Shown here: piece by piece, positions 1 to 64,000 of the stretch
Layout of the letters: each line of letters starts with the position of its first letter
How positions within the stretch are numbered: the first letter of the stretch is position 1
Assembly (NCBI GenBank): GCA_043812195.1
Contig: JBDRML010000001.1
Location: 3,857 to 67,856, forward strand
Source of the DNA: Candidatus Woesearchaeota archaeon
GTDB lineage: Archaea > Nanobdellota > Nanobdellia > SCGC-AAA011-G17 > PNOQ01
Direction of reading: 5' to 3'
Length of the DNA stretch: 64,000 nt
The notes under the pieces: model-generated
Told to the model about the DNA's origin: nothing
Seen by the model: only the letters and a program-made list of their open reading frames with translations
Database searches by the model: none
Program-made: the position numbers and the translations under genes

Positions 1-49
1 ATTAACTTTTTTATTCACATTAATCACTTTAGGAATAATTAGTTATTTA

Positions 50-631
50 GTGTACACAGATGTGAAAGATATAATAGATACACCAAAACTAATCATTTTA
101 GATTCAAACAATAAAATACAAACAGGATACATAATAAATCAAGAAACACAAGATCCAATATCTCCAGATAAACTAAATGAAATAAACGAGAAATATAAGA
201 CAAATTCATTAGCATCTATAACTGAAGGAAAATACAGGCTATTCATTTTAAAATCAACAATATTCAATGAATTACCAGAGCAAATAGGATATAAAAATAT
301 AACATATCCTAAAAAAAGCTTAATTAGATCATTAGATACAAATACATCAGAAGAATTCTTAAATGAACTAGGAGTCTACCAAGAAGATATAATTGGCATA
401 ATTTCGGATACACTTTCAGAAGAAGACATAATAAAATACAAAGCAACAGTAACAGGGATATTATTATTCAAATTAGCAGAAGACCCTAAAAAATTAATAA
501 AACAGATAAACTCAGAAAACTTCAAAATGTACCCAAGCTCAATAACAATAACTATAATAAATCAAATACCTTCAATATTATTAGAATCACAAATTAAAGC
601 CAGACTATCTGGCATAAAAATAGGAGAATAA
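50..631 (+). CDS. hypothetical protein
   Basis: 193-aa ORF in the track with no recognisable motifs; codon usage is typical for the window. Confidence 0.45.
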   Translation: MYTDVKDIIDTPKLIILDSNNKIQTGYIINQETQDPISPDKLNEINEKYKTNSLASITEGKYRLFILKSTIFNELPEQIGYKNITYPKKSLIRSLDTNTSEEFLNELGVYQEDIIGIISDTLSEEDIIKYKATVTGILLFKLAEDPKKLIKQINSENFKMYPSSITITIINQIPSILLESQIKARLSGIKIGE

Positions 632-632
632 T

Positions 633-761
633 ATGCAAGTCTTAAAACCATGTCAAATATGTAAGCAAGCAATAGCAAAACATAATTGCCAAAAATGCGG
701 AGCACATGTTTGCGATTCATGCTTCAACAAAGAAAAGAATATTTGTACAAATTGTAAATAA
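633..761 (+). CDS. small zinc-ribbon protein (42 aa, four CxxC pairs)
   Basis: ATG at 633 with stop TAA at 759-761; translation MQVLKPCQICKQAIAKHNCQKCGAHVCDSCFNKEKNICTNCK; not in the ORF track (<60 aa). Confidence 0.45.
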   Translation: MQVLKPCQICKQAIAKHNCQKCGAHVCDSCFNKEKNICTNCK

Positions 762-779
762 TCAAAAGGAGGTGAACAA

Positions 780-989
780 ATGGCAGAAGCAGCAGCTTTT
801 ACAGCAGGATTTTGGGTATTGTTAATGTTAATCTCTGTTTGGGGATTAATATGGAAAGGATTGGCATTATGGGCATCAGCAAGAAACAAAAGCACAGCAT
901 GGTTTGTAGTGTTATTAATATTCAATACAGCAGGTATCTTACCTATAATTTATTTAGGTTTCTTCAATAAGAAAAAAAGAAGAAAATAG
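780..989 (+). CDS. small membrane protein
   Basis: two hydrophobic helices; strong SD-like aaaggaggtga 6 nt upstream of the ATG. Confidence 0.55.
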   Translation: MAEAAAFTAGFWVLLMLISVWGLIWKGLALWASARNKSTAWFVVLLIFNTAGILPIIYLGFFNKKKRRK

Positions 990-1023
990 ATAACTTTTAA
1001 TTCTTTTATTATCTATCCCAATC

Positions 1024-1548
1024 ATGGAAATAGATGAATACCTAGAAGAAGAACAAGAATCCAAATTAAAGAAAATACTTGTTATTATTGGGGGCATAAT
1101 TCTGATCATCTTAATTATTTCTTATTTAATAGTAAGTTTTCCAATTTTCCAGATATTAGAAAGCCTATCAGAATCAAATATAGCAGAAGATCAAAAAATA
1201 GACATAGACGATTTTTCAATAATATTCACAAAAGAAACATACAACAAATTGCAAGAACTATATCATAAAAACCTTGAGGTAGAATTTGTAGCGTGTTTAC
1301 AAGGAATAAAAGAAACAGATTATAACATCAATCAAATTTATACACCAGAGATAATAGATCAGTCCTTCAACCATGTAAGTTTCAAACCTTGTTCACAAGA
1401 CACATTAATAGTCTTACATTCACATCCTTATCGACACTGCATAGGATCAGAGCAAGATATAAGACATCTTAATGAACTAAAAGAAAGAAATGAAAATAGT
1501 TTAATTATCATTATGTGTGAAGAAAATAGATTCACAGTCTACAATTAG
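1024..1548 (+). CDS. JAB/MPN (JAMM) metalloprotease-like protein with N-terminal TM helix
   Basis: HSHPYRHCIGSEQD fits the JAMM motif HxHx7Sx2D, with an upstream Glu (EVEF). Confidence 0.55.
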   Translation: MEIDEYLEEEQESKLKKILVIIGGIILIILIISYLIVSFPIFQILESLSESNIAEDQKIDIDDFSIIFTKETYNKLQELYHKNLEVEFVACLQGIKETDYNINQIYTPEIIDQSFNHVSFKPCSQDTLIVLHSHPYRHCIGSEQDIRHLNELKERNENSLIIIMCEENRFTVYN

Positions 1549-1597
1549 AAAATCTGTTAACCGAATATCTTAAATAGTTACAATATCTTATAGATCT

Positions 1598-1873
1598 ATG
1601 CCAATAATATCTGATAAAAAAGTCAAAAGAATAAAGGAAGAAGTATTATTTACATTATTTGATTCACCATTAAATCCATTATATACATCTCAAATAGCTG
1701 ATAAATTAATAAGAGATGAAGAGTTTACATTAAGACTACTTAAAGAACTCTTAAAAGATGGTTTAATAGAAGAAATAAATAAAAACACCGACGGTAAACC
1801 ATTATTAAGGAGAAAGAAATGGTTATTAAAACCTCATGTTTATTCTGCATACAAATCGCTTTCTAAGGCCTAA
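1598..1873 (+). CDS. winged-helix DNA-binding protein
   Basis: 91 aa; wHTH-like core (SQIADKLIRDEEFTLRLLKELLKDGLIEE). Confidence 0.4.
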   Translation: MPIISDKKVKRIKEEVLFTLFDSPLNPLYTSQIADKLIRDEEFTLRLLKELLKDGLIEEINKNTDGKPLLRRKKWLLKPHVYSAYKSLSKA

Positions 1874-1990
1874 TCAAGGCCTAATCAATCAATCACTCAA
1901 CGTTTAAGCACTGGCCAATCACTCATCAAGCACATCCTAAGCACTAATCACTCACATAATTTATTTAAACAATCACACACTCACTAATAT
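1861..1990 (+). promoter_or_regulatory. iteron-like cluster of AATCACTCA motifs upstream of the wHTH gene
   Basis: caatcactcaacg, caatcactcatcaag, taatcactcacat and caatcacacactcac within 130 bp; atypically C-rich for this genome. Confidence 0.4.
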
Positions 1991-2575
1991 ATGACAGAAT
2001 CACCAATAAAACATGCATTTTCTAGGGTTAAAGAAGATATAAAGGTCCTAGATGCTAAATTCGAGCTTATTAACTCTAAATTAGACCAAATTCTTCAAAA
2101 AAGAGACCCAAATAAGCCCAATTCTAATGAATTTAACGAAGATAAGCCCCAAAATGTCCAAATTCAACAAATCTCCAGTGGAAATGAAGGGGTCCAATCA
2201 ATCAATCACTCAACAATCACTCAACAATCACTCAACAATCACTCACTCAACAATCAATCAAAAAGAATAGAAGATAGGTTTAAATCACTCACAAATCAAG
2301 AATTCAGAGTATTTCTCACAATTTACAATTTAGAAGACCAATTAGGAAGAGGTATAAATTACGATGATATAGCCTCTAAATTAAATTTATCGACGAGCTG
2401 TATTCGCTCATATATCAGTTCTATGCTCAAAAAGGGTCTCCCTATTACAAAATCAAAACTAAACAATAGATCAACAATACTCATAATTAACCCTCACTTT
2501 CGAGAATTAGGCCTAAAAGATAATCTTACAAAAGTATATTTAGGGCAAGATCCCAATCAAACTACCTTATTCTAA
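1991..2575 (+). CDS. coiled-coil / C-terminal wHTH DNA-binding protein (Rep- or regulator-like)
   Basis: C-terminal wHTH (FRVFLTIYNLEDQLGRGINYDDIASKLNLSTSCIRSYISSMLKKGL); contains an in-frame 11-bp tandem repeat; paralogous architecture to 3031..3594. Confidence 0.55.
   Translation: MTESPIKHAFSRVKEDIKVLDAKFELINSKLDQILQKRDPNKPNSNEFNEDKPQNVQIQQISSGNEGVQSINHSTITQQSLNNHSLNNQSKRIEDRFKSLTNQEFRVFLTIYNLEDQLGRGINYDDIASKLNLSTSCIRSYISSMLKKGLPITKSKLNNRSTILIINPHFRELGLKDNLTKVYLGQDPNQTTLF
2194..2261 (+). repeat. tandem 11-bp repeat (CAATCACTCAA) x ~5 inside the CDS, encoding the SINHSTITQQSLNNHSLNNQS segment
   Basis: direct reading of the sequence at 2194-2261; the same motif recurs upstream at 1861-1990. 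Confidence 0.8.
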
Positions 2576-2919
2576 ACAAATACTCTCACTTTTTCAATAA
2601 AATTAGCCAAAATTATCTAATTTTAGCCATATTTCCCTAGTTTTTCCTCTCACTTAACTAAACCTAGACCGTTTAGTCTCTATTTTTTATATTATACATA
2701 CTCTAACATTAGGTATATTACAAAAATTCTATATTAAAAATCCCAGAGATAAGGATCTCTCACCCACCCACCCTGTGCTAACAAAAAATAGACAAATATA
2801 CTCTAAATACTAATCTCACAATACGAAATCTATACATTTTCAATTAACTAAATAAGTAAATTCTAAAAATAATATACTCTATAAAAAATCATATAAAATT
2901 AATGTTAGAAAACTGTTCG

Positions 2920-2995
2920 GTAATTGTTCGCCGAACATTCGCCGAACGTTCTACGAACAGTCTATAGACGTCTACGAACATTCGCCGAACATTTC
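2920..2995 (+). promoter_or_regulatory. cluster of inverted/direct TTCGCCGAACA / TACGAACA repeats (operator-like)
   Basis: ctgttcgg..gttcgccgaacattcgccgaacgttctacgaacag..gtctacgaacattcgccgaacat; palindromic halves tgttcgg/ccgaaca; lies in a 450-bp intergenic region upstream of the paralogous wHTH gene. Confidence 0.45.
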
Positions 2996-3000
2996 AAAAA

Positions 3001-3010
3001 GTTTATATAG
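3001..3010 (+). promoter_or_regulatory. TATA-like box (gtttatatag) ~25 nt upstream of the 3031 start
   Basis: position and sequence fit the archaeal TATA for a leaderless transcript. Confidence 0.35.
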
Positions 3011-3030
3011 ACAAGATTCTTAAGAAAAGT

Positions 3031-3594
3031 ATGTTAGATTGGTTATTCAAAAAAAGAGAAGATAAGGATTTTACAAAAAAATTTAATGAAGTGGAGTCCA
3101 CTTTAAAGACGTCATTCTCAAATATTAAAGAAGATATGAAAATTTTATTCGAACATACTGAAAAAGCACATTCAAAACACTCAAAACATGAAGAGAATTT
3201 TCAAAAGATACACCAAAGATTATTAGCATTAGAAGCATTAATCTATAAAGACAAAGATATTGAAGAGGTAGTAAATGAAATAGAAGAAATAGAGACAGAA
3301 GAAAGAGATCATCTAACAGAAATTTCACAAAAAATATGCATGGTATTAGCTGCACTAGGTAAAGAAAATCCAGAAAAATTAATACCATTAAAAATACTGG
3401 CAGAAGAAATGTATCCAGATAAGAAGTATCAAGGAATAAGATCCACAATATCACAATACACGACAGAACTAGAGAAATTAGGGTATATTCAAAAGAAAAG
3501 AAGAGGGAGGCAAGTATATATAAAGTCGACAGAAAAGAATCCTTATTTAAAAAAACAAACAAAACAAAAAAAGAAAATAAAAGTTAAAAACTAA
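3031..3594 (+). CDS. coiled-coil / C-terminal wHTH DNA-binding protein (paralog of 1991..2575)
   Basis: same domain order; C-terminal wHTH and basic tail. Confidence 0.55.
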   Translation: MLDWLFKKREDKDFTKKFNEVESTLKTSFSNIKEDMKILFEHTEKAHSKHSKHEENFQKIHQRLLALEALIYKDKDIEEVVNEIEEIETEERDHLTEISQKICMVLAALGKENPEKLIPLKILAEEMYPDKKYQGIRSTISQYTTELEKLGYIQKKRRGRQVYIKSTEKNPYLKKQTKQKKKIKVKN

Positions 3595-3632
3595 AAGTTT
3601 AAATACTATTAATTCTAAAATTAAGTTAAGAG

Positions 3633-3905
3633 GTGTTTACATTGCCCAAAGCTAAAAAGAAAAAAACAACTAAAAAAGCTATTAAAAAGACATTAAAAAA
3701 AGCACCAGCAATACCAATAAACCCAATAAAAAGAAATATCTGTAAAAGCCATACACCCTATGTAAATCCTTTAAGCATAGTTCTTTATTTAATCGGATTG
3801 ATAGTTATCATTTATGGTGCCTGGTTCCGTGAGTTACTCTGGTTAATGTTAGGGTTTGTACCAATAATAGTTGGAGTTTGGTGGGCATATATCATTAAAA
3901 AATGA
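3633..3905 (+). CDS. small basic membrane protein (GTG start)
   Basis: Lys-rich N-terminus followed by two TM helices. Confidence 0.4.
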   Translation: MFTLPKAKKKKTTKKAIKKTLKKAPAIPINPIKRNICKSHTPYVNPLSIVLYLIGLIVIIYGAWFRELLWLMLGFVPIIVGVWWAYIIKK

Positions 3906-4115
3906 AAAACCAAAGAAGAAAAATATTGGATTGGGTCTGGATCAAACAGAATTTCTGGAATGTAGTATTAATATGGATAATATGGCAGATAATAGTTGCA
4001 GTGATTTTTGCAATAATTACTCAATTATTTGGTATTCCAATAGCTTAAAACCTTTAAGCAATGCTTAAAACATAAAAATAGTTAACTTTATAGTTTTTTT
4101 TGTATTTACCTATTT

Positions 4116-4397
4116 ATGGTAAAAATAATAAGCATTTGGTATCATAAATTAGAATCTCATTATGGTATAAATGATAGTCCTTATTCGGAAAGGAAACCAG
4201 ATACTTATTTTATTAAAGAAACAATTAATAATGGTCTAGAATCAAAAGTAATAAAAATGTTAGAAGAAAAAGATTTATTAAAAAGAGGTATAATTGTTCA
4301 ATTATCATATTCTAACGACGAAGAAAAGGAAAAGGTTACCAAATTAGGCCAAATAATGCAAAAAATAAACCCCAAAGTCAAAATTACTAAAGAGTAG
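4116..4397 (+). CDS. hypothetical protein
   Basis: ORF track only. Confidence 0.35.
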   Translation: MVKIISIWYHKLESHYGINDSPYSERKPDTYFIKETINNGLESKVIKMLEEKDLLKRGIIVQLSYSNDEEKEKVTKLGQIMQKINPKVKITKE

Positions 4398-4442
4398 TAA
4401 CAAATAGAAAAGTTTTTAAAGACAAATTACTATAATCATAAC

Positions 4443-5063
4443 ATGACACATGAACAAGATATATTTGATTTAAGTAATATAAGATCGGTTCCAAGAGAGA
4501 GATTAAGAAAGGGTGGCCCAATAAAATTAGCAAATATTCATATAAACTCTTTAGATCCAATAAATTTTAACATAACAGAAATAAGATTTAATGCCGAACA
4601 GAGTTTAGATACACAAATAAAACAAAGAATTTCTCCTATTAGAGATAAATTAACTATTTTGGGGTTTGATGGAGATAAGTTGTATACAGCCATATATGAA
4701 GCAGTAAGAAATGCGCATCAACACGGAAATAAATCAGATCATTCTAAACCAGTTAAAGTTGGTTTGAGATATTCAAAAGACCACATTGAATGCATAGTTT
4801 CAGATTTAGGGCAAGAACTAGATCCCGAATTTGCAAGTTATGTATTATTCCACAGATTAGGTTGTCAAGACGAAGTTAAACCAACAGATTTCTATAGTTT
4901 TACCGGAAGAGAAAAACCAAATCCAAATAATGGAACAGGAACATATTTTATGCATTTATACTCAGATGAAGTTAAATATTGTATATCTCCAGAAGGGGGA
5001 TTACTAGTTTTATTATCCCAAAAGAAAAGAGAGAGAAAAACATCAAACAGAGAATTTACTTAG
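4443..5063 (+). CDS. GHKL/HATPase-like protein (RsbW-type kinase-like)
   Basis: N-box-like EAVRNAHQHG followed by G-rich stretches; weak. Confidence 0.35.
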   Translation: MTHEQDIFDLSNIRSVPRERLRKGGPIKLANIHINSLDPINFNITEIRFNAEQSLDTQIKQRISPIRDKLTILGFDGDKLYTAIYEAVRNAHQHGNKSDHSKPVKVGLRYSKDHIECIVSDLGQELDPEFASYVLFHRLGCQDEVKPTDFYSFTGREKPNPNNGTGTYFMHLYSDEVKYCISPEGGLLVLLSQKKRERKTSNREFT

Positions 5064-5122
5064 AATATTAGATTCTTAAGAAATTTAACAAGTTTAATAA
5101 ATAGCTTGATATTTACTTTTTT

Positions 5123-5404
5123 ATGGCATTAGAAGATAACTTAAAATTATATGAAGTCACCATAACAGCATATTTTCCAGAAATCAGTGATAGAATAGAC
5201 TACAGAATGTACACTCCAGCAACAAACGGAGAAGATATAATAAAGAGGATAGAAAAAGAAAGGAGAAGAATACTTTTTTTAACAAGAACACGAGATGACA
5301 CAATAGGAACAGCAGAAATAACACAATTTGCTGAAGTTCGCATAGAAGGCTATGAAATAACATTAAAAAAGCTAAATACTCAAGAGAAAAGATACCTAAA
5401 ATAA
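5123..5404 (+). CDS. hypothetical protein
   Basis: ORF track; the overlapping antisense ORF 5184..5444 is judged spurious. Confidence 0.4.
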   Translation: MALEDNLKLYEVTITAYFPEISDRIDYRMYTPATNGEDIIKRIEKERRRILFLTRTRDDTIGTAEITQFAEVRIEGYEITLKKLNTQEKRYLK

Positions 5405-5561
5405 ACATAGTTCGCCTAACATACATGAGAACCAGGCTTTTCACCCAAAATAAGCCATTTTATACTCATTCTTACCAAAACACCACACTTCTACCAATTC
5501 TGTGGTGGAAATAAGCCCAAAACACAACATATATAAGCAAGTATTGCGTTTTTTATGTTAA

Positions 5562-6188
5562 ATGGACAAAAAAGAGGCTAATAAAGGTTCTATCAAAAAA
5601 TCCAAACAAAAGTACAATATTTACTATCTCTCTATGGATGATATGAACAAGATAATAAATGTCGCCAAATCACTCAGAGATTCATTAGTATTAAAAATAT
5701 TAGCTAGAACTGGAATGAGGAGATTTGAATTATGCAATCTTAGAATACAAGATGTAGACTTTACTAAAAAGAGGATATATATACCAAAAGCAAAAGGAAA
5801 CAAACCAAGAACAGTACCAATAGATCAAGACACACTCCAAACAGTAAAGTTTTACATTGGGTCAAGGCAACATGGAAAACTCATTCAAAGCAACAAAAAA
5901 GATGTTGATGGGTTGGATGAAAGTAGAATTAATGCAATAATGAAGAATACAGCAGAAAAGGCTGGAATAAAACATCCAGATCCAATTAAAAAACATATGA
6001 ATCCTCATATATTCAGACATAGCTTCATTAGACATCTAATTAAGGTGGGTATGCCTCCGAATTATGTACAACAAATAGCAGGGCACTCAGATATCAGGAC
6101 AACACTACAAATGTATGGGATACCTGGTATAGAAGACATACAAGAGAAATATGATCAAATTGTAGAATCTTTTTACACAACAACATAA
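5562..6188 (+). CDS. tyrosine recombinase/integrase, short form (catalytic domain only)
   Basis: catalytic signature in order: R (ARTGMRRFELCNL), HxxR (HIFRHSF), Y (GHSDIRTTLQMYG); 208 aa, so it lacks a long N-terminal core-binding domain. Confidence 0.75.
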   Translation: MDKKEANKGSIKKSKQKYNIYYLSMDDMNKIINVAKSLRDSLVLKILARTGMRRFELCNLRIQDVDFTKKRIYIPKAKGNKPRTVPIDQDTLQTVKFYIGSRQHGKLIQSNKKDVDGLDESRINAIMKNTAEKAGIKHPDPIKKHMNPHIFRHSFIRHLIKVGMPPNYVQQIAGHSDIRTTLQMYGIPGIEDIQEKYDQIVESFYTTT

Positions 6189-6244
6189 CAAGCTTGCCAA
6201 ACACCGACGGAAAGTATTTAAATTAATAAATCAATTAAGTTAAA

Positions 6245-6607
6245 ATGAAAAATAAAGGAGTATCTAACACAGTAAGAATCAAAATACTAAAAAGAGATAA
6301 CTATGAATGCCAAAAATGCGGAGAAGCAGATAAAACAAGCAAAACACTAGAGATACACCATGTAAATCCATTTTATCAAAGCCACGACGACAGTTTTAAT
6401 AATCTAATCACATTATGTTCAACTTGCCACAAATATGCTCCCAATTCTACAGAAGAGTTTCAAGGGTATATATCTGATCAAATTAGTGCAATCGCGACGG
6501 TATTGTCTAAAATATTTAAAAAAGTTATAGAAGAATATACCGACAAGGAATGGGAAGGACTTGAGCAAGAAATAGAAAAAGAACAGAAACTTCCTATCAA
6601 TACTTAA
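6245..6607 (+). CDS. HNH endonuclease
   Basis: CQKCG...HHVNP...N..LCSTCH HNH/zinc-finger motif. Confidence 0.75.
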   Translation: MKNKGVSNTVRIKILKRDNYECQKCGEADKTSKTLEIHHVNPFYQSHDDSFNNLITLCSTCHKYAPNSTEEFQGYISDQISAIATVLSKIFKKVIEEYTDKEWEGLEQEIEKEQKLPINT

Positions 6608-6783
6608 AACTTATAGGTCTCAAAACTTACTATCAATAATTAAAAGTTATGCACATATATAAAACTAAATAGTTTAATCAAAACTTAAAACTTTAAAACA
6701 TTCAAAAATCCTCGACGGCGTTAATAAGCTTTATATACTAGTAAAATAATAATCAAATATCACTTTAAAAGGGGGTGAATCAT

Positions 6784-6939
6784 TTGGGAAAAGTAATTGC
6801 TAAAAACGTTATCACAAGAAAACCAGGATTTCTTTATTATGTAGACGGACAAGGAAATGTTTGTGAAGCAAAGATGTCTCGTGGTGGCAAAAAAAAGAAG
6901 GTTGCTAAAAAGAAAGTAACAAAGAAAAAGAAGAAGTAA
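6784..6939 (+). CDS. small Lys-rich basic protein (TTG start, 51 aa)
   Basis: aagggggtga SD-like sequence 8 nt upstream; translation LGKVIAKNVITRKPGFLYYVDGQGNVCEAKMSRGGKKKKVAKKKVTKKKKK. Confidence 0.3.
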   Translation: MGKVIAKNVITRKPGFLYYVDGQGNVCEAKMSRGGKKKKVAKKKVTKKKKK

Positions 6940-7051
6940 ATTAATTATTTTATTTTTTTATTTCTTTTAACATAAGAAAGAACTCTAACAATTATTTTTA
7001 TTTATTCAATTTAACAAAAATAATATATACTAGACCTTATTATATTAAACA

Positions 7052-7747
7052 ATGAGAATATTTACAAATATATTTAGGAAAAGAACAGCAAAAAAAGCAA
7101 GATCAACTTTCCAAAACCTAAAACTGATAGATACTACTACTGGAAATTATGAAGATTTTTATGAAAAATTATCAAATAAAAGCCTAATTTTATTAATTAC
7201 AGGAAAAAGAGGAAGTGGCAAAACAGCGTTAGGTATGAAACTATTAGAAATTGCAAATTATACAGGAAAACCATGTTACGCAATCGGATTTCAAGATTCA
7301 AAATTACCAAGATGGATAATAAAATCAAAGAGTTTAGAAGAAGTAACAAATAATTCAGTGGTGCTTGTTGATGAAGGGGGAATAGTATTCAGTTCTAGGG
7401 AAAGCATGGGATCTTCAAATAAATGGCTCAGTAAACTAATGGCAATAGCACGTCATAAAAATATAAGTTTATTCCTAATAACTCAAAATTCAGGAATGAT
7501 AGATCTCAATGTGTTGAGACTTACAGATACAATTATACTAAAAGAACCAAGTCTACTACAATCAACTTTTGAAAGAAAAGCCATAAAGGAAAAATACGAA
7601 GAAGTTAGTAAAATATTCAAAAAACAAGATGAAAAAAGTTCTAAATTTTACATTTGGGATGATGATTTTGAAGGATTAGTAAAATTTGATTTACCTCCCT
7701 TTTGGAATCAATCAATAAGTAAAAGTTTTAGTAAATTAAAAAAATAA
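7052..7747 (+). CDS. P-loop NTPase (Zot-like / plasmid-virus assembly ATPase-like)
   Basis: Walker A GKRGSGKTA and Walker B VVLVDEGG. Confidence 0.55.
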   Translation: MRIFTNIFRKRTAKKARSTFQNLKLIDTTTGNYEDFYEKLSNKSLILLITGKRGSGKTALGMKLLEIANYTGKPCYAIGFQDSKLPRWIIKSKSLEEVTNNSVVLVDEGGIVFSSRESMGSSNKWLSKLMAIARHKNISLFLITQNSGMIDLNVLRLTDTIILKEPSLLQSTFERKAIKEKYEEVSKIFKKQDEKSSKFYIWDDDFEGLVKFDLPPFWNQSISKSFSKLKK

Positions 7748-8146
7748 TTACTTCTTCAAAAATTTATTCAATTCTTGATTCTTTATATCTTGATATTTCT
7801 TAATTTTTCTCCAACCAACTAGATCTAATCTTCTTTTTTCACCACAATTAGGACATTTTGAAGGTTTTTTATTGTCTGTAGTATTAGACATCCATTCCCA
7901 ATTACAACTCTTACACAACATAGTATGTCTAAATAACCCTTCACCATCTGAGGAAGATGCTTCTCCATCATTCATTCTAAATCTAGAGATAAACAAAAAC
8001 AAAATAAGGACAAACAAAGAAAAGATAGCAGCTAATAGGTATTTATTATTAGACATATCCAATAATGACAAAGCAATAAAAGTAAAAATAAACGCAATAA
8101 CATAAACAATCAGATCTTCAACAAGCTGTTTATGAAATTGACCCAT
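7748..8146 (-). CDS. membrane protein with C-terminal zinc ribbon
   Basis: two TM helices, then CKSCNWEW...CPNCGEKRR. Confidence 0.4.
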   Translation of the reverse strand: MGQFHKQLVEDLIVYVIAFIFTFIALSLLDMSNNKYLLAAIFSLFVLILFLFISRFRMNDGEASSSDGEGLFRHTMLCKSCNWEWMSNTTDNKKPSKCPNCGEKRRLDLVGWRKIKKYQDIKNQELNKFLKK

Positions 8147-8176
8147 ATAATAGGGAATCTTACAAAATTTATAAAA

Positions 8177-8884
8177 CTAACCCATATAGCTAATTTCCCT
8201 TTCTTCACTATTTGTTTTTACAACATTAGCTTTTTTAACTATAGTTTTAATCTTTTCTTCGAATTGTTCAGCTTTCTTCAATAAAGGTTTATAATCTACT
8301 CCTAAACCAAGATATTTATCCAAAACCTCAATTATCTTAGCAGCAGCTCTACTATCTGGCAATCCAGTCTTTGTTTCAGCAAATATACACGAAATAGGAA
8401 CTTTATCTGCCTTCAATAATAAGCTCGCACTAACTCCCATAATAATTCCTTCTTCTAAAGGTTTAATTCCAACTTTATCCCACTTCTTAGATTTAATTTT
8501 AGAATAATAATATGCCTCACAACCACCTTTCTCTTTTCCAACTGCACCAACACCCTCAATACTAATAACTTCTTTAGCTTTTAATTTCTTGGCCATCTCT
8601 TCCAAAACATTTGCTAGTTTCCACTCAACACCTTTTATGTTCGTAATAGTATGTAATATAACCAAATTATATTTCTTGTTATAAAAAATTCCCAAAGGAT
8701 CAATCACTTTTTTATCATGAACAGCAACGATAGGGTTCATTTCACTAAACCATATAGAGCCTATCTTAACAGTTTCTAAGTGATCTAATAAAAATTCAGT
8801 AGAAATAGTCCCTACTAATCCAAATCCTGGAAAACCTTCTATAATAGTTACATTTTGTGGTTTTTTCCATAATTCTATTTTCAT
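8177..8884 (-). CDS. PAC2-family proteasome assembly chaperone
   Basis: N-terminal IIEGFPGFGLVGTISTEFLLDHL is typical of the PAC2/COG1938 family. Confidence 0.65.
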   Translation of the reverse strand: MKIELWKKPQNVTIIEGFPGFGLVGTISTEFLLDHLETVKIGSIWFSEMNPIVAVHDKKVIDPLGIFYNKKYNLVILHTITNIKGVEWKLANVLEEMAKKLKAKEVISIEGVGAVGKEKGGCEAYYYSKIKSKKWDKVGIKPLEEGIIMGVSASLLLKADKVPISCIFAETKTGLPDSRAAAKIIEVLDKYLGLGVDYKPLLKKAEQFEEKIKTIVKKANVVKTNSEEREISYMG

Positions 8885-8961
8885 AAAATAACTATTCTTT
8901 CTAATCTTTAAATATCTTTCTATACAAAAACTATATAAAATAGAAAATCAAAATTTCTGCC

Positions 8962-9783
8962 ATGGTTGATAGGGCACTTATAAACTATATTAAAGACGGT
9001 CTTTCTAAAGGATACTCAAAAGAAGAACTTAAAAAAATTCTTTTAGAAAATGGCTGGTCAATAAAAGAAGCAATGGAAGCACTAAGTATAGTATCAAGGA
9101 TGCCAGTTCAACAAAAAACAGGAACACAAACACAACAACCACAAAGAAAATTAGCAGTAACTAGTCTAACAACTATTGAAAGAGATAGATTAGTCCCATT
9201 TATGAAAGCTGCACTAAACAAAGAAATTGATAGAGAAGACATAAAATTTGCACTAATAAAAAAAGGTTGGCCAGAAGACAAAGTTATGGAAGCATTTAGG
9301 TTAGTAGATATTGAAAAAGAAGAAGCAATGCAAAAACCAGTAGAATACGGACAATATAAACCAGAATCTGGATTTGAATTTGATCCAAAAAGAATTATGT
9401 CTTATATTTTAAGTTTTATCCTTATGACTTTAGTAATAGGTGCAACAGTTTCCCTTTTAATGTATGTAATTGCAATAACAGAATATAAAGTTATTGATCC
9501 AAAAACAGGAAGCCTTGTTAAAGGTGCATGTCTTGAAGAAAAATGTGCAGACATGAAACGTCATGCCTTTATGGAAATTGGTTTACATCCAGATGCTACA
9601 GACAGAGGAAATTTATGGACTGCAATAATAATTGGTGCAGTATCAGCATTAATAATTTTATTAGCATTTATATTCGTATCTTTTAGAACAGCATTATTAT
9701 GGGTTGTAAACTTGTTGTATTTCATGTTTATATGTTATATAGCTTATTTATGGATACGCTTTAATTACATAACATTGGGATAA
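8962..9783 (+). CDS. membrane protein
   Basis: soluble N-terminal region, then 3-4 TM helices. Confidence 0.45.
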   Translation: MVDRALINYIKDGLSKGYSKEELKKILLENGWSIKEAMEALSIVSRMPVQQKTGTQTQQPQRKLAVTSLTTIERDRLVPFMKAALNKEIDREDIKFALIKKGWPEDKVMEAFRLVDIEKEEAMQKPVEYGQYKPESGFEFDPKRIMSYILSFILMTLVIGATVSLLMYVIAITEYKVIDPKTGSLVKGACLEEKCADMKRHAFMEIGLHPDATDRGNLWTAIIIGAVSALIILLAFIFVSFRTALLWVVNLLYFMFICYIAYLWIRFNYITLG

Positions 9784-9823
9784 CAAAAGGCTTTTAAACT
9801 AATTCTTTTCAATTTTTAAGTAT

Positions 9824-9898
9824 GGGCCCATAGCTCAGTTTGGCTAGAGCACTTGGCTCTTAACCAAGGGGTCGCGGGTTCAAATCCCGTTGGGCCCA
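9824..9898 (+). tRNA. tRNA-Lys (anticodon CUU)
   Basis: cloverleaf read by hand: acceptor GGGCCCA/TGGGCCC, D-arm GCTC..GAGC, anticodon stem CTTGG/CCAAG with loop CUCUUAA, T-arm GCGGG-TTCAAAT-CCCGT; no encoded CCA. Confidence 0.85.
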
Positions 9899-9947
9899 TT
9901 CACAATCTTAAGTTAATTTTATATATACTTCAATCATTATTATTTCT

Positions 9948-10673
9948 ATGATCAAAAAAGATGAAAAGAAAGTTATAATTGAATTACAAAACGCCTGCAA
10001 ATATTATTATATGGGGCACAATATTTTAAAAGCAGTCAACGGAGTTTCTTTGAAAATTAGAGAAGGAGAATTTGTTGCAATAATGGGGCCATCTGGTTCA
10101 GGCAAATCTACTATGATGAATTTAATAGGTAGTTTAGATGTTCCAACTAAAGGAAAAATATTTCTTGACGGAGAAGATATTTCCACATTAGATGAATCAG
10201 ATCTAGCTCAAATAAGAGGACAAAAAATAGGATTTATCTTCCAATCATTCAATCTCATAAATAATCTTACTGCAAAAGAAAATGTAATGATTCCTATGAT
10301 TTTTCAAGGATATGATATTGATGAAAGAGGATTTAGAGCAGATGAACTAATAAAATTAGTAGAATTAACACCCTGGGCTGCACATTCTCCAGGAGAACTT
10401 TCTGGAGGTCAGCAACAAAGAGTTGCAATTGCTAGAGCCTTAGCAAATTCCCCAGAAGTTGTGTTAGCAGATGAACCTACTGGAAACTTAGATACAAAAA
10501 CTGGCGAAACTGTTATGGATTTTCTCAATGGATTGAACAAAAAAGGAAAAACTATTGTCATGGTCACTCACGATCCAGATTTAGCTAAAGAATATGCGGA
10601 TATTGTATATTGGTTAAGAGACGGAAAAATCGAAAAAGTAACTAAGAAAACAGTTAAACGGAGAATAAAGTAG
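9948..10673 (+). CDS. ABC transporter ATP-binding protein (MacB/LolD-like)
   Basis: Walker A GPSGSGKST, signature LSGGQQQRVAIARAL, Walker B VVLADEPT. Confidence 0.9.
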   Translation: MIKKDEKKVIIELQNACKYYYMGHNILKAVNGVSLKIREGEFVAIMGPSGSGKSTMMNLIGSLDVPTKGKIFLDGEDISTLDESDLAQIRGQKIGFIFQSFNLINNLTAKENVMIPMIFQGYDIDERGFRADELIKLVELTPWAAHSPGELSGGQQQRVAIARALANSPEVVLADEPTGNLDTKTGETVMDFLNGLNKKGKTIVMVTHDPDLAKEYADIVYWLRDGKIEKVTKKTVKRRIK

Positions 10674-10674
10674 G

Positions 10675-11898
10675 ATGATTAAAGATTTTTTTTATTTAGC
10701 TTTCAAAAATCTCAAAAGCAGAGGAATTAGATCATGGTTAACTTTATTAGGAATATTTATTGGAGTAACCGCAGTTGTCTCTCTAATTTCTTTAGGAAAC
10801 GGTTTACAAATGGCTGTAGCGAGTCAATTTGGCATAAGTGAAAATGAATTGATTACTGTTCAGGCAGGTGGTCTAAGTGGATTCGGCCCTCCAGGAAGCA
10901 CAGTTGTAGATCCTCTAACAAGAGAAGATGCAAACGCAATCGAAAGATTAAGCAGCGTAAAAAACACAGTTCTAAGAAATATTGAGGACGGAATAGTTGA
11001 GTACAATAATTATGTAAATTTCAGGTATGTTGGAACCATACCAGAAAATAAAGAAGATATAAAATTAATCAATGCACAATTAGACGCAGAACCATTACTT
11101 GGCAGACTCCTTAAAGAATCTGATTTAGGAAAAGTGGTCTTAGGTTATAATTTTTATAATAAAAAAGAAGAATGGGGCGACAAAGTAATAGAACCAGGTA
11201 AAGCGATACTAGTCAATAATGAAAAATTTGAAGTCATAGGGATTGTAGAAAAGAAAGGAAGCATAATTATGGACAACGTTGTCCTAATGCTTGAAAGTGA
11301 TGCAGATGATTTATTTGGATTTGGAGATGAAGCTGATGTTATCATTGTAGAACCAAAAAATAAAGAAGAAATAGCAAAAACAAAAGAAGATATTGAAAAA
11401 TTATTAAGACAAAGAAGAGATGTAGATGAAGGTGAAGAAAATTTTGAAGTAAGTACTCCAGAAGCAGCATTAGCTTCTGTAAATAGTATTCTTGATGGTG
11501 TACAAATATTCATAGTAATTATTGCTTCCATCTCAATATTCATAGGAGCAATTGGGATTATCAATACAATGATAACTTCTGTCATGGAAAGAAAAAAAGA
11601 GATAGGAATAACAAAATCAGTAGGTGCAAGAAACGAACATGTCTTCTTACAATTTTTCATAGAATCTAGTTTATTAGGTTTAATCGGCGGTGCAGTTGGA
11701 ATTTTATTTGGTACATTAATCGGATTTGCAGGAATCTATGGAATTAATCTATGGTTAGGCACAGAATTGGGATTAAACATTGATTTTATCTTAATTTTTG
11801 GTTCATTATTTGGTAGTTTTTTAATCGGAGGCATAGCCGGAATAGTTCCTGCAATGCAGGCAGCAAAACAAAATCCAGTGGAGGCTTTAAGAGGATAA
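10675..11898 (+). CDS. ABC transporter permease, FtsX/MacB-like
   Basis: N-terminal TM, large periplasmic domain, C-terminal 3-TM FtsX domain; start overlaps the upstream stop (ATGA). Confidence 0.8.
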   Translation: MIKDFFYLAFKNLKSRGIRSWLTLLGIFIGVTAVVSLISLGNGLQMAVASQFGISENELITVQAGGLSGFGPPGSTVVDPLTREDANAIERLSSVKNTVLRNIEDGIVEYNNYVNFRYVGTIPENKEDIKLINAQLDAEPLLGRLLKESDLGKVVLGYNFYNKKEEWGDKVIEPGKAILVNNEKFEVIGIVEKKGSIIMDNVVLMLESDADDLFGFGDEADVIIVEPKNKEEIAKTKEDIEKLLRQRRDVDEGEENFEVSTPEAALASVNSILDGVQIFIVIIASISIFIGAIGIINTMITSVMERKKEIGITKSVGARNEHVFLQFFIESSLLGLIGGAVGILFGTLIGFAGIYGINLWLGTELGLNIDFILIFGSLFGSFLIGGIAGIVPAMQAAKQNPVEALRG

Positions 11899-13100
11899 TG
11901 TTAAGCGGAGAAAGCGTCAAATATTCATTAAAAAATTTGAAAAAACATAAAGCTAGAAGTTTTTTAACAATATTTTCTATCTTAGTCGGTATAGCAACTA
12001 TTTTTATTTTTGTAAGTTTCGGGCTTGGATTATACAATTATATAGAAGAACTATCTTCCAGCTCGTCAGCAGATAAAGTACTAATAATGCCTAAAACTGC
12101 AGGAGGATTTACTTCTAATGCTGTTACTATGAATGATTCTGATATAAATGCAATTGAACGTACTCCAAGAGTTTACGAAGCTACAGGTATGTATTATGGT
12201 GCTGCATTAGTAAAACAAAATAAAAATCAAAAATATACATTTCTTATTTCATACGATCCCAAAAAAGATATGATTCTAGAGTCTTTTGCTGTTGATGCTA
12301 TTGAAGGAAGAGTACTCAAACCAGGAGATACAAATAAAGCATTACTAGGATATAATTATCTAATTCCAAATAAAATATTTCCCAAAGCATTAAAATTAAA
12401 TGATAATATAGAAGTAAATGGAGAAAATCTTAAGATAATTGGATTTTTAGATGAAATTGGAAATCCCCAAGACGATTCTCAAGTATACATTACAAATGAG
12501 CAATATGAATCAATGAATCCTGATACGAATTCTTATGGTCAAATATTTGCTAGAGTAGATATAAAAGATATAAATAAAGTAGTAGAAGATATAGAAAAAA
12601 GTCTAAGAAGATCAAGAGATTTAGAAAAAGGCAAAGAAGATTTCACAGTACAATCTTTTAATGAGTTAATCGAAGCTTATTCTAGCGCATTAAATATAGT
12701 TATCGGATTCGTGCTTCTAATAGCTCTTATCTCTGTTATAGTTTCCACAGTAAACACTGCAAACACAATGATAACCTCAGTTTTAGAAAGGTACAAAGAA
12801 ATTGGAGTCTTAAAAGCTGTAGGAGCAAGAAACTCAGAGATTTTTAGTATATTCTTATTTGAAAGTGCATTCTTAGGATTTGTAGCAGGAGTTTTAGGAT
12901 GTTTATTAGGTTGGACAATAGCAAGTATTGGAGGTTTAATTCTAAAAAATTTAGGTTGGAGTTTCCTGCAACCTTATATTTCAATTTACTTATTTGCAGG
13001 TTTAATTTTATTTGCTGTAGTCACAGGCGCAATTTCAGGCGCTTTACCAGCAAGAAGAGCTTCAAAAACAAATATCGTAGACGCATTAAGAACAGAATAA
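11898..13100 (+). CDS. ABC transporter permease, FtsX/MacB-like (second copy)
   Basis: same architecture, translationally coupled. Confidence 0.8.
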   Translation: MLSGESVKYSLKNLKKHKARSFLTIFSILVGIATIFIFVSFGLGLYNYIEELSSSSSADKVLIMPKTAGGFTSNAVTMNDSDINAIERTPRVYEATGMYYGAALVKQNKNQKYTFLISYDPKKDMILESFAVDAIEGRVLKPGDTNKALLGYNYLIPNKIFPKALKLNDNIEVNGENLKIIGFLDEIGNPQDDSQVYITNEQYESMNPDTNSYGQIFARVDIKDINKVVEDIEKSLRRSRDLEKGKEDFTVQSFNELIEAYSSALNIVIGFVLLIALISVIVSTVNTANTMITSVLERYKEIGVLKAVGARNSEIFSIFLFESAFLGFVAGVLGCLLGWTIASIGGLILKNLGWSFLQPYISIYLFAGLILFAVVTGAISGALPARRASKTNIVDALRTE

Positions 13101-13125
13101 TTATACAAATATATTAAAAAGATTT

Positions 13126-13428
13126 TTAACGGTATTTAAAACTACATGGCTTGAGAAAATATTTGTGAACATTTTCTAATGATACTCTTTCTATAGCCTC
13201 TAGATTTCCGCTTTGGATTGCTCTATCTAATCTCTTATAGTGTGATTCTTGCGCTCGAGCATTTAGTCTATTTTCTAATTCTCTAACTTTTCTTATGTTT
13301 TCCCAATCAATTTCTGCTAATTGAAGTGTTGGAAATATTGCAGTTAAGGTTAAGTTTACCATAAAAATGGTAGTTTTAAAAGGATATTTAAATCTTTCTA
13401 TTTTGTAGTAATATGGTGGTAGTAACAA
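13126..13428 (-). CDS. hypothetical protein
   Basis: ORF track. Confidence 0.3.
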   Translation of the reverse strand: MLLPPYYYKIERFKYPFKTTIFMVNLTLTAIFPTLQLAEIDWENIRKVRELENRLNARAQESHYKRLDRAIQSGNLEAIERVSLENVHKYFLKPCSFKYR

Positions 13429-13495
13429 GAGAAAGGTTCATAAAGGGATTAATAACAATAATTTTATCATATTTAAGATATGAAAATGAGAAAAA

Positions 13496-13705
13496 ATGAG
13501 TAAAAAAATATATAAATATAAAGAATATCTATATGAGACTTATTATTTACCTATAGAGTTTCGTGAGGATGGATTTTATTTAGGTCATGTTGGTATTGAA
13601 GAAATTGATACAAATAATGGGCCTTTAACCTATCCAGAATTGATAGCTGCTTTGATAGATGAGACTAGACCAAATAACCATGGAACTGAATTAAATTTAG
13701 TTTAA
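13496..13705 (+). CDS. hypothetical protein (possibly frameshifted; coding-like continuation to ~13835 in another frame)
   Basis: ORF track; 13717-13835 translates as ...DLSQAEVEGLEGIIKLKNQTGELVRKINETKDLLSDE with no start codon. Confidence 0.3.
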   Translation: MSKKIYKYKEYLYETYYLPIEFREDGFYLGHVGIEEIDTNNGPLTYPELIAALIDETRPNNHGTELNLV

Positions 13706-13925
13706 AATACAATAGACGCGATTTGTCTCAGGCTGAGGTTGAAGGTTTGGAAGGAATTATAAAACTTAAAAATCAAACAGGGGAATTAGTTCGAAAAATA
13801 AATGAAACTAAAGATTTGTTAAGTGATGAATAAAAACCCACTTTTTATTTTTTTTAAAAGATCCATTAATTTAACAATGCAGAATAGTCAAAAACTTTAT
13901 ATACTGAAAAAATACAAAATCAATT

Positions 13926-14825
13926 ATGAAAGGGGTGATAAAATATCAATTTGTATTAATTTTATTCTTAAGTTTGTTTATGATAAATTTTGTTTCTGCT
14001 GCTAGTGTAAATAAACCATGTGATCTAGATGCATCTTTAGTAAATCAAGACCCTTATCCAGCGATACAAGATGGTTATGTTGAAGTATTATTTCAGATAA
14101 ATGGTGTAAATGATAATTGTTATGGTGGTGTTGTTGCAGAATTAGTTTTAGATTATCCATTCTCATTAGACCTAGGAGATTACACAAGAGCCATCAAATC
14201 AAGCACATATGCAGGATATGGCACTAGTTCTCATTGGAATCTATTATATAAGTTAAGAGTTGATAAAAATGCAATAGAAGGAGATTATGAAGTAGAGCTT
14301 AGATATGGTGAAGGAAGTTATTTAGGTTTAAATGGCTATAAATTAAATAAATTCAACATAACTGTAGAAGACGGAAGAACTGATTTTGAAATTCATATTG
14401 ATAATTACAAAATAAAAGACAAAACTATTACTTTTGAAATCTTAAATACGGGAAATCAAGACATTGAAGCATTAACTTTAGAAATCCCTCAACAACCAAA
14501 TATTGATGTAAAAGGATCAAATAGAAATATAGTGGGAGATTTAGATTCAAATGAATACACCACTGCAGATTTTGAAGCAATCCCTTACGATGGAAATATA
14601 AATATTAAAGTTTTTTATACAGATGTCACTAATGAAAGAAGAGTATTAGAAAAAACAGTGTATTATGATTCAAGTTATTTTTTAGACACAATAGAAAACA
14701 AACCAGCAAGTATGACCACAACTTATACAATTCTTGGAATTATAGTTTTGATAATTGCATTCTTTATTTTCAGAAGATTTAGAAAAAATAGTAAGTCAAA
14801 ACACAGAAAAAAATTCAAAATCTAA
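13926..14825 (+). CDS. secreted/cell-surface protein (signal peptide plus C-terminal TM anchor)
   Basis: hydrophobic N-terminal signal; C-terminal TM followed by basic tail RRFRKNSKSKHRKK. Confidence 0.55.
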   Translation: MKGVIKYQFVLILFLSLFMINFVSAASVNKPCDLDASLVNQDPYPAIQDGYVEVLFQINGVNDNCYGGVVAELVLDYPFSLDLGDYTRAIKSSTYAGYGTSSHWNLLYKLRVDKNAIEGDYEVELRYGEGSYLGLNGYKLNKFNITVEDGRTDFEIHIDNYKIKDKTITFEILNTGNQDIEALTLEIPQQPNIDVKGSNRNIVGDLDSNEYTTADFEAIPYDGNINIKVFYTDVTNERRVLEKTVYYDSSYFLDTIENKPASMTTTYTILGIIVLIIAFFIFRRFRKNSKSKHRKKFKI

Positions 14826-14866
14826 TAACCATTATTCTTATAAACACAACTTGATTACCTTTTAAA

Positions 14867-15484
14867 ATGAAATATTTATTCTTAGATATAGAAACAGTCC
14901 CAATAGAAATAAAGGATGAAACTATCAGAGAATACTTAATGGACAAACAGATTAGCAAAGAGATGAGAGCATTTAATCCAAGCTACTCAAAAATAATTAC
15001 AATTTGTATCAAACCCTTAGGAGAAGAAATTATCACATTAACAGGTAATGAAACAGAAATATTAACCAAAATGTGGCAAATCCTAAGCAACGAAAACCAG
15101 AAAGAAAAAATTACTATAGTAACCCATAATGGATATCAGTTTGATATACCTTTTTTAATTTTAAGATCAATAACCAATGATGTAACAATTTCAATAAATA
15201 TAAACACAAACAAATGGTCAATGGAAAATTCAAACCACTTTGACACAATGCTATTCTTTTCTCAATATGGGACCTTCACAAACACAAGACTAACAATATT
15301 AGGAAAAATGTTTGACATAGAAACCCCTGGAGAAGGTGTATCTGGCGCAGATGTAGAAAGATTATATCACGAAGGAAAAATAGAACTAATAAACAAACAT
15401 TGTAAGGAAGATGTAGAACTGCTAGAAAAAGTATTCTCTAAAAAATGTATCAAACATTTAGAAGCAAGAAGAAGTAGATTATAA
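14867..15484 (+). CDS. RNase H-like 3'-5' exonuclease (PolB-exonuclease-like)
   Basis: Exo I motif YLFLDIETVP; downstream HNGYQFDIPFL. Confidence 0.55.
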   Translation: MKYLFLDIETVPIEIKDETIREYLMDKQISKEMRAFNPSYSKIITICIKPLGEEIITLTGNETEILTKMWQILSNENQKEKITIVTHNGYQFDIPFLILRSITNDVTISININTNKWSMENSNHFDTMLFFSQYGTFTNTRLTILGKMFDIETPGEGVSGADVERLYHEGKIELINKHCKEDVELLEKVFSKKCIKHLEARRSRL

Positions 15485-15494
15485 TAATTTTTCT

Positions 15495-15809
15495 TTACCC
15501 AAGAACATATTCACACTTATTATTTACACATTCACAAGTTCCAGGGATACATTGTCCAGAAACAAACATTTTTCCAAAAATAGTAGTTCTTCCAGTTGAA
15601 TAAGATTCACCAATATTAACACAAGTCCCGCAAGATACCAGCTTACAATCAGAATTCACTGAACAAGAATAATCACAATTTTCAGGGTTCCACCTAGAAC
15701 ATCCAACAGCTTCCTTTATCATTATAACCTCAACAACCACAACATAAACAAATATAGGAAATAAAAGTATCACTAAGAATATCTTAACCCATTTTTTCAT
15801 AATTAACAA
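15495..15809 (-). CDS. secreted Cys-rich small protein
   Basis: signal/TM, then 10 Cys. Confidence 0.45.
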   Translation of the reverse strand: MLIMKKWVKIFLVILLFPIFVYVVVVEVIMIKEAVGCSRWNPENCDYSCSVNSDCKLVSCGTCVNIGESYSTGRTTIFGKMFVSGQCIPGTCECVNNKCEYVLG

Positions 15810-15835
15810 TTAAAAATAAAACTATTTAAATTATT

Positions 15836-16114
15836 CTATAACAATAAGTCTTTTATATGTTCTATATGGTCAGCTACTTTCTCACCAGTCTCTGTTAACT
15901 TAATTGTCTTTATTCTTCCCTTTTTTTCAAAATTAACCAATTTATTTTTCTCCATTTCTTGGATAATCTTAACAGCATGAGAATAAGTACAATCAACTTC
16001 CTTAGCTAATACAGAGCCGTATCTTGTCTTAGGATTGTTTCTTAGTGCTACAAGAATCATAGCGGGTTTTCGTCTGAAAAACACTTCAAATATATCTTTT
16101 TTGTCCACTTCCAT
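15836..16114 (-). CDS. winged-helix transcriptional regulator
   Basis: wHTH core YGSVLAKEVDCTYSHAVKIIQEMEKNKLV. Confidence 0.5.
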   Translation of the reverse strand: MEVDKKDIFEVFFRRKPAMILVALRNNPKTRYGSVLAKEVDCTYSHAVKIIQEMEKNKLVNFEKKGRIKTIKLTETGEKVADHIEHIKDLLL

Positions 16115-16223
16115 TACTCCCTATGAATCAGCCATTATATTTAAAGCTTTATATATTCTACTATATATATTTTCTGTAACTTACTTTTAAATAGCCTCTT
16201 TAAATCAGGATATAACGCAACAT

Positions 16224-16231
16224 TTATATAA
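16224..16231 (+). promoter_or_regulatory. TATA-like box (tttatata) ~22 nt upstream of serS
   Basis: sequence and position. Confidence 0.35.
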
Positions 16232-16252
16232 CTATTTTTTATGTCTTAAATT

Positions 16253-17539
16253 ATGTTAGACATAAAATTCATTAGAGAAAATGCAGATTTAGTAAAGAAA
16301 AATCTTGATAAAAGAAATCAGCCTGAAAAAAAAGAGTTGGTAGATACAATTCTAAAGCATGATAAAAAATGGAGATTCCTAAAATTAAAAGCAGACAAAT
16401 TTAGAAATCAAAGAAATGATTTAACAGCCCAAATCCAAAAATTAAAAACACAAAATAAAGATGCAGATTCTAAAATAAAATTAGCTAAAGAAATTCCAGA
16501 AAAGATAAAGGATACAGAAGCAGAGATGGAAGAATTAAAAAAAGAAATAAAATCCTACATAAATAGAATTCCTAATATCTTACATGAAAATGTCCCAAAA
16601 GGAGATTCAGATAAAGATAACAGACCTTTCAGATTTTATGGAAAACAAACTAAACACGATTTTGAATTAAAACCACACGGAGAATATTTAGAAGAATCTG
16701 ACTTAGCAGACTTTGATCAAGCAGCAAAAGTTGCAGGATCAGGATTCTATTATTTAAAAGGAGACTTAGCATTATTAGATATTGCAATACAAAGATACGG
16801 AATAGACTTCTTATTAAAAAAAGGATTCACATTAATATCACCACCAATCACTCTTAATAAAGCTGCAATAAGCTGCGTAATTAATTTCGAAGATTTCAGA
16901 GATGTTATATATAAAATAGAAGGAGAAGATTTATACATTATTCCAACAGCAGAACACACACTAGTTGTCATGTATAAAAATAAAACTCTAAAAAAAGAAG
17001 ATCTTCCAATTAAAATATGTGCCCTAACACCTTGCTTCAGAAAAGAAATTGGAAGCCATGGAGTAGACACAAGAGGATTATTCAGAGTACATCAATTCTA
17101 TAAAGTAGAACAAGTCGTTTTATCAACAGAAGAAGATTCCTATTCCCATTTAGAAGAGATGCAGAAAATCTCAGAAGACTTCTTTAAATCACTCAAAATC
17201 CCATTTAGAGTAATTGAGATATGTTCAGGAGATTTAGGCCCTAAAATGTCAAAGCAATACGATATAGAAGCATGGTTTCCAAGACAAAATGATTACAAAG
17301 AAGTAACCTCAGCAGGAAATACAACAACATATCAAGCAGCATCACTAGGAGCAAAATATATAGATGGAGAAGAAAAAAAATACATTCACATGCTCAATAA
17401 TACAATGGTCGCCACTTCAAGAACTATAGTTGCTATAATTGAAAATTTCCAGAAAAAAGATGGAACAATCACAATTCCAAAACCATTAAGAAGATACATG
17501 AACGGCAAAAGGAAAATCATGGGGGTTAAAAATGCCTAA
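16253..17539 (+). CDS. serS: seryl-tRNA synthetase
   Basis: N-terminal coiled-coil arm (MLDIKFIRENADLVKKNL...) and class II catalytic core (FRKEIGSHGVDTRGLFRVHQF..., ...GNTT...). Confidence 0.95.
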   Translation: MLDIKFIRENADLVKKNLDKRNQPEKKELVDTILKHDKKWRFLKLKADKFRNQRNDLTAQIQKLKTQNKDADSKIKLAKEIPEKIKDTEAEMEELKKEIKSYINRIPNILHENVPKGDSDKDNRPFRFYGKQTKHDFELKPHGEYLEESDLADFDQAAKVAGSGFYYLKGDLALLDIAIQRYGIDFLLKKGFTLISPPITLNKAAISCVINFEDFRDVIYKIEGEDLYIIPTAEHTLVVMYKNKTLKKEDLPIKICALTPCFRKEIGSHGVDTRGLFRVHQFYKVEQVVLSTEEDSYSHLEEMQKISEDFFKSLKIPFRVIEICSGDLGPKMSKQYDIEAWFPRQNDYKEVTSAGNTTTYQAASLGAKYIDGEEKKYIHMLNNTMVATSRTIVAIIENFQKKDGTITIPKPLRRYMNGKRKIMGVKNA

Positions 17540-17822
17540 AGACGAAGATACAGATGAATTTGAGGTTGTTAGTGGAAAAGAAAAAGATATCTATAATGAA
17601 GATAAAAATGAAGAACTTGAAGAATCAGACGAGATAGATGAAGCAGAAGAAGGATTCATGAAAGGATACAATGAAGATGTAGATTTAAATAAATGCTCAA
17701 ATTGTGACAAACTTTTAGATAACGAAGAAGATTTCTTTGAAAGAGAATTTAAAAATACAACTTACAGATTCTGTTCACAAAGTTGCGCTGATCAATTCGA
17801 ATCAAGACAGAAAAAAATTTAA
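17532..17822 (+). CDS. acidic small protein with C-terminal zinc-binding motif
   Basis: CSNCDKL...FCSQSC; overlaps the serS stop. Confidence 0.45.
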   Translation: MPKDEDTDEFEVVSGKEKDIYNEDKNEELEESDEIDEAEEGFMKGYNEDVDLNKCSNCDKLLDNEEDFFEREFKNTTYRFCSQSCADQFESRQKKI

Positions 17823-18542
17823 TCATTTCTTCCCACGAATATAATCTTCATATTTTTCCCATTTTTTTACAAATTGAAGATAATTTTTATTCCAACGTTT
17901 ATTTTTCTCACTTTTTGAAAAAATAGCATCACCAGTAATACTCCCTTCATGGAATACAAACACCTTCGGTTGAACATAGACTGCATAATTTTTAGAATAT
18001 AATGTATAAAGCATATCTAAATCTTCAGCAGAAGCCTGTTTATAATCTTCACAATAACCACCAACATCTTTCAGCACTTTTCTTGTAAATAAATTAAACT
18101 CACCCCAAACACCCTGTCTCCAACGAGGTATTTTAAAAGGTTTACTAAGACTTTTTATTCTCCCAATTTTAAAGTTATATCTTAATACACTTCCATTAGT
18201 TAAGGGATAAACCATTCCAACATTCTTCTTTTTCTCAAAAACTTCTTTCATAGGCTGAAACCAATTTGGAGGCACAACAGTATCATTATTTGCAATAAGA
18301 ACATATTTTCCTTTAGAAAGTTCTATTCCTTTGTTCCACGCTTTAGAAAGATCAGTGATTTTTTCAAAACGATAATAAACATCTGAATTTTCTTTTAAGT
18401 ACTTTATAGTTTTTTTATCTTTACTACCATTATCAATAATAATTAATTCATAATTCTCTTTAGTATTATCTCTAATACTTGATACAAATCTTTGAGTTCT
18501 AGATAGCTGATCAATAACCACAGCAACGATTGAAAGTTCCAT
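17823..18542 (-). CDS. family 2 glycosyltransferase
   Basis: IIIDNGSKD near the N-terminus, DxD-like EDLD; GT-A fold pattern. Confidence 0.7.
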   Translation of the reverse strand: MELSIVAVVIDQLSRTQRFVSSIRDNTKENYELIIIDNGSKDKKTIKYLKENSDVYYRFEKITDLSKAWNKGIELSKGKYVLIANNDTVVPPNWFQPMKEVFEKKKNVGMVYPLTNGSVLRYNFKIGRIKSLSKPFKIPRWRQGVWGEFNLFTRKVLKDVGGYCEDYKQASAEDLDMLYTLYSKNYAVYVQPKVFVFHEGSITGDAIFSKSEKNKRWNKNYLQFVKKWEKYEDYIRGKK

Positions 18543-18643
18543 AAATTTTATTTAAATTAGCCATATATAAATTTTTACATAGCTCTAAATCCAATTCTCT
18601 TCGACCCAAAGCTTTTTAAAAGCACCTTTAGAGCACTAAGTGC

Positions 18644-20704
18644 ATGGTAGAGTTAATAATCTGCGAAAAACCTGCACAGTCAGCAAAGATAGCTGAAGCT
18701 CTAGCAGATACTAAACCAATCAAAAAAGAAAGAAATAAAGTTCCTTATTATGAATTAACACATAAAAAGAACAAAATCTTAATTGGATGTGCAGTTGGCC
18801 ATCTATATAACTTAGCCAAAATCAAAAATGGACCATATCCAAATTTTAATATTGATTGGAAACCAAAATATGAAATGGATAAAAAATCAGCCTACATTCA
18901 AAAATACGCAATAATTCTAAAAGAACTAGCTAAAAGAGCAGATAAATTCACAGTAGCTACAGACTATGACACAGAAGGTTCTGTTATAGGTCACAATGTT
19001 GTCAAATTTATTTGCAATCAAAAAGACGCTAGTAGAATGAAATTCTCAACTTTAACAAAAGACGAATTAATTGAATCATATGAACATAAAAATAAACACT
19101 TAAACTTTGGAATGATTAATGCAGGAGAAACAAGACATCACCTAGATTGGTATTATGGTATCAATACATCAGCAGCACTAACAAATTCAATAAAAGCAGC
19201 TAATGGCGGATATAAACAAATGTCATCTGGAAGAGTTCAAGGGCCCACTTTAAAATTAATAGTAAAAAGAGAAGAAGAGATATCGGCATTCAAACCAGAA
19301 ACATACTGGGAAATATTCTTACAAGGAATTTTAAATTCAAAACCAATTAAAGCTAAACACCAAAAAGACAGATTCACAAAAAAAGAAGATATTACAAAAA
19401 TATTAACCAAAACAAAAAACAAAAAAGCAATAGTAGAAAAAGTAACCAAAAAAGAAGTTAAAGTTGAACCACCAGTTCCTTTTGATTTAACTACATTACA
19501 AATAGAAGCATACAGAACACTAAGAGTCTCACCTAAAGAAACATCTAACTTAGCTCAAGACCTTTATACTTCAGGATTAATTTCATATCCAAGAACAAGT
19601 TCTCAAAAATTACCAGACTCAATAGGCTATGACAAAATCTTTAAAAAATTATCAAAACAAAAAACATACACAAAATTATGTGAAACTTTAATTGGCAAAA
19701 AACTAAAACCAAAAGAAGGTAAAAAAATAGATCCTGCCCATCCAGCTATTTATCCAACAGGAGAAGCTAGTGCTATCACAGGAAAGAAAGCAAGATTATA
19801 TGATTTAATAGTAAGAAGATTCTTGTCTGTGTTTGGAGAATTCGCAGTAAAAGAATTAACACATATTCAAATAGATGTTAACACAGAAAAATTTGTCTTA
19901 TCTGGTTCAAGAGTATTAAAGCCTGGTTGGCAAACTTATTATGGAGTCTATGCAGAACATAAAGAAGAAGATCTTCCAGAAACTAAAAAAGATGATGAAG
20001 TTAAAAAACCTAAAGTTTCATCAGAAGAAAAAGAAACCCAACCACCAAAAAGATACACAGAAGCTTCTATAATCAGATTAATGGAATCTAAAGGATTAGG
20101 AACTAAATCTACAAGAGCATCAATAGTAGATAAATTATCTGAAATAGGATACATAAAATTAAAACCAATCAAAGCCACAGAACTAGGAATTAAAATCATA
20201 AAAACTTTAGAAAAATATGTTCCAGAAATCATAGATGAAAAATTAACAAAACAATTAGAAAAAGACATGGAATTAATTAGAGAACATAAGAAAAAAGAAG
20301 AAACAGTATTAGATAATGCTAAAAAATTCTTGACTAAAGTTTTCAAAACTTTCAAACAACATGAAGTAAAAATCGGAGAAGAATTATTAGAAGCAGCTAA
20401 AGATCAAAACGTAGTTGGAACATGTCCAAAATGTAAAAAAGGAAGTTTGAGAATATTATATTCAAAGAAAACAAGAAAAAGATTTTGCTCATGTGATCGT
20501 TATCCTAAATGTAAAAATATATATGGAATACCTCAAAACGGGCTAGTTAAACCAATGGAATTTGTTTGTAAAGAATGCGGATATCCTCAAGTTCTAGTTA
20601 TTAGAGCAGGAAAAAGACCTTGGCAATTATGTTTAAGTCCAACTTGTAAAACAAAAGACTTCATGAAAAATAAAAATTGGAAAAAATCAAGTAAGTCTCC
20701 ATAA
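18644..20704 (+). CDS. topA: DNA topoisomerase I (type IA) with C-terminal zinc ribbons
   Basis: Toprim (IICEKPAQSAKIAEAL...TDYDTEG), catalytic region ISYPRTSS, C-terminal CPKC/CSCD and CKEC/C..C ribbons. Confidence 0.9.
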   Translation: MVELIICEKPAQSAKIAEALADTKPIKKERNKVPYYELTHKKNKILIGCAVGHLYNLAKIKNGPYPNFNIDWKPKYEMDKKSAYIQKYAIILKELAKRADKFTVATDYDTEGSVIGHNVVKFICNQKDASRMKFSTLTKDELIESYEHKNKHLNFGMINAGETRHHLDWYYGINTSAALTNSIKAANGGYKQMSSGRVQGPTLKLIVKREEEISAFKPETYWEIFLQGILNSKPIKAKHQKDRFTKKEDITKILTKTKNKKAIVEKVTKKEVKVEPPVPFDLTTLQIEAYRTLRVSPKETSNLAQDLYTSGLISYPRTSSQKLPDSIGYDKIFKKLSKQKTYTKLCETLIGKKLKPKEGKKIDPAHPAIYPTGEASAITGKKARLYDLIVRRFLSVFGEFAVKELTHIQIDVNTEKFVLSGSRVLKPGWQTYYGVYAEHKEEDLPETKKDDEVKKPKVSSEEKETQPPKRYTEASIIRLMESKGLGTKSTRASIVDKLSEIGYIKLKPIKATELGIKIIKTLEKYVPEIIDEKLTKQLEKDMELIREHKKKEETVLDNAKKFLTKVFKTFKQHEVKIGEELLEAAKDQNVVGTCPKCKKGSLRILYSKKTRKRFCSCDRYPKCKNIYGIPQNGLVKPMEFVCKECGYPQVLVIRAGKRPWQLCLSPTCKTKDFMKNKNWKKSSKSP

Positions 20705-21838
20705 ATGAGCACCACCCTTTCCATTACCAACAATTTTAAAATTCCTAACTTTGCCAAGAGAATTCAAATAAACTAATCTTTTCCACAATAAATTAGATCT
20801 AACTTTCAATTCTTTTGATAATTCAACAAGATTGAGATTAGAAACCCCTAAATTGCTCAATATCTCTTCATTTAAATTTTTAAACGATTTTCTAGAATTG
20901 GCTAGTTCAATACCTAGTTCAAGTCTTTCTTGTTTTTCCTTTATTGGAATCTTTTCAATTTTCATGAAATCTTCGTAGATCTTCTCAAAACTTTCAGAGT
21001 AAGTTTCCAAATAGTAAGTTCTATTACTTTTTCTAATTTTTCCAGTCTTATAGGATAAATTATTACAAATTTGCTTTAAATCATTAAGTAAATCTTTATT
21101 TCCAGAACTAAAAGATAATTTTCTATCTCTCACAGAGCCTTCATCTATAAAAAAAGCCCTGACAAAAGCTACTAAAAGTATTTGTTTTCCTTGAAAAAAT
21201 TCGTTTGGAATTCTACTTTTATTCCATGTAAAATCTATTCTAAATCTATTAATCAGGATCTTAGCAATTGATTTAGGAAAAGAATATCTATACATAAAAT
21301 ATTTTCTATCTTTATGCCAAATTTTACTCAAATCTTTTTTTGAAATATCACCAAAACACCTAAATCTATCTATAAATTCTTCAACAGCTTCTTTGCTACT
21401 ATTATCATACTTGCAAGTTCTATATTTGACGTTCTGAGCAGTACCATCTCCTAGCAAATGTGCAAAAATTGCCCTCAAATCAATGGAATCTTTTATGGGC
21501 AAAATTGGGTTATCAACTCTGAGGAAGCCATGTATTGCTTTATAAGATTTAATATTATGGTTTATATCTTCATAATTAATATCCCATAATTCAGAATGTT
21601 TAGAATAATCAAAAATCTCTTTTATGTGTTTAACAGAACAGAATTGAGGTAACCCACAGGACTTTCCTCTTCTCCAAGAAAGCATTGTAGGATTTGCTAC
21701 TCCAATTTTTTTGGCAAGATGCCTATAACTTCTATTAATCTTCCAAGCAGTTTTAAAAAATTTAGCTCTGAAGCCATCCTTCAATAAAATAAAGACATCA
21801 TCAGGAAAGTCTTTTAAACCAATAGATATTTCTTTCAT
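20687..21838 (-). CDS. LAGLIDADG-type homing-endonuclease-like protein with N-terminal HTH
   Basis: two LAGLIDADG-like blocks, AHLLGDGTAQ and VAFVRAFFIDEGSV; its 3' end overlaps the topA 3' end by 18 nt. Confidence 0.4.
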   Translation of the reverse strand: MKEISIGLKDFPDDVFILLKDGFRAKFFKTAWKINRSYRHLAKKIGVANPTMLSWRRGKSCGLPQFCSVKHIKEIFDYSKHSELWDINYEDINHNIKSYKAIHGFLRVDNPILPIKDSIDLRAIFAHLLGDGTAQNVKYRTCKYDNSSKEAVEEFIDRFRCFGDISKKDLSKIWHKDRKYFMYRYSFPKSIAKILINRFRIDFTWNKSRIPNEFFQGKQILLVAFVRAFFIDEGSVRDRKLSFSSGNKDLLNDLKQICNNLSYKTGKIRKSNRTYYLETYSESFEKIYEDFMKIEKIPIKEKQERLELGIELANSRKSFKNLNEEILSNLGVSNLNLVELSKELKVRSNLLWKRLVYLNSLGKVRNFKIVGNGKGGAHLWRLT

Positions 21839-21912
21839 ATAACTTATATTAATTTTTATTTATAAATCACTTTCGCTGGTGGTTGTCGACCTTGTCAACC
21901 TGTAGTATAAAA

Positions 21913-22512
21913 TTATCCAAAAACTAAACCAGAATCTTCAATCTTAAACTTCAAAATCTTCTCTTCAGGCTTTAAAATAACAGCTTTCCTAGGTTCCTTT
22001 TTTAATTCAACTAAAAACTTAGCAAAACCCAAAACCATCTTTCCACCTAAATATTTTTGCTCACCTTCCATATTAGAATAAACTTGATTAGTCATAATAA
22101 TAGGAATATCAAGATCTTCTGCAACATGTGTTAATTTCCTTAAATTAAGCAAAAGTCTTTTATTAACCTCTCCATAATCTCCATCCTGCAAAGCCTTTCT
22201 ATACTGCATTCCTATTGTATCTATAATAATCAAACCAAAATCACCATTCTTAGTTATTTCTTCAATATTATTCAGAAAATTAACCTGCTCATCAAAATTC
22301 TTAGCTCTATAAACTAAAATATTAGCCAATTCTTTTTCAAAATCAGGTTTCATTTGCTTTAATCTATCTGTTGAAAACCCCCCTTCTGTATCTACAAATA
22401 AAACTTTTTTATTTTCTGCTGCCTTTAATGATAACTGCATACATAGAGTTGTCTTTCCAGTAGCTGCAGGGCCGAATATCATACTTATTTTTTTCTTTGG
22501 AAAATCTAGCAT
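21913..22512 (-). CDS. radB: RadB (archaeal RecA-family ATPase)
   Basis: IFGPAATGKTTLCMQL and FVDTEGGFSTDRLKQM closely match archaeal RadB blocks; length ~200 aa. Confidence 0.8.
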   Translation of the reverse strand: MLDFPKKKISMIFGPAATGKTTLCMQLSLKAAENKKVLFVDTEGGFSTDRLKQMKPDFEKELANILVYRAKNFDEQVNFLNNIEEITKNGDFGLIIIDTIGMQYRKALQDGDYGEVNKRLLLNLRKLTHVAEDLDIPIIMTNQVYSNMEGEQKYLGGKMVLGFAKFLVELKKEPRKAVILKPEEKILKFKIEDSGLVFG

Positions 22513-22552
22513 TAGTATTGGATATAAGTTTAGAATTAAAAATGTTTGTAAT

Positions 22553-22580
22553 GTAGCGAGAGGTGTCTCGCACTCTTATT
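22553..22580 (+). repeat. palindromic cassette-boundary repeat, copy 1 (GTAGCGAGAGGTGTCTCGCACTCT...)
   Basis: matches consensus GTAAGCGAGAGGTGTCTCGCGCTCTCTTTTAGATAAG; hairpin GCGAGA-GGTG-TCTCGC. Confidence 0.85.
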
Positions 22581-22634
22581 TAACAAGTTTTTTAAATTTC
22601 ATTTTTTTACTTAAAAAAGGTAATACTTTAGAAA

Positions 22635-24101
22635 ATGAACAGAATATCAAAAAAAAGCAAAATAACTCTTGTAGAGTTAGCTCCAACTCAATATGGAGTT
22701 TTAAATGGAGAACCCTCTTTTGATGTTTCTAGTCTAACTAGTTTTCCTGCTAGGGCTATACATCATTTAGAAGCAATTTTAACAGAAGCAGGATATGAAG
22801 ATGTTCAATCAATAAATCAAAAGTGTCATGGAAGAGATGGGAGATTAAGTGTAGACAATCAAAAAAGAATATACAGCTCAGACATCCTATTAACATCTTC
22901 AATAACAAGAACATCCCCTCAATCAATTATGCTAGGAAGAACCTACAAATCTCTCAATCCAAATGGAATAGTAATAGCAGGTGGTCAAGATCCAACATTT
23001 AGATATAAAGAATGGCTAGATCAAATAGGGGCAGATATCATTGTGGTTGGTGAAGGCGAAAAAACTCTTGAATTATTAATGGAAAGATTAGAAAAACAAC
23101 CAGATTATTTAGATGATATAGATGGTATAGCATTTAGAAATGGAGACACAATAAAAGTTACAAATACAAGAAAACGTTTAACATCAGAAGAGTTAGGTCA
23201 ACTCCCACATCCCTGTTATGATGAAATTACAAGAAAATTAACTACACCCGCCATTGAGACTAGCAGGGGATGCCCATGGGGCTGCGATTTTTGTAGCGAA
23301 ACGGAATTTAATGGAGGAAAATATAGAACAAAACCAAATAAATACACACTCAAAGACATGGTAACAGCAAAATCCTGGAAAAAACCACCATTTTATGTAG
23401 ACAATAATTTTGCAGCCTCTCAAAAAAGAACAATGGATTTATGCAACCAAATTTATGAAGCAGGTCTAAGTATCCCAAAAAGTTCTGTGCAAGTTACAGT
23501 AAAAGCAGCCCAAAATCCAGAACTGTTAAAATCATTAAAAAGAGCAGGCATAAATTTAGTAAATATAGGAATAGAATCAATTATAGATGAAAGTTTAAAA
23601 GATCTTGGGAAATCATTTAATGCAGAACAGAACAAAGAAGCAGTTAAAATATTCAAAGAAGCAGGTTTTTGGGTTCATGGAATGATGATGCCAGGCGGTG
23701 AAGGAGATACAATTGAAACATTAAAAGAAACTTCAGAATGGATAAATAAAAACTTAGATAGTGTACAACTATTTCCTCCAATACCTGGACCAGGAACAAG
23801 ACTAAGGAAAAGAATGGAATCAGAAGGAAGAATTCTTTCAGATGATTGGTCTTTATATGATGGGCAGCATGTTTTAATAAGACCAAAACACATCACACCA
23901 TACAAACTCCAAACCACAGTATTTGATATGTACAAATCATTTTATACATTTAAAAATAATTTAAGAAGATTAAGAAATTCTCCACAAAGAAATTTTTCTT
24001 GGCAAATACTTCTATACACTAATCTCTTAAATGGTATAACAAAAGTTACAAATGCACCACAAACAAGAGATCATTTAGAATTTTTAAAATCTATCAATTG
24101 A
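22635..24101 (+). CDS. B12-binding-domain radical SAM protein
   Basis: CPWGCDFC = CxxxCxxC; N-terminal Rossmann-like B12-binding region. Confidence 0.7.
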   Translation: MNRISKKSKITLVELAPTQYGVLNGEPSFDVSSLTSFPARAIHHLEAILTEAGYEDVQSINQKCHGRDGRLSVDNQKRIYSSDILLTSSITRTSPQSIMLGRTYKSLNPNGIVIAGGQDPTFRYKEWLDQIGADIIVVGEGEKTLELLMERLEKQPDYLDDIDGIAFRNGDTIKVTNTRKRLTSEELGQLPHPCYDEITRKLTTPAIETSRGCPWGCDFCSETEFNGGKYRTKPNKYTLKDMVTAKSWKKPPFYVDNNFAASQKRTMDLCNQIYEAGLSIPKSSVQVTVKAAQNPELLKSLKRAGINLVNIGIESIIDESLKDLGKSFNAEQNKEAVKIFKEAGFWVHGMMMPGGEGDTIETLKETSEWINKNLDSVQLFPPIPGPGTRLRKRMESEGRILSDDWSLYDGQHVLIRPKHITPYKLQTTVFDMYKSFYTFKNNLRRLRNSPQRNFSWQILLYTNLLNGITKVTNAPQTRDHLEFLKSIN

Positions 24102-24107
24102 TTTTAT

Positions 24108-24135
24108 TTAGCGAGAAGTTTCTCGCGCTCTCCCC
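24108..24135 (+). repeat. palindromic cassette-boundary repeat, copy 2
   Basis: TTAGCGAGAAGTTTCTCGCGCTCTCCCC, 7 nt after the stop codon. Confidence 0.85.
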
Positions 24136-24173
24136 TTAGGAAGTTTTATATATAAAATTATTTAAATAAAAAT

Positions 24174-25166
24174 ATGAAAAAAGTAGCCATATTACTGATT
24201 ATATGCATCTTAATGGTTTCTCCAATTGTTCACGCTCAAACCTATTCTAATTTCGAAGGCTTTGTAGATAATGTAAAGCTGTTCTTTGCCTCTGGAGATA
24301 AAAAAGTAAGTCTTTCTTCAGAAATAAGGGAGAAAGAAGTTAATTCTGCAATTGAAAGCACAAAAAAAGGAGATATTAATAAAGCTAACCAAAATCTTGA
24401 AAGAGCAAGAGAAAAACTCCAATTTATACAAGAAAAAGTTTCTTTAAATACTGCTGATGAAATAAAAGAGAGTGTTAATAATGTTGTAGAAAATATAGTA
24501 GTAGAAGAAAATCTTCCAAACACTTTTGATGTGTATGTTATGGAAGAGCAAAAAACACAATTAATCGCAGAACTTGTTATAGTGGTTGAAGGTAAAGAAG
24601 GGCAAGATAAAGTAAGAGTAGTAGAGGGAGCATTAGGAGAAATTAATAATGAGATCAAAGGTTGGGTAGTTGAAAACACTGTTGCAGAAGGTGAAAATTC
24701 TATGGATAATGGTTTAACCTGGGAAATAAAAACAGATATAGATTCTGGGAATTACGGTGGAGATGATGGTTTAACCACTATAGTAAAAGAATATATTGAA
24801 GGAGATGGAACATTAAAAATTGAAGATGTTAAAAAAGTTATTGAAAAAGGAAAAAATCAGATTGATAGTGCACCTATGACAAAAGACAATGAAGACGTAA
24901 CCCCTGCTCCAAATATAGTTGATGATGATATGTGTGAAGAAGGAGAAGAAAATTGTAATAATGATGACATGGCTCCAGGACCACAAGGAATTGTAGGACA
25001 AGTTGATGATAGTAATTCAAATGAAGAAAATTCTGAAAATTCTGGTAGTGAAAATAATGATGGAGAAGATTCTGGAGGAGATAGCGGAGAAGAGATAACA
25101 GGAGAGATAGTAAGAACTCAAAAAACAAGTTTTTTAGAACAAATTTTCAATTTCTTTTTTAGTTAA
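24174..25166 (+). CDS. secreted acidic protein
   Basis: signal peptide; D/E/N/G-rich C-terminus. Confidence 0.5.
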   Translation: MKKVAILLIICILMVSPIVHAQTYSNFEGFVDNVKLFFASGDKKVSLSSEIREKEVNSAIESTKKGDINKANQNLERAREKLQFIQEKVSLNTADEIKESVNNVVENIVVEENLPNTFDVYVMEEQKTQLIAELVIVVEGKEGQDKVRVVEGALGEINNEIKGWVVENTVAEGENSMDNGLTWEIKTDIDSGNYGGDDGLTTIVKEYIEGDGTLKIEDVKKVIEKGKNQIDSAPMTKDNEDVTPAPNIVDDDMCEEGEENCNNDDMAPGPQGIVGQVDDSNSNEENSENSGSENNDGEDSGGDSGEEITGEIVRTQKTSFLEQIFNFFFS

Positions 25167-25197
25167 GTTTAAAAACAAGTAATTCTAAAATTAATTC

Positions 25198-26196
25198 ATG
25201 AAAAAAAGTGTGATATTAATTATTCTATCAATTTTAATTAGTGGTTGTGCCACAGAAGAACCAAGAGAAACTGAGATTTTCTGCCCAGATTATGATGGAG
25301 ATGAAGAAGTATGTTTGTCTCACTCAGAATGTGAATGGGATACAGAAGAAAACAATTGTGATTCAATTGGAAACATAAATGAAAATGATGAAAATGAAAA
25401 TGATAATGATGAAAATGATGATGGGGGAATTAATCAAGAATTAGAAAATATTGTTGTTCCAGATAATCCTTCAAATACTCTCTGCAAAAAAATACCTTTT
25501 TCAGATGGACTAACTTATAGTTCAAGATATCATTGTCTTGCTCTTGTAAATAATGATGAAAAATTTTGTGAAGGGGTTGATACAACAAATGATAAATATA
25601 TTTGTTTAGCTCATGCAAATGCAGATTCTTCTTATTGTGAAAAAATTGAAGATCAGGATGCAAACCATGTTGGTGATGATGCAAACCATGTTTGTTATTT
25701 TATGCTCGCTGTATCAAGTGAAAATGCTGATTTTTGTAATGACATTGATTATTTAGATACAGCACAAGAAAACAAAGAGGAAAAAGAAAAATGTTATTTT
25801 AGTTTTATGAGTAATTTATATCAGTGGGACAAATCTGATGAAATAACTACAGAAATTTGTGGTCATCTGGAAGATGAGATGGAAAAAACTTGTCTTGCAT
25901 TAAAAGCAAGAGATATTTCTATGTGTGAAAGTAATCCTAACTGTTTGAGTTTTTTTGAACAGCCATTATCTTTTTGCGATGAACGTCCAGATTTTGTTTC
26001 TTGTATGAAAGATAGAGCAAAAACAGATAAGAATGTTTCAATCTGTGAACTGCTTTCTCAACCAGATAGGGATGTTTGTGTTGGGGTTTATTGTACCCAT
26101 ACAGAGCTTAATGCAAACATTTGTGATACAATTGAAAATGTTCAAAAAAGGCAAGAATTTTATGTAGAACTTGCAATGAATTTAGCTAATAAATAA
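25198..26196 (+). CDS. Cys-rich acidic lipoprotein
   Basis: lipobox-like LISGC; many paired Cys. Confidence 0.5.
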   Translation: MKKSVILIILSILISGCATEEPRETEIFCPDYDGDEEVCLSHSECEWDTEENNCDSIGNINENDENENDNDENDDGGINQELENIVVPDNPSNTLCKKIPFSDGLTYSSRYHCLALVNNDEKFCEGVDTTNDKYICLAHANADSSYCEKIEDQDANHVGDDANHVCYFMLAVSSENADFCNDIDYLDTAQENKEEKEKCYFSFMSNLYQWDKSDEITTEICGHLEDEMEKTCLALKARDISMCESNPNCLSFFEQPLSFCDERPDFVSCMKDRAKTDKNVSICELLSQPDRDVCVGVYCTHTELNANICDTIENVQKRQEFYVELAMNLANK

Positions 26197-26327
26197 AAAT
26201 TCCTCCAGACATCATTTCTGGAATAATTAAAAATTGGCATATAAATTTGGAAAAGAAAATTTTCTAAAAGAGGGTTAGATATTATTTTCCAAAAAATACT
26301 TAAAACATAGACAATTCCTATTAAAAC

Positions 26328-27560
26328 ATGGGAATTTTCAAATTTTTAAAAAAGCTTTCCAGCAAGGAAGAAGAAATAAGAGAGATTAAACTAGAAGAAT
26401 TAAACCAATTTATCGATTCCTTATCTAAAAAAATAGTTGGAAATGCAGATTTAAAGTTAGTAGAGATAAAAGAGAAGATAATCAAAGAAAAAAGGGAAAT
26501 GGAAGAAAACATTCAAAAATTAAATGATACAAAATTAAAAAATCCAAATATTCCAGAAAGAGCTAAACAGATAGCAATAGGTAACAAGGAAGTATATCTA
26601 CAAAAAATCAATATATTTCTACAAGAAGTTAATCTCTTTAAAAATTTTGATGAAAGCATAAATTTCTATGACTCAATTGATAAAAATTTATACATTTTTG
26701 ATAAAGCAACTACTAAAAGCAATAAAATTCTATCTGAATTTTTCCCTGATGAAATGATGAGCATTTCTAAAAATATAAAGAATTTATGTGATTTAGCAAA
26801 AAAAATAAAAAAATTAGTAGATGATGCAGAAATAGAGAAATACAGTAAATTAAAAGATAAAGTTAATGAAATACAACAGAAAATAAAACAACAAGAAAAT
26901 ATAACAAAAGAAATAGAACTAATAAAAACAGAATTACAAACTCAAATTAAAAAGATAAATGAAAAAGAAAATAAAATAAAAGAACTTGAGGAAAATGATG
27001 AGTACAAAAAATTTTCTGAGTTAACAAATAAAAAAGAAACATTAGAATTAGAAGCAGAAGAGATTGAAAAACAGCCATTTAATTATTTTTATAATATTAA
27101 ACCTGCTTTAAAGAAATACGAAAGGCTGACTTTAGATTATATGCTAATAAACGAATATTTAGATAATCCTCTGAAAGCTTTATTGAAAGATAAGGAGCTA
27201 AAAATACTAGAACATATTGGCAAAATTAAAGAATTTATTATTAATGAAAAATTTGAGATAAAAGAAAAAAAGAAAAGTAGAATATTAAAAGAATTAGATG
27301 AACTTACTAAAAATAATCTTGAAATATTTTTAAGCAAGTATTATGAATCAAACAAAAAATTAAATGAAGTAAATTTAGAAATAGAAAAAATAGAAGTTAT
27401 TAAAGAAATCAAAAAGATAAAAGAACAATTTAATCAAGATAAAAGTAGATTAGAAGAAAATGAATCCAAAATTGAGAATATGAAAGAACAATTAAGAATG
27501 ATTAATATTGAGAATTTAAAATTAGTTTTAGAAGAAGAGCTAAAAATAAAAATAATTTAA
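26328..27560 (+). CDS. coiled-coil protein
   Basis: K/E-rich heptad-like composition throughout. Confidence 0.45.
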   Translation: MGIFKFLKKLSSKEEEIREIKLEELNQFIDSLSKKIVGNADLKLVEIKEKIIKEKREMEENIQKLNDTKLKNPNIPERAKQIAIGNKEVYLQKINIFLQEVNLFKNFDESINFYDSIDKNLYIFDKATTKSNKILSEFFPDEMMSISKNIKNLCDLAKKIKKLVDDAEIEKYSKLKDKVNEIQQKIKQQENITKEIELIKTELQTQIKKINEKENKIKELEENDEYKKFSELTNKKETLELEAEEIEKQPFNYFYNIKPALKKYERLTLDYMLINEYLDNPLKALLKDKELKILEHIGKIKEFIINEKFEIKEKKKSRILKELDELTKNNLEIFLSKYYESNKKLNEVNLEIEKIEVIKEIKKIKEQFNQDKSRLEENESKIENMKEQLRMINIENLKLVLEEELKIKII

Positions 27561-27577
27561 TATTTTGTAGAGAAATT

Positions 27578-27826
27578 TCATTTTTTCTTAATCAATAAAA
27601 CTATCATCCCAATTAAACCAATTATAAATGCTATGGGTGCTATTGGAACCGAAACAAAGAAAAATATTGTGCTTAAAATCTCAAATAAATATTTTAATAT
27701 AAATATATCTTCAAATATTATTCCTAAAGCATAAAATAAGTTATGTAGTAATACTGAAACAAAAAATAAAATAACAGATCCAACAGTTAAGATTACAAAC
27801 TTTCTAAATTTACTCAACTTTTTCAT
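27578..27826 (-). CDS. small membrane protein
   Basis: two TM helices. Confidence 0.4.
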   Translation of the reverse strand: MKKLSKFRKFVILTVGSVILFFVSVLLHNLFYALGIIFEDIFILKYLFEILSTIFFFVSVPIAPIAFIIGLIGMIVLLIKKK

Positions 27827-28137
27827 TTTAATTTAACGGCAGTACCATAAGCTAATATTTCTGCAGCACCAGTCATAACCATTGAAGTCATAAATCTTAC
27901 ATTTATGATTGCATCTGCGTTTAGTTTTTCAGCTTTATCAGTCATTCTTTTCAGTGCAATCTCTCTTGCTTCGCTTAACATTTCAGTATATTGCTTTATT
28001 TCTCCACCAATTATTTGTTTAAAGCCAGCTATAATATCTTTTCCTATATGTTTTGCTTGAATAACATTTCCCTTTACTAATCCTAAGTTTTCTGTTACCT
28101 TTTTATTTGGTATATAATCTATGTTTGTTATTATCAT
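27823..28137 (-). CDS. YbjQ/UPF0145-family protein
   Basis: MIITNIDYIP...GKDIIAGFKQIIGGEIKQYTEMLSEAREIALKRM...ADAIINVRF matches the UPF0145 family. Confidence 0.8.
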   Translation of the reverse strand: MIITNIDYIPNKKVTENLGLVKGNVIQAKHIGKDIIAGFKQIIGGEIKQYTEMLSEAREIALKRMTDKAEKLNADAIINVRFMTSMVMTGAAEILAYGTAVKLK

Positions 28138-28397
28138 GGTTTTAAATCCTCCTTGTTTATTTTTTTAAGATCTTTATCATCTTGAATTCTTTCTTTTATT
28201 AGAGAGATTAATATTAAGATAGTTCCTATTCCCATTAATACAAAACTTATTCTTAGTATAAATAAGAATAGACCATCATCTTCCATTTCTCCATCCTCTT
28301 CAAAATCTCCGAAAAAAATTGGATAAAATGAAACTAATATGATTATTATTAAGCCTAAAAGAAAGATTATTGCTCCTGTAACTGTTAGTTTGTTCAT
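28134..28397 (-). CDS. small membrane protein (start trimmed to the internal Met)
   Basis: the first 22 codons of the track ORF are the reverse reading of repeat copy 3 (MRARDTSRLL), so the true start is probably MNKLTV at 28397. Confidence 0.4.
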   Translation of the reverse strand: MNKLTVTGAIIFLLGLIIIILVSFYPIFFGDFEEDGEMEDDGLFLFILRISFVLMGIGTILILISLIKERIQDDKDLKKINKEDLKP

Positions 28398-28435
28398 AAT
28401 TTTAGTATTTAAAGATATGTTTAAAAATGTTTTGA

Positions 28436-28465
28436 GTAAGCGAGAAGTATCTCGCGCTCTCACAA
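28436..28465 (+). repeat. palindromic cassette-boundary repeat, copy 3
   Basis: GTAAGCGAGAAGTATCTCGCGCTCTCACAAG. Confidence 0.85.
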
Positions 28466-28472
28466 GAGGTTT

Positions 28473-28754
28473 GTGCTTAGAAAAGGATATTCAGATTACT
28501 CAAAAAAGAAAAAATCTGTAGAAATAGGGAAGGTATGTATAAAAAAAGGAGATAAGATACTATTAATTGATGATATTTTTGAAAGCGGAGGCGTTGGTAG
28601 GGCAACTATACATCTAATTGAAAAACTTGGAGGAGAAGTGAAAGGAATTTTTACAGTATTTAATAAGTTAGATAAAACAGGTGAAAAATATTTTAAAAAA
28701 TATAATTATCATTATTTAATAAAATTAGAAAAAAAGAAGAAAGATATTAAGTAA
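28473..28754 (+). pseudogene. phosphoribosyltransferase C-terminal fragment (truncated at the repeat)
   Basis: PRPP-binding motif ILLIDDIFESGG is present but the N-terminal ~100 aa of a PRTase are missing; the fragment begins directly after repeat copy 3. Confidence 0.55.
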
Positions 28755-28780
28755 GCGAGAAGTATCTCTCGCTCTCCTAA
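28751..28780 (+). repeat. palindromic cassette-boundary repeat, copy 4
   Basis: GTAAGCGAGAAGTATCTCTCGCTCTCCTAAG. Confidence 0.8.
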
Positions 28781-28821
28781 GAACCAAAAGATTTATATAG
28801 TTAGTAAGATTAGTCTTACTT

Positions 28822-29097
28822 GTGATTAAAATGGATATTGCTATAACAAAAATGAGTTCAAAAGGACAGATTGTAATACCGTCTGAGATGAGAGAAGATA
28901 TACCAGAAGGTGAAAAAATGATAATAATAAAAGATAAAGGAAAGATAATAATGAAAAAAGCAAGCGACATGGACAAACAACTAAACGAAGATTTAGAATT
29001 CGCTAGAAGGACTGAAGAAGCATACCAAAGAATTGAGAGAGGAGAAGGAATCAAGATGGATTTTGATAACTTTATTAAAGAGATAAAGAAATGGTGA
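28822..29097 (+). CDS. AbrB/MazE/SpoVT-type antitoxin
   Basis: MSSKGQIVIPSEMREDI swapped-hairpin motif; overlaps the downstream toxin gene. Confidence 0.6.
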   Translation: MIKMDIAITKMSSKGQIVIPSEMREDIPEGEKMIIIKDKGKIIMKKASDMDKQLNEDLEFARRTEEAYQRIERGEGIKMDFDNFIKEIKKW

Positions 29098-29336
29098 ATG
29101 TTATATTTGATCCTATTTTTAAAAAGAAATTTATGAAAATAAAAGATAAACAATCAAAAAATAAGATAATAAAACAAATCCAAAAAATAAAAGAAAACAC
29201 AGAGATTGGAAAACCAATGAAATATAGCAGAAAAGGCAGTCGAGAACTTTATGTTTTTCCATTTAGACTATCTTATATGATTAAAAGTAGCGAATTAATT
29301 TATATTTTAGACATTTATCATAAAGATGAACAATGA
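29091..29336 (+). CDS. RelE/ParE-family toxin
   Basis: 81 aa; ...RELYVFPFRLSYMIKSSELIYILDIYHKDE resembles the RelE/ParE C-terminal pattern; a 7-nt overlap with the antitoxin gives a typical type II TA operon. Confidence 0.55.
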   Translation: MVNVIFDPIFKKKFMKIKDKQSKNKIIKQIQKIKENTEIGKPMKYSRKGSRELYVFPFRLSYMIKSSELIYILDIYHKDEQ

Positions 29337-29397
29337 TAAAGATTTATTTACTATTCTCAAAACCAACATAGATTCTAAATATTAATTTTTATAATAA

Positions 29398-29428
29398 GTA
29401 AGCGAAAGGTTTCTCGCGTCCTCTTAGA
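29398..29428 (+). repeat. palindromic cassette-boundary repeat, copy 5
   Basis: GTAAGCGAAAGGTTTCTCGCGTCCTCTTAGAAAG. Confidence 0.8.
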
Positions 29429-29469
29429 AAGCTTTTTAAGCTTTTTTTAAACTCTATAAAAAGGGTAAG

Positions 29470-29477
29470 GAGGAATT
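29470..29477 (+). promoter_or_regulatory. Shine-Dalgarno-like aaggagga upstream of 29482
   Basis: taaggaggaatttaaaATG. Confidence 0.4.
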
Positions 29478-29481
29478 TAAA

Positions 29482-29949
29482 ATGAATGGAATACAAAAAG
29501 GATTAGCAACATTAGCTACTGTAGGAACATTAGGATTAGGTTTGAGTTGTGGTAAACCAACTAAACCAAGAGATACAAACAGCGGCAATAATAATACTAG
29601 TTATACTTTAGACACAAAAATTAAGAAATTAGAAGTAGTACATCGTGGTGGAGGATTGTATTACCTTAACGTTATAGTTGAAGGAACACCACATAATAAA
29701 GTAGACAAATTCCTTGTTTATATTGATAATGAAGATGATAGACATGCATTTGGTGGATCAGATTATACTTTTAGTAATGGAACTGCTTCAGCTCGTATGT
29801 TTATCCACTGTGGAAGTATTGAATATCCATATTATCAAGATGAAACAGCTAGCTGTCCAGGAACACATAATTTTGTAATTGCAGCATATAACATAATGGA
29901 TATAAATGCAGATAAAACACCGGCAAGAAAAACATATAGGATACCTTAA
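29482..29949 (+). CDS. lipoprotein
   Basis: signal peptide plus lipobox LGLSCG. Confidence 0.55.
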   Translation: MNGIQKGLATLATVGTLGLGLSCGKPTKPRDTNSGNNNTSYTLDTKIKKLEVVHRGGGLYYLNVIVEGTPHNKVDKFLVYIDNEDDRHAFGGSDYTFSNGTASARMFIHCGSIEYPYYQDETASCPGTHNFVIAAYNIMDINADKTPARKTYRIP

Positions 29950-29996
29950 AAATCTTGAGTTCAAACTGGAAATTATAACTGTGATGACTGAAATTG
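29950..29996 (+). pseudogene. remnant 3' end of a Cys-rich precursor-peptide gene
   Basis: aactgtgatgacTgaaattgtagtgattaaatat versus the intact gattgtgatgacGgaaattgtagtgattaaatat at 44145-44180; a G>T change creates a stop. Confidence 0.5.
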
Positions 29997-30153
29997 TAGT
30001 GATTAAATATAGATTAAAGCCAACTAAAGATAAAAGATTAAAATCCAATTTTATTAGAAAATTAAATAGTTATTTGAATAGATTGGAAAGATAGTAAGTA
30101 ACATACATTCAATTTAATAAAATTTTTATATTATACAAAATTCATCTTTTCAT

Positions 30154-30345
30154 ATGACAGATAAGAAAATAGAAGATATACTTTCTGAATGCGAATATTG
30201 TGAAAAAAAAGAAGCTAGAGAAATAAAAAGAGAATGGAAAGAGTTAATTTCACCATATTATACAGAGCTTGTGGCAGATTATGAATGCAAATCCTGCGGT
30301 AAAAACTATTCAAGAATTCTAAAAAGGGATATGCGCTATAAATAA
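30154..30345 (+). CDS. small zinc-ribbon protein
   Basis: CEYC...CKSC. Confidence 0.45.
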   Translation: MTDKKIEDILSECEYCEKKEAREIKREWKELISPYYTELVADYECKSCGKNYSRILKRDMRYK

Positions 30346-30390
30346 GCCCAAAAAAATCCCAACCTTTAAAAAACCAACCAATCTCAAAGT

Positions 30391-33300
30391 ATGATGGACT
30401 GGAGTTTATTCAATAAAAAAGAGTATTTAGAACCTTTAGTATTTTCTAATGGAAAATCACAATTAGATGTTGTTAAAGAAGTAATACAAGCAATTAAAGA
30501 AGGACATAAGATAATTTTCATAAAAGGTATCTGTGGCACAGGTAAATGTCTAGAAAGAGATTCCAGCGTATTTTGTAAACCAAATAATGAAAATCATTTT
30601 AGTTATCATAAAATTTCGGAGTTAGTTGGGAAGGGAGGAGATATTTTAGCTCTTGATAGAATGGGAAAAATCACAGAGTCTAAGTTTAAAAATGTGAGAA
30701 ATACTGGTATTAAAAAATTATACAAGATAAAAACAAGAACTGGAAGAGAAATAGTTGCTTCAGCAAATCATCCATTACTTACTATAACAAAAGAAGGGAT
30801 AGAATGGCTGCCCTTAGAAAAACTAAATAATTATTCCTATATTTGTCTTCCAAATAAAATTTCTTTTGGAAGAGAATTAGATTATGATAATGATAAGATT
30901 AAAATTCTTGCCCATTTAATTGCAGAAGGTAAATTAGGGGACAAGGCTGGGTCTCCAATTTATTTTCAAAGTCCAAGTAAAAACCCAGAAATAAGAAAAG
31001 ATTATATCTCTTCATTAAGAAGAGCATTCCCAGATGGAGAAATAAAAAGCTATTGTGAAAAAGATGTTGCTATTGTTTTTAGAAATATGAACACAACTAA
31101 AGGAGCCACAAACAAACTAAGACTTTTCATTAGGGAGCATGGGTTGGATAAAAAAAAGTCCAGCCAAAAATTTATACCCAAAATAATATTTAATTTAAAA
31201 AAAGAAAAAATTTCTTTATTTTTAAGTAGATTGTTTTCTTGTGATGGAAGTATCTATCAAAAAAAGAAGGATGGCCAAATAACTATTGAATATTCTTCTA
31301 TCTCAAAAAGATTAATTCAAGACGTTTCTCTTTTACTTCAAAGATTTGGGATCCAACATACAATTACTTCGAAAAAATTTAAAGAAAATAAAGAATATGC
31401 TTGGATAATTTGTATTTCAAATCACAACTCTCTTAGAAAATACATAGATGAAATTGGCTTTGTTGGTAGAAAACAAAGATTAGCTTTGAAATTATACAAC
31501 AAACTAAAAATACATAAATTTACCAATATTGATAAAGTTCCAAGAGTCATACGTGAATATTTAAAAAAGAAGGGATATAACTATACTGAACTCGATAGAT
31601 TTTTAAATTACGAAAAAATTGAAGAATCTAGAAAGAAAAAAAGTTTTAAACAGATAAGAAAAGATAAATCAATAGAAACTCCTTTTGTATTTAATCAACA
31701 AAAAATTGATTTTTTAAGAAGCCATATTAAAAAAATAAATAATTATATCAAAGATGACACTCTTTCTTTTATTTGCAATGAAGATATCTTTTGGGATAAA
31801 GTAAAATCAATTGAATATATAAAAAAAGATGAAACTTATGATTTAGAAGTTCCAAAAAATCACAATTTTATTGCGAATGGAATCATTGTTCATAATTCTG
31901 CCATTGCATTAAATATAGCTAAAGAAATCGGTAAAACATCTATTGTAGTCCCAGTTAAACCATTGCAAAAACAATACGAAGAAGATTACACAGATAAAAT
32001 GTATGTTCTAAAAAAAGATGGTAAAAAATTAAAAATAGCCATTATTGATGGAAGAAACAACCATAGATGTATCTTTAAATCAAATTGCATGGCAGATGAC
32101 AGATATATTCCATGTACTATTGAAATAAAAGAAGATAACCTTAACTTACTAAAAGAATACCTACACCAAAATAAATTTGTAAACACCAAAGGCTTCAAAA
32201 AATTAAAAGACATCAGAAGAAAATCCATAGCACCTGCATGCCCTTATTGGTCTCCAATTTTACACAAAGATATGTTTGAACAAGATTATAGCATAGAAGA
32301 CGCAGAAGAAATAAATTATCAAGGTCTTCAAAACAAAACATTCACTTATTTCCAAAGAGAAAAAGGCTGCAAGTATTACAACCAATTCTTAAATTACCTT
32401 AATTCAGATGTTATTGTATTTAATAGTAAGAAATACGAACTTGAAAATTTAATGGATAGAAAACCAGCAACAGAAATAGAAATAATAGATGAATGTGATG
32501 AATTTTTAGATAATCTTGCAAATGAAAAAAAAATAAACCTAGATAGACTATCACTGGTGCTTTCAAATGTAAAAACTAAAGATTTCGATTTAAAAGAAAT
32601 AACAATAGAAATTAACGATTTAGTTCTTGAATTATTAAATGATAAAAAAATCTCTGAAAAAGAAATATTTCCAATCAAAAAAACTAAAATCTATCCATTA
32701 TTAAAACATTTCACATCAAATGCAGGATTAATCGATTTAGAAGAAGAAGAAACAGATTATTTATACAATGTATATCAAACAGGAAAATCTTTTGAAGATT
32801 ACTTTGATGAAACCTATGTAACATTTTATAGAAATGATAGAAATGAATTATTAGTTAATATAATTACAGTAGATCTTGAAAAAAAATTAAAAGAGTTCTT
32901 AGATAAAAATAAGGCTTTTGTAATGATGAGCGGAACTATCCATTCTGAAATGATATTAAAAGAAGTTTTCGGAATTAAAGATTTTAAGATAATAGAAGCA
33001 GAAGTAAATCCAATTGGCAAAATCAAAAAAATAAGAACAAAATTAGAAAAATGTTTTGATTATCAAACTTTAAAACAAAATGGAGCTAGAGAAGCATACT
33101 TAGATGCTCTTTCTAGAGCTGTAGAAGTAGCTGAAAAACCGGTTTTGGTTCATGTGAATGCATTTAAGGATTTGCCATCTAAGGAAGAGTGTTTACGGTT
33201 TAATATTTCAAATTTGAAAACCAAAGAAGAGCTTATGATCGAACAAAATGAATATAGGCGTGGTGAATTAGTCAAAAAATTTAAAGATAAGGAAATTGAA

Positions 33301-33576
33301 GTTCTTTTTTCAACTAAATGTAATAGGGGCGTAGATTTTCCAGGTGAAATTTGTAATAGTATTATATTCACAAAATATCCATATCCTAATGTAAGTTCTT
33401 TATTTTGGCAAATATTAAAGAAAAGTAAGCCTGAATATTATAGTATGTTCTATAAAGATAAAGCTGAAAGAGAATTCTTGCAGAGAGTTTACAGGGGTCT
33501 TAGGTCAGAAAAAGATCATATAAACATTTTAAGCCCGGATATTAGGATTTTGAATTCCATTGGGTTGGTTAAGTGA
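30391..33576 (+). CDS. XPD/Rad3 (DinG)-like Fe-S SF2 DNA helicase, intein-containing
   Basis: Walker A GICGTGK|...|S is interrupted by an intein; 4-Cys cluster (HRC, SNC, IPC, PAC); DEAH-like IIDECDEF; C-terminal RGVDFPG helicase motif. Confidence 0.7.
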   Translation: MMDWSLFNKKEYLEPLVFSNGKSQLDVVKEVIQAIKEGHKIIFIKGICGTGKCLERDSSVFCKPNNENHFSYHKISELVGKGGDILALDRMGKITESKFKNVRNTGIKKLYKIKTRTGREIVASANHPLLTITKEGIEWLPLEKLNNYSYICLPNKISFGRELDYDNDKIKILAHLIAEGKLGDKAGSPIYFQSPSKNPEIRKDYISSLRRAFPDGEIKSYCEKDVAIVFRNMNTTKGATNKLRLFIREHGLDKKKSSQKFIPKIIFNLKKEKISLFLSRLFSCDGSIYQKKKDGQITIEYSSISKRLIQDVSLLLQRFGIQHTITSKKFKENKEYAWIICISNHNSLRKYIDEIGFVGRKQRLALKLYNKLKIHKFTNIDKVPRVIREYLKKKGYNYTELDRFLNYEKIEESRKKKSFKQIRKDKSIETPFVFNQQKIDFLRSHIKKINNYIKDDTLSFICNEDIFWDKVKSIEYIKKDETYDLEVPKNHNFIANGIIVHNSAIALNIAKEIGKTSIVVPVKPLQKQYEEDYTDKMYVLKKDGKKLKIAIIDGRNNHRCIFKSNCMADDRYIPCTIEIKEDNLNLLKEYLHQNKFVNTKGFKKLKDIRRKSIAPACPYWSPILHKDMFEQDYSIEDAEEINYQGLQNKTFTYFQREKGCKYYNQFLNYLNSDVIVFNSKKYELENLMDRKPATEIEIIDECDEFLDNLANEKKINLDRLSLVLSNVKTKDFDLKEITIEINDLVLELLNDKKISEKEIFPIKKTKIYPLLKHFTSNAGLIDLEEEETDYLYNVYQTGKSFEDYFDETYVTFYRNDRNELLVNIITVDLEKKLKEFLDKNKAFVMMSGTIHSEMILKEVFGIKDFKIIEAEVNPIGKIKKIRTKLEKCFDYQTLKQNGAREAYLDALSRAVEVAEKPVLVHVNAFKDLPSKEECLRFNISNLKTKEELMIEQNEYRRGELVKKFKDKEIEVLFSTKCNRGVDFPGEICNSIIFTKYPYPNVSSLFWQILKKSKPEYYSMFYKDKAEREFLQRVYRGLRSEKDHINILSPDIRILNSIGLVK
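30547..31896 (+). other. intein (450 aa) with LAGLIDADG homing-endonuclease domain, inserted in the helicase P-loop
   Basis: starts with Cys after GTGK, ends ...IIVHN followed by Ser; LAGLIDADG blocks ILAHLIAEGKLGD and LFLSRLFSCDGSIY. Confidence 0.8.
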
Positions 33577-33616
33577 TTTATTTTAGCGAGAGGTGTCTCG
33601 CGCTCTCTTTTAGATA
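33514..33616 (+). repeat. palindromic cassette-boundary repeat, copy 6 (long form; 5' part is the helicase 3' end)
   Basis: core TTAGCGAGAGGTGTCTCGCGCTCTCTTTTAGATAAG at 33583-33616; the upstream 60 bp is shared with copies 7, 12, 13 and 17. Confidence 0.85.
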
Positions 33617-33656
33617 AGTTTTTATATGTTTGGATACTATGCTATGATATATTAAA

Positions 33657-33974
33657 ATGGGAAAAAGAACAACAGAATTTGTTTTGGGACTGCTTGGAGG
33701 AATTTTTGGTTTTGGAACTGCTTTCTTTGGGTTTTTTTTTAGTTTAATTGCTACAGAAATAGGTGGCTCTATCCCTTGGATATTTGCTGGTTCTATAGTT
33801 GCTATTGTTGGGTCTGTATTTGTTAAATCAAAAGCTAAAATCGGAGGGATTATAATGCTCCTAGGTGGGATTACAATACTTATTTCTAGTGGTTTATTTG
33901 GAATATTACCTTTTGTATTATTATTTATAGCTGGTCTTATGGGATTAATTAAGAAGGATGGCAAAAGAAAATGA
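33657..33974 (+). CDS. small Gly-rich membrane protein
   Basis: 3 TM helices; + strand preferred over the overlapping antisense ORF 33578..33964 because of the ATGA coupling to the next gene. Confidence 0.45.
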   Translation: MGKRTTEFVLGLLGGIFGFGTAFFGFFFSLIATEIGGSIPWIFAGSIVAIVGSVFVKSKAKIGGIIMLLGGITILISSGLFGILPFVLLFIAGLMGLIKKDGKRK

Positions 33975-34720
33975 AACTTAATCTTTTAATATTTTTATTT
34001 TTAATTATGGTTGGTTTATTTTTTATAAGTGGTTGTCAACCTAATGTTAATCCTGAAATTAAAGAAGGATGTACTTCAGATAGTTGTATAAGTTCAGAAT
34101 TTATTTCATGCGAACAACAACAAAATGGGATTTATATAGGAATAAATAAAGGTAAAGTTGTTGGAAAATGTGAAGTTGAATGTTTATCAAATGATGACTG
34201 TTTAAGTAATCAAGAATGTGTAGATAGTAAATGTCAGATAATTGAAGAAAGTATAATACAAGGTCCAGGATTTAATAGAGACACTCCATTATCTTTAAAT
34301 ACTCTCGGAGAAATTACAATGGGTTATGAATGGAGTCAGTTAGCAAATATAAAAATAACTATAAGTGGAATTAAGAGGGGAAGTTCTGCATGGTCTATGA
34401 TTGAAGAAGCTAATATGTTTAATGATGAACCCCCTTCTGGAAAAGAATATTTATTAACTAAAATTAAAGTTGAAGTTATAAGTACTTCCGATAATAATGC
34501 ATATGACCTAAGTTCTTATAATTTTGATGCAGTTTCTAGTAGCGGAATTGTTTATGATAAAACTTATGTTGTTGAACCCGAACCTAGTTTCGGCGGAGAA
34601 ATTTACTCTGGAGGCATGAAGGAAGGTTGGAAAACTTTTGAAGTAAATGTCGGAGATACAACACCTTTATTGAGAGTAAGTGGTGCTAATGATAAAGATT
34701 TGTGGTTTAAACTTTATTAA
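33971..34720 (+). CDS. lipoprotein
   Basis: lipobox FISGC; Cys-rich N-terminal region. Confidence 0.55.
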   Translation: MKLNLLIFLFLIMVGLFFISGCQPNVNPEIKEGCTSDSCISSEFISCEQQQNGIYIGINKGKVVGKCEVECLSNDDCLSNQECVDSKCQIIEESIIQGPGFNRDTPLSLNTLGEITMGYEWSQLANIKITISGIKRGSSAWSMIEEANMFNDEPPSGKEYLLTKIKVEVISTSDNNAYDLSSYNFDAVSSSGIVYDKTYVVEPEPSFGGEIYSGGMKEGWKTFEVNVGDTTPLLRVSGANDKDLWFKLY

Positions 34721-34810
34721 AATTAAAAAGAAAAAAAAGAATCATTTTCTATAGCCCTAACTGTTCATAATATTGTGAGTTCCTCCTGGGGCTTCGAACA
34801 AAATTAAAAA

Positions 34811-34908
34811 GATAATATAAATATTTTAAGTCCAGATATTAGGATTTTGAATTCTATTGGATTGGTTAAGTAAGCGAAATGTGTCTAGCGCTCTCTTTTA
34901 GATAATCT
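34811..34908 (+). repeat. palindromic cassette-boundary repeat, copy 7 (long form, intergenic)
   Basis: gataatataaatattttaagtccagatattaggattttgaattctattggattggttaagtaagcgaaatgtgtctagcgctctcttttagataatc. Confidence 0.85.
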
Positions 34909-34936
34909 ATATAAATCAAATTAAATAATTTATTTT

Positions 34937-35377
34937 ATGACCCCAAAATACCTATGGCATGGCTCCACAAAAAAAGTTAATATCATTAAACCTTCAAAAG
35001 CCATAGATTTATCTAAACATCCAGATAGTAATAGAAAAGGAGTCTATGCTACCGATTTAAAAGAGCTTGCAATAGAATTTGGTTTAGCAGATAAAAAATT
35101 ACATAAATATGCAGATTATAGTAAAAAACCAGTTCAAATTGTACTTATAGAAGGAGATATAAGAAAAGGCAAGAAATTTTATTTATATAAACTTAAAAAT
35201 AAAGGATTCAAAGAAATGCCCAAAAAATCACATCAATGGGTATCTTTCAAAGAAATAAAACCATTAAAAATTGAAGAATTAAATGTTGATGATTATTTAC
35301 ATTTGATTAGAAAAGCAAATAAAAAAGATAAAGAGTATTATTTTAGTCTTATAGGAAAGTTTAAAAAAGTTAAGTAA
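34937..35377 (+). CDS. hypothetical protein
   Basis: ORF track; the cassette ends at repeat copy 8. Confidence 0.4.
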   Translation: MTPKYLWHGSTKKVNIIKPSKAIDLSKHPDSNRKGVYATDLKELAIEFGLADKKLHKYADYSKKPVQIVLIEGDIRKGKKFYLYKLKNKGFKEMPKKSHQWVSFKEIKPLKIEELNVDDYLHLIRKANKKDKEYYFSLIGKFKKVK

Positions 35378-35410
35378 GCGAGAGGTGTCTCGCGCTCTCT
35401 TTAGTAAGCT
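35374..35410 (+). repeat. palindromic cassette-boundary repeat, copy 8
   Basis: GTAAGCGAGAGGTGTCTCGCGCTCTCTTTAGTAAGC overlapping the stop codon. Confidence 0.85.
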
Positions 35411-35522
35411 TTTTAAGTTCTTCTAGATTTCCAATTTCATGCAAAGAAAAAGACGGTTTGATAAGATAGACATATGCATAATATCTACAATTTATGCTGG
35501 GAGTAGATTTTATATGTAAAAA

Positions 35523-36881
35523 ATGATGAAAGAAGACAAACCAAAAAAGTTCGGCCTTAAATCGCCATTAAATGCTCAGTTTGAACTTACTTTTGCATGC
35601 CCCAGCCTATGTTCACATTGCTATAATTATTGGAGATATTTAGAAGAAAAAGAAATGGTCAAAATTGAAAAAGAACTTGGCCCACACCATTTTTTAAGTA
35701 TTGCAGATAAGATAGCAGAAGCAGAAATTTTTTCTATAACGCTTACTGGGGGAGAACCTTTATTAAGAAGAGATATTCTTTATGGTGTAATAGAAAGATT
35801 AAATTCTAAAAATGTTGAAACCAACATTAATTCAAATTTAATGTTAATTACGGATGAAGATTTGGCTAGAATGGAAAGCTTACAAGTAGGGGGGTTTCTC
35901 ACTTCATTCCACACATATGATGAAGAAAAATTTGATAAAATTTCTAATTTAAATGGAGCATTTAGAAAAACAATTAGAGGGATAAGTTTGGTAAGGAGAA
36001 ATAAAAGAAATCCAAGCACGAATATGGTTGTTTCTCAAATAAATAAGGGAGATGTGTACCAAACTGGAAAATTTTTATATAGCAACTTTGGAATAAAACG
36101 TTTTAGTGCTACACCTATTAATCCCTGTACAAATGCAAAAGCTCATCTTGATATGAGATTAAGCAAAGAAGAAACCATAGAAACACTAGAGGATTTAGTA
36201 AGGTTAGAGCAAGATTTAGGAATCTCTACCGAAGTTCTTGAACCAATTCCTTATTGTTTAATTTATGATAATCCAAGCTTTGAGAAGTTTATGAAAAAAA
36301 CTTGTACAGCAGGCAAATCAACAATTGCAATAGACCCCACAGCAAATGTTAGAGCATGCATACATCTAACAAAAAATTATGGTTCTTTATTAGAAGAAAG
36401 TTTAGAAGATATCTGGGGTAGAATGGCAGAGTGGAGGCAAAGTGGATATTACCCTGATGAATGCAAATCTTGTTCTGTAATAGATAAGTGCAAAGGAGCC
36501 TGTAGATCTGAAGCAGAATCTGTTTATGGAGACATAACCTCCAGACCACCCCTGATGACATCTCCTCTAGATACAAAATTAGAATCGACACACCAAAATA
36601 CAGAAATTTCACTAAAAGGATTTGATAATAGTTATTTAACTACTAATAATGTAAGATATAGGAAAGAACATGGGGGGTATATATTATTTTCACCATCAAA
36701 AAAGTATTTATTTTTAAACCAAGGAGAATTTGAAGCATTAACAGAATTAACTGAAAAACAAACATTTAAATTATCTGATCTATTACCAAATACAGATCAA
36801 AACGACCACAAAATCACCAATTTTTTAAAAAAGATGGTTGGAGCAAATATTATTGTTCCTAAGGAGGAAAAAATAAAATGA
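35523..36881 (+). CDS. radical SAM/SPASM-domain peptide-maturase-like enzyme
   Basis: CPSLCSHC (CxxxCxxC) near the N-terminus; C-terminal Cys-rich SPASM-like region (CKSCSVIDKCKGAC). Confidence 0.8.
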   Translation: MMKEDKPKKFGLKSPLNAQFELTFACPSLCSHCYNYWRYLEEKEMVKIEKELGPHHFLSIADKIAEAEIFSITLTGGEPLLRRDILYGVIERLNSKNVETNINSNLMLITDEDLARMESLQVGGFLTSFHTYDEEKFDKISNLNGAFRKTIRGISLVRRNKRNPSTNMVVSQINKGDVYQTGKFLYSNFGIKRFSATPINPCTNAKAHLDMRLSKEETIETLEDLVRLEQDLGISTEVLEPIPYCLIYDNPSFEKFMKKTCTAGKSTIAIDPTANVRACIHLTKNYGSLLEESLEDIWGRMAEWRQSGYYPDECKSCSVIDKCKGACRSEAESVYGDITSRPPLMTSPLDTKLESTHQNTEISLKGFDNSYLTTNNVRYRKEHGGYILFSPSKKYLFLNQGEFEALTELTEKQTFKLSDLLPNTDQNDHKITNFLKKMVGANIIVPKEEKIK

Positions 36882-37099
36882 TACAAGATTTAAAGGAAGT
36901 CATTGCAAACAGTTCAAAAAAGACAGAAAGATTACAAATTATGACTACAAGCGGAGACTTAAAATTAAGTTTATACCAAAAATTATCTAAGACCAATGAC
37001 ATTGAAGGAGCCTACTCAGTTGATTCGTGCACATGTGATTGTGTCTGCGATGGAGACTGTGAAGTGTGTGATTGCGATACCTGTTACACAAGATACTAA
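36878..37099 (+). CDS. Cys-rich precursor peptide (RiPP-like)
   Basis: ATGA overlap with the rSAM gene; leader with conserved SKTNDIEG; core DSCTCDCVCDGDCEVCDCDTCYTRY. Confidence 0.6.
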   Translation: MIQDLKEVIANSSKKTERLQIMTTSGDLKLSLYQKLSKTNDIEGAYSVDSCTCDCVCDGDCEVCDCDTCYTRY

Positions 37100-37113
37100 C
37101 AACCTAACTAATT

Positions 37114-37809
37114 ATGAGCAATAAAAAAGTATATTTTGAAAAAAGCAGAGAAAAAGAAGAAAGAAATTATTATATGATGGCTAATTTTAAATGTGGCCCT
37201 ATTTCTCGTGGTAATTTTTTTGATGAAGAATTTACTAAAAAAATAAAAAATAAAAAATTCGAAGACGTAAGAGATATAATAAAACAAAAAATAAAAAAAG
37301 ATTACGAATCGCTGACATTCGATTTAGATGGGTTTCTTAGAAATGCTAAAAAAGAATGGAGCAAGGTCGAAGAAGAATATCTTAAAAAATTAGAAAAGAT
37401 TATGCAAAAGCCATTTTTAGCCAACAAAGTAATTTGCTACTCAACAATTCTCCCAAGATGCAATTATTGGTATAAACTGCCTTGTCCATGGTTTAAGCTT
37501 AGTATCCTCTATCCTAAAAAAAAATGGAACCAGGTGTGTATGCACGAAATAATGCATTTTATGTTCCATTGGCACTACTGGGATTCCTGTAGAAAACATT
37601 TAAATGAAGAGAAAACTTGGCACTTAAAAGAAGCATTAACATTTATACTCAATGAAGAATTTTCAGATTTATTAAAAGAAAAAGATATTGGATATCCTCC
37701 ACATCAAGAATTAAGAAAGAAATTACTTAAGATTTGGAAAAAAGATAAGGATTTTAAAAGTTTTTTAGATAAAAGTATCAAAGTTATGAAAATGTGGAAA
37801 ATTGAGTAA
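37114..37809 (+). CDS. HExxH-motif protein (putative metallopeptidase)
   Basis: HEIMHFMFHWH; occupies the same position as the HExxH gene in the paralogous module at 44180. Confidence 0.45.
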   Translation: MSNKKVYFEKSREKEERNYYMMANFKCGPISRGNFFDEEFTKKIKNKKFEDVRDIIKQKIKKDYESLTFDLDGFLRNAKKEWSKVEEEYLKKLEKIMQKPFLANKVICYSTILPRCNYWYKLPCPWFKLSILYPKKKWNQVCMHEIMHFMFHWHYWDSCRKHLNEEKTWHLKEALTFILNEEFSDLLKEKDIGYPPHQELRKKLLKIWKKDKDFKSFLDKSIKVMKMWKIE

Positions 37810-37835
37810 GCGAGAGGTTTCTCGCGCTCTCTGAA
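37806..37835 (+). repeat. palindromic cassette-boundary repeat, copy 9
   Basis: GTAAGCGAGAGGTTTCTCGCGCTCTCTGAAAAG overlapping the stop codon. Confidence 0.85.
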
Positions 37836-37868
37836 AAGATTTATAAAAATGAATATCCTACCAAAAAT

Positions 37869-38549
37869 ATGAAAAAATCCTATATTATTACTGGATTGCT
37901 TATTGTTATATTTTTATTAATATTAAATACACTTAATATAATCGCAGAACTTAATCCCTTTGTAAATAATATTGGAAATACTAAAGAAGATGAAATCCCT
38001 ATTAATGGGATTCCATATACTGAAAAAGAATTGAAAGATATACTTATTTTAGAAACTAAAAATATAGAAGTTCAGGATAAAACTTTAGACGAGATTATAA
38101 GTGAGATAAGACCAAGAATAAAAACATTCACTGGAAACAAATATAAATTATTTGAACCTGTACTTTCTGTAGATAGAGGTTCTCCAGAAGCTACGGTCTT
38201 TCTTTTGAGTGGTAATGGATATATTGATGATAATGCATATGATGGTTATTATATATTAATTAGGTGGGATGAAGAATCTGCAGATATTATAGAAGAATCT
38301 ATTGCTTGGAGAGGCATTCCTATTGAATATAAAAAAATGGCTGAGAAAATAGCTAGAGAGAATGAAGAAATTATGAATAAAACCCCCTATTTAATAGATG
38401 TTAGATGGATACCAGAAAAATTAGGGCAGGTACAACTATTTTTTGATGATATGTCTGCAATTCCAGAAAGCCCCATGGCATTTATCATAGTAGATTTAAA
38501 TACAAAAGAAATTATTTCTATCGAGAAAAGATATTGGGATGGTTGGTAA
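37869..38549 (+). CDS. secreted protein
   Basis: N-terminal signal/TM. Confidence 0.45.
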   Translation: MKKSYIITGLLIVIFLLILNTLNIIAELNPFVNNIGNTKEDEIPINGIPYTEKELKDILILETKNIEVQDKTLDEIISEIRPRIKTFTGNKYKLFEPVLSVDRGSPEATVFLLSGNGYIDDNAYDGYYILIRWDEESADIIEESIAWRGIPIEYKKMAEKIARENEEIMNKTPYLIDVRWIPEKLGQVQLFFDDMSAIPESPMAFIIVDLNTKEIISIEKRYWDGW

Positions 38550-38573
38550 GCAAGTGCTCTCTTTGAGATAAAT
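38541..38573 (+). repeat. degenerate cassette-boundary repeat, copy 10 (hairpin deleted)
   Basis: ggttggtaagcaagtgctctctttgagataaat keeps the GGTTGGTAAG and CTCTCTTT-AGATAA flanks. Confidence 0.55.
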
Positions 38574-39094
38574 TAATCTACATATGCTTTTAAATACCCT
38601 GTTTTTGTATGAGGAAGACCACCAACCCCTACATAATCAAATACAATATCAGCTTTAAATAAACTTCCAGGTATCCCAATATATCCATCGCCACAATCGT
38701 CTGATCTCCAGGTAGTTAATACATCAGCTGGCATAGTATCTGATTCTGTTCCCATGCATCCTGTAACACATGAGAGTGTACAAATAACTTCACCACCATC
38801 AAATCTTATTACGGCCGGGGTTGTTATTATCACATTTACAGAGTAGATATCATCACCAATACCATTTCTTAAATCAAGCGTTATTCTATCATTATAACCA
38901 TCTAGGTATTTTACTAAATAGTCATCACAAAAGATTCCAGGTGTTATCACACATTTTCCAGATGCAAGAGTTGGGTAACTATTTTGGAGATTTGATATTT
39001 TATTTTCTGATTCAAATGAAATTGCCAGCACAATAAAAGGTATAACAAGAATAGAAATTATAATAATAGGCAATATAAAGTATCTTTTTTTCAT
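38573..39094 (-). CDS. secreted protein
   Basis: signal peptide. Confidence 0.45.
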   Translation of the reverse strand: MKKRYFILPIIIISILVIPFIVLAISFESENKISNLQNSYPTLASGKCVITPGIFCDDYLVKYLDGYNDRITLDLRNGIGDDIYSVNVIITTPAVIRFDGGEVICTLSCVTGCMGTESDTMPADVLTTWRSDDCGDGYIGIPGSLFKADIVFDYVGVGGLPHTKTGYLKAYVD

Positions 39095-39137
39095 GTTATT
39101 AATTTGAATTTTGATTTATTTAAGGATTATGGTATTA

Positions 39138-39175
39138 GTAAAGCGAGAAGTGTCTCGCGCTCTCAATAGTAAGGT
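39138..39175 (+). repeat. palindromic cassette-boundary repeat, copy 11
   Basis: GTAAAGCGAGAAGTGTCTCGCGCTCTCAATAGTAAGG. Confidence 0.85.
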
Positions 39176-39211
39176 TTATAAATAGTAATTTGGTTTTGAA
39201 TTTTAGTAAAA

Positions 39212-39481
39212 ATGAAAAAATATACACCAATAATAAAAAATATAGTTGCAATAGTTGATTTAGAAACTAGTTTAGATTTAGAGAGCCTATCAACTCAACT
39301 AGAAAATGTTAGTGAATACAATAAAACAAAATTTCCAGGATTATGTTTAAAATCAAAAATCCCCGGATTATCTTATCTTCTATTTGAAAATGGAAAGGTT
39401 GTTTTAACAGGGGCTAAATCTGAAGAAGAATTACAACAGGGAACTGAATATATATTACACATTTTGAAGGATAATCTTTAA
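39212..39481 (+). CDS. single-repeat TBP-domain protein (half-TBP)
   Basis: IKNIVAIVDLETSLDLESLSTQL...FPGLCLKSKIPGLSYLLFENGKVVLTGAKSEEE matches one TATA-binding-protein repeat (IxNIVa..dL...ldL....FPGL..r...p.....iF.sGK.v.TGAKs.e); only 89 aa, so it is a single repeat. Confidence 0.6.
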   Translation: MKKYTPIIKNIVAIVDLETSLDLESLSTQLENVSEYNKTKFPGLCLKSKIPGLSYLLFENGKVVLTGAKSEEELQQGTEYILHILKDNL

Positions 39482-39508
39482 TAGTTAATAAAACTTTTCT
39501 CTAACAAA

Positions 39509-39596
39509 CATATAAACATTTTAAGTCCTGATATTAGAATTTTTAATTCTAAGTTGGTTAAAAGTAAGCGAGAGGTTTCTTGGGTTCTCTTAAAAA
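39509..39596 (+). repeat. palindromic cassette-boundary repeat, copy 12 (long form, right hairpin arm degenerate)
   Basis: catataaacattttaagtcctgatattagaatttttaattctaagttggttaaaagtaagcgagaggtttcttgggttctcttaaaaaaagc. Confidence 0.8.
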
Positions 39597-39743
39597 AAGC
39601 AAAAAGCTTTAAAAGTTAATTTCCTTGCTATTAAACAAAAGATATGATAGATTTGGTTGTAATATGGAAAATGACAAAAACAATATACTTAAACAAGGAT
39701 TTTAAACCAAAACTATTGGCAGTGGCAGATAAACTTAGAAATA

Positions 39744-41045
39744 ATGAAGATGAATAAAAAAGAAATTTCAGAACTTATAAAAACAGGAGAAGGATATACT
39801 CTTGAATTCAAAGAAAGTTTAAGTAGTTCTATTGGAAAGACAATATGCGCTTTTGCAAATTCTTCAGGAGGAAAAATTATTTTAGGAGTTACAGATAATG
39901 GGGTTGTTAGGAGTTATAATCTAAATAACGCTGACCGTTCAAAAATTGAAAATATTGTAAGGAATATGGATCCTTCATTTCGAGTAAATATAGAACAGGT
40001 TTCAGATTTAGTTGTGATTTATGTTCCTGAAGGTAAAGAGAAACCTTACGCCATAAACGGGCATTTTTATTTAAGGCAAGGAGCAAATTCACAACAATTA
40101 AGGCGGGATGAAATTAGATCATTATTCCAGAGAGAGAATTTAATTAGATTTGATCGTAAAGCCAATCAAGAATTTGATATGAAAGAAGATTTTGATAAGA
40201 AAAAATTCAAATCATTCATTACCAAAACTGGGATTGACAGTTCTTTGCCTAAACAACATATCTTAAAGAATTTAGGTTTAATTACTGAAAATAAGCTTAA
40301 TAATACAGGAGTTTTATTTTTTTCACATCGCATTTCTAAGTTTTTCTTAAATTCTGTCATCACCTGTGTGTTATATAGCGGGAGAACAAAAACAAAGATT
40401 TTGGATAAAAAAGAATTTGATGCAGATTTTGTTTCTAACTTCAATAATGCCGTCATTTTTGCATTAAAAACACTTAAAACAGAATATGTTATTGAAAAAG
40501 TTGAAAGGGAAGAAAAACATGAAATCCCTGAAAAAGTTTTGCGTGAATTAATAATCAATGCAATGATTCACAGAAATTATTTTTCAGAAGGCCGTATTTT
40601 AATTGAGATTTATGCAGATAGAATTGAAATTACTAATCCAGGAGAGCTATTATTTAAGAAAAGTGATTTGGGGAAAAGAAGCCTTGCCAGAAATCCTCTT
40701 TTAGTTGATTTAGTTCACAGGCTGCAATTTGTGGAAAAAATAGGCTCAGGTATTAAAAGAGTCAAAGAATTAATGGGGAGTAAAATTAAATTTGATATAG
40801 ATTCTGACTGGTTTGGAGTGATTATTAAGAGAAATGACACTGTAAATGACACTGTAAATGACACTGTAAAAATCATTTTATCTGAATTAAGAATTAATCC
40901 TAATATTACTTATGATGAACTAGGAAAGAAAATTGGTAAAAGCAGGAGCACAATTATTCGTCATATTGACAAACTAAAAGAAAAGGGTATTGTAAAGAGA
41001 ATTGGCTCAGATAAAGGAGGACATTGGGAAGTGGTTGGAAAATGA
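39744..41045 (+). CDS. AlbA_2 (Schlafen-like) + HATPase_c_4 + wHTH putative regulator (COG2865-like)
   Basis: N-terminal LEFKESL...ICAFANSSGGKIILGV (AlbA_2); mid NAMIHRNY; C-terminal HTH; contains a 9-bp x3 tandem repeat. Confidence 0.65.
   Translation: MKMNKKEISELIKTGEGYTLEFKESLSSSIGKTICAFANSSGGKIILGVTDNGVVRSYNLNNADRSKIENIVRNMDPSFRVNIEQVSDLVVIYVPEGKEKPYAINGHFYLRQGANSQQLRRDEIRSLFQRENLIRFDRKANQEFDMKEDFDKKKFKSFITKTGIDSSLPKQHILKNLGLITENKLNNTGVLFFSHRISKFFLNSVITCVLYSGRTKTKILDKKEFDADFVSNFNNAVIFALKTLKTEYVIEKVEREEKHEIPEKVLRELIINAMIHRNYFSEGRILIEIYADRIEITNPGELLFKKSDLGKRSLARNPLLVDLVHRLQFVEKIGSGIKRVKELMGSKIKFDIDSDWFGVIIKRNDTVNDTVNDTVKIILSELRINPNITYDELGKKIGKSRSTIIRHIDKLKEKGIVKRIGSDKGGHWEVVGK
40833..40868 (+). 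repeat. tandem 9-bp repeat AATGACACTGTA x3 (encodes NDTV x3)
   Basis: read directly from the sequence. Confidence 0.8.
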
Positions 41046-41102
41046 AAGATCTAAAGAAGAATTTAAAGAGAGTTGTGTGCACGTTTATGGTAAACTACTA
41101 CT

Positions 41103-41675
41103 ATGAAAAAGAAAAGGCAAAAACCATGGGAAACAAAATTAATTGAAAAAATTATTGATGTTACTGGTTATTGTTTTCCTGGAGCGGAAGAAGAAGCATT
41201 GAAGCAGTTTAACAAAGTAAAAGCTAAAGAAATTTCTGTAATGCGAACTAAAGTAGATTTTGATCGTGGTTTTCAAACATGGTTTTTATTAAAATATTTA
41301 ATCGAAGAAAAATTTACACCAATGGAAGTTATTTCTGGAAACCCGTCAAATTATTTTACAAAAAGAGAATTGCAAATGGTTGATAACTTTCTCAATAATA
41401 AAGAGGGCTTTTATGAAATAATATCCATCTCAAGAGACAAAAAAGACTTTACCATAAAGAATGTTATGAATAGCGAGATTATTTCTGTAAAAACAATTGA
41501 TTTTCCCAACAAATTAAGTAAAGGAGAACATATTTATACAATTCCTGTGCAAAAGCTTGATGGAAACTATTTCTTTTACGGCAATGTAACATGTTATTCA
41601 AAAGAGAATTGTGTAGATATTGTAAATCTTACAAAGATAGAAAAAGCACATAGGTTAAGTTTATATGAGAGATGA
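41103..41675 (+). CDS. hypothetical protein
   Basis: ORF track. Confidence 0.4.
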   Translation: MKKKRQKPWETKLIEKIIDVTGYCFPGAEEEALKQFNKVKAKEISVMRTKVDFDRGFQTWFLLKYLIEEKFTPMEVISGNPSNYFTKRELQMVDNFLNNKEGFYEIISISRDKKDFTIKNVMNSEIISVKTIDFPNKLSKGEHIYTIPVQKLDGNYFFYGNVTCYSKENCVDIVNLTKIEKAHRLSLYER

Positions 41676-41985
41676 ATTAGTCAAAAAATTTAAAGATAAG
41701 GAAATTGAAGTTCTTTTTTCAACTAAATGTAATAGGGGTGTAGATTTTCCAGGTGAAATTTGTAATAGTATTATATTCACAAAATATCCATATCCTAATG
41801 TAAGTTCTTTATTTTGGCAGATATTAAAGAAAAGTAAGCCTGAATATTATAGTATGTTCTATAAAGATAAAGCTGAAAGAGAATTCTTGCAAAGAGTTTA
41901 TAGAGGTCTTAGGTCAGAAAAAGATCATATAAATATTTTAAGTCCAGATATTAGGATTTTGAATTCCATTGGGTTGGTTAAGTAA
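41665..41985 (+). pseudogene. duplicated 3' fragment (106 codons) of the XPD-like helicase gene
   Basis: translation is identical to the last 104 aa of 30391..33576; nucleotide near-identity with 33259-33576; followed by repeat copy 13. Confidence 0.75.
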
Positions 41986-42015
41986 GCGAGAGGTTTCTCG
42001 CGCTCTCTTAATTAA
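41983..42015 (+). repeat. palindromic cassette-boundary repeat, copy 13
   Basis: GTAAGCGAGAGGTTTCTCGCGCTCTCTTAATTA. Confidence 0.85.
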
Positions 42016-42622
42016 AATAACCTTCATACTGTTCTAAATGTTCAAAGAACTTTTTAGCATATACCTCGCAATTTGGTTGCAATTGGGCATCAAGATCTCC
42101 ATGGCACCCAAAATTTGCATATGCATTTCCATATATTTTATCATATTCAATAATTTTCTTTATAGTATTGGGAGGAACTATTAAAGGAATTCCTTCGTTT
42201 TGATAGTATTCTACAGAATGAGGAGGCATCATATTAATTTCTGAATAATTATACCAAACTTCAAAATCTCCTAAATTTTCAACTTTGCCCCTTTTCTTCA
42301 CTTTTTCAGTTTCTTGATAATATAGATTATCTTTATTAAAAACCAAAACAGTAGCCACGATTCCAGCATAATAAAAAGTATTCTCATTTGTAATGTTCCT
42401 ATTTTTATCCTCAGCAATCAGCATAGAATAATATCCCCATTCATCACCTTCCAGTCCTGCCCCTCCTACTTCTGAATTAGGAATATACCCTTCAGGAAGT
42501 TCGGTATTAACAAAACTTAAAAATAAATTATTATCCTTTTCTATATCAAGTTTAGAAAACTTACATCCTGAAATAGGCAAGATAATTAAAATAATTAAAA
42601 TAAATAATAACTTCTTTTTCAT
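42008..42622 (-). CDS. lipoprotein
   Basis: lipobox ISGC; the gene is inverted relative to the repeats. Confidence 0.5.
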   Translation of the reverse strand: MKKKLLFILIILIILPISGCKFSKLDIEKDNNLFLSFVNTELPEGYIPNSEVGGAGLEGDEWGYYSMLIAEDKNRNITNENTFYYAGIVATVLVFNKDNLYYQETEKVKKRGKVENLGDFEVWYNYSEINMMPPHSVEYYQNEGIPLIVPPNTIKKIIEYDKIYGNAYANFGCHGDLDAQLQPNCEVYAKKFFEHLEQYEGYFN

Positions 42623-42666
42623 AGTAAAATATTAATACTTTACTATTTAAATATTTCCAAATTAGT

Positions 42667-42700
42667 CTTAGCGAGAGCTTCTCCCGCGCTCTCTTTAGTA
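42667..42700 (+). repeat. palindromic cassette-boundary repeat, copy 14
   Basis: TTAGCGAGAGCTTCTCCCGCGCTCTCTTTAGTAA. Confidence 0.8.
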
Positions 42701-42762
42701 AAAAACCTAAAAAAACCCAAAATTAGTTCCTTTTATATATTTTTCTAATATTTCTATTTTAG

Positions 42763-44025
42763 ATGAAAATACTAAAAAGCCCTATTTCAGTTCACTATGA
42801 ATTAACTGAAAATTGCAATCATCGTTGCGAACATTGTTATAATCCCTTTGCGCATATTTCTGAAGAAGTTCCAAAATTAACAAGAGATAGAATAATAGAA
42901 GAATTAGTACAAAATGAAGTATTTCATGTTATCCTTACTGGAGGAGAACCATTATTTTATCAAGATATGGCTGTAGATGCTGTAAAAAGATTAAATAAAA
43001 ATGGAGCTGTTGTTTCTTTAAATTCAAATTTAACTTTAATGGATAGAAATACTGCAGTCTCACTTAAAAAAGCAGGTCTAAAAAGTGCCCTAACTAGCAT
43101 AACTCACTATGATCCAAATATTCATGATAAAATTACTAAAATAGATGGAAGTTTAGAAAGATGTATTTCTGGAATTAATTATCTTGTAAATCAAGAAATA
43201 CCTGTCTCAGTAAATATGGTCGTAACAAAAGACAGAGTTGACGATGTTTACAAAACAGGAGAAATGTTAGTAGATTTAGGTATTACAGGTTTTTCAGCAA
43301 CAAGAATGGCGCCAAACAGAGATAATCTAAAAGAAATTTTAGATGCTCAAGAAGTAAAACATATGTTAGATCAATTATTATTATTAAAAGAAAAATACGG
43401 CATTAATGTTTCAAGCTTAAACAATCTTCCAAGATGTTTTAGTTCTGACAAAAAATATGGGATATTTATGAATAGATCTTGTAATGGTGGAAGAACAAGT
43501 GCAACAATAACTCAGATAGGTGGATTAAAATCTTGTCATCATTTAGATGAAGTTGTTGGAAATATAATAGAGGAAGGATTATCAACAGTTTGGGAAAAGG
43601 CTCCAGTATTAAAAGATGAAAGATTGCCAAAAGGATGTTTAGCATGTGATGTAAATGAAAACTGTGCAGGAGGCTGTAGACAAACTGCAGAAGTTGTTAG
43701 AAACAAAAAAACAGGCCTAGATCCAATTGCAAGAGGAAAAGAACAAATAATAACCTTAGATCCACCAGAACTGCCAAATAAAGATAGCACATTAAGATTT
43801 ATGAAAGATACATTATATAGAAAAGAAAAAAATGGAGGGGTTTTATTTAGAAATCCAAGAAATTATGCAATATTAAATGAATCACAATATCAGTTAGCTT
43901 TAAAACTGTCAAACAACTCTTTTTCAATAAATGAATTGAAAGATTTATTTGGAAATGAATTAAGTTCCTTTATGGAAAGATTATACCAAAAAGGTTTAAT
44001 AGGGGAGGCAAAATGGAAAAATTAG
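42763..44025 (+). CDS. radical SAM/SPASM-domain peptide-maturase-like enzyme (paralog of 35523..36881)
   Basis: CNHRCEHC (CxxxCxxC); C-terminal CLACDVNENCAGGC SPASM-like. Confidence 0.8.
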   Translation: MKILKSPISVHYELTENCNHRCEHCYNPFAHISEEVPKLTRDRIIEELVQNEVFHVILTGGEPLFYQDMAVDAVKRLNKNGAVVSLNSNLTLMDRNTAVSLKKAGLKSALTSITHYDPNIHDKITKIDGSLERCISGINYLVNQEIPVSVNMVVTKDRVDDVYKTGEMLVDLGITGFSATRMAPNRDNLKEILDAQEVKHMLDQLLLLKEKYGINVSSLNNLPRCFSSDKKYGIFMNRSCNGGRTSATITQIGGLKSCHHLDEVVGNIIEEGLSTVWEKAPVLKDERLPKGCLACDVNENCAGGCRQTAEVVRNKKTGLDPIARGKEQIITLDPPELPNKDSTLRFMKDTLYRKEKNGGVLFRNPRNYAILNESQYQLALKLSNNSFSINELKDLFGNELSSFMERLYQKGLIGEAKWKN

Positions 44026-44177
44026 TTACTAACGAAAAAAGAATTGACTTAAAATATGAGCCAGCAGGCAAGTTAGCAGAGATTAAAGAATTGACTTCAA
44101 AAGCAAATGTAATAGAAGAATTAAATTATTTAAGAACAATAGATTACGATTGTGATGACGGAAATTGTAGTGATTAA
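44013..44177 (+). CDS. precursor peptide (54 aa) with C-terminal DYDCDDGNCSD
   Basis: start overlaps the rSAM stop; leader SKANVIEELNYLRTIDYDC is similar to SKTNDIEGAYSVDSC of the 36878 peptide. Confidence 0.55.
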   Translation: MEKLVTNEKRIDLKYEPAGKLAEIKELTSKANVIEELNYLRTIDYDCDDGNCSD

Positions 44178-44179
44178 AT

Positions 44180-44767
44180 ATGATTTATAACTTAAATGAA
44201 GTAAATGAAAAAGAACTAAAAGAGTTCTTAGATACCTCATTAGAAGAACTAAAAGAGTTTTACAAATTAGGGGAATTTCAAACTCCTAATTTATTTATTT
44301 TAAAAGATAGAAAAACTATAGATCAATTAAAAGGGAAAAAAACAGAGGATTGGTTAGTTGGTTGGTCTGTCCCAGAGCTTAATTCAATTTTTGTTCTAGA
44401 AAAATCTAAATTCGGAACAGAAAGCAAAAAAGTATACAGCGATAATATGTACAATAAATTACTGAAACATGAATTAGTTCATATTATATATCATAAAATT
44501 TCTAAAAATAGAAAACCAGTTTGGCTTAGTGAAGGTATAGCAATTTATCTTTCAGGCCAATATCTTAAAAAAACTAGACCAGAAAAATTCAAAAATTTCC
44601 TAAATTTTTATAATGAAGGAGGATCTGAAGTTTATGAAGAAAGCGGATTTGCTGTTGAATTATTAATCAACAAATTTGGAAAAGAAAAATTATTAACTTT
44701 AATTAAATCTTTAAACGGAATAGAATCAGATAAAGAATTTTTAAAGAAATATACAAAGTTGAGCTAA
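44180..44767 (+). CDS. HExxH zinc-metallopeptidase-like protein
   Basis: HELVHIIYH; starts 3 nt after the peptide stop. Confidence 0.5.
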   Translation: MIYNLNEVNEKELKEFLDTSLEELKEFYKLGEFQTPNLFILKDRKTIDQLKGKKTEDWLVGWSVPELNSIFVLEKSKFGTESKKVYSDNMYNKLLKHELVHIIYHKISKNRKPVWLSEGIAIYLSGQYLKKTRPEKFKNFLNFYNEGGSEVYEESGFAVELLINKFGKEKLLTLIKSLNGIESDKEFLKKYTKLS

Positions 44768-44795
44768 ATTACAATCTTTTTAATAATTAAAAATT

Positions 44796-44830
44796 TTAGA
44801 AAGAGAGTGCTCTCTTTAGATAGATTTTTA
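44796..44830 (+). repeat. variant cassette-boundary repeat, copy 15
   Basis: TTAGAAAGAGAGTGCTCTCTTTAGATAGATT, with palindrome GAGAG-TG-CTCTC. Confidence 0.6.
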
Positions 44831-44857
44831 TATTTCAATTAATTAATAAAAATAAAA

Positions 44858-45832
44858 GTGGTGAACAAAACTAGGAGGAATGATATAATGAAAAAGGGTT
44901 TGTTAGTTTTATTTTTGTTTAGTGTTTTAGTTCTTGCTTCAACATCAACTTCAGCAGCTAATTGTGGTGGTAATATTTCTTGTAATTGCGGAGATACAGT
45001 TGTTGAGGATTATGTTTTGGACAGAGACTTATTTTGCGAATCTACCTACTGGCCACCAACTTCTATAGGTTTGATGGTTGGTTCTGAAGGTATTAATATA
45101 GATTGTAATGGTCATAGTATAACTAGTGATAATAATGAACCAAACTTTAATATTGCTAATTATGCAATACACACTCTGAATAAAGATAACATAACTATAA
45201 AAAACTGCCATTTTCATTACTTTTTTTGTGGCATATATGCAAATTCTAAAAATAATTTTATCCATAACAACGAATTTAATGACTCTGCATTGGGTATTTG
45301 GACTACGGGCCCTAACAATACAATTAGAAATAATGAAATGCATCACAATTATAGAGCAATTTGGATTAATGGCAATGGTAATCTAATTTCAAACAACAAT
45401 ATATATAATAATTATCAAGGCATTTCATTCTATTCTATATCTCCACCAGGACCATTTACTAATAATACATTCTGGATTAACAGGTTTGTAAACAATGATA
45501 TTGTTGTTGATGAAGATAACACAATTGGTAATCATTGGAATAATAGTAATGTAGGAAACTTCTGGGATGATTTTGATGATAATATTGGATATCCAGATTA
45601 TTACTTGGTTCCAGGCAACGCTGGTTCTGTGGATTATCATCCAATCTGGTTCTGTAAAGAGGGAATAGAACCAGAAGTATGTTCTGAACAAACACCATTC
45701 TGTTGTAGATATGGAGAATTAGTAGCTGATTGTCAACAATGTGGCTGCCCTTCTGATAGACCAAAATGTCAAGAAAATGGACATTGCACAAAAGCAGATA
45801 AACCAACTTTGCCGTTCATTATAGCAAATTAA
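44858..45832 (+). CDS. secreted right-handed parallel beta-helix repeat protein
   Basis: signal peptide; repeated NNxxxNN/IxNN blocks (NNEFND..IRNNEMHHN..ISNNNIYNN). Confidence 0.6.
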   Translation: MVNKTRRNDIMKKGLLVLFLFSVLVLASTSTSAANCGGNISCNCGDTVVEDYVLDRDLFCESTYWPPTSIGLMVGSEGINIDCNGHSITSDNNEPNFNIANYAIHTLNKDNITIKNCHFHYFFCGIYANSKNNFIHNNEFNDSALGIWTTGPNNTIRNNEMHHNYRAIWINGNGNLISNNNIYNNYQGISFYSISPPGPFTNNTFWINRFVNNDIVVDEDNTIGNHWNNSNVGNFWDDFDDNIGYPDYYLVPGNAGSVDYHPIWFCKEGIEPEVCSEQTPFCCRYGELVADCQQCGCPSDRPKCQENGHCTKADKPTLPFIIAN

Positions 45833-45847
45833 ATACCAATGGTTAAA

Positions 45848-46861
45848 CTATTGTTCTGGGCTAAAAACCTTCAATTGTCCACTATTGAATAAAATAGGTA
45901 ATTGTTTAAAAATCCCTCCTTGGGCATCATAACAATTACAAAGAAATCTCAACCCAGTAATGCCGTCCTCTATGGTATAATTGCTTCCTCTGCAAAAGTC
46001 TGAACATTCTTGTATTTGTTCTTCTGTTGGTTCAGATGGTTTAGCCAAATAACTACTCGCTTCAACATTCATAACTTTTCCAGTATAAATAGGAACAACT
46101 TCTGGATAATCATATCTATCAAAAAGATTAACCGAACCTATGGTTCCAGGTCCAGTAGACTCAACAAAACAATAATCAGTTTCAAAATTACCTTTATTAC
46201 ATTGAATTCCAACAGTCATATGCTCTTTTTCATCAAATAAAAATAAAGCTACACCATATCCCATTCTCTTTAAAATCTTCCCAAGTAATAAGGATTTATC
46301 AGCACACATTCCTGTATTATCATATAATGTTTCATAAGGATATCTTACAGAATACACTCTATAATTAATTGTTTCATCATAAGGTATTCTTCTAACTAAA
46401 TAAATTAAATCTCTAACGAGATTATCTCCTTCATTGCCTGTTCTTTCTTTTGCATTTTCTATAAGTTGATCTATTACATATAAATCATTATCATCTTCAA
46501 GATACATCAGCCAAATTTCTGCTTCCGCTTCTTTACTTATTTCATCTGGATAATACCAAAAATTTTGAGGAGCATCAAAAACAAAATGATTATATACACT
46601 ATGATGTAATTCTATATTAAAATAACCCAATCTTACCTTTAAATCCTCGGATATTATACTACTAGTATGTTCTACTAACTCTACAGTTTCACTTTCATTA
46701 TTATCTCCTTCTAAATTATCCACACTTATTAATTCTGTATAATCTTCTGGATCAGTATAATTTACTAAAGCTAAAGCTATCACAATAATCAAAAGAATAA
46801 CCCATGGTGTTGTATTTGGTGTTTTATTTTTTTTACTCATCTTATTTATCTTCTGTTTCAA
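45848..46861 (-). CDS. transglutaminase-like cysteine protease domain protein, N-terminal TM
   Basis: GMCADKS (Cys) ... EHMTVG (His) with a downstream Asp; spacing is transglutaminase-core-like. Confidence 0.55.
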   Translation of the reverse strand: MKQKINKMSKKNKTPNTTPWVILLIIVIALALVNYTDPEDYTELISVDNLEGDNNESETVELVEHTSSIISEDLKVRLGYFNIELHHSVYNHFVFDAPQNFWYYPDEISKEAEAEIWLMYLEDDNDLYVIDQLIENAKERTGNEGDNLVRDLIYLVRRIPYDETINYRVYSVRYPYETLYDNTGMCADKSLLLGKILKRMGYGVALFLFDEKEHMTVGIQCNKGNFETDYCFVESTGPGTIGSVNLFDRYDYPEVVPIYTGKVMNVEASSYLAKPSEPTEEQIQECSDFCRGSNYTIEDGITGLRFLCNCYDAQGGIFKQLPILFNSGQLKVFSPEQ

Positions 46862-46940
46862 ATACTTAGTAATTCTATTTTTTAAGCTTCTTCATTCCAT
46901 TATTTAAAACAAAATAAATGTATAAAAATGTTTGTGTTGA

Positions 46941-46975
46941 GTAAGCGAGAAGTGTCTCGCGCTCTCTTTAAGAAA
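46941..46975 (+). repeat. palindromic cassette-boundary repeat, copy 16
   Basis: GTAAGCGAGAAGTGTCTCGCGCTCTCTTTAAGAAAG. Confidence 0.85.
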
Positions 46976-47008
46976 GTATATAAATCAATTAAATAACATA
47001 ATCCTAAC

Positions 47009-47878
47009 ATGTTAGGAAGAAATCATGTTTCAATTTCATTAGCTACAATTATGCCTTTCTTAATACCTCTTATCTTTTTAGAATCAAATAATTCAATAAT
47101 ATATGGTTTTGCTTTTTTAATATCTATTCTTGTTGGATCTCTGCTACCCGACGCAGACTGTGGAGGAAAATCAAAACTCTATTACGATTTTAACATATTC
47201 TACCAATTAATTATTCCAATTACCAAATTAACTGTTTGGACATTTAAACTTTCAAGTGTTAAAAAAAAGTTGTCTACAAAGTTTTCAGAATTACAAGATG
47301 TAAATCATGAACATAGAGGGATAATGCATTCACCCATAGGAACGATAGTCAGTTCTTTTTTGTTAACTTTAATTATTCTTATCATAATGACACTTATTGC
47401 TAAAACTAATCTATTATTAGTTTTAATTATCTTTCTAGGATTAATTATTGGACAAATTCTACATTTATTAGAAGATTCCTGCACTGTTACTGGGATAAAT
47501 TGGATGTTTCCATTTGGAAAAAAAGAATTAAAAGGGCAAATATACACATTTGAGTGGAAATATCAAAATAAAAAAGATATCCGGCCGATGATTTATGTTT
47601 ATTCCCTGGTGGCTGTGTCCATTATATCCTTATTAGTAAACTCATTTGGGGCTGTGAATAATCTTTTTTTATATTATTTAATAACAACAATCGCAGTTTT
47701 GATAATTTGGATAATAATTATCAAGATATCTCAAAGTCAGTCTATTTTTTGGTATAGAGACGCCGAAAAAATAAAACAAATACAAAAAAAACAAAGAAAA
47801 GCTTTAAAAAAATTTACAGGAATAAAAAGAAAAAAACACAAAAAAAGATCATATAAACATTTTAAGTCCAGATATTAG
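47009..47878 (+). CDS. polytopic membrane protein (metal-dependent hydrolase-like?)
   Basis: 6+ TM helices; LLPDADCGG; the 3' end runs into the long-form repeat. Confidence 0.4.
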   Translation: MLGRNHVSISLATIMPFLIPLIFLESNNSIIYGFAFLISILVGSLLPDADCGGKSKLYYDFNIFYQLIIPITKLTVWTFKLSSVKKKLSTKFSELQDVNHEHRGIMHSPIGTIVSSFLLTLIILIIMTLIAKTNLLLVLIIFLGLIIGQILHLLEDSCTVTGINWMFPFGKKELKGQIYTFEWKYQNKKDIRPMIYVYSLVAVSIISLLVNSFGAVNNLFLYYLITTIAVLIIWIIIIKISQSQSIFWYRDAEKIKQIQKKQRKALKKFTGIKRKKHKKRSYKHFKSRY

Positions 47879-47940
47879 GATTTTGAATTCTATTGGGGTA
47901 GTTAAGTAAGCGAGAAGTGTCTCTCACTTTCTTTTAGAAA
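47838..47940 (+). repeat. palindromic cassette-boundary repeat, copy 17 (long form)
   Basis: gatcatataaacattttaagtccagatattaggattttgaattctattggggtagttaagtaagcgagaagtgtctctcactttcttttagaaa. Confidence 0.85.
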
Positions 47941-47979
47941 AATATTTATACACCCCAAAATAATCAAAATTATAAAAAA

Positions 47980-48102
47980 ATGGCAAACATATGTGAAAAA
48001 TGCGGAAAATTAGTAAATGAATGGACTAAAATAACGCATGATGAAGATGGAGAAAACAAATACTTTTGTAATGGAGACTGCTTTAGTGAATACATTAATT
48101 AA
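47980..48102 (+). CDS. small zinc-ribbon protein (40 aa)
   Basis: MANICEKCGKL...FCNGDCF; not in the track. Confidence 0.4.
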   Translation: MANICEKCGKLVNEWTKITHDEDGENKYFCNGDCFSEYIN

Positions 48103-48120
48103 AAAAGGAGGCAATTTAAA

Positions 48121-48273
48121 ATGGATGAAATAAAACACATATATTCGATGGTTATGCAAAGAGATGACAAATCTCTAAAAAACTACTTAAAAAATAAAAG
48201 AAATCAGGAAAAAGCAAGAGCTAGAAAAATAAGAATAGTAGCAAATGCAGTTCATAGGATTTATACAGCTTAA
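48121..48273 (+). CDS. small basic protein (50 aa)
   Basis: aaaggagg 8 nt upstream; not in the track. Confidence 0.35.
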   Translation: MDEIKHIYSMVMQRDDKSLKNYLKNKRNQEKARARKIRIVANAVHRIYTA

Positions 48274-48312
48274 ATAATAAATAATTAGAAGTATATTAAA
48301 TTTTATGTTTTT

Positions 48313-48349
48313 GTAGCGAGAGGTTTTTCGCGCTCTCTTTTAGATAAGA
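48313..48349 (+). repeat. palindromic cassette-boundary repeat, copy 18 (last + strand copy)
   Basis: GTAGCGAGAGGTTTTTCGCGCTCTCTTTTAGATAAG. Confidence 0.85.
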
Positions 48350-48933
48350 AAGGCTATTACATTATTTACAAAATGCCCTATCATAGCAGGCAATAAATTT
48401 CTTTTATCAACTAAATAAAGAATCCCAAACAATAGACCTCCAAGATATCTTAAATCAATTTTTCCTGCATGTTGCAAAGAAAAAAACAAAGATATTATCA
48501 ATAACCCAAAAAGAATTACAGGCAATCTATATTTTTTAAAACCAATAAATTTAGTTGATACAGTAAAATAATCAAAGGAAAAAATTACAAACAATCCCAA
48601 TAAAATTCCTCTAAATATAACTTCTTCACTGAATGGAGCTAAAAAAACAGAAGAAAATAATTCATAAAACCCAGTATAGTGCACAAAAGAAGAGTTAGTA
48701 ATAGACAAAATTACCAACCAATAAATCAAAACTAAAACAATCGGCAGCAAAATAGAAGTGTAAATATTATTATATCTTATCTTACAAGAGTCTTTTAATC
48801 CATTCCACCATTTTTCTAAATTCTTATTTGATTTAAATTTATTCGAAATCTTATTTCTAAATAAAAATAATAAAAGATATATTAAAATAATAAAAAAATC
48901 CCAAAATAATCCACTCCAAAAATTTACAGACAT
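48340..48933 (-). CDS. CPBP-family (CAAX) intramembrane metalloprotease
   Basis: EExxxR (FSEEVIFRG) and a distal HxxxN/H (IGHFVNNVIAF). Confidence 0.7.
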   Translation of the reverse strand: MSVNFWSGLFWDFFIILIYLLLFLFRNKISNKFKSNKNLEKWWNGLKDSCKIRYNNIYTSILLPIVLVLIYWLVILSITNSSFVHYTGFYELFSSVFLAPFSEEVIFRGILLGLFVIFSFDYFTVSTKFIGFKKYRLPVILFGLLIISLFFSLQHAGKIDLRYLGGLLFGILYLVDKRNLLPAMIGHFVNNVIAFLI

Positions 48934-48955
48934 TCTTCTTTCTTATAAAAATTAA

Positions 48956-49303
48956 TTAAGTCTTTCCGCCACATTTTAGCCATAATCTCTTAAATTCTAT
49001 TTTTTCTTTTTTAAGTTCTTCATTTAGTATTTTTCTGTGTTCTCTTTCTTCTTCTCTTTCTTTTTCTTTTAGTTTTTTTGAGAATTCTATTGAACCAGGA
49101 TTTAATTCATTAAAAATCGCTTCCCATTCTTTTGGATATTTCCTTTCTAAATCATTTTGCATATATCCTGCATGTATACCCATATATTTTCCAAAAACAA
49201 ATAACTCAATATCCATTAAATCTCTAATATAATCTGCATTCTTCTCATTCCATTTAAGGCCTTTTATTTTGTTTCTTACAAATTTTGATTTTATTTTTTT
49301 CAT
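48956..49303 (-). CDS. hypothetical protein
   Basis: ORF track. Confidence 0.4.
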   Translation of the reverse strand: MKKIKSKFVRNKIKGLKWNEKNADYIRDLMDIELFVFGKYMGIHAGYMQNDLERKYPKEWEAIFNELNPGSIEFSKKLKEKEREEEREHRKILNEELKKEKIEFKRLWLKCGGKT

Positions 49304-49357
49304 TTCTACAACCCAAATATCTCTTACCTATCTGTTAATTTTTCTTGTTTCAAGCTT

Positions 49358-49888
49358 TTACCATTCCTTTAGTTTTTCAATACTTTTTCTATCTAATATC
49401 CTAATCAACTGAAGTTCAGGATCATTTGTATAACTTTGGCTTAAAGCATGCTCTTTTATTTTTTCTGAAATAAATTCTAAATCAATGAAATTTGTTTTTA
49501 ACTCTTTCAATGTTTTTAGTATTTTATCTTCTTCTTTTATTGGCAGTTTTCTTGAAAAAATGTAAAATTTAAAATCACTCCCATATTTATCTTTGATATA
49601 TTTTTCAGTTTTTTCACGATCTTCAAAAACAGCTTTAAACTTCCCTTGATGTTTTTTATTTTTTTCTTCAATATTATTATTTGACATATGCAATAATCTT
49701 GGGCTCCAACTCTTAACCTCACCCACAATCTTATCTGGAAGGCCATCATTTCTTTTTTTAGGCCTAATAGCTATAATATCAATTTCTAGTTTTCTATTTT
49801 TTTCAGCTTTAAATTTTTCATTCATTCTTACAAAGAATCCTTTAGATTCTAAATACAATTTAACCAATTTTTCATTTGCTTCTTCCAT
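49358..49888 (-). CDS. PD-(D/E)xK-like nuclease-fold protein
   Basis: EIDIIAI ... VGEVKSW fits the D..(D/E)xK spacing; weak. Confidence 0.35.
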   Translation of the reverse strand: MEEANEKLVKLYLESKGFFVRMNEKFKAEKNRKLEIDIIAIRPKKRNDGLPDKIVGEVKSWSPRLLHMSNNNIEEKNKKHQGKFKAVFEDREKTEKYIKDKYGSDFKFYIFSRKLPIKEEDKILKTLKELKTNFIDLEFISEKIKEHALSQSYTNDPELQLIRILDRKSIEKLKEW

Positions 49889-49892
49889 TTTT

Positions 49893-50150
49893 TTACCCCA
49901 AATAACTTTTTCTTTTATTTAATTCTTTTTTAGTTTCTTCTTCAAAAGGAACAACTTCACCTGCAACATCATCTAGATCTACTTCATCAAATTCTTCTAT
50001 TTTAGCTTTTTTTCCTTTATTTGCTAAAAAATGAGGTTCTACTTGCCTAACTTTTCTTATTGTTATTCCTTTATCATCAACAATCATTGCTACTGCTATT
50101 GGTGCTCCAAAAGTTTGCTTTAAAGATTTTAATTTTTGTTCTATTTTCAA
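49893..50150 (-). CDS. hypothetical protein
   Basis: ORF track. Confidence 0.35.
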   Translation of the reverse strand: MKIEQKLKSLKQTFGAPIAVAMIVDDKGITIRKVRQVEPHFLANKGKKAKIEEFDEVDLDDVAGEVVPFEEETKKELNKRKSYLG

Positions 50151-50289
50151 GGTTATTGGGATATATAAGTTATTTATAAGCTTTTCTATCCTTTTATAGA
50201 TATTTCTTATATTTTATAGAAAGATATATAAACTTTATTAATTTCTTAAAAAAGAAAGCTTTTTAAGTAAAAATAAAGGCTTCAAAATC

Positions 50290-50892
50290 ATGAATAAAAA
50301 AGTACTAATCGCAACACTGTATTCACCAGAACCAGTGTTATTAGCTGCCAATAGGCTTGGCCCAGATAGATTAATACTATTAATAGATAAAAAATCTAAT
50401 AAACACCAAGAAGATTCTCTAAAAGTGATTAATAACTCTCTGGGTAGAATTATAGATGTTAAACCAATTAAAGTTGATGTTTATGACATTGTAGGGGTTG
50501 CTAAAAAGGTTGTAGAAGTCATAGATATGCAGCCTAGAGATGATAGATTATTTGTAAATGTAACCTCTGGTAGAAAAACACAAGCTCTTGGTTTGTTATT
50601 TGGAGCTTATGCTAGACATGATAGAATTAATAAAATAGCTTATAATCCTGAAGAAGATAAGAATTCTGTTGTTTATTTGCCTAGATTGTCTTTTAAGTTA
50701 AATGAGAGCCAAAAAAAGATATTAGATGTAGTTTCAGAAGTTCCAGGTGGTAATTATGCTGAATTAGCTGAAAAGGCCGGTGTTTCAAAAGCAATGTTTT
50801 ATAGGGCTACAGATGAGTTAAAAGACATGGATCTTGTATTAAATGAAGATGGTTTAAAATTAACAGATGCAGGAGAGATAGCGAGGTTGTAG
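50290..50892 (+). CDS. Rossmann-like (CARF/Csa3-like?) + C-terminal wHTH regulator
   Basis: N-terminal KVLIATLYSPEPVLLAANRLGPDRLILLI; C-terminal wHTH ILDVVSEVPGGNYAELAEKAGVSKAMFYRATDELKDMDLV. Confidence 0.4.
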   Translation: MNKKVLIATLYSPEPVLLAANRLGPDRLILLIDKKSNKHQEDSLKVINNSLGRIIDVKPIKVDVYDIVGVAKKVVEVIDMQPRDDRLFVNVTSGRKTQALGLLFGAYARHDRINKIAYNPEEDKNSVVYLPRLSFKLNESQKKILDVVSEVPGGNYAELAEKAGVSKAMFYRATDELKDMDLVLNEDGLKLTDAGEIARL

Positions 50893-50908
50893 GGGGGCTA
50901 AATTAAAA

Positions 50909-53773
50909 TTGACAAACGAAAGATTGACAAAATCACAAAGTACTGCAGTAAAATATTTTGCAAATCCTTTGGTAATTGTTGCTGGACCAGGATCTGGAAA
51001 GACAAAGGTCCTAATAAATAAAGTAAAATATCTTATTGAAAGTAAAAAAATGGAGCCTTCAAAAATAGTATTAACAACATTTACAATAAAAGCAGCAGAA
51101 GAATTAAGAAAAAAGATACAAAATTTGATAAAAACAGAAGATATTAGTTCAATGTTTATTGGGACTATTCATTCATATTGTGACAATATTATTAAACAAT
51201 ATGGCGGAACAAAAAATATTCCATTAGATTATTCAGTTCTTGATGATATTCAAAGATATATTTTTTTAAGAAAACATTTCAAAGTGCTTGGGTTGGATAA
51301 AGAAGAATTAAAATTATTAAAAAAACCTAGAAGTGATGGAGAACAAATTGGAGATGTTCTTAGATTTTATGATGAATTAACGGAGAATTTAGCAGATATT
51401 CCCGAATTATTAGAATATATCAAAGAAAATAAATCTGAGCTATTTGAGAACACCGAAGAAAAATATGATTCTGCAATCAATTTAATAAATTCCTATGAGA
51501 AATATGTTGAATTATTAAAAAAATATAAATTGATCGATTTTGCATTTCTTGAAAAAACAACTTATAATTTATTAAATGACAAAGCTATTTTAGAAAGTAT
51601 TAGAATTAAAACTGAATATGTTTTAATAGATGAGTTTCAAGATATTAATCCCCTTCAATGGAAATTATTTTCCAAAATTGTTGAAAAAGATAAAAAGATT
51701 ACCGTGGTGGGAGATAAAAACCAAAGTATTTATGGGTTTAGGGGGGCAAATCCTAATATTTTTGATAAGTTCAAAGTTGAATTTAAGGAAGCAAAACAAA
51801 TCGAACTCGATGTAAATTTTAGATCAAAGAAAAATATAATTGATTTTGGTAATGATTTTCTTTCTGGAAGAGAAACAATTAAGATAAAGGCAGATAGGGA
51901 GAATGAAAAAACAAGAATATATATGATTGATGGAGATTATGAATCTGATTCTGCAGAAAGAATATTAGAATTAATAAAAAATTTATACAAAGAGAAAAAA
52001 ATAAAAAAATATGGTGATGTAGCACTATTATTTAGAAGTGTAAAGAATCATGGTAAGAAATTTATTGAACTATTAGATAAAAAATTTCCAGGAATACCTT
52101 ACTCTGTCAGCGGCGGAACAAATTTTTTAGAAAATGAAGAAATACGTTCAACAATATTTTTTATGTCTTATCTTTATGGTATCGAGGATGAAAAAATATC
52201 TAAGACTTTAATAAGTTATGATAATTTTATTGATGCTCTCGATACAGAATTATTTAAAATATCTAAGAATACTATAAAAATATTAAAAGAAAATCCAAAT
52301 TTAGACACAAAAAATATTGCTAATGTAAATATATTAACAAAAAAAGGCATTAGTGAAAAAGATGCAATAAAAATAATTTCAATACATAAATTAAAAAATA
52401 AAAATGCTAGTAAAAAATTATCTATTGAGGAGACTTTTTACAAGTTTTTAAGTGAAACAGAATGTATAGTAGATTACAAGAAAAAAATTTCTGCAATGAC
52501 TAAAAAAATGATGTTCAATCTTGGTTATTTTTCACAATTAATACAAGACTATTCAACATATTATAAAAAAAGTAATTTCAAGGGATTTTTATATGTATTA
52601 AAAGATTTGCCGGAAAATTTGAAACTAGAAGGAGAAAATGATTCATTCATAGCAGACAATCCAGAAAATTTAAAATTAATGACTATTCATCAAGCAAAAG
52701 GACTTGAATTTCCAGTGGTTATAATCCCTTCTTTAGTTACGAGAAGATTTCCAAATAAGATGTTAACTAGAAATTTAATAGATCTTCCAGAAAAATTTAA
52801 TTTATATGAACCTTATGATAGATTAAAAGAAGAAGAAAATTTGTTTTATGTTGCAGCCACAAGAGCCCAGGATAGTTTAATTCTATCAAAATTTAAAAAC
52901 CATAGAACTACGAGGGTTAGTGCATCAGAATTTGTTGATAGAATTGAAAAAAATCTAGTCGAAATAAAAAAATTAGAAGATTATTCGGAAAAAATAAAAG
53001 AAAGAAAAATAGAAGACGAGGGATTTCATGTAATAGATTATAGCTCAATTAGCACATTTATAGACTGCCCAGAGCGTTTCAATTTGAGATATATTTATGG
53101 GTTTGTTGCTGGAGAAATTTATGTCCAAAAAATTGGAAAGATCTATCATAATGCTCTTGCAAAATTAAATTCTAATATTAAAGAGAAGAAGAAAATAGAT
53201 GATAAATTAATAAAAGAGATTTTAGATGATTCTTGGATAACTTTGAAGAAAGATGAACGTCAAGATGAGATTATGAAGAAAAAATTTCTTAGAGAAATAA
53301 AAAGATATTATCAAACAATGACTAATAATGAGTTAAAAAAAATAAAAGAAATAGAAAAACCTATTGGTTTAAATGTTGATAATATTCGCATACGTGGTAG
53401 GTTGGATCTACTTTATGAAAATGAAAATGGAGAAAATGTTTTGATGGACTTTAAATCAAGAAAATTAGATGCGATCGGTGAAACGCATGTTGATAAACAA
53501 TTAATAACATATGCAATGGCTTTGGAAAAGGAAGGTTGGAATATAAATAAATTAATTGCATATCCTATTCAAGAAAATAATTTTAAACCAGTAGAGGGAG
53601 AAATAAGTTTTGGCAATGACGATAAGAAAAAAATCAAATCATCTGTAAAAAAGTTTGTTGGTGCAGTAAAAAACGAAACATTTAATACTTCAGAAGTAAA
53701 ATCAGGATTCTGTGAAAAATGTCCCTATAAATTGATCTGTTTATATAATAAATCAAGGAGTCTAAATGATTGA
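50909..53773 (+). CDS. UvrD-family SF1 helicase fused to a Cas4/RecB-like Fe-S PD-(D/E)xK nuclease
   Basis: GPGSGKT, DEFQD, VGDKNQSIYGFRGA, TIHQAKGLEFP, ATRAQ; C-terminal DCPERF...LDLLY...MDFKSRK...QLITYAMAL and CEKCPYKLIC (Cys cluster). Confidence 0.8.
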   Translation: MTNERLTKSQSTAVKYFANPLVIVAGPGSGKTKVLINKVKYLIESKKMEPSKIVLTTFTIKAAEELRKKIQNLIKTEDISSMFIGTIHSYCDNIIKQYGGTKNIPLDYSVLDDIQRYIFLRKHFKVLGLDKEELKLLKKPRSDGEQIGDVLRFYDELTENLADIPELLEYIKENKSELFENTEEKYDSAINLINSYEKYVELLKKYKLIDFAFLEKTTYNLLNDKAILESIRIKTEYVLIDEFQDINPLQWKLFSKIVEKDKKITVVGDKNQSIYGFRGANPNIFDKFKVEFKEAKQIELDVNFRSKKNIIDFGNDFLSGRETIKIKADRENEKTRIYMIDGDYESDSAERILELIKNLYKEKKIKKYGDVALLFRSVKNHGKKFIELLDKKFPGIPYSVSGGTNFLENEEIRSTIFFMSYLYGIEDEKISKTLISYDNFIDALDTELFKISKNTIKILKENPNLDTKNIANVNILTKKGISEKDAIKIISIHKLKNKNASKKLSIEETFYKFLSETECIVDYKKKISAMTKKMMFNLGYFSQLIQDYSTYYKKSNFKGFLYVLKDLPENLKLEGENDSFIADNPENLKLMTIHQAKGLEFPVVIIPSLVTRRFPNKMLTRNLIDLPEKFNLYEPYDRLKEEENLFYVAATRAQDSLILSKFKNHRTTRVSASEFVDRIEKNLVEIKKLEDYSEKIKERKIEDEGFHVIDYSSISTFIDCPERFNLRYIYGFVAGEIYVQKIGKIYHNALAKLNSNIKEKKKIDDKLIKEILDDSWITLKKDERQDEIMKKKFLREIKRYYQTMTNNELKKIKEIEKPIGLNVDNIRIRGRLDLLYENENGENVLMDFKSRKLDAIGETHVDKQLITYAMALEKEGWNINKLIAYPIQENNFKPVEGEISFGNDDKKKIKSSVKKFVGAVKNETFNTSEVKSGFCEKCPYKLICLYNKSRSLND

Positions 53774-56675
53774 CAAAGAAAAATTAAAAAAATTTAAAGA
53801 ACAACTTAGAAAAATGTTTAGAAGTGATGAACCAGATTTCAACTGGGGGGTTTATAGGATAATAAAACAAAAGAATCAAGATGTTGATGATTTTATTGAA
53901 AATGAGATTCCAAATATAATCAAAGATAATTTAAAAGTTTTATATGCAAAAAGTGTTGAAAGTTTAGAAAAAGAACTTGATGAGATTAAATCAGATTGTC
54001 AAAAATTGGGTGTTGATTATGAAACAAATGAGAGGCATAAAGAAAAATTAAAAGAAAAGAAAGAATTAACAGAAATTGGAGATATTGAATCCCAAATTTA
54101 TAATGATTTATTGGAATTTTTTTCTAGGTATTTTATAGATGGGGATTTTATTTCTAAATTCTATTACAAAAATGACCAATACATGGTTCCTTACGATGGT
54201 TCTGAAACTTATTTGCACTGGGCAACAAAAGATCAGTATTATATAAAAACCTCTGATGTTTATAATAGATTAAGTATCAATGCAGGAAAATTTAATATAA
54301 TATTTAGGGTTGTTCAAGCAGATCAAGAAAAAGGCAATGTTAAAGCTAAAGGTGATAAATTTTTTGTTTTAGATAAAAATGCTTTTGAACTTAATAAAGA
54401 TACAAATGAGTTTTTTGTTAATTTAAATAATATTGTTGGTGATGATGAAATAAAAGAAAAAGGTAAAAATAAATCTGAAATACAGGAAAAATTAAACGAA
54501 GAAATACTTAATGAATTAAAAAATGAACTAGAAAAGAATAATATCAAATGTAATGAAGATTTTGAAAAGGTTTTGAAAACTTTCCAAAAAAGATATACTA
54601 AAGATTTTTTCATACATAAAAATTTGAAAGAATTTTTAAGTGGTGAGCTAAAAACTTATGTAAAAAATGAGATTTTTGATCTTGATAAAGTTATAGATAT
54701 AGAGATAAAGATAAATAAAGAGTTGATAGTTCAATCTCAAACTTTGAAAAAGATTGCAGATAAAATAATTGAAAGACTTGCATCTATTGAAGATCTTAAA
54801 AGGAAAGTTTGGGAAAAGAAAAAGTTTATTTTTGATACGGGATACTGCATGACTTTAGATTATATAAATAAAAAATATTATAAAGATGTTTTAAAGAATA
54901 AAAAACAAATAGCCGAATGGGTCTCTTTAGGTTTTATAAAAGAAAGCATGTTAAATGAGAAATATTTAGAAGAAAATCCCACTTTAGTTATTGATACTGC
55001 TTTTTTTGATATTGACTTCAAATACAAAATATTATCTGAAATTGATGATTTGGATGAAAAAATTAATGGTATTTTAATTAATTCGGAAAATTTCCAGGCA
55101 TTGAATCTGTTATTAAATAAATACAAAGAGAAAATTAAGTGTTGTTATATAGATCCGCCATATAATACTGGAAATGATGGGTTCTTGTATAAAGATGGAT
55201 TTAATCACAGCAGTTGGCTAAGTTTAATGAATGATAGATTAATATTAACGAAAGAATTATTGAATAATAATGGGGTTTTTTTTAGTAGTATTAATGATAT
55301 TGAGTTAAAAAATTTAAATAAAATAGCAGACTCCATATTTGGAAATGAAAATTTCATCGTAAATTTAGTCTGGGAGAATAAAGAAGGGGGAGGTAGTTCT
55401 GATAGTAGATTTTTCAGAATCAAGCACGAATATGTTACTTCTTATTCAAAAAATACAAATACATTAAAACTTGATGGAGATATTAAAGAAGAAGACGAAG
55501 CTTATAATTATAATGATAGGTTTGTAAAAGAAAGAGGCAAATATAAATTAATAAAATTAAATAGCTTCAGTATAAGATCTTCACCTAGCCTACAATATGA
55601 AATTGAACTTCCCAATGGTGAAAAAATTACTCCTCATGAAGGCGGAAAAAAAGGTTGTTGGAGATGGAATGAAGATCAATTTAAGTGGGGTTTAAAGAAC
55701 GAATTTATTGAATTCAAAAAAAATGCTGAAGGAAAACTTTGGGTTTATACAAAACAATACTTTAAAGTGGATCATAAGGGAAATGAGATAATTAGAAGTG
55801 TTCCATATAGGGCGGTTATATCTAAGTTTTCTAGTACCCAAGCAACAAAACAATTAGAAAAATTATTTGGAGATAAACCATTTGCATACTCAAAACCAAC
55901 CGATTACATTAAGTTTTTATTAAACTTAAGCATAAATCAGAAATTAAATGATAATTTTTTAGACTTTTTCGCTGGTTCAGGAACTACAGGTCATGCAGTA
56001 TTAAAACTAAATAAAGAAGATAGAGGAAATAGAAAATTTATTCTCGTAGAAATGGGGCAATATTTCGATACTGTTCTTAAACCCAGAATATTAAAGGTAA
56101 TTTTCTCTGATAATTGGAAAGAGGGAAAACCATTAGACAATAAGGGATCTGAAAAACAAATTATAAAATATCAAACACTAGAACAATATGAAGATTCATT
56201 AGAAAACATACAATTCAAACAAACAGATTTAAGGGGATTGGATAAAGTGGACAAGGAAACACTATTTAAATATGATTTCAATGAAGTACCAAAAAAAAGT
56301 AAAACTTTTCTTGGAGCAGATATAGAAAAAAATTGGAGAGATTTTAGTATTTTAACACTAGATAAAAACTTAAAAGCAAATCCAATAAAAGTTGACCTAA
56401 TTGAAACTTTTAATTACTTAATAGGGATGTGGATTGATAAATATCAAATAAAGGAAGACAAACAAAGAGAATATATTGTAATAAAAGGTAAGATAAAGGA
56501 TAAACCTTCCATAATCATTTGGAGGGACAACAAAAATTTGATTCCAGAAAAAGATAAAAAATTCATAGAAGAAGAAATAATTGAAGGTGAGAAAGTTGAA
56601 AATATCTTTGTAAATTCAGATTGTATGATAAAAGGAGCAAAACATATTTTTAATGAGATGAGAAAAAGATTATAA
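53766..56675 (+). CDS. Type III restriction-modification Mod subunit (beta-class N6-adenine methyltransferase) with ~430 aa N-terminal extension
   Basis: motif IV CYIDPPYN precedes motif I DFFAGSGTTGHA (beta-class order); overlaps the upstream gene by 8 nt. Confidence 0.8.
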   Translation: MIDKEKLKKFKEQLRKMFRSDEPDFNWGVYRIIKQKNQDVDDFIENEIPNIIKDNLKVLYAKSVESLEKELDEIKSDCQKLGVDYETNERHKEKLKEKKELTEIGDIESQIYNDLLEFFSRYFIDGDFISKFYYKNDQYMVPYDGSETYLHWATKDQYYIKTSDVYNRLSINAGKFNIIFRVVQADQEKGNVKAKGDKFFVLDKNAFELNKDTNEFFVNLNNIVGDDEIKEKGKNKSEIQEKLNEEILNELKNELEKNNIKCNEDFEKVLKTFQKRYTKDFFIHKNLKEFLSGELKTYVKNEIFDLDKVIDIEIKINKELIVQSQTLKKIADKIIERLASIEDLKRKVWEKKKFIFDTGYCMTLDYINKKYYKDVLKNKKQIAEWVSLGFIKESMLNEKYLEENPTLVIDTAFFDIDFKYKILSEIDDLDEKINGILINSENFQALNLLLNKYKEKIKCCYIDPPYNTGNDGFLYKDGFNHSSWLSLMNDRLILTKELLNNNGVFFSSINDIELKNLNKIADSIFGNENFIVNLVWENKEGGGSSDSRFFRIKHEYVTSYSKNTNTLKLDGDIKEEDEAYNYNDRFVKERGKYKLIKLNSFSIRSSPSLQYEIELPNGEKITPHEGGKKGCWRWNEDQFKWGLKNEFIEFKKNAEGKLWVYTKQYFKVDHKGNEIIRSVPYRAVISKFSSTQATKQLEKLFGDKPFAYSKPTDYIKFLLNLSINQKLNDNFLDFFAGSGTTGHAVLKLNKEDRGNRKFILVEMGQYFDTVLKPRILKVIFSDNWKEGKPLDNKGSEKQIIKYQTLEQYEDSLENIQFKQTDLRGLDKVDKETLFKYDFNEVPKKSKTFLGADIEKNWRDFSILTLDKNLKANPIKVDLIETFNYLIGMWIDKYQIKEDKQREYIVIKGKIKDKPSIIIWRDNKNLIPEKDKKFIEEEIIEGEKVENIFVNSDCMIKGAKHIFNEMRKRL

Positions 56676-56676
56676 A

Positions 56677-59600
56677 ATGGAAAAAAAATATAGTGAAGAC
56701 CTAAGTAATTTGTTATCAACTTCAAGAATACTTTCAAAATTATTGGGTTTTGATGATCAACATCAAATACTGAAAAAATTTAATGATGCTAATTTAACAT
56801 ATGATTTTTTAGAAGGAAAAAGTAATTTAATAGATTTATTAATAGGATATAAAAAAACAAAAGAAATTGATTTAGATATCATAACAGAATCAATGTTGTT
56901 AATGTTTGATGAAAATATAAGAAAACATTTAGATCACATAAATAAGTATAGAGAAGATAAAATAGAACCAAGAAACTTTCAATATCTTGCTTTATTGTTT
57001 TCTGAAATTTTTTTGTATTTTAAATTTAATGAAAATGATTTTTTAGAGATTTTAAATGAGTATGTAGACTTACTAAATAAAAATAGCATTGAAAAATTTG
57101 ATTATTATAAAAAAGAAGATTTAAATAAAATTTGTTTTTGGATGGCGACAGGATCTGGAAAAACAATAATCATGCACATTAACTTCTTACAATACTTACA
57201 TTACAATCCAAAAATAAATAAAATAATTTTAATAACTCCCAATGAAGACATGTCTAAACAACATAAAGATGAATGTGATGAAGATAATATAAACTCTTCA
57301 ATAATTGACAGTTCAAATTTAAGATATTCGTCACTCAAAAACTCCATAAATATTTTTGATATAAATAAAATTAAAGATAAATCCGAAAAAATAACAAAAA
57401 ACAAAGGGAAGACAATAGATTACAAATCATTTGGAAAAAATAATTTAATTCTTGTTGATGAAGGGCATAGAGGTTCAAAGGGAGATAAGTGGATGAAATT
57501 AAGAAAAGGAATTTCAGAAGAAGGTTTTACCTTTGAATATAGTGCAACATATAATGATTTCCTTGATGAAAAAAATAAAAATAACACAGATGATTACAAA
57601 AGAACAATTATTTTTGATTTTTCATATAAGTATTTTTATCATGAAGGCTACGGCAAAGATTATGATATTTCATATGTAACTGAGAAAGATAAATATACCA
57701 ATAAGATGAGAGAATATATAATGTTGGGGAATCTATTAAGTTTTTATGAACAAAAAAAATACTTTAAAGAATATAACAAAGAATTAGAAGATTTCAATAT
57801 TGAAGATCCATTATGGTTGTTGGTTGGTTCAAGAGTAAAAGAAGATAATAAGTTAGATGGCACAACAAAATCAGATATTGCAAAATTTGTATATTTTTTA
57901 AATGAACTAACGAACGAAGGATTAGACGAAAAAATAGAAAAAATATTGACTCAAAAAACCGGAGTAAAAAAGAAAAATACCAACAAAGATATTTTTACAA
58001 ACAGATATAATTACTTGAGAGAACTATTAAAAAATAGATTCAATGAAAACTATTCTAAATTGATTGATGATATTTTTAAAGTTGTTTTCTATGCAACACC
58101 AAATTCTGATCTAATTTTAACAGATATAAAAAATGGAGAGGGGGAATTAGCATTGAGTTACTCAAGTGGAAAAAAACCATTTGGTTTAATTTATGTTGGC
58201 AAGGGAAGTGAAAAGGACTTGATTAAAAAAATTAGTGAGAATCATAAAAATATAAGAAAAGAAAGTGATAAAATTGGTAATTCTTTATTTCCTAGTCTAA
58301 AAGAAACAAAGGAAGAAATCTATCCACTTAATTTATTAATTGGTGCAAAAAAATTTATAGAAGGGTGGAATAATTTTAGAGTTTCTTCAATATTACTCCT
58401 TAACTTTGCAAAGGGTGCGGGTGCATCAGCAATTCAATTATTTGGAAGAGGAATAAGATTGAGGGGATATGATCGTAGTTTAAAAAGATCTGGTTTTAAT
58501 AATATTGAAGCACCAAAGAATATTAAAATAATAGAGACACTAAACATTTATGGGATTGAAGCTCACTATATGCAAAAATTTCTAGATGATATTGGAACAG
58601 ATTTAGAAATTACTAGCACAATTGAAAAAGACATACAAGTAATCCCAGATAAATACGGATTAAAAAAAGAATTCGGAAAAGAGTTGTACTACATAGATAA
58701 CCCCACAGAAAAAGAAGTAGAGTTGACAAATAGATTAACAATATGTGGTTTGAAAAAGATGCAAATAACTTTAGATACGTATAATTATGGTATGTCTTCA
58801 AAATCTAAAGGAATTAGCAAAGAAGAAGCAAAAGAAAAAAAACAAACAGTTTCTAAACAAACATACTATAATAACTTTAAAGATTTTATAGATTGGAATG
58901 AAATATACTCAAATGTATTAGAATACAAAAGAAATGTCGGTTCTAGACAAACAACAAATAATTATTATTCGAATTTCTATATTGATGGAATAGATGATTT
59001 GAAAAATGTATTTGAGAATAAAGATATAGCGATAACTGTATACGGGGAAGAAAAGGAATTTTATATGGATAATAAATCTATAAAAGAATTGTATGAAATG
59101 AGAGAGAAAATCCAGAACATATATACTGACATAATTAAAAAATTGATAAAGTTAACTCATACTGCAAAAATAAGAGGTAAAACAGAAGCAGCATATAAAT
59201 TGACTAAATTAGAAGATAAACACATGATTGATGATTATAAATTAATAATTGAACTAAAAGAAAATAAAGTGTTGGCGGAAGATCTTGGTTTAAAAAATAT
59301 TTTCGATAAATTCATTGAAAAAGAAAGAATATTAGATTTAGAGGATGATGAATTAAATGACTTTGTAGAAAAAGAACAAGATAAAAAAGAGTTTATATTA
59401 AAATTTAATAAACATTTATATTTTCCTCTTTTAGTTTCTCATGAAAAAGAAAAATATTCTTTGTCTCCAAAAGGTTTGATTTCTTCCGAAGAATCTTTTG
59501 TAAGAAAACTAAAAAAATACATTGAAACTAATGAGAAATCGATAAAAAATAAAAAAGTGATGTTGTTGAGAAATCATGAAAATAAAGGCATAGGATTTTA

Positions 59601-59934
59601 TATGAAAACAAAAAAATTCTATTATGACTTTATTTTATGGGTGATTGATGAAAATGAAAAACAAAAAATATCATTTATAGATCCAAAGGGATTAGTTCAT
59701 GGGGATGAAGAAAAAGAAGAATTCAACAAAAATGAAATAAAAAAAATAGAAGAAAAAATCAAAGAAAAAGAAAATAAGGATTTTGAATTGCTTACATATA
59801 TTATAACTCCAACGTCAAAAGAGGATATAGCTAGTGCCATGATAAGAGAAGATCCGATTGGCTCAAATGTTTATTTAGAAGAAGATATTTACGATTTATT
59901 TAATAAACTGTTTGAGATTAATCAAGAAGATTAG
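56677..59934 (+). CDS. Type III restriction Res-like subunit (SF2 helicase + C-terminal PD-(D/E)xK)
   Basis: MATGSGKT, LVDEGHRG, QLFGRGIRL; C-terminal ...VIDENEKQKISFIDPKG; start is 2 nt after the Mod stop. Confidence 0.7.
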   Translation: MEKKYSEDLSNLLSTSRILSKLLGFDDQHQILKKFNDANLTYDFLEGKSNLIDLLIGYKKTKEIDLDIITESMLLMFDENIRKHLDHINKYREDKIEPRNFQYLALLFSEIFLYFKFNENDFLEILNEYVDLLNKNSIEKFDYYKKEDLNKICFWMATGSGKTIIMHINFLQYLHYNPKINKIILITPNEDMSKQHKDECDEDNINSSIIDSSNLRYSSLKNSINIFDINKIKDKSEKITKNKGKTIDYKSFGKNNLILVDEGHRGSKGDKWMKLRKGISEEGFTFEYSATYNDFLDEKNKNNTDDYKRTIIFDFSYKYFYHEGYGKDYDISYVTEKDKYTNKMREYIMLGNLLSFYEQKKYFKEYNKELEDFNIEDPLWLLVGSRVKEDNKLDGTTKSDIAKFVYFLNELTNEGLDEKIEKILTQKTGVKKKNTNKDIFTNRYNYLRELLKNRFNENYSKLIDDIFKVVFYATPNSDLILTDIKNGEGELALSYSSGKKPFGLIYVGKGSEKDLIKKISENHKNIRKESDKIGNSLFPSLKETKEEIYPLNLLIGAKKFIEGWNNFRVSSILLLNFAKGAGASAIQLFGRGIRLRGYDRSLKRSGFNNIEAPKNIKIIETLNIYGIEAHYMQKFLDDIGTDLEITSTIEKDIQVIPDKYGLKKEFGKELYYIDNPTEKEVELTNRLTICGLKKMQITLDTYNYGMSSKSKGISKEEAKEKKQTVSKQTYYNNFKDFIDWNEIYSNVLEYKRNVGSRQTTNNYYSNFYIDGIDDLKNVFENKDIAITVYGEEKEFYMDNKSIKELYEMREKIQNIYTDIIKKLIKLTHTAKIRGKTEAAYKLTKLEDKHMIDDYKLIIELKENKVLAEDLGLKNIFDKFIEKERILDLEDDELNDFVEKEQDKKEFILKFNKHLYFPLLVSHEKEKYSLSPKGLISSEESFVRKLKKYIETNEKSIKNKKVMLLRNHENKGIGFYMKTKKFYYDFILWVIDENEKQKISFIDPKGLVHGDEEKEEFNKNEIKKIEEKIKEKENKDFELLTYIITPTSKEDIASAMIREDPIGSNVYLEEDIYDLFNKLFEINQED

Positions 59935-60625
59935 CTTCTCTAAAACTATAATAATTCCTTTTATGCTGATCGCCAATAATAATATGGTCACTTAATTTTA
60001 TGTCAAATAATTCACCTATTTTTTTCAAACGATTTGTAATTCTTCTATCATCCGTAGAAGGTTTAGAATCTCCAGAAGGATGATTATGAACTAATATTAT
60101 AGAATTAGCACTTTCTTTTATTGCTTCTTTAAAAACTTCTCTAGGATGCACCAAACTACTGTCTAAAGTGCCTATAGAAATAACTTTTTCTTTAATAACC
60201 TTGTTTTTAGTATCTAAATATAAACATAATAAATATTCTTTTTTCTTACTTCCATACTTATCTATAAAATAATCATAAACATCCTTAGCACTTCTAATAT
60301 ATCTTTTATAACCTTTATTTTTTAATCTATTATGCCTTTTACTTAGCTCTATCAGACTCTGCAATTTCATAACCTTCATAAAATCTGGATGATCTGCCCT
60401 CTTGCCTTTACAAATAAAATTGACCAACTCTCTGTACCCAAGATGCTCAATCTCATCTAACTTATATTTTTTTAAAATTCTATTGCTGATCTCTAAAGAA
60501 TTATCTTCTTTTGTATTATCCCAAAATAAGATAGATAATAACTCCACATCATCTAAACTTTCAACGCCATTTTTTGTCAGTTTAAACTTAGGAAGGTTAT
60601 ACCAGGGAATATCACTATTTTTCAT
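59918..60625 (-). CDS. radC: RadC-family JAB-domain protein
   Basis: ELLSILF... plus JAMM motif HNHPSGDSKPSTDD. Confidence 0.8.
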   Translation of the reverse strand: MKNSDIPWYNLPKFKLTKNGVESLDDVELLSILFWDNTKEDNSLEISNRILKKYKLDEIEHLGYRELVNFICKGKRADHPDFMKVMKLQSLIELSKRHNRLKNKGYKRYIRSAKDVYDYFIDKYGSKKKEYLLCLYLDTKNKVIKEKVISIGTLDSSLVHPREVFKEAIKESANSIILVHNHPSGDSKPSTDDRRITNRLKKIGELFDIKLSDHIIIGDQHKRNYYSFREANLLD

Positions 60626-60918
60626 AAGATTTTAGAAACCTAAACCAGTTTATATAAATTTATGAGAAGAAATAGCAACTAAATGATCATCTTTAAATAT
60701 CCCAAAAACAATATACTCTCATGTTAGATGAAGAAACAATCAAATCATTAAAAAAAGAATGGTTAAACAGACTACAAAACAAAGGCGGAATAATCTACAA
60801 ATATATTCAAGAAGAATTAATAGACTCTTTTATTGAAGATATTAAAACTCCCAATTGATATAATTTAAGCATATAATAAAACTTATAAACCAAGAAAAAA
60901 CACGTAAAAACAGTAAAT

Positions 60919-61641
60919 ATGGTAAAAAAACACACATCCGGATTCGCAATCGCTTCCTTAATTTTGGGACTCCTAGGTGTATGGGGGATAGGTTCAATTT
61001 TAGCTATAATTTTTGGAGCTGTAGCACTAAACCAGATAAAAAAAGACAAAAATCTGGGAGGGGAAGGAATGGCAAAATGGGGATTAGCTTTAGGGATTAT
61101 AGGTCTTATAGTCTATACTATAATATTTGCTAGCCTTGGAACTCTTTTTGGAATTGGTAGTTTAATTTCAGCAACTGATGCAACAGGTTATGCTGTTGTA
61201 GATAATAGTGAAAATTCAGAAATTAAAGATTCAGAAATTTCAACAAAACAACAAGAGGACCAACCAGAAGAAAATGAGCCTGAACAAAAAATTAAGAGCG
61301 CAACAATAAATATTGATAAAGTTCAAATCCAATTAGCCAACTTATATCCAATTAGAGTTACTGTGGCAAACACAGGAGATGTAACTGTCCGTCCAAAATT
61401 TGATATTTATGTTTATGATTCCGGAGATAATGAAGTTTGTTATGGCAGTCCAATGATAGATGAATTTACTAGTATTTATTCTGGCAATGACAAAACTGGA
61501 GAATTGACTCTAATGGGTTGTATGTTTACTAAAGATGGAACTTATACTCTAAAAATAGAATTATTAGACTCTGACTATAATAAATTAGATACAGATACAA
61601 AAGACTTTTCAGTTGATTATTGGGACCAATTTAATCTATAA
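60919..61641 (+). CDS. DUF4190-like membrane protein with extracellular C-terminal domain
   Basis: FAIASLILGLLGVWGIGSILAIIFGAVALNQIKKD pattern. Confidence 0.5.
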   Translation: MVKKHTSGFAIASLILGLLGVWGIGSILAIIFGAVALNQIKKDKNLGGEGMAKWGLALGIIGLIVYTIIFASLGTLFGIGSLISATDATGYAVVDNSENSEIKDSEISTKQQEDQPEENEPEQKIKSATINIDKVQIQLANLYPIRVTVANTGDVTVRPKFDIYVYDSGDNEVCYGSPMIDEFTSIYSGNDKTGELTLMGCMFTKDGTYTLKIELLDSDYNKLDTDTKDFSVDYWDQFNL

Positions 61642-61698
61642 AAGAGATGTGAAGTACTTTAGATCACCAACAACATTTAAAAACATAAATATTCACTT

Positions 61699-62514
61699 AT
61701 GATTATGACAAATCTAAAAATTCCTGAAAAAATAAGAAATTTAGACAATATGTTCTGGAAGAATAGAAGATTATTCAAAAAAAAAGTGAAAAATATTAAC
61801 AAAATATTTGAACTAAAGAAAAATAATGATTTGTTCAAAGATGATCATCCGCCAACATTTTTCAGTGGAAACATACACTCAAAAAAAATAAAATATATCT
61901 TCATTGGATTAAATCCAGGTTATAATGAGGAACATAACAAAAAAGAGTATAATTGGAGAAAAAATAGCAAAGAAAAATCTAAAAAACAAATGGAAGATTG
62001 CATAAATTTATTTGAGTATTTTTATGAAAATAAATGGCCAGGATATTATACAAGAATATTAAATATAGTAAAAGATTTTTCAAAAAAAGAGAAAAAGAAA
62101 GAAAGGTATGAATACTGTAAAAAATATCTAATCAACATCGATGCTTTCCCATTTCATTCAAAAAGTTTTAAAATTAAGATAGATAACTTAACCCCTCAAC
62201 AATATATAGAATTTTTTAAATACTGGAATTCTTCAAAAGAACTTATTAAAATGATTAAATCTAAATATATAATAATTTTTGGAAAAGCAAATTTGAAGCT
62301 TTTTATGATGGACCCATCAATAGACAAAACAAAATTAAAACTTATAAAAAAATTTAAAAAAGAAAGAGGGGGATTTGTGCATATTTACAAAATTATCTTT
62401 GCTGATAAAAAAACAATATTAGTAGACACATTTTTAGGGGGTGGAAAAAATATGTCCTTGAACAAGAAAAATATTAAAGAAATTAGCAATTATATAAGAA
62501 GTATATTAAAATAA
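61699..62514 (+). CDS. hypothetical protein
   Basis: ORF track. Confidence 0.4.
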   Translation: MIMTNLKIPEKIRNLDNMFWKNRRLFKKKVKNINKIFELKKNNDLFKDDHPPTFFSGNIHSKKIKYIFIGLNPGYNEEHNKKEYNWRKNSKEKSKKQMEDCINLFEYFYENKWPGYYTRILNIVKDFSKKEKKKERYEYCKKYLINIDAFPFHSKSFKIKIDNLTPQQYIEFFKYWNSSKELIKMIKSKYIIIFGKANLKLFMMDPSIDKTKLKLIKKFKKERGGFVHIYKIIFADKKTILVDTFLGGGKNMSLNKKNIKEISNYIRSILK

Positions 62515-62560
62515 CTCTTACAATAAAAAATCTTGTTTCCTCAAATTAAAAACAATTAAT

Positions 62561-63016
62561 CTAAATATTTTGAATTTGTTTTTCAAATCCATATTTTAAA
62601 ATCACTCCTTGTAAATTAGATTTGGTAATACTAACACCCCACTCAGGTTCACTCTTTTTTCCATTATAGTCATTCCCAACTAGGAAAGAAGAAGGTTTAT
62701 TCTCCCAATCTAAAGATGGTACGAGGAGCGATATTGGTTCCTTCCCATTCTCAAATAAAACTAATGCAAGCAATAGATTTTTACTAAGATGAAAATGTTT
62801 CTTTTTCATAAATGTATAATTATAATTTCTTACAGATTTAACTTGGATATCAAAATACTCATCTTTATTTTCCCTTACAATAAAATCTATACCTTTATCA
62901 TCTATTTCTGAAGAATAAACATCAAAACCAAGCTTTGTAAACTCCATTTTAGCAAAATATTCTCCAAATCTCCTTAATTGTAAGTGGTTTAAATCAGACC
63001 ATTTATTATTTGGCAT
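62561..63016 (-). CDS. PD-(D/E)xK-like nuclease-fold protein
   Basis: GIDFIV ... FDIQVKS motif spacing; weak. Confidence 0.35.
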   Translation of the reverse strand: MPNNKWSDLNHLQLRRFGEYFAKMEFTKLGFDVYSSEIDDKGIDFIVRENKDEYFDIQVKSVRNYNYTFMKKKHFHLSKNLLLALVLFENGKEPISLLVPSLDWENKPSSFLVGNDYNGKKSEPEWGVSITKSNLQGVILKYGFEKQIQNI

Positions 63017-63055
63017 AAAATTGCTATAATCATCAAATATAAATAACTTCCACTC

Positions 63056-63090
63056 TCAAAAGAGAGCGCGAGAAACCTCTCGCTTACTAA
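63056..63090 (-). repeat. palindromic cassette-boundary repeat, copy 19 (inverted orientation)
   Basis: reverse complement reads GTTAGTAAGCGAGAGGTTTCTCGCGCTCTCTTTTGA; abuts the truncated radC copy. Confidence 0.85.
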
Positions 63091-63587
63091 CAACAATCTC
63101 TAGGATGTACTAAACTACTATTCAAAGTCCCCACACTAACAACTTCTTCTTTAATAATTCTATTTTTAGTATCTAAACACAAACAAATAAAATACTCTTT
63201 CTTCTTATTTCCATATCTATCTCTTAATAACAAATAAACATCTTTAGCACTTCTAATAACTCTTTTATACCCATTATTTTTAGTTTTATTATATCTTTTA
63301 CTTAACTCAATCAAACTTAATAATTTCATAAGTTTCACATAATCTTTAGTTTCAACTTTATTTCTTTTATTTTTAATAAAATCTAAAATTTCCCTATTTC
63401 CCAATTCATCTATTTCATTTAAATTATAATTTTTAAGCAGTCTATTGCTTAATTCTAAAGCAGATTCACCTTTTTCCCCAATTCCAAAGATAATAGACAA
63501 TAATTCCGCACTATCTAAAGATTCAGCCCCATTTTTAAGAATTTTTGAACTAGGTCTGTTATAATTTGGAAGATCAAAGATTTTCAT
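63087..63587 (-). pseudogene. truncated second copy of radC (lacks the JAMM catalytic region)
   Basis: N-terminal 160 aa is paralogous to 59918..60625, including ~65 bp of shared 5' flank (ttcataaga(g/t)tttagaaacctaaaccagtttatataaatttatgagaagaaatagcaactaaa); the ORF ends exactly at the repeat. Confidence 0.6.
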
Positions 63588-63652
63588 AAGAGTTTAGAAA
63601 CCTAAACCAGTTTATATAAATTTATGAGAAGAAATAGCAACTAAAAAATCAG

Positions 63653-63982
63653 TCACTTAAACTTCGCGTTCTTATTTCCCAAAATTGTTTGTCCTTGCAT
63701 ATTATTCCATAATACCATCATAGAAGCCATCGTACAAGGTTCCTTTTCAACTTTCATCAATTTCATCATATTCTTCTTCATCATATTCAAAGATTTGTCA
63801 AAAGCATCTTCAGCTCTATTCCCTTTTAATAAAGAAATAGCTATTAAATTAGAAGGTTCAAGAAATAATTTTGCAGTTTTATCATTAAGTGGTTTAGCAG
63901 ACCATCTTTCATCAATCAAAAAACTAAAGGGAGTTCTATACCCAATAAAACACCCTTTCTTTCCAATGCAATTTTCTCCCAA
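63653..63982 (-). CDS. hypothetical protein
   Basis: ORF track; close to the window edge. Confidence 0.3.
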   Translation of the reverse strand: MGENCIGKKGCFIGYRTPFSFLIDERWSAKPLNDKTAKLFLEPSNLIAISLLKGNRAEDAFDKSLNMMKKNMMKLMKVEKEPCTMASMMVLWNNMQGQTILGNKNAKFK

Positions 63983-64000
63983 AGAAAGACCAGAATAACA

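Follow-up and report, generated by a model that had tools for sequence, protein, structure and literature searches.

Canonical TATA-binding protein (TBP) carries two tandem lobes in a polypeptide of about 180 aa. For the idea that TBP originated by duplication of a homodimeric lobe there are few natural test proteins, and an 89-aa open reading frame (ORF) of a Candidatus Woesearchaeota (DPANN) archaeon is a compact candidate. The locus raises the question of whether this ORF is an intact gene for a single TBP lobe, whether it is carried on mobile DNA, as a first-pass annotation of the sequence had proposed, and what such a protein could do. We examined it within the whole stretch of DNA in which it lies, 64 kb in length and hereafter called the window.

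The ORF encodes one TBP lobe

39212-39481, + strand: half-TBP gene; ATG start, 89 aa, double stop TAA TAG; single-lobe (N-lobe-type) TBP-domain protein

The first-pass annotation had described the ORF as one TBP repeat with recognizable motifs and no partner lobe, and both parts of this description hold. The motifs are present (IKNIVAIV at residues 8-15, FPGL at 41-44 and NGKVVLTGAKS at 60-70), and the protein matches Pfam PF00352 with 78.7 bits (E=3e-22; gathering cut-off 22.9 bits) from position 2 to position 84 of the 85-position profile, a full repeat. This stretch is the sole match above cut-off in the 89 aa, so the protein is monopartite in the sense of being shorter than 150 aa and having no other domain. 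A phmmer search against all PDB sequences returned solved TBPs at E-values from 1e-21 to 1e-26 (best 3e-26) and nothing but TBPs down to E of about 1e-21, and each solved TBP aligned to the protein via both of its lobes. The NCBIfam TBP models were matched over half of their length, reaching at most 77 bits against cut-offs of at least 181, as is expected because the protein is a single lobe.

No second lobe, adjacent or distant, was recovered by a tblastn search of the six frames of the window, in which the only match at E<1 was the ORF itself. Likewise, no canonical two-lobe TBP was found within the window, and with one lobe in 89 aa the ORF is not itself a canonical TBP. The exact protein is deposited as 'hypothetical protein ABIH25_00310', encoded on a contig of 70.7 kb.

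The predicted structure agrees with the profile matches. The AlphaFold model from the single sequence was weak (pLDDT 57.6). The AF2 model based on a multiple sequence alignment (MSA) of 66 archaeal-size TBPs reached a pLDDT of 93.6 and a pTM of 0.80, and has the element order of a TBP lobe, S1-H1-S2-S3-S4-S5-H2. [quoted passage not shown] In a Foldseek search of the PDB with this model, the best 44 matches were all TBP (TMq 0.77-0.87, rmsd mostly 1.2-1.7 A). We rejected an RNase HIII-type domain as the identity of the protein: RNase HIII was a weak Foldseek match (E=0.23, TMq 0.39), and so was the RNase HIII-type family DUF3378 at the level of sequence (E=0.012). That the ORF encodes a TBP-type domain is close to certain.

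An N-type lobe with intact DNA contacts and an altered stirrup

Comparison with the lobes of complete TBPs places the protein on the N-terminal side. The N-lobe outscored the C-lobe in 101 of 146 two-lobe TBPs. In a neighbour-joining tree of 132 lobes, which carries no support values, the nine nearest neighbours of half-TBP are all N-lobes, and the clade that encloses it holds 46 N-lobes and 6 C-lobes; a paired Wilcoxon test on the lobes gave p=0.007. Because half-TBP nests among the N-lobes of two-lobe TBPs, a derived N-lobe is more likely than a relic that predates the duplication, a conclusion that we consider suggestive only. The first-pass annotation had mentioned the half-TBP as a proposed ancestral state, and this placement does not bear out such a status for the protein.

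The surface that would face DNA is preserved. A column comparison found the DNA-contact set intact (N10, V12, F41, L56, F58, K62, V64, T66 and K69), and seven of these residues (N10, V12, F41, L56, F58, V64 and T66) match the consensus of the 66 archaeal-size TBPs. We take the contacts to correspond, in the same order, to N69, V71, F99, L114, F116, K120, V122, T124 and K127 of yeast TBP.

The stirrup is different. It reads Y36-N37-K38-T39-K40-F41, where the C-lobe consensus is Y-E (69%)-P (98%)-E (84%)-Q-F. The acidic pair of canonical TBP is thus missing, with N37 and T39 in its place and K38 replacing the 98%-conserved Pro. The two stirrup glutamates, C.L3.2 and C.L3.4, contact an Arg and a Thr of TFB/TFIIB directly (Ravarani et al. 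2020, PMC7221094), and since both are missing, a half-TBP homodimer would be without the canonical TFB-docking stirrup. We note that many archaeal N-lobes also lack Glu here (N is found in 43% at position 37, and E in only 45% at position 39). The missing glutamates may therefore be an inherited N-lobe character rather than the result of selection for a decoy role.

An intact gene rather than a fragment

39175-39184, + strand: TATA-like box TTTATAAATA, 28-37 nt upstream of the half-TBP ATG, read from the sequence
39509-39565, + strand: remnant of the DinG/XPD-type helicase gene (3' end), 57 nt, 83-84% identical to the other copies
39567-39589, + strand: degenerate copy of the palindromic motif, 4 mismatches, palindrome broken, no hairpin fold

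A single lobe could be a decaying remnant, the N-half of a TBP paralogue that lost its C-lobe in cassette recombination and is now functionless. The ends of the protein would suit such a history: it is N-lobe-like, its N-terminus resembles the natural N-terminus of archaeal TBPs, and it stops where helix H2 ends, at a natural lobe boundary. Some 24 nt beyond the double stop TAA TAG begins the helicase remnant, a scar of recombination, and the motif copy on that side is degenerate. Yet no trace of a C-lobe follows, either downstream or elsewhere in the six frames of the window (tblastn), and the ORF has its own candidate promoter. The box TTTATAAATA is likely to serve half-TBP itself and to give a near-leaderless transcript, from which we infer that the gene may be transcribed independently.

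The sequence of the protein bears on the age of any truncation. Its best identity to any TBP lobe is 45%, and the named Woesearchaeota TBPs are 41-42% identical to it, so any truncation would be old. Nevertheless, the ORF is open and retains all eight near-invariant positions of the TBP alignment (N10, V12, Y36, F41, L56, F58, G61 and G67), which include residues of the fold and of DNA contact. An old dead fragment would not be expected to stay open with these residues in place; a functionless ORF should have decayed. A recent fragment, on the other hand, should be closely matched by some full-length protein, and a search of about 15 billion proteins gave no such match. The same ORF is present in two further contigs, and the three copies are identical in protein sequence.

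The orphan status of half-TBP, which would also fit a remnant, emerged from several searches. A word-index search for close relatives returned the protein itself, its 90%-identity cluster consists of one sequence, and among the matches listed from the roughly 15 billion proteins no relative exceeded 50% identity. In a HMMER search of representative sequences, two entries fell below E=1e-30, the query and a four-repeat TBP (39% identity), and every other entry among the best 150 was a TBP of at least two lobes. Such a search favors proteins with several lobes, so relatives that have one lobe and 35-50% identity could rank below the matches listed. The matches listed from a profile search were all partial TBPs of 143-160 aa.

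We conclude that half-TBP is an intact gene, and we regard a functionless remnant as unlikely. The first-pass annotation had identified a TBP gene disrupted by the repeat as the case to look for, and no such fragment is seen: the double stop lies before the helicase junction, the near-invariant positions are kept and there is no C-lobe. A split or misannotated two-lobe TBP gene was likewise excluded by reading the flanks and by the six-frame tblastn.

Two other possibilities were considered and rejected. A viral origin is not supported: no relative was found in IMG/VR with the protein as query, a viral profile scan returned only two-lobe TBPs and one TBP split by an in-frame stop, and the protein has no PHROG match. 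Membership in a defense system is not supported either, as PADLOC gave no match for the protein.

Palindromic motifs bound an array of unrelated genes

30391-33576, + strand: DinG/XPD-type helicase gene, intact, with Helicase_C_2 and an intein inside
33585-33607, + strand: motif copy just downstream of the helicase stop codon
39142-39164, + strand: left boundary motif AGCGAGAAGTGTCTCGCGCTCTC, 1 mismatch, 6-bp stem, 4-nt loop; site of two junctions (L099 and L066, see below)

The gene lies in an array punctuated by a palindromic motif of 23 nt, AGCGAGAGGTGTCTCGCGCTCTC. The window holds 13 copies at no more than 3 mismatches, against 0 expected from shuffled sequences, and 16 copies at no more than 4 mismatches. 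Fifteen copies lie between 22.5 and 48.3 kb, all in the same orientation, and one more is found at 63062 on the other strand. With its conserved flanks the motif spans about 40 nt (TTRAGTA...CTCTTTTAGA). Its only fold is a hairpin that has 6 bp in the stem and 4 nt in the loop, at about -6 kcal/mol. Alternatively, it can be laid out as two inverted arms of 7-10 nt around a 6-nt spacer, and the variable positions then fall in the spacer. A TATA-like box occurs 9-19 nt after 10 of the 16 copies (background rate 8%, p=6e-8).

The stretches between motif copies hold genes that are unrelated to one another, including radical-SAM/SPASM enzymes, a MazE/ParE toxin-antitoxin pair and secreted proteins, as well as the DinG/XPD-type helicase with its intein and a protein that combines Schlafen/AlbA_2, ATPase and winged-helix (wHTH) domains. 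Four further copies of the 3'-terminal 65-345 nt of the helicase gene lie downstream, all of them just ahead of a motif copy. The copy that follows the intact helicase gene, at 33585-33607, is the probable primary insertion site.

The first-pass annotation placed half-TBP in a cassette flanked by the palindromic repeats. Both copies are real, beginning at 39142 and 39567; the claim needs qualifying on the right, where the copy is degenerate, forms no hairpin and is probably no longer a working boundary.

The exact motif was absent (0 occurrences) from the GTDB representative genomes, a set that does not include the host metagenome-assembled genome (MAG). Scanning metagenomes for the exact pattern gave 98 loci; just 12 of these are on low-GC contigs related to the host genome, and the others look like chance single matches. 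In other contigs (our L014 and L079) the motif also occurs singly beside ordinary genes, and it could be no more than a general element of intergenic DNA that offers microhomology.

A 2.84-kb unit joined to different neighbors

39744-41045, + strand: gene for a 433-aa protein with Schlafen/AlbA_2, HATPase_c_4 and winged-HTH domains
41103-41675, + strand: gene for a 190-aa protein of no detectable family, part of the 2.84-kb unit
41665-41985, + strand: C-terminal helicase fragment, 106 aa; the DNA at 41662-41961 is 96% identical to 33253-33552
41985-42007, + strand: motif copy closing the 2.84-kb unit on its right side; in L066 the left end of the half-TBP cassette adjoins it

A protein look-up identified two contigs that encode the identical half-TBP, and in each the gene has a different left-hand neighbor. 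In the first (L099; ENA ERZ27247128, 3287 nt), the intact helicase gene is followed by a motif and then directly by the half-TBP cassette, and window positions 33608-39141 are absent. In the second (L066/L100; JGI 3300014656, 1161 nt), the end of the 190-aa gene and the helicase fragment (like 41505-42007) precede a motif and the half-TBP cassette (39141-39822). The latter junction joins the right end of a 2.84-kb unit (39165-42007) to its left end, which indicates either a circle or two copies in tandem. Another contig (L010) breaks synteny a third time, again at a motif copy, at window position 63058.

The junctions are precise enough to locate the exchange. In both L099 and L066, the sequence to the left of AGCGAGA is that of the new neighbor, and the spacer has the variants of the half-TBP copy, with A at position 8 and G at position 11, so the crossover lies in or at the left arm AGCGAGA. 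An assembly misjoin at k=141 appears unlikely because the junction overlap is only about 26 nt. Divergence is also uneven along L099: over its 2.6-kb helicase part there are 66 differences from the window, and over the 682 nt of its half-TBP part there are none, where a uniform rate would predict about 15 differences or more. This pattern fits a recent exchange of the 2.84-kb unit between diverged strains.

None of the three contexts separates half-TBP from the start of the 433-aa gene. This linkage and the degenerate right-hand motif suggest that the mobile unit is now the block of about 2.84 kb (39165-42007) and not the 425-bp cassette alone. The first-pass idea of a mobile cassette is therefore upheld as to mobility, since two assemblies join half-TBP to other left neighbors at the motif, and has to be revised as to size. 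Mobility of the half-TBP unit is, in our judgment, probable.

What the protein might do

We propose the following mechanism. Two copies of half-TBP would pair across their S1 strands, as the lobes of TBP do, and form a symmetric TBP-like saddle. The saddle would bind TATA or AT-rich minor grooves through Phe41 and Phe58 together with Asn10, Val12, Leu56, Val64 and Thr66. In both stirrups of the dimer, Asn37 and Thr39 would stand where canonical TBP has its two TFB/TFIIB-contacting glutamates, so that the dimer would sit on TATA boxes with no canonical recruitment of TFB. It would then act as a competitor or modulator of TBP-dependent initiation and not as a replacement TBP, and recombination at the palindromic motif would move the gene as part of the 2.84-kb unit. 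The identity of the domain, the intactness of the gene, the motif boundaries, the alternative junctions and the pattern of residues are observed; dimerization, DNA binding, the inability to engage TFB and the enzyme behind the movement of the unit are what we infer.

The first-pass annotation had suggested a transcription-modulating or decoy role, which is plausible given that the DNA-contact residues are kept and the TFB-docking glutamates are absent. The competitor mechanism taken by itself is nevertheless a doubtful, if reasonable, proposal. For the overall picture, in which an intact chromosomal N-lobe gene on a motif-recombining unit encodes a homodimeric competitor for TATA boxes, we would claim slightly less than an even chance. 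A more far-reaching version, in which this mini-TBP is a natural anti-TBP that damps or redirects the transcription of the host or of the cassettes, and the array is an integron-like system built on a short Xer-type site, seems to us improbable.

Other roles for an intact gene can be weighed on the same evidence. The homodimer could be an alternative initiation factor, a symmetric TBP that serves the promoters of the cassettes or of the element through a non-canonical contact with TFB or with another partner. Its intact DNA-contact residues and the TATA boxes right after the motif in the array cassettes would suit this role, and there are parallels: viral TBPs in which the acidic pair is missing have TFIIB-like partners of their own, with which they co-evolve (PMC7221094), and Halobacterium has plasmid-borne tbp paralogues, including the single-domain TbpA (PMC2121645, PMC3597702). 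However, no TFB/TFIIB-like protein is encoded among the window ORFs of at least 80 aa, neither stirrup would have the conserved acidic pair, and a symmetric dimer alone gives no promoter polarity. We consider such a factor rather improbable.

Equally, half-TBP could act outside transcription, as a monomeric binder of duplexes or hybrids, on the model of the TBP-like N-domain of RNase HIII, that works with the Schlafen/AlbA_2-ATPase-wHTH protein in defense or in the replication or maintenance of the unit. The 433-aa protein has a match at E=5e-61 to a PHROG annotated as a phage 'DNA helicase' and another to the part of a pAgo model that is Schlafen-like, and its gene accompanies half-TBP in each of the three contexts; these contexts are, however, copies of one element (at least 99.85% identical), so that the linkage does not amount to evolutionary conservation. 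Single TBP-fold domains do bind duplexes in other proteins (PMC3597702, PMC7221094), whereas the sequence of half-TBP is that of TBP proper and not RNase HIII-like, and half-TBP itself lacks both a PADLOC and a PHROG match. This accessory role, too, we hold to be improbable.

Finally, although half-TBP is a single lobe with its DNA-binding residues kept, from a deep-branching archaeal group (DPANN), it is most improbable that it is a living relic of the homodimeric ancestor of TBP that preceded the duplication, because it nests inside the N-lobe clade rather than outside both lobe clades, and it sits on a mobile unit in a variable island without orthologues.

If the competitor mechanism is true, a half-TBP that blocks the recruitment of TFB would represent a novel route by which a mobile element interferes with the initiation of archaeal transcription. 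It would also offer a natural test of TATA binding and bending by a homodimeric half-TBP, the form that the ancestor of TBP is postulated to have had.

Comparison with known single-lobe TBPs

Half-TBP is a new example and not a new kind of protein, because archaeal TBPs with one lobe were already described in 2013 and 2020. The earlier study reported two groups of archaeal proteins with a lone TBP domain (Brindefalk et al. 2013, PMC3597702), and single-lobe versions were also noted by Ravarani et al. 2020 (PMC7221094). The first-pass annotation, which called such proteins rare, overstated the case.

The first group is the halobacterial TbpA, reported to cluster with lobes of genuine TBPs and to be very similar to full-length TBPs from its own species (PMC3597702). 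Half-TBP is like TbpA in being a single TBP domain that clusters with genuine TBP lobes and has no adjacent second lobe, and in being carried on mobile or accessory DNA; tbpA sits on pNRC100 (PMC2121645). It differs in being at most 45% identical to any TBP lobe compared, and 41-42% identical to the named Woesearchaeota TBPs, in its DPANN rather than haloarchaeal host, and in its location within a motif-bounded cassette array.

The second group consists of diverged Thermococcales proteins of about 82-136 aa, such as P. furiosus NP_578195 (PMC3597702). These are, like half-TBP, small stand-alone proteins of the archaeal TBP fold and not misannotated TBPs. By their description, though, they are strongly diverged and form a cluster of their own, whereas half-TBP matches PF00352 at E=3e-22 and keeps its DNA contacts. 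The strong match of half-TBP to the TBP profile argues against membership in the Thermococcales cluster.

With canonical archaeal TBP (PDB 1mp9, 2z8u and 1ais), half-TBP shares the lobe fold at TMq 0.80-0.87, the Phe pair, the Asn/Val/Thr DNA contacts and the N-lobe-like N-terminus. Unlike it, half-TBP has one lobe, and its stirrup is without the Glu-Pro-Glu motif on which TFB docks.

Comparison with integrons and Xer/dif modules

The array context may matter as much as half-TBP itself and may deserve a separate study. Integron attC sites are imperfect hairpins of about 55-140 nt with R''/L''-L'/R' boxes. The array has no attC-type sites, its motif having a 23-nt core with a 6-bp stem only; a scan with Rfam found a tRNA-Lys and nothing else, and no IntI is encoded among the window ORFs of at least 80 aa. 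With neither IntI nor attC structure, a classical integron is ruled out. In the archaeal integrons reported to date, the attC sites are of the ordinary type (Ghaly et al. 2022, PMC9668308).

The sole tyrosine recombinase in the window, a protein of 208 aa with an Xer-like catalytic domain, is encoded at 5562-6188, 16 kb from the array. Its best PDB match is XerA of P. abyssi (E=4e-25). Its neighbors are an HNH nuclease, a Zot-like ATPase and the tRNA-Lys, and it may belong to a separate integrated element. There is no recombinase next to the motif copies in L010, L014 and L079.

The organization of the array nevertheless recalls integron arrays and CALINs (PMC9668308). As in integrons, the sites are co-oriented and rearrangement takes place at them, with 15 copies in one orientation and junction variants in L099, L066 and L010. 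The long co-oriented array of short sites, the unrelated small cassettes and the toxin-antitoxin cassette are all shared features. So are a cassette order that varies between related populations, with breakpoints at the sites, and, as in CALINs, the lack of an adjacent integrase. The differences lie in the sites, which are 23-nt cores with a 6-bp stem rather than attC of 55-140 nt, in the lack of IntI, and in the cassettes: most have a TATA promoter of their own, and several are multi-gene and lie on either strand.

Xer/dif modules (pdif, IMEX) provide the other close comparison. The motif, if read as inverted arms around a 6-nt spacer that contains the variable positions, resembles their sites, the crossovers fall at the left arm or boundary, and an Xer-like tyrosine recombinase is present in the window. 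In contrast to those modules, the arms are shorter than the usual 11 nt and the sites are in direct, not alternating, orientation. The motif-bounded array represents population-level shuffling of cassettes in a DPANN genome and suggests a mechanism of exchange that is distinct from classical integrons.

Motif copies and the cassettes they bound

At least 15 co-oriented copies of an element of ~40 nt (TTRAGTA-AGCGAGARGTNTCTCGCGCTCTC-TTTTAGA) lie at 22555-48337 of the window, where they set apart cassettes of unrelated content. Synteny breakpoints relative to three other assemblies fall exactly on copies of the 23-nt palindromic motif, and a TATA-like box follows 10 of the 16 copies. The 3' end (65-345 nt) of an intein-interrupted helicase gene is present as four further copies downstream, each directly ahead of a motif copy, as if the helicase 3' end were the primary insertion site.

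Features of the window
5562-6188, +, tyrosine recombinase, 208 aa, Xer-like catalytic domain only
9823-9899, tRNA-Lys
28822-29336, +, cassette with a toxin-antitoxin pair (antitoxin of MazE/AbrB type, toxin of ParE/RelE type)
30391-33576, +, DinG/XPD-type helicase gene; intein with Intein_splicing plus LAGLIDADG
34806-34870; 39509-39565; 41662-41985; 47842-47906, helicase 3'-end copies
35523-37099, +, first radical-SAM/SPASM cassette
42763-44025, +, second radical-SAM/SPASM cassette
50290-59934, +, defence-type block
59918-60625, -, first RadC-like paralogue
63062-63084, -, motif copy on the opposite strand
63087-63587, -, second RadC-like paralogue

The first radical-SAM/SPASM cassette is directly followed by a 73-aa ORF that may encode a RiPP precursor; its C-terminus is Cys-rich (CTCDCVCDGDCEVCDCDTC).

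Genes flanking the array

The defence-type block encodes a CARF-wHTH (Csa3-like) protein and a UvrD-PD-(D/E)XK helicase-nuclease with GajB-like matches; it also holds a type III restriction-modification system, with its Mod and Res genes. The two RadC-like paralogues share ~77% DNA identity; the second ends early, halfway through the JAB domain, and the minus-strand motif copy stands directly after it.

A RadA/Rad51-like gene (20687-22512, -) is apparently split by a 383-aa ORF with LAGLIDADG. Because 320 nt of the related metagenome contig L086 (L086:1365-1684) replace window positions 20677-21905, the difference suggests a presence/absence polymorphism of a putative intein between the two.

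A putative viral contig with an interrupted TBP gene

L116:2704-3249, two-lobe TBP gene (IMG/VR UViG_3300000875_000007, putative viral contig, GC 53%)

This gene carries an in-frame stop codon (2998-3000) exactly at the inter-lobe point, so that the N-lobe forms an ORF of 98 aa and the C-lobe has a reading frame of its own. The gene may be a pseudogene, may be expressed by read-through, or may encode a split TBP.

Recombinase and comparison with integrons

The sole candidate recombinase within the window is the 208-aa Xer-like protein, whose top PDB match is P. abyssi XerA (E=4e-25). It is adjoined by an HNH endonuclease, a Zot-like ATPase (features at 6245-6607 and 7052-7747) and the tRNA-Lys gene, and may be part of a separate integrated element. 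In the leftmost part of the window, at 1886-2268 and 2921-3012, short repeats in tandem or interspersed arrangement (units of the CAATCACTCAA type and CGAACATTCGCCGAAC units) occur inside and close to ORFs.

Although the array has neither attC sites nor IntI, its behaviour is integron-like. Toxin-antitoxin cassettes are frequent in chromosomal integron arrays, and the window array has one, the MazE/AbrB and ParE/RelE pair.

Follow-up and report, generated by a model that had tools for sequence, protein, structure and literature searches.

A probable RiPP-type operon with a radical SAM/SPASM maturase, a conserved Cys/Asp peptide and a small gluzincin in a Woesearchaeota genome, and its distant paralog nearby

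In the ranthipeptide systems (PapB/freyrasin, SCIFF/CteB and NxxcB) and in the related QhpD system, a radical SAM (rSAM)/SPASM enzyme adjoins a short Cys-rich precursor. PapB links Cys to Asp or Glu and accepts Cys-Xn-Asp arrangements with n = 0-6 (PMC9413430). For archaea, rSAM-type clusters have been catalogued domain-wide, the DPANN superphylum included, but in that recent survey they figure as predictions only (PMC12144867). No characterised RiPP from a DPANN archaeon was found in the literature that we searched, and searches on DPANN RiPP/SPASM, on PF13485 together with RiPP and on Woesearchaeota radical SAM returned nothing specific to the system described here. This system lies in a window of 64,000 nt, the whole stretch analysed, from a Candidatus Woesearchaeota MAG, and it shares with the ranthipeptide loci the rSAM/SPASM gene that adjoins a short Cys-containing peptide gene; a gene for an HExxH protein follows. 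Two such trios, modules 1 and 2, are present, and our subject is the second. We consider it probable that module 2 is a self-contained, co-transcribed operon of the RiPP type, in which formation of a Cys-Asp thioether would be followed by removal of the leader; module 1 is an old paralog of the same type of system. The features of module 2 are these:

42669..42693, + strand: degenerate copy of a 23-nt repeat (AGCGAGAGcttCTCccGCGCTCTC), with a 1-nt insertion and substitutions relative to the perfect copies; upstream boundary of module 2
42732..42739, + strand: TATA-box-like TTTATATA, candidate archaeal promoter, read from sequence
42763..44025, + strand: rSAM/SPASM peptide maturase, 420 aa (Pfam, invariant Cys, AF2, Foldseek)
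43780..44022, + strand: winged helix at the C-terminus of the maturase (about aa 340-420; three strands followed by three helices), proposed fused RiPP recognition element (RRE)
44013..44177, + strand: 54-aa precursor that ends in YLRTIDYDCDDGNCSD ahead of the stop codon; its leader spans about aa 1-41
44136..44174, + strand: conserved precursor core TIDYDCDDGNCSD, 13 residues
44180..44767, + strand: gluzincin-type zinc metallopeptidase, 195 aa, HELVH; proposed leader peptidase
44800..44822, + strand: inverted repeat AAAGAGAG-TG-CTCTCTTT followed by TAGATAG, alignable with the 23-nt repeat if an internal gap of 11 nt is allowed

The three ORFs lie on the forward strand (42763-44025, 44013-44177 and 44180-44767), exactly where a preliminary description of this DNA had placed them, and their close packing is also as it had reported: the peptide ORF overlaps the end of the maturase ORF, stop codon included, by 13 nt, and the ATG of the HExxH gene comes 3 nt after the final base of the peptide ORF's stop codon. 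GGAGG is found at 44004-44008, 4 nt ahead of the ATG of the peptide ORF, and the centre of the TATA-like TTTATATA lies about 27 nt 5' of the rSAM ATG; were this box the promoter, the module 2 transcript would have little or no 5' leader. The unit contains no transporter or immunity gene.

The first gene product, which has a protein of 100% identity in an NCBI Woesearchaeota MAG, matches Radical_SAM (PF04055) with E = 2.7e-20 (73.6 bits, cutoff 29.5) and carries the CX3CX2C motif of radical SAM enzymes as C18/C22/C25 (nt 42814-42837), which is near-invariant in the family alignment. Seven further invariant Cys residues (C225, C240, C258, C292, C295, C301 and C305) reproduce the seven-Cys SPASM pattern, including C292-x2-C295-x5-C301-x3-C305, and predict two auxiliary Fe-S clusters. 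The SPASM model itself (PF13186, cutoff 21.5) is matched by the module 2 enzyme at 17.6 bits (E = 0.0046), that is below the cutoff, and by the module 1 enzyme at 25.1 bits, above it; the latter also scores 42.6 against a cutoff of 27 for TIGR04085. The AF2 model of the module 2 maturase (mean pLDDT 91.8) superposes on rSAM structures, and its closest solved folds in Foldseek are SuiB (E = 5.5e-17) and SkfB (E = 1.1e-16), at TM of about 0.6 and 17-22% sequence identity, together with PqqE, anSME and CteB, all of them peptide- or protein-modifying rSAM enzymes with SPASM or Twitch domains. By sequence, the best match in the PDB is PqqE. Against NCBIfam all scores fell far below the cutoffs (122.6/400 for GeoRSP, TIGR04303; 71.4/340 for PapB, NF047865; 71.9/381 for PqqE, TIGR02109; 73.8/265 for MftC, TIGR03962; 103.5/500 and 118.2/500 for the heme-type models AhbD and NirJ), and those for the sactipeptide models did so too. 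Since no curated family is reached, the reaction of the maturase cannot be read from homology.

Beyond the SPASM region the maturase continues into a domain for which DSSP of the AF2 model assigns E344-346, E351-355, E358-364, E367-371, H373-382, H389-396 and H398-409, a beta3-alpha3 winged-helix topology at aa 344-415 that is modelled with high confidence, and a profile of this domain matches winged-helix proteins in the PDB. In two bacterial relatives (L006 and L007) the fused domain is replaced by a separate ORF of 68-73 aa just 3' of a 350-aa-type rSAM gene. Single members of the domain family gave weak matches to MftB (0.0029) and to the N-terminus of Ocin_ThiF, and none of the 23 C-terminal domains searched matched Pfam PqqD (PF05402). 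We propose that the domain is RRE-like, of the kind that RiPP enzymes use for holding their precursors, a putative role to which both its fold and its context point.

The small ORF in the middle is, as judged by comparison with other contigs, a real gene and far beyond a chance ORF, because its position and sequence are conserved there and it is under purifying selection. Orthologous small ORFs occupy the same position in L068, L001, L002, L014, L003/L015 and other loci and, as in RiPP systems, where the precursor adjoins the modifying enzyme, a small ORF lies directly 3' of the maturase gene in at least 17 loci. When 5.8 billion proteins were searched with the peptide, only 11 clusters matched, 11/11 with DYDC(D/N)DG. 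In Nei-Gojobori counts the core (last 17 codons) has a pN of 0.05 against a pS of 0.5-0.77, which means strong purifying selection, while pN reaches 0.31-0.46 in the leader and dN/dS is about 0.2 for the rSAM and HExxH genes. A diversifying core, for which a comparison of dN/dS between core and leader had been suggested, is thus contradicted in the module 2 clade: the core is conserved, and what drifts is the leader. The core contains DYDCDDGNCSD, with Cys46 and Cys51. The peptide has two Cys and one CD dipeptide, as against eight Cys and four CD dipeptides in that of module 1, in agreement with the earlier account of a shorter, two-Cys core. The peptide matches no family in Pfam or NCBIfam and no SCIFF precursor. 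Its core holds C and D without the regular CX3D spacing of ranthipeptides, and the PapB model is, as given above, missed by the maturase (71.4 vs 340).

In the third gene product HELVH occupies aa 97-101 (nt 44468-44482), and the third ligand would be E118 in WLSEG, giving HExxH-x18-E; H97, E98, H101, W115, E118 and G119 are invariant, and no N-terminal hydrophobic segment is apparent in the sequence. As a phmmer search of the PDB found no match, the protein was placed by profile and fold search only. Peptidase_MA_2 (PF13485), in which most of its homologs are recorded, is matched at 29.4 bits, below the cutoff of 32.4; its profile matches the active site of M1 enzymes (LTA4H/aminopeptidase N); and its AF2 model (pLDDT 91.6) has as best fold match the peptidase domain of collagenase ColH/ColG (TM 0.63, probability 1.00). 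By motif and modelled fold it is a compact clan MA gluzincin with predicted catalytic activity. This peptidase family, here called type A, is also found without an rSAM neighbour in CPR bacteria and archaea, and its tie to the peptide is therefore by adjacency only.

The same rSAM - small ORF - HExxH order is found in at least 17 further loci. It is kept in L001, L068, L002, L005/13/16, L014, L017, L019, L069, L070 and the P0092 locus, and rearranged versions of the trio occur in L003/15, L018/25 and L043; the locus scan was made with a 7-sequence alignment (A2), the 36 sequences of A1 being too diverse for this purpose. At 50% identity the maturase family breaks up into hundreds of clusters; metagenome contigs supply most of them, and both DPANN archaea and CPR bacteria are represented. 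Its other clades have long, highly variable CD-rich cores. The system belongs to an uncharacterised but widespread family. A large marine clade of 470-483-aa homologs (L020-L050), which has neither Cys-rich peptides nor HExxH partners, was set aside as an outgroup and probably acts on a different substrate. Sugar-modification-like genes are among its neighbours.

The RiPP-type pathway that we favour can be envisaged in four steps. First, the 54-aa peptide would be translated, as its conservation and purifying selection indirectly show. Second, the fused C-terminal winged helix would hold the N-terminal part of the peptide, a role suggested by its fold and by the split ORF of the bacterial relatives. 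Third, the SAM cluster and the two auxiliary Fe-S clusters would serve to abstract an H atom from DYDCDDGNCSD and a cross-link would then form, the likeliest product being a thioether between Cys46 and/or Cys51 and a side-chain carbon of Asp (or Asn), as in PapB, NxxcB and QhpD. We infer this ranthipeptide-like chemistry by analogy, because the whole precursor family bears a Cys/Asp 'CD' signature and because of the kind of enzyme; the invariant Tyr in DYDC may leave room for a Tyr-based cross-link, in place of the thioether or besides it. Finally, the HExxH-x18-E gluzincin encoded downstream, whose adjacency is conserved, would trim the leader and so yield a small, highly conserved acidic peptide.

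The same three-gene logic could conceivably serve an intracellular small molecule instead of a bioactive peptide that is secreted, either a cofactor-like or metal-binding peptide akin to PQQ and mycofactocin or a product of the SCIFF type. A near-invariant core behind a drifting leader is the pattern of PqqA, MftA and SCIFF and not that of diversifying antimicrobials, and this is also consistent with the lack of a transporter or immunity gene in the unit, with PqqE as the top sequence match among solved structures, with the weak match of one C-terminal domain to MftB and, perhaps, with an acidic Cys/Asp core that would suit metal binding. However, the cutoffs for PqqE and MftC are missed widely, the peptide has no E-x3-Y or GVY-type motif and no cofactor-using partner enzyme is encoded nearby, and the long, highly variable CD-rich cores of the other clades are unlike a cofactor precursor. 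We therefore regard a cofactor-like product as unlikely, though it deserves to be kept in mind next to the cross-linked RiPP that we prefer.

How module 2 came to share its region with a second trio is a separate question. Module 1 lies upstream on the same strand:

35523..36881, + strand: 452-aa maturase of module 1, deeply paralogous to its module 2 counterpart (28% identity, E = 2e-60)
36878..37099, + strand: module 1 precursor, 73 aa, core SVDSCTCDCVCDGDCEVCDCDTCYTRY, with 8 Cys and four CD dipeptides
37114..37809, + strand: module 1 HExxH protein, 'type B', 231 aa, HEIMHFMFHWHYW, of another gluzincin family than that of module 2

The preliminary description regarded module 2 as a second rSAM/SPASM - precursor - HExxH module with the gene order of the first and a paralogous maturase, related to it also by a leader motif common to the two precursors, and this holds in part. 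The order is indeed the same (35523-36881, 36878-37099 and 37114-37809 in module 1), and the maturases align from end to end with 28% identity (E = 2e-60), including about 100 aa after SPASM. The leader motif, on the other hand, does not rise above chance (BLASTP E = 0.086): the local alignment score of the two precursors is 34 against 25.1 +/- 4.8 for shuffles (p = 0.06), with p = 0.45 for the leaders alone, and the module 1 peptide scores E = 0.15 with an HMM built from the peptides of the module 2 clade. Thus, of the two homologies on whose absence the earlier claim was to fall, that of the maturases is clear and that of the precursors is not demonstrable, although both peptides are alike in their Cys/Asp (CD dipeptide) composition. 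The HExxH proteins align by BLASTP in the motif region only (E = 0.002 over 21 residues) and, profile against profile, over only 64 active-site columns (84% probability); on these comparisons they are members of two different gluzincin families.

It had also been proposed that the two modules are diverged copies whose diversification is carried by the array. That both are copies of one module, duplicated and diversified inside the repeat array, would fit the homologous maturases, the like gene order and the same repeat, in the same orientation, around both trios at a distance of about 7 kb, but we find it very improbable. At 28% identity, the maturases are as distant as almost any two members of the family, and several members from other samples are, at about 31-32%, as near to the module 1 enzyme as module 2 or nearer, its best relatives elsewhere being only 38-40% identical. 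In the tree, module 2 falls inside a clade of contigs from other samples; module 1 has a long branch of its own, apart from that clade. The closest relatives of module 2 (L001 and L068, 70% identity, other genomes) have the same trio in loci without the 23-nt repeat, that of L001 being flanked by housekeeping genes; moreover, the HExxH families differ and the peptides show no demonstrable homology. Maturase distances and tree contradict a recent duplication inside the array. On this evidence, to which the conserved core adds, the two modules are old relatives, separately inherited or acquired, that share one variable region by chance, and the array would therefore collect peptide operons rather than breed them. 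What stands of the earlier interpretation is the second paralogous module bracketed by the repeat; diversification carried by the array does not.

The 23-nt repeat (AGCGAGAGGTNTCTCGCGCTCTC) forms the core of an imperfect hairpin of about 34 nt with unpaired bases. Module 1 is bracketed by a perfect copy upstream (35377) and a one-mismatch copy downstream (37809), and each trio does lie between repeat copies, in line with the separate repeat-bounded cassettes proposed before, those of module 2 being degenerate. Its downstream element at 44800-44822 looks like a deletion derivative of the repeat and is a candidate for both terminator and boundary. As at the start of module 2, a TATA-like box follows many repeat copies, and the repeat could equally well act as a regulatory element or a terminator. 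A search for further variants attached to the same repeat had been suggested; the repeat is absent from all 70 loci retrieved and from IMG/VR. Like integron gene cassettes, the units here, of one to five genes, are split by an imperfect palindrome and lie in one orientation in a variable region. The R''/L''...L'/R' layout of integron attC sites was not identified in the repeat by eye. Typical attC sites are longer than its 23-nt core or its hairpin of about 34 nt. The ORFs scanned, those at 7-64 kb of a contig of 70.6 kb, include no tyrosine recombinase or IntI; most archaeal integrons on record consist of clustered attC sites and lack an integrase (Ghaly et al. 2022, PMC9668308).

That the rSAM enzyme acts elsewhere, as a heme/siroheme-type enzyme or an anSME-like Cys-to-formylglycine protein maturase with the small ORF incidental, is scarcely credible, for although NirJ2 and AhbD are among the top NCBIfam matches (118 and 103 bits), JGI names the homolog P0007 'AdoMet-dependent heme synthase' and anSME is among the structural matches, those scores are far below the cutoffs, the small ORF shows conservation and selection and never strays from the maturase gene, the extra winged helix and the peptidase fit a peptide substrate, and the neighbourhood holds no sulfatase or heme-/siroheme-pathway genes.

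Taken together, these comparisons define a testable family with an unusual, putative recognition domain at the C-terminus, a minimal core of 13 residues and a dedicated small zinc peptidase, and module 2, with a short core of only two Cys and a terminal Asp, would offer a near-ideal minimal substrate for this enzyme clade. If PapB-like chemistry holds, a new lineage would contribute a compact enzyme that forms thioethers; otherwise the cross-link itself would be new. More tentatively, and as a possibility on which we would not yet rely, the family may represent a RiPP class of its own, in which maturases with a recognition domain fused at the C-terminus would install an undescribed cross-link at CD units or the DYDC site (for example Tyr-Cys or intra-dipeptide) in place of a PapB-type thioether, and in this genome its trio operons may move as integron-like repeat-bounded cassettes without a recognisable integrase.

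Set against the described systems, module 2 comes near to several of them. As in PapB and QhpD, the precursor is rich in Cys and Asp, their donor/acceptor pair; as in NxxcA, an Asn stands beside Cys; as in SCIFF, the core is highly conserved; and like the ranthipeptide maturases, the enzyme has seven auxiliary Cys, with CteB among its structural matches. It differs from the ranthipeptide systems in that the RRE-like domain is fused at the C-terminus rather than N-terminal, in that CD dipeptides and DYDCDDG take the place of CX3D, the cross-link here being predicted, and in having a gluzincin as a fixed partner and DPANN archaea and CPR bacteria as hosts. With PQQ (PqqA/D/E/F) and mycofactocin (MftA/B/C/E) it shares an rSAM/SPASM enzyme, a PqqD-type peptide-binding domain (putative here), a short conserved precursor and a peptidase, whereas the precursor motif is different, tailoring enzymes (PqqB/C, MftD/F) are lacking and the peptidase is a gluzincin in place of an M16 or creatininase-like enzyme. 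The best fold matches, streptide SuiB and sactipeptide SkfB, are likewise leader-dependent peptide-cross-linking rSAM enzymes, but their RRE is N-terminal and their links are Lys-Trp or Cys-C-alpha. For removal of a RiPP leader by a clan MA zinc peptidase there is a precedent in the M1-family leader peptidases (AplP-like) of class III lanthipeptides. The module 2 peptidase resembles M1 aminopeptidases in HExxH-x18-E and the WLxEG motif, but in contrast to the M1 and AplP-like enzymes it is a bare catalytic domain of about 200 aa with no evident GxMEN, and in fold it comes closest to the peptidase domain of M9 collagenase.

Module 2, the trio of a radical SAM (rSAM)/SPASM maturase, a precursor peptide and an HExxH protein, is best explained as a RiPP-type pathway. 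By ORF reading it comprises three tightly packed genes, all on the + strand:

42763-44025, +, maturase ORF, 420 aa
44013-44177, +, precursor peptide ORF, 54 aa, MEKLVTNEKRIDLKYEPAGKLAEIKELTSKANVIEELNYLRTIDYDCDDGNCSD
44180-44767, +, HExxH ORF, 195 aa, HELVH

The three-gene order, the peptide/maturase overlap and the 3-nt gap to the HExxH gene that had been described for 42763-44767 are all present: the peptide ORF starts 13 nt inside the maturase gene end, with GGAGG 4 nt upstream, and the HExxH gene starts 3 nt past the final base of the peptide stop codon. Some 27 nt upstream of the maturase ATG is a TATA-like TTTATATA, and an inverted repeat follows the HExxH stop codon. The window, with a GC content of about 28%, is archaeal by its TBP repeat, RadA-like protein and intein-containing XPD-type helicase. 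Two genes, 44858-45832 and 45848-46861 (-), separate module 2 from the next intact copy of a 23-nt repeat (AGCGAGAGGTGTCTCGCGCTCTC); one encodes a 324-aa NosD/beta-helix protein with a Cys-rich tail and a hydrophobic N-terminal segment that is likely, from its sequence, to be a signal peptide, and the other a 337-aa protein with no family match. In L001 and L068, loci from other contigs that carry maturase homologs, a 672-aa CBM96-type protein follows the trio instead, which places the downstream neighbours of module 2 outside the conserved unit.

The small ORF is a genuine gene. Maturase homologs in other contigs have a small ORF at the same position, with an N-terminus, M-E/V-K/R-L-V, and a core common to all (...YLRTIDYDCNDGNCSD in L068, ...YLSTIDYGPGDCDDGNCSD in L001 and ...FRTIDYDCDDGNSCDCDNICDISGIGYD in L002), and with longer CD-rich tails in L014 and L003/L015; when 5.8 billion proteins were searched with a profile, only 11 clusters matched, all with DYDC(D/N)DG. 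In Nei-Gojobori counts among the window, L068 and L001, the last 17 codons gave a pN of 0.05 against a pS of 0.50-0.77, whereas the pN of the leader (0.31-0.46) was near pS. The core is thus strongly constrained and the leader loose, the opposite of what a diversifying core would show. The main rival reading concerns the role of the product: in its near-invariant core and its lack of a transporter, module 2 is more like PQQ, mycofactocin or SCIFF than like an antimicrobial. About 30 kb upstream lies a MacB-type ABC transporter (9948-13100; ATPase and two MacB_PCD/FtsX permeases), a possible exporter; L003 has a MacB/FtsX gene about 6 kb upstream of its trio.

The maturase matches Pfam Radical_SAM (E = 2.7e-20), Fer4_12 and, weakly, SPASM; the CX3CX2C motif is near-invariant across the 36 family members compared, and seven more Cys, CX2CX5CX3C included, are invariant. 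It approaches none of the NCBIfam equivalogs, the top being GeoRSP (122.6 bits vs a cutoff of 400), and falls far below every cutoff of the PapB, PqqE, MftC, AhbD and NirJ models. The solved structures closest to its confident AlphaFold model (pLDDT 91.8) are SuiB, SkfB, PqqE, anSME and CteB, all of them peptide- or protein-acting enzymes. A heme-type or anSME-type function, with the small ORF incidental, is unlikely.

Past the SPASM region, the maturase model has strands (344-346, 351-355, 358-364, 367-371) and then helices (373-382, 389-396, 398-409), a predicted winged helix, and the profile of this domain matches winged-helix proteins in PDB. Single members gave weak matches to the mycofactocin chaperone MftB and to the N-terminus of Ocin_ThiF-like proteins, which carries a peptide-binding (RRE) domain; Pfam PqqD gave no match. 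In L007 (labelled Saccharibacteria) and L006 (labelled Gammaproteobacteria) the enzyme ends after SPASM and is followed by a separate 68-73-aa ORF whose sequence pattern is that of the C-terminal domain. From fold and context, we infer that this domain is a fused RiPP recognition element (RRE). Both loci (L006 386-2760, L007 159-1621) also have a small upstream ORF with basic CxCxC cores, e.g. CKCRCKCHTCHCECK.

The HExxH protein is a bare gluzincin catalytic domain. All 36 homologs compared share H97, E98, H101, W115, E118 and G119, the profile aligns to the M1 peptidase active site (HExxH-x18-E / WLNEG; LTA4H, aminopeptidase N), and the top fold match of the confident model (pLDDT 91.6) is the ColH/ColG collagenase peptidase domain (TM 0.63); the N-terminus is without a hydrophobic segment. 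The family extends beyond the trio system, with four homologs from CPR bacteria and archaea lacking an rSAM neighbor; what ties this protein to the peptide is their recurrent adjacency inside the rSAM family. In the RiPP-type pathway, the leader would be held by the fused winged helix of the maturase, the core would be cross-linked by a radical mechanism, and the gluzincin would remove the leader.

The order rSAM, small ORF, HExxH recurs in at least 17 distinct loci, some with a second rSAM or a moved peptidase. Their small ORFs are widely divergent, nearly all being rich in Cys then Asp ((GCDx)n in L019, CDDYCDCDGGVDGDTCDSGVCDIE in L005, CTCDCVCDGDCEVCDCDTC in module 1, the other trio of the window). 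The maturase family, which has no name, is a large one: when the module 1 enzyme was used in an exhaustive HMMER search, 442 representatives of 50%-identity clusters were recovered at E <= 1e-30, of which over 150 align nearly end to end (E < 1e-52). The nearest relatives of that enzyme (38% identity) come from loci with a second rSAM/SPASM gene, located between the peptide and HExxH genes in L069 (3001-6353) and downstream of a 212-aa gene in the P0092 locus. In L005, another Woesearchaeota contig, the trio occupies a 4.5-kb segment between direct repeats of about 92 nt (1422-1513 and 5970-6062, 89-93% identical), which hints that there, too, the trio may be part of an inserted element. A marine, very low-GC clade (L020-L050; e.g. 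L022 4724-7320, L026 2475-5126) has homologs of 470-483 aa that keep a C-terminal extension; in every case a conserved ORF of 78-100 aa (ITGRQLRMARV...W..L) lies before the gene and one for a protein of about 310 aa after it, amid sugar-modification-like genes; these loci have no Cys-rich peptide and no HExxH partner, and their substrate is probably different.

The maturases of module 1 (ORFs 35523-36881, 36878-37099 and 37114-37809) and module 2 are paralogous, as had been proposed, in that homology spans their full length, but they are just 28% identical and lie on separate branches. The proposed homology of the precursors, with a shared leader motif, was not borne out, peptide similarity being not above chance. 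In a neighbor-joining tree module 2 groups with L001, L068, L002, L014, L005 and L015; all of these have type A peptidases (the module 2 family), and all but L005 have DYDCDDG-type peptides. Module 1 forms a separate long branch, its maturase having nearest relatives anywhere of 38-40% identity, and its peptidase is of type B (HE[LI]xHFMFYYY), related to type A across 64 active-site columns only (84% probability). L006 has a type B gene on the opposite strand. In 70% relatives of module 2 the trio is present without the 23-nt repeat, flanked in L001 by housekeeping genes (beta-CASP nuclease, proteasome subunit, CCA-adding enzyme). Taken together, these findings make modules 1 and 2 old paralogs, separately inherited or acquired.

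The 23-nt element occurs in about 16 + strand copies over ~26 kb (22555-48337) and one - strand copy (63062-63084), none being expected by chance; neither the 70 related loci nor IMG/VR contain it. The element folds into an imperfect hairpin of about 34 nt. Its copies frequently begin at a TAA stop codon, and a TATA-like box frequently comes after them; the units between copies span 0.3-4.9 kb, with up to about five genes. Module 1 lies between a perfect copy on its upstream side, at 35377, and one with a single mismatch on its downstream side, at 37809; module 2 lies between degenerate copies. 'Cassette-like units' is a fair description of such segments; the label 'integron' is not established. 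No tyrosine recombinase turned up in the ORFs scanned over 7-64 kb of the window. The 3'-terminal 65 nt or so of the XPD helicase gene, together with the repeat, occur in five copies (33509-33608, 34806-34905, 39509-39596, 41918-42017, 47842-47941), and one 300-nt duplicate is 96% identical (33253-33552 vs 41662-41961), a pattern that suggests insertion or recombination more than once at the 3' end of that gene. The duplicate creates a 106-aa helicase-tail ORF (41665-41985), and a 289-aa YdjM-like ORF (47009-47878) ends within a helicase-tail/repeat copy in another frame.

Other genes of the region include the 1061-aa helicase (30391-33576), whose intein has a LAGLIDADG domain; a 383-aa LAGLIDADG-like protein (20687-21838, -) adjoining the RadA-like gene (21913-22512, -); a B12-binding radical SAM protein of 488 aa (22635-24101) in the first repeat-bounded unit, the third radical SAM gene of the variable region and unrelated in domain content to both maturases; an 89-aa single TBP repeat (39212-39481; PF00352, E = 3e-22), alone between two repeat copies; and a Schlafen AlbA_2 / HATPase_c_4 / HTH protein within the array (39744-41045). 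Defence-like genes flank the array (50290-59934): a CARF-winged-helix protein, a UvrD helicase-PD-(D/E)XK nuclease fusion, a 969-aa N6/N4 DNA methylase and a 1085-aa ResIII/SNF2 helicase. Two RadC-like genes, 59918-60625 (-) and 63087-63587 (-), are 77-78% identical in DNA (60123-60689 vs 63082-63651), the second apparently truncated and adjoined by the inverted repeat copy.

Among known systems, the Cys/Asp signature of module 2 points by analogy to thioethers at side chains, of the kind that PapB, QhpD and NxxcB form; Cys-Xn-Asp is accepted by PapB for n = 0-6 (PMC9413430; review PMC8326336). Given the invariant Tyr, a different cross-link is possible. Neither the curated models nor the literature searched describes the module 2 system, and archaeal surveys list rSAM RiPP clusters as predictions only (PMC12144867). 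The pathway logic is familiar; what is new is the enzyme clade, the domain order, the precursor family and the peptidase partner.

Follow-up and report, generated by a model that had tools for sequence, protein, structure and literature searches.

With genomes of ~1 Mb, DPANN archaea are host-dependent, and little is known of how they gain and reshuffle their accessory and defence genes. Archaeal integrons, including those of Nanoarchaeota, were first reported in 2022, through canonical attC sites only (Ghaly et al., 2022; PMC9668308). The locus considered here, from a contig of the metagenome-assembled genome (MAG) of a small groundwater Woesearchaeote (Candidatus Woesearchaeota archaeon, GCA_043812195.1 JBDRML010000001.1:3857-67856), raises the question in a particular form. 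A short repeat, R, flanks a 14.7 kb segment in two inverted copies, and a radC gene ends abruptly at one of them. A preliminary description of this 64,000-nt stretch (the window; positions are counted from its start) proposed a repeat-mediated rearrangement: inversion, transposition or insertion of a cassette into radC. To what arrangement do the two copies belong, and what cut the gene?

We find that the locus is best read as two facing cassette arrays separated by a 14.7 kb defence-gene region, so that the inverted repeat marks an array boundary and is not evidence of inversion. On balance, we favour an integron-like, possibly Xer-type, cassette system in this DPANN archaeon, with R as the core site of two convergent arrays. 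Population comparisons use 12 metagenome contigs (~45 kb) of the same population, from samples Ga0180007 and Ga0180009; the evidence for swapped flanks comes from assembled contigs throughout, and assemblies can be chimeric at repeats.

Repeat R and its two arrays

The flanking copies lie where they had been placed (48313-48349 and 63056-63090): the core AGCGAGAGGTTTCTCGCGCTCTC matches 48315-48337 (+) with one mismatch and 63062-63084 (-) with none. At up to three mismatches the core occurs 14 times in the window, against 0.00 expected from 100 dinucleotide shuffles. With an nhmmer profile, 16 copies are found in plus orientation (22547-48346) and just one in minus, and the earlier numbering of the flanking pair as copies 18 and 19 is two too high. 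Sixteen of these 17 copies share one polarity, whatever strand the neighbouring genes use, and a search for partial copies within 48338-63061 found none.

The conserved unit is ~28-34 bp long. Its consensus, AGTAAGCGAGA-RGTDTC-TCGCGCTCTCT, can be read as an imperfect palindrome of 11-6-11 layout, in which 8 of the 11 positions of the arms AGTAAGCGAGA and AGAGAGCGCGA are complementary. Two spacer positions, 12 and 15, hold the common variation among 26 distinct copies; R48315 has one spacer change and a GTAG-type left arm. A rival register, with a 6-bp stem GCGAGA/TCTCGC and a 4-nt loop (6-4-6), fits equally well and, by treating the variable positions as loop bases, explains the variation as well as 11-6-11 does. 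Compensatory stem changes were sought in the degenerate copies and none was found, which does not choose between the two registers. Neither 185,579 species-representative genomes (GTDB) nor IMG/VR contain R, and no R array stands beside XPD in the closest species-level relatives; the system is thus known from one population only.

Table 1. Positions of the arrays, repeat sites and genes in the window.
Feature	Position	Strand	Remarks
XerA-family tyrosine recombinase gene	5562-6188	+	208 aa, catalytic domain only; only recombinase gene seen in the window
Plus-oriented cassette array	22551-48338	+	16 R copies
Plus-array R core starts	22555, 24110, 28439, 28754, 29401, 33585, 34873, 35377, 37809, 39142, 39567, 41985, 42669, 46944, 47909, 48315	+	1-nt indel at 42669
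XPD/Rad3-type helicase gene	30391-33576	+	contains an intein; between R29401 and R33585
R48315	48311-48338	+	last plus-array site, left edge of the segment; TTGTAGCGAGA-GGTTTT-TCGCGCTCTCT
Inter-array segment	48339-63060		14.7 kb, no R inside
Rce1/CPBP-like gene	48340-48933	-	
Three ORFs	48956-50150	-	no assigned function
CasR/Csa3-like CARF-wHTH gene	50290-50892	+	
UvrD-PD-(D/E)XK helicase-nuclease gene	50909-53773	+	
Type III Mod gene	53766-56675	+	
Type III Res gene	56677-59934	+	
Full radC	59918-60625	-	235 aa, JAMM motif HNHPSGD
DUF4190 gene	60919-61641	+	
ORF	61699-62514	+	no assigned function
DUF4365 gene	62561-63016	-	
R63062	63061-63088	-	innermost minus-array site; perfect consensus, minus strand AGTAAGCGAGA-GGTTTC-TCGCGCTCTCT
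Truncated radC	63087-63587	-	166 aa; NCBI MFH1376084, 'UPF0758 domain-containing protein'
radC promoter and 5' region	63588-63651	-	duplicated at 60626-60689

Within the plus array, fragments of the XPD 3' end directly abut R at 34806-34872, 39509-39566, 41662-41984 and 47842-47908. The segment beyond it carries, as first noted, four minus-strand genes, the genes of the helicase-nuclease and of Type III Mod and Res, and radC, together with a CARF-wHTH gene.

A second array lies on the other side. The preliminary description had suggested looking for more minus-oriented repeats beyond 64 kb, and two are present, at ~64788 and ~65874, on contigs L019 and L076, which extend the window. L019 overlaps 63422-64000 and runs on into R(-), a second, shorter radC 5' fragment (84 codons) and another R(-), so that the unit of radC 5' fragment and R recurs 1.7 kb to the right of the first; L076 reaches another 7.3 kb past, without R. 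The minus array comprises three sites spaced ~1.1-1.7 kb, and the simplest reading of the inverted pair R48315/R63062 is that each is the innermost site of one of two convergent arrays.

The truncated radC

The protein of the truncated radC has the UPF0758_N domain and positions 1-54 of the 121 of the Pfam RadC JAB domain, without the JAMM motif. It ends in LVHPRDCC, its TAG stop adjoining the repeat's GTAAGCGAG, at a point past which the full copy reads on; the gene does stop exactly at the inverted copy, as first noted. Homology to intact radC ceases at CATCCTAGAGA; the R left arm supplies the final three codons and the stop. Between the two copies, 60123-60689 and 63082-63651 correspond over ~565 bp (~560 bp by the earlier estimate), 5' flank included, at 77-78% identity. 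The proximal 62 nt of the duplicated 5' region are 95% identical and the coding sequence only 64-77%, and the proteins share 59% identity. The full radC is a paralogue and does not represent the 3' remainder that the truncated copy lacks; that remainder was looked for and not found.

The truncation is real, since an intact 229-aa allele exists in another metagenome (P0243/L177), with 91.5% identity over 165 residues. Homology to this allele stops at the R junction, where its native GTTTTTAAAAGCG resembles the R left arm GTTGTTAGTAAGCG; this likeness is short and AT-rich, and the sequence may have served as a pseudo-site. In three independent radC units (the window, L008 and L019) the truncation coincides to the base with R. 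Two further Woesearchaeota lineages likewise have a truncated radC, of 195 aa in one and 129 aa in the other, and the variable accessory genes that come after it are of the kinds found here. The preliminary description had kept a simple local duplication as its fallback; in a fuller form, one radC copy would afterwards have decayed and the repeat would adjoin it by chance. The two copies do share one orientation and are separated by 3 kb, but this explanation is effectively refuted by their DNA identity of only 77%, by the much closer allele elsewhere, by the three truncations at R and by a chance expectation of zero R copies.

Because the unit of truncated radC and R is repeated to the right and is present in L008 with other neighbours, it seems to be carried along in the minus array or to bound it, rather than to be a scar left by inversion of the segment. 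The MAG-annotated 'UPF0758 protein' would then be a radC cut by cassette insertion.

Exchange at R in the natural population

Population contigs match the window at 97-100% identity as far as an R, beyond which their DNA is different. L066 has the XPD end and R33585 followed by a different right flank, L079 corresponds to 28434-29363 with a different left flank, and in L031 the left flank of R39142 is joined to another right flank. L008 corresponds to 63058-64000, departing from the window 4 nt past the core into other cassettes on the left, and the R63062 junction is polymorphic. L063 joins 41505-41984 via R to 39165-39822, with the crossover inside AGCGAGA; this is exactly the junction expected of a circle or a tandem duplication from R39142 x R41985, and the colinear arrangement (L078) is found in the same sample. 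Cassettes may move as circles.

Could the MAG contig be chimeric at R63062 or another R, the segment existing in no single genome? Several strains that differ in cassette order do occur together in these samples, and the exact DUF4365-R(-)-radC junction occurs only in the window. Nevertheless, we consider such an artefact very unlikely. R, at 28-30 bp, is below the final k-mers and the reads of current assemblers, and the truncated radC with R(-) was independently assembled in L008. Furthermore, the left flank of R63062 has the usual cassette layout (in its orientation R, then a TATA-like box, then the DUF4365 gene), so that a minus-polarity R belongs there whatever adjoins its other side.

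What stands of the earlier proposal is that R acts like a recombination site, flanks being swapped exactly there (L008, L063, L066, L079 and L031), and that radC was really cut. Inversion or transposition of the segment fares less well. If the 48.3-63.1 kb segment were invertible, or had recently been inverted or transposed, through R48315 x R63062, and if inversion had made the truncated radC, one would point to the inverted sites with no R between them, to the recombination of R sites in the population, and to the four minus-strand genes that abut the plus array. Where inverted recombinase sites flank a segment, inversion is expected if an enzyme acts on them, as in invertible segments and shufflons (Fim, Rci/sfx) and in the integrase-driven chromosomal inversions of Thermococcales (PMC5495485; reviewed in PMC8371274). 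Unlike in invertible segments and shufflons, no adjacent invertase and no second orientation were seen here, and in place of a promoter or gene-tail switch the segment holds defence genes over 14.7 kb. Neither flipped-state junction appears in the 12 contigs, a weak test, as none of them has R48315, whose core differs from the pattern used to retrieve contigs. An R x R inversion cannot truncate radC, because L008 has the radC 5' end with R beside other neighbours and L019 contains the unit again. The two further R(-) copies form a whole array of that polarity and not a lone flipped site, and no transposon target-site duplication is present. We therefore hold inversion of the segment to be improbable.

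The second alternative concerns R itself. REP/BIME elements are associated with RAYT transposases and have a GTAG-type head and a species-specific GC-rich palindrome. R might be such a palindrome that has spread among intergenic spaces, or a hairpin acting as a transcript 3'-end or regulatory signal, with the rearrangements as by-products of homologous or microhomology recombination. Nine of the 26 distinct copies begin with GTAG and a GC-rich hairpin, the remainder with GTAAG. R is intergenic, just 3' of stop codons and often ahead of TATA-like boxes. On contig L013 a single R stands alone downstream of PmbA/TldD, and another lineage has a different GC-rich repeat, also starting TGTTGTAG, at its truncated radC. 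Against this, strains differ by whole-flank swaps at R, not by its presence or absence; within the 64 kb of the window and the ~45 kb of population contigs R is clustered at strain-variable cassette boundaries, with one polarity in nearly all window copies irrespective of neighbouring genes; no RAYT/IS200-type gene (Y1_Tnp, OrfB) was found among ~85 ORFs of the window and the population contigs; the degenerate copies lack compensatory changes and an Rfam search with R gave no match; and a repeat of 28-30 bp is a poor substrate for homologous recombination. We give this explanation little chance.

Candidate recombinase and proposed mechanism

The XerA-like gene of the window belongs to a separate, plasmid-like region, 16 kb to the left of where the R copies begin. 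Its product lacks an N-terminal domain and reaches 150.9 bits with NF040815 (cutoff 220 bits) and 87.5 bits with the integron-integrase model (cutoff 265 bits); the best PDB match is P. abyssi XerA (4a8e). It is the only Phage_integrase match in the window, none being found inside or beside either array. The XerA family is a candidate for acting on R.

In the cassette system that we favour, R would be the core at which a site-specific recombinase works, most probably one of the tyrosine type supplied in trans. This enzyme would insert, excise and reshuffle cassettes of 0.3-4.3 kb at R, most of which have a promoter-like TATA box of their own, building a plus array of 16 sites (22.5-48.3 kb) and a minus array of three (R63062 innermost, two past the window); the 14.7 kb segment would be the defence-gene region left between the innermost sites. 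An R-bearing cassette may have recombined into radC, at or near the sequence resembling the R left arm, giving the truncated gene, and the radC 5' end with R would then have been carried or copied within cassettes, like the XPD 3' ends with R in the plus array. Since the innermost sites are inverted, the same enzyme could in principle flip the segment.

A bolder version can be offered tentatively: a mobile-cassette region of >50 kb with a 28-bp dif-like site, served by a Xer recombinase encoded elsewhere (housekeeping or borne by a mobile element), might be an attC-free archaeal analogue of a super-integron, its two convergent arrays enclosing a defence island open to inversion by that recombinase. 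If true, a short dif-like cassette system without an adjoining integrase escapes integron criteria based on attC or intI, and cassette-type gene capture may extend past integrons proper. The locus pairs evidence of exchange in a natural population with a concrete substrate, R, and a candidate enzyme family, XerA.

Comparison with known systems

A CALIN is a cluster of attC sites without an integrase, and attC sites are ~55-141 bp long, with R'' (RYYYAAC), L'', L' and R' (GTTRRRY) boxes. The locus resembles integrons and CALINs in its one-polarity arrays of short, imperfectly palindromic sites between small accessory-gene cassettes, in the variation of cassette order and content between strains, in the overlap of the site with the stop codon of the upstream ORF, frequent at attC and seen here in at least four ORFs whose TAA comes from the GTAAGCG of R, and, as in most archaeal CALINs, in having no integrase nearby. 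By the array criterion of at least two same-polarity sites less than ~4 kb apart, we count 16 plus sites, at spacings of 315-4329 bp, and three minus sites.

There are, however, distinct differences from integrons. The first is the site: R is too short to be an integron attC, and it has neither the R''/L''...L'/R' layout nor a hairpin with extrahelical bases; a GTTRRRY-like box (GTTAAGT/GTTGAGT) occurs in only some copies, 5' of the core, without a paired RYYYAAC. The second is the content, as many cassettes here are multigene, with TATA-like boxes, and essential genes (XPD) stand between sites. The third is the arrangement, with two convergent arrays; and whereas an integron begins with an attI site beside an IntI-type integrase, which carries an IntI-specific insertion, no such integrase was found here.

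Xer-dependent elements include the dif/pdif modules of Acinetobacter plasmids and IMEX, such as the CTX/TLC arrays at dif. In its 11-6-11 reading, which fits no better than the 6-4-6 one, R resembles their 28-bp imperfect palindrome with a variable spacer. Modules without their own recombinase (here it would be a housekeeping Xer encoded elsewhere) and tandem arrays by successive integration are further likenesses. Unlike pdif modules, whose sites alternate in orientation, R is direct within each array, and its 19 sites far exceed any known IMEX stack. R has no obvious likeness to the bacterial dif consensus, with its inner ATAA/TTAT, and we know of no archaeal case of the pdif or IMEX type. 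The 11-6-11 layout itself is that of dif-type tyrosine-recombinase sites (PMC8371274, PMC2958812; also PMC5357621).

The choice of radC also has a counterpart, although in an unrelated host and element. In Staphylococcus aureus, Tn554 inserts site-specifically in radC (att554). There too, radC is a recurrent target for a tyrosine-recombinase element, whereas here it is cut at a different position in each of three lineages.

Results and discussion

The repeat and its two orientations

The window has a GC content of 28% and codes for archaeal markers (PAC2, a RadB-like protein, an intein-bearing XPD helicase and a topoisomerase); the XPD C-terminus is 65–70% identical to those of groundwater Woesearchaeota/Nanoarchaeia MAGs. 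At up to three mismatches the core of the cassette repeat R, AGCGAGAGGTTTCTCGCGCTCTC, has 14 matches in the window, against 0.00 expected. A profile search found 16 plus-strand copies between 22.5 and 48.3 kb, the rightmost being R48315 (copies are named by core start), and a single minus-strand copy, R63062, with nothing R-like between these two. The inverted pair by which the preliminary description had bounded a 14.7 kb segment is thus present, although the copy numbers assigned to it, 18 and 19, were two too high.

Gapless alignment of 26 distinct copies from the window and related contigs showed AGCGAGA, GT, TCT and CGCGCTCTC to be near-invariant, with common variation confined to two positions, R (G/A) and D (T/G/A). 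The repeat can be read as an 11-6-11 site, in which the arms AGTAAGCGAGA and TCGCGCTCTCT, complementary at 8 of 11 positions, enclose a spacer RGTDTC that holds both variable positions; it can be read instead as a hairpin, GCGAGA-loop-TCTCGC, with the variable positions as loop bases. No compensatory changes were seen in decayed copies, so any such structure is putative. The left arm occurs in two forms, AGTA-AGCG and TTGT-AGCG, with weak G/T richness further left, and the TAA within GTAAGCG is the stop codon of at least four ORFs. A TATA-like box follows about ten of the window copies by 10–30 nt, which is suggestive only in a genome of 72% AT. The polarity of R is not determined by the strand of neighbouring genes.

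Two familiar elements were rejected as identities for R: a canonical attC by length and box layout, and a transcription-factor operator because several copies lie between convergent 3′ ends (e.g. R41985, R48315) and flank swapping would be left unexplained. The R pattern had no match among 185,579 species-representative genomes (GTDB) and IMG/VR, no R-like array was seen around XPD in 80 related DPANN genomes, an Rfam search returned tRNA only, and a literature search for a cassette system in DPANN gave nothing specific.

Features of the window and of related metagenome contigs (window numbering unless a contig is named)
Feature	Position	Strand	Remark
R48315	48315–48337	+	last site of the plus array
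R63062	63062–63084	-	inverted copy
Full-length radC	59918–60625		RadC JAB profile positions 1–120/121
Truncated radC ORF	63087–63587		RadC JAB profile positions 1–54 only
Near-identical radC upstream stretch	60626–60689; 63588–63651; L019 1661–1724		TTTAGTTGCTATTTCTTCTCATAAATTTATATAAACTGGTTTAGGTTTCTAAA
Segment genes	48339–63060		CasR/Csa3-like CARF-wHTH, UvrD-PD-(D/E)XK helicase-nuclease, Type III Mod, Type III Res
Further segment genes	48339–63060		radC, DUF4190, DUF4365, Rce1-like protease, small unknown ORFs
Minus-strand genes neighbouring R	27823–28463; 38573–39094; 42008–42622; 45848–46861; 48340–48933	-	
Genes added by L076			PD-(D/E)XK nuclease, pyrimidine-dimer glycosylase, TspO, nucleotidyltransferase
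XPD/Rad3-type helicase	30391–33576	+	intein with LAGLIDADG domain
Radical-SAM enzymes	22635–24101; 35523–36881; 42763–44025		one B12-binding, two SPASM-type
Iteron-like tandem repeats	1890–2265		CAATCACTCAA units
Iteron-like tandem repeats	2921–3012		CGAACATTCGCCGAAC units
Histidine-kinase-like ATPase	4443–5063		
XerA-family recombinase	5562–6188		208 aa
HNH nuclease	6245–6607		IscB-like HNH domain
P-loop ATPase	7052–7747		
LAGLIDADG ORF	20687–21838	-	383 aa
27-nt repeat	L174 9130–9156; 10360–10386		also in L175, L176
Direct repeat	L094 2331–2401; 5979–6049		71 nt, 86% identical

Exchange of flanks at R

A single scan of public metagenome contigs with GCGAGANNNNTCTCGCGCTCTC gave 90 loci, 12 of which are AT-rich, come from samples Ga0180007 and Ga0180009 and are 97–100% identical to parts of the window. 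Four of these 12 (L022, L057, L078 and L083) are colinear with the window across R sites; in five (L008, L066, L079, L031 and L063) the partner changes exactly at an R. L008 corresponds to 63058–64000 at 97.7% identity, and to the left of its minus-strand R carries a small membrane-protein cassette, a decayed R, an XPD 3′ end with a minus-strand R, a PLD-nuclease cassette and another minus-strand R. L066 has XPD and R33585 as in the window with a different right flank, L079 has 28434–29363 with a different left flank, and L031 joins the left flank of R39142 to another spacer and another right flank. Strains therefore differ by whole flanks at R rather than by its presence or absence, which speaks against R being a REP-like hairpin with recombination incidental to it, a reading that we consider unlikely. 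An assembly chimera at R is more doubtful still.

In L063, 41505–41984 is joined via R to 39165–39822, the junction that would be expected if recombination at R39142 and R41985 had excised a circle, or if the block had been duplicated in tandem; in L078, which comes from the same sample, the order is that of the window. The L063 crossover lies within AGCGAGA. A serine recombinase crossing over at the invariant central GT is disfavoured, since both variable spacer positions follow the right-hand partner.

Taken with the array organization described below, we give slightly better than even chances to an integron-like cassette system with a short dif-like site, a recombinase acting in trans and two convergent arrays, the segment being what lies between them. 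In its array logic and its behaviour within the population, the R system resembles integrons and CALINs (PMC9668308), but it falls outside the criteria set for their attC and IntI. Read as 11-6-11, its site would have the architecture seen in Xer-dependent modules, which likewise have no recombinase associated with them; their orientation rule, however, does not hold for R.

Elsewhere, contig L013 has a lone R (1690–1712) just past a PmbA/TldD stop codon, among housekeeping genes (KsgA, cytidylyltransferase, KaiC-like ATPase), with DUF6036 nucleotidyltransferase-type genes next in R orientation. From this setting, R may give rise to new sites in other parts of this genome or of a sister genome.

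The inverted array and the segment

The suggestion that more minus-orientation repeats be sought past 64 kb was borne out by contig L019, which overlaps 63422–64000 at 97.8% and L008 at 98.7% and extends past the window. Three minus-strand genes are followed there by a minus-strand R at ~64788 (window numbering); in R orientation, another 5′ fragment of radC (84 codons), again with the shared upstream region, comes before this copy. A toxin-antitoxin-like pair is next on the contig, and then another minus-strand R at ~65874. Because L019 carries these two further copies, the second, inverted array has three sites, of which R63062 is the innermost. L076, which overlaps L019 (99.2%), extends the sequence by 7.3 kb; the genes there are of accessory type, and no R was found among them.

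Read in R orientation, the DNA after R63062 has the usual cassette layout, a TATA-like box and then DUF4365. True inversion or transposition of the segment, as the preliminary description had proposed, appears improbable: no flipped junctions were found on the contigs, a weak test because the R48315 core (TTTCGC) was missed by the search pattern, and no target duplication flanks the segment, on which ground a composite transposon was also rejected. A homologue search with the Rce1-like gene at the left end returned the MAG itself only, and DUF4365 homologues besides the MAG itself reach at most 68% identity.

Truncation of radC

The two radC copies share ~565 bp, upstream region included, at 77–78% identity, in agreement with the ~560 bp first described; plain duplication we regard as very improbable. 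The second copy does stop at the inverted repeat without the JAMM region, as first described: it ends in LVHPRDCC*, inside the left arm of R, and lacks HNHPSGD. The 90% cluster of its protein includes P0243, a 229-aa protein from another metagenome, which is 91.5% identical over 165 residues and runs on to a normal C-terminus. Homology to radC ends in the DNA alignment at CATCCTAGAGA, and the native continuation AGTTTTTAAAAGCGCT resembles the R left arm TTGTTGTTAGTAAGCGAG as far as AAGCG, the site of the crossover in L063. On the strength of this likeness we infer, with moderate confidence only, an insertion into radC at a pseudo-site. A tblastn search of the reachable sequences for the missing 3′ part had just two hits, the full paralogue and a JAB ORF (1393–1494) unrelated to it; the full radC of the segment was rejected as the missing remainder, being a distinct paralogue (59–63% identity).

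About 60 nt upstream of every radC copy are 95–100% identical, against only 64–77% for the coding regions; this could reflect gene conversion, or strong constraint on a promoter or regulatory element.

Cut radC genes also occur in two other Woesearchaeota lineages, L171–L173 (195 aa) and L174–L176 (129 aa), each followed by variable accessory genes: methyltransferase fragments, Fic, ParE, NosD-like and radical-SAM/SPASM genes, the same kinds as in the window. The L171–L173 gene (10001–10588) is cut just past the JAMM motif, where an N6_Mtase fragment takes over, with Fic, ParE, NosD-like and two radical-SAM/SPASM genes in the 8 kb downstream; no repeat was found at this cut. In L174–L176 radC is cut at a repeat other than R, GC-rich and 27 nt long (TGTTGTAGACTCA..CGCCG.C.GGCT), whose two copies bracket 1.2 kb with a ParE toxin-antitoxin pair. 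As its head, TGTTGTAG, is common to GTAG-type R copies, it may be a diverged version of the R system. In this group, the 3′ side of radC looks like a hotspot of recurrent variation.

Gene fragments and cassette cargo

Four further copies of the XPD 3′ end (60–320 nt) lie in the plus array and one more in L008, each directly against R and at 83–96% identity; the minus array likewise has recurring radC 5′ fragments. This divergence argues against recent in-place duplication and favours transport as cassette tails: an R beside XPD or inside radC would form a cassette there with the gene fragment as its tail. The essential-looking XPD gene itself lies between R29401 and R33585, and so formally within a 'cassette'. 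In L094, from a related MAG, a direct repeat begins 35 nt past the XPD stop and recurs 3.6 kb on, which suggests that an element using a different att sequence is integrated at the 3′ end of XPD.

Three radical-SAM enzymes occupy separate cassettes, and other cassettes hold many small secreted or lipoprotein-like ORFs; the cargo looks like surface and peptide-modification functions, not defence alone.

The recombinase and the left end of the window

No integrase gene was found within the two arrays, next to them or on any of the population contigs. The only one in the window is the 208-aa recombinase (Phage_integrase, E=6.5e-36), whose best family is archaeal XerA (NF040815) at 150.9 bits, under the 220-bit cutoff because the protein consists of the catalytic domain only; its nearest solved relative is P. 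abyssi XerA (4a8e). Its surroundings are plasmid-like, with iteron-like tandem repeats, wHTH proteins, an HNH nuclease and a P-loop ATPase, and 16 kb separate this stretch from the first R. A link between the XerA-like recombinase and R is conjecture.

Positions 1–7750, in which small ORFs lie on the same strand, those for wHTH proteins and a JAB-like one (1024–1548) among them, are plasmid- or virus-like and may be an integrated element whose left end lies beyond the window. The LAGLIDADG ORF lies between the topoisomerase and RadB-like genes. In L083, ~320 nt (1365–1684) replace window positions 20677–21905, the rest being 99.5–99.9% identical, and the comparison points to a presence/absence polymorphism of a free-standing homing-endonuclease-like gene.
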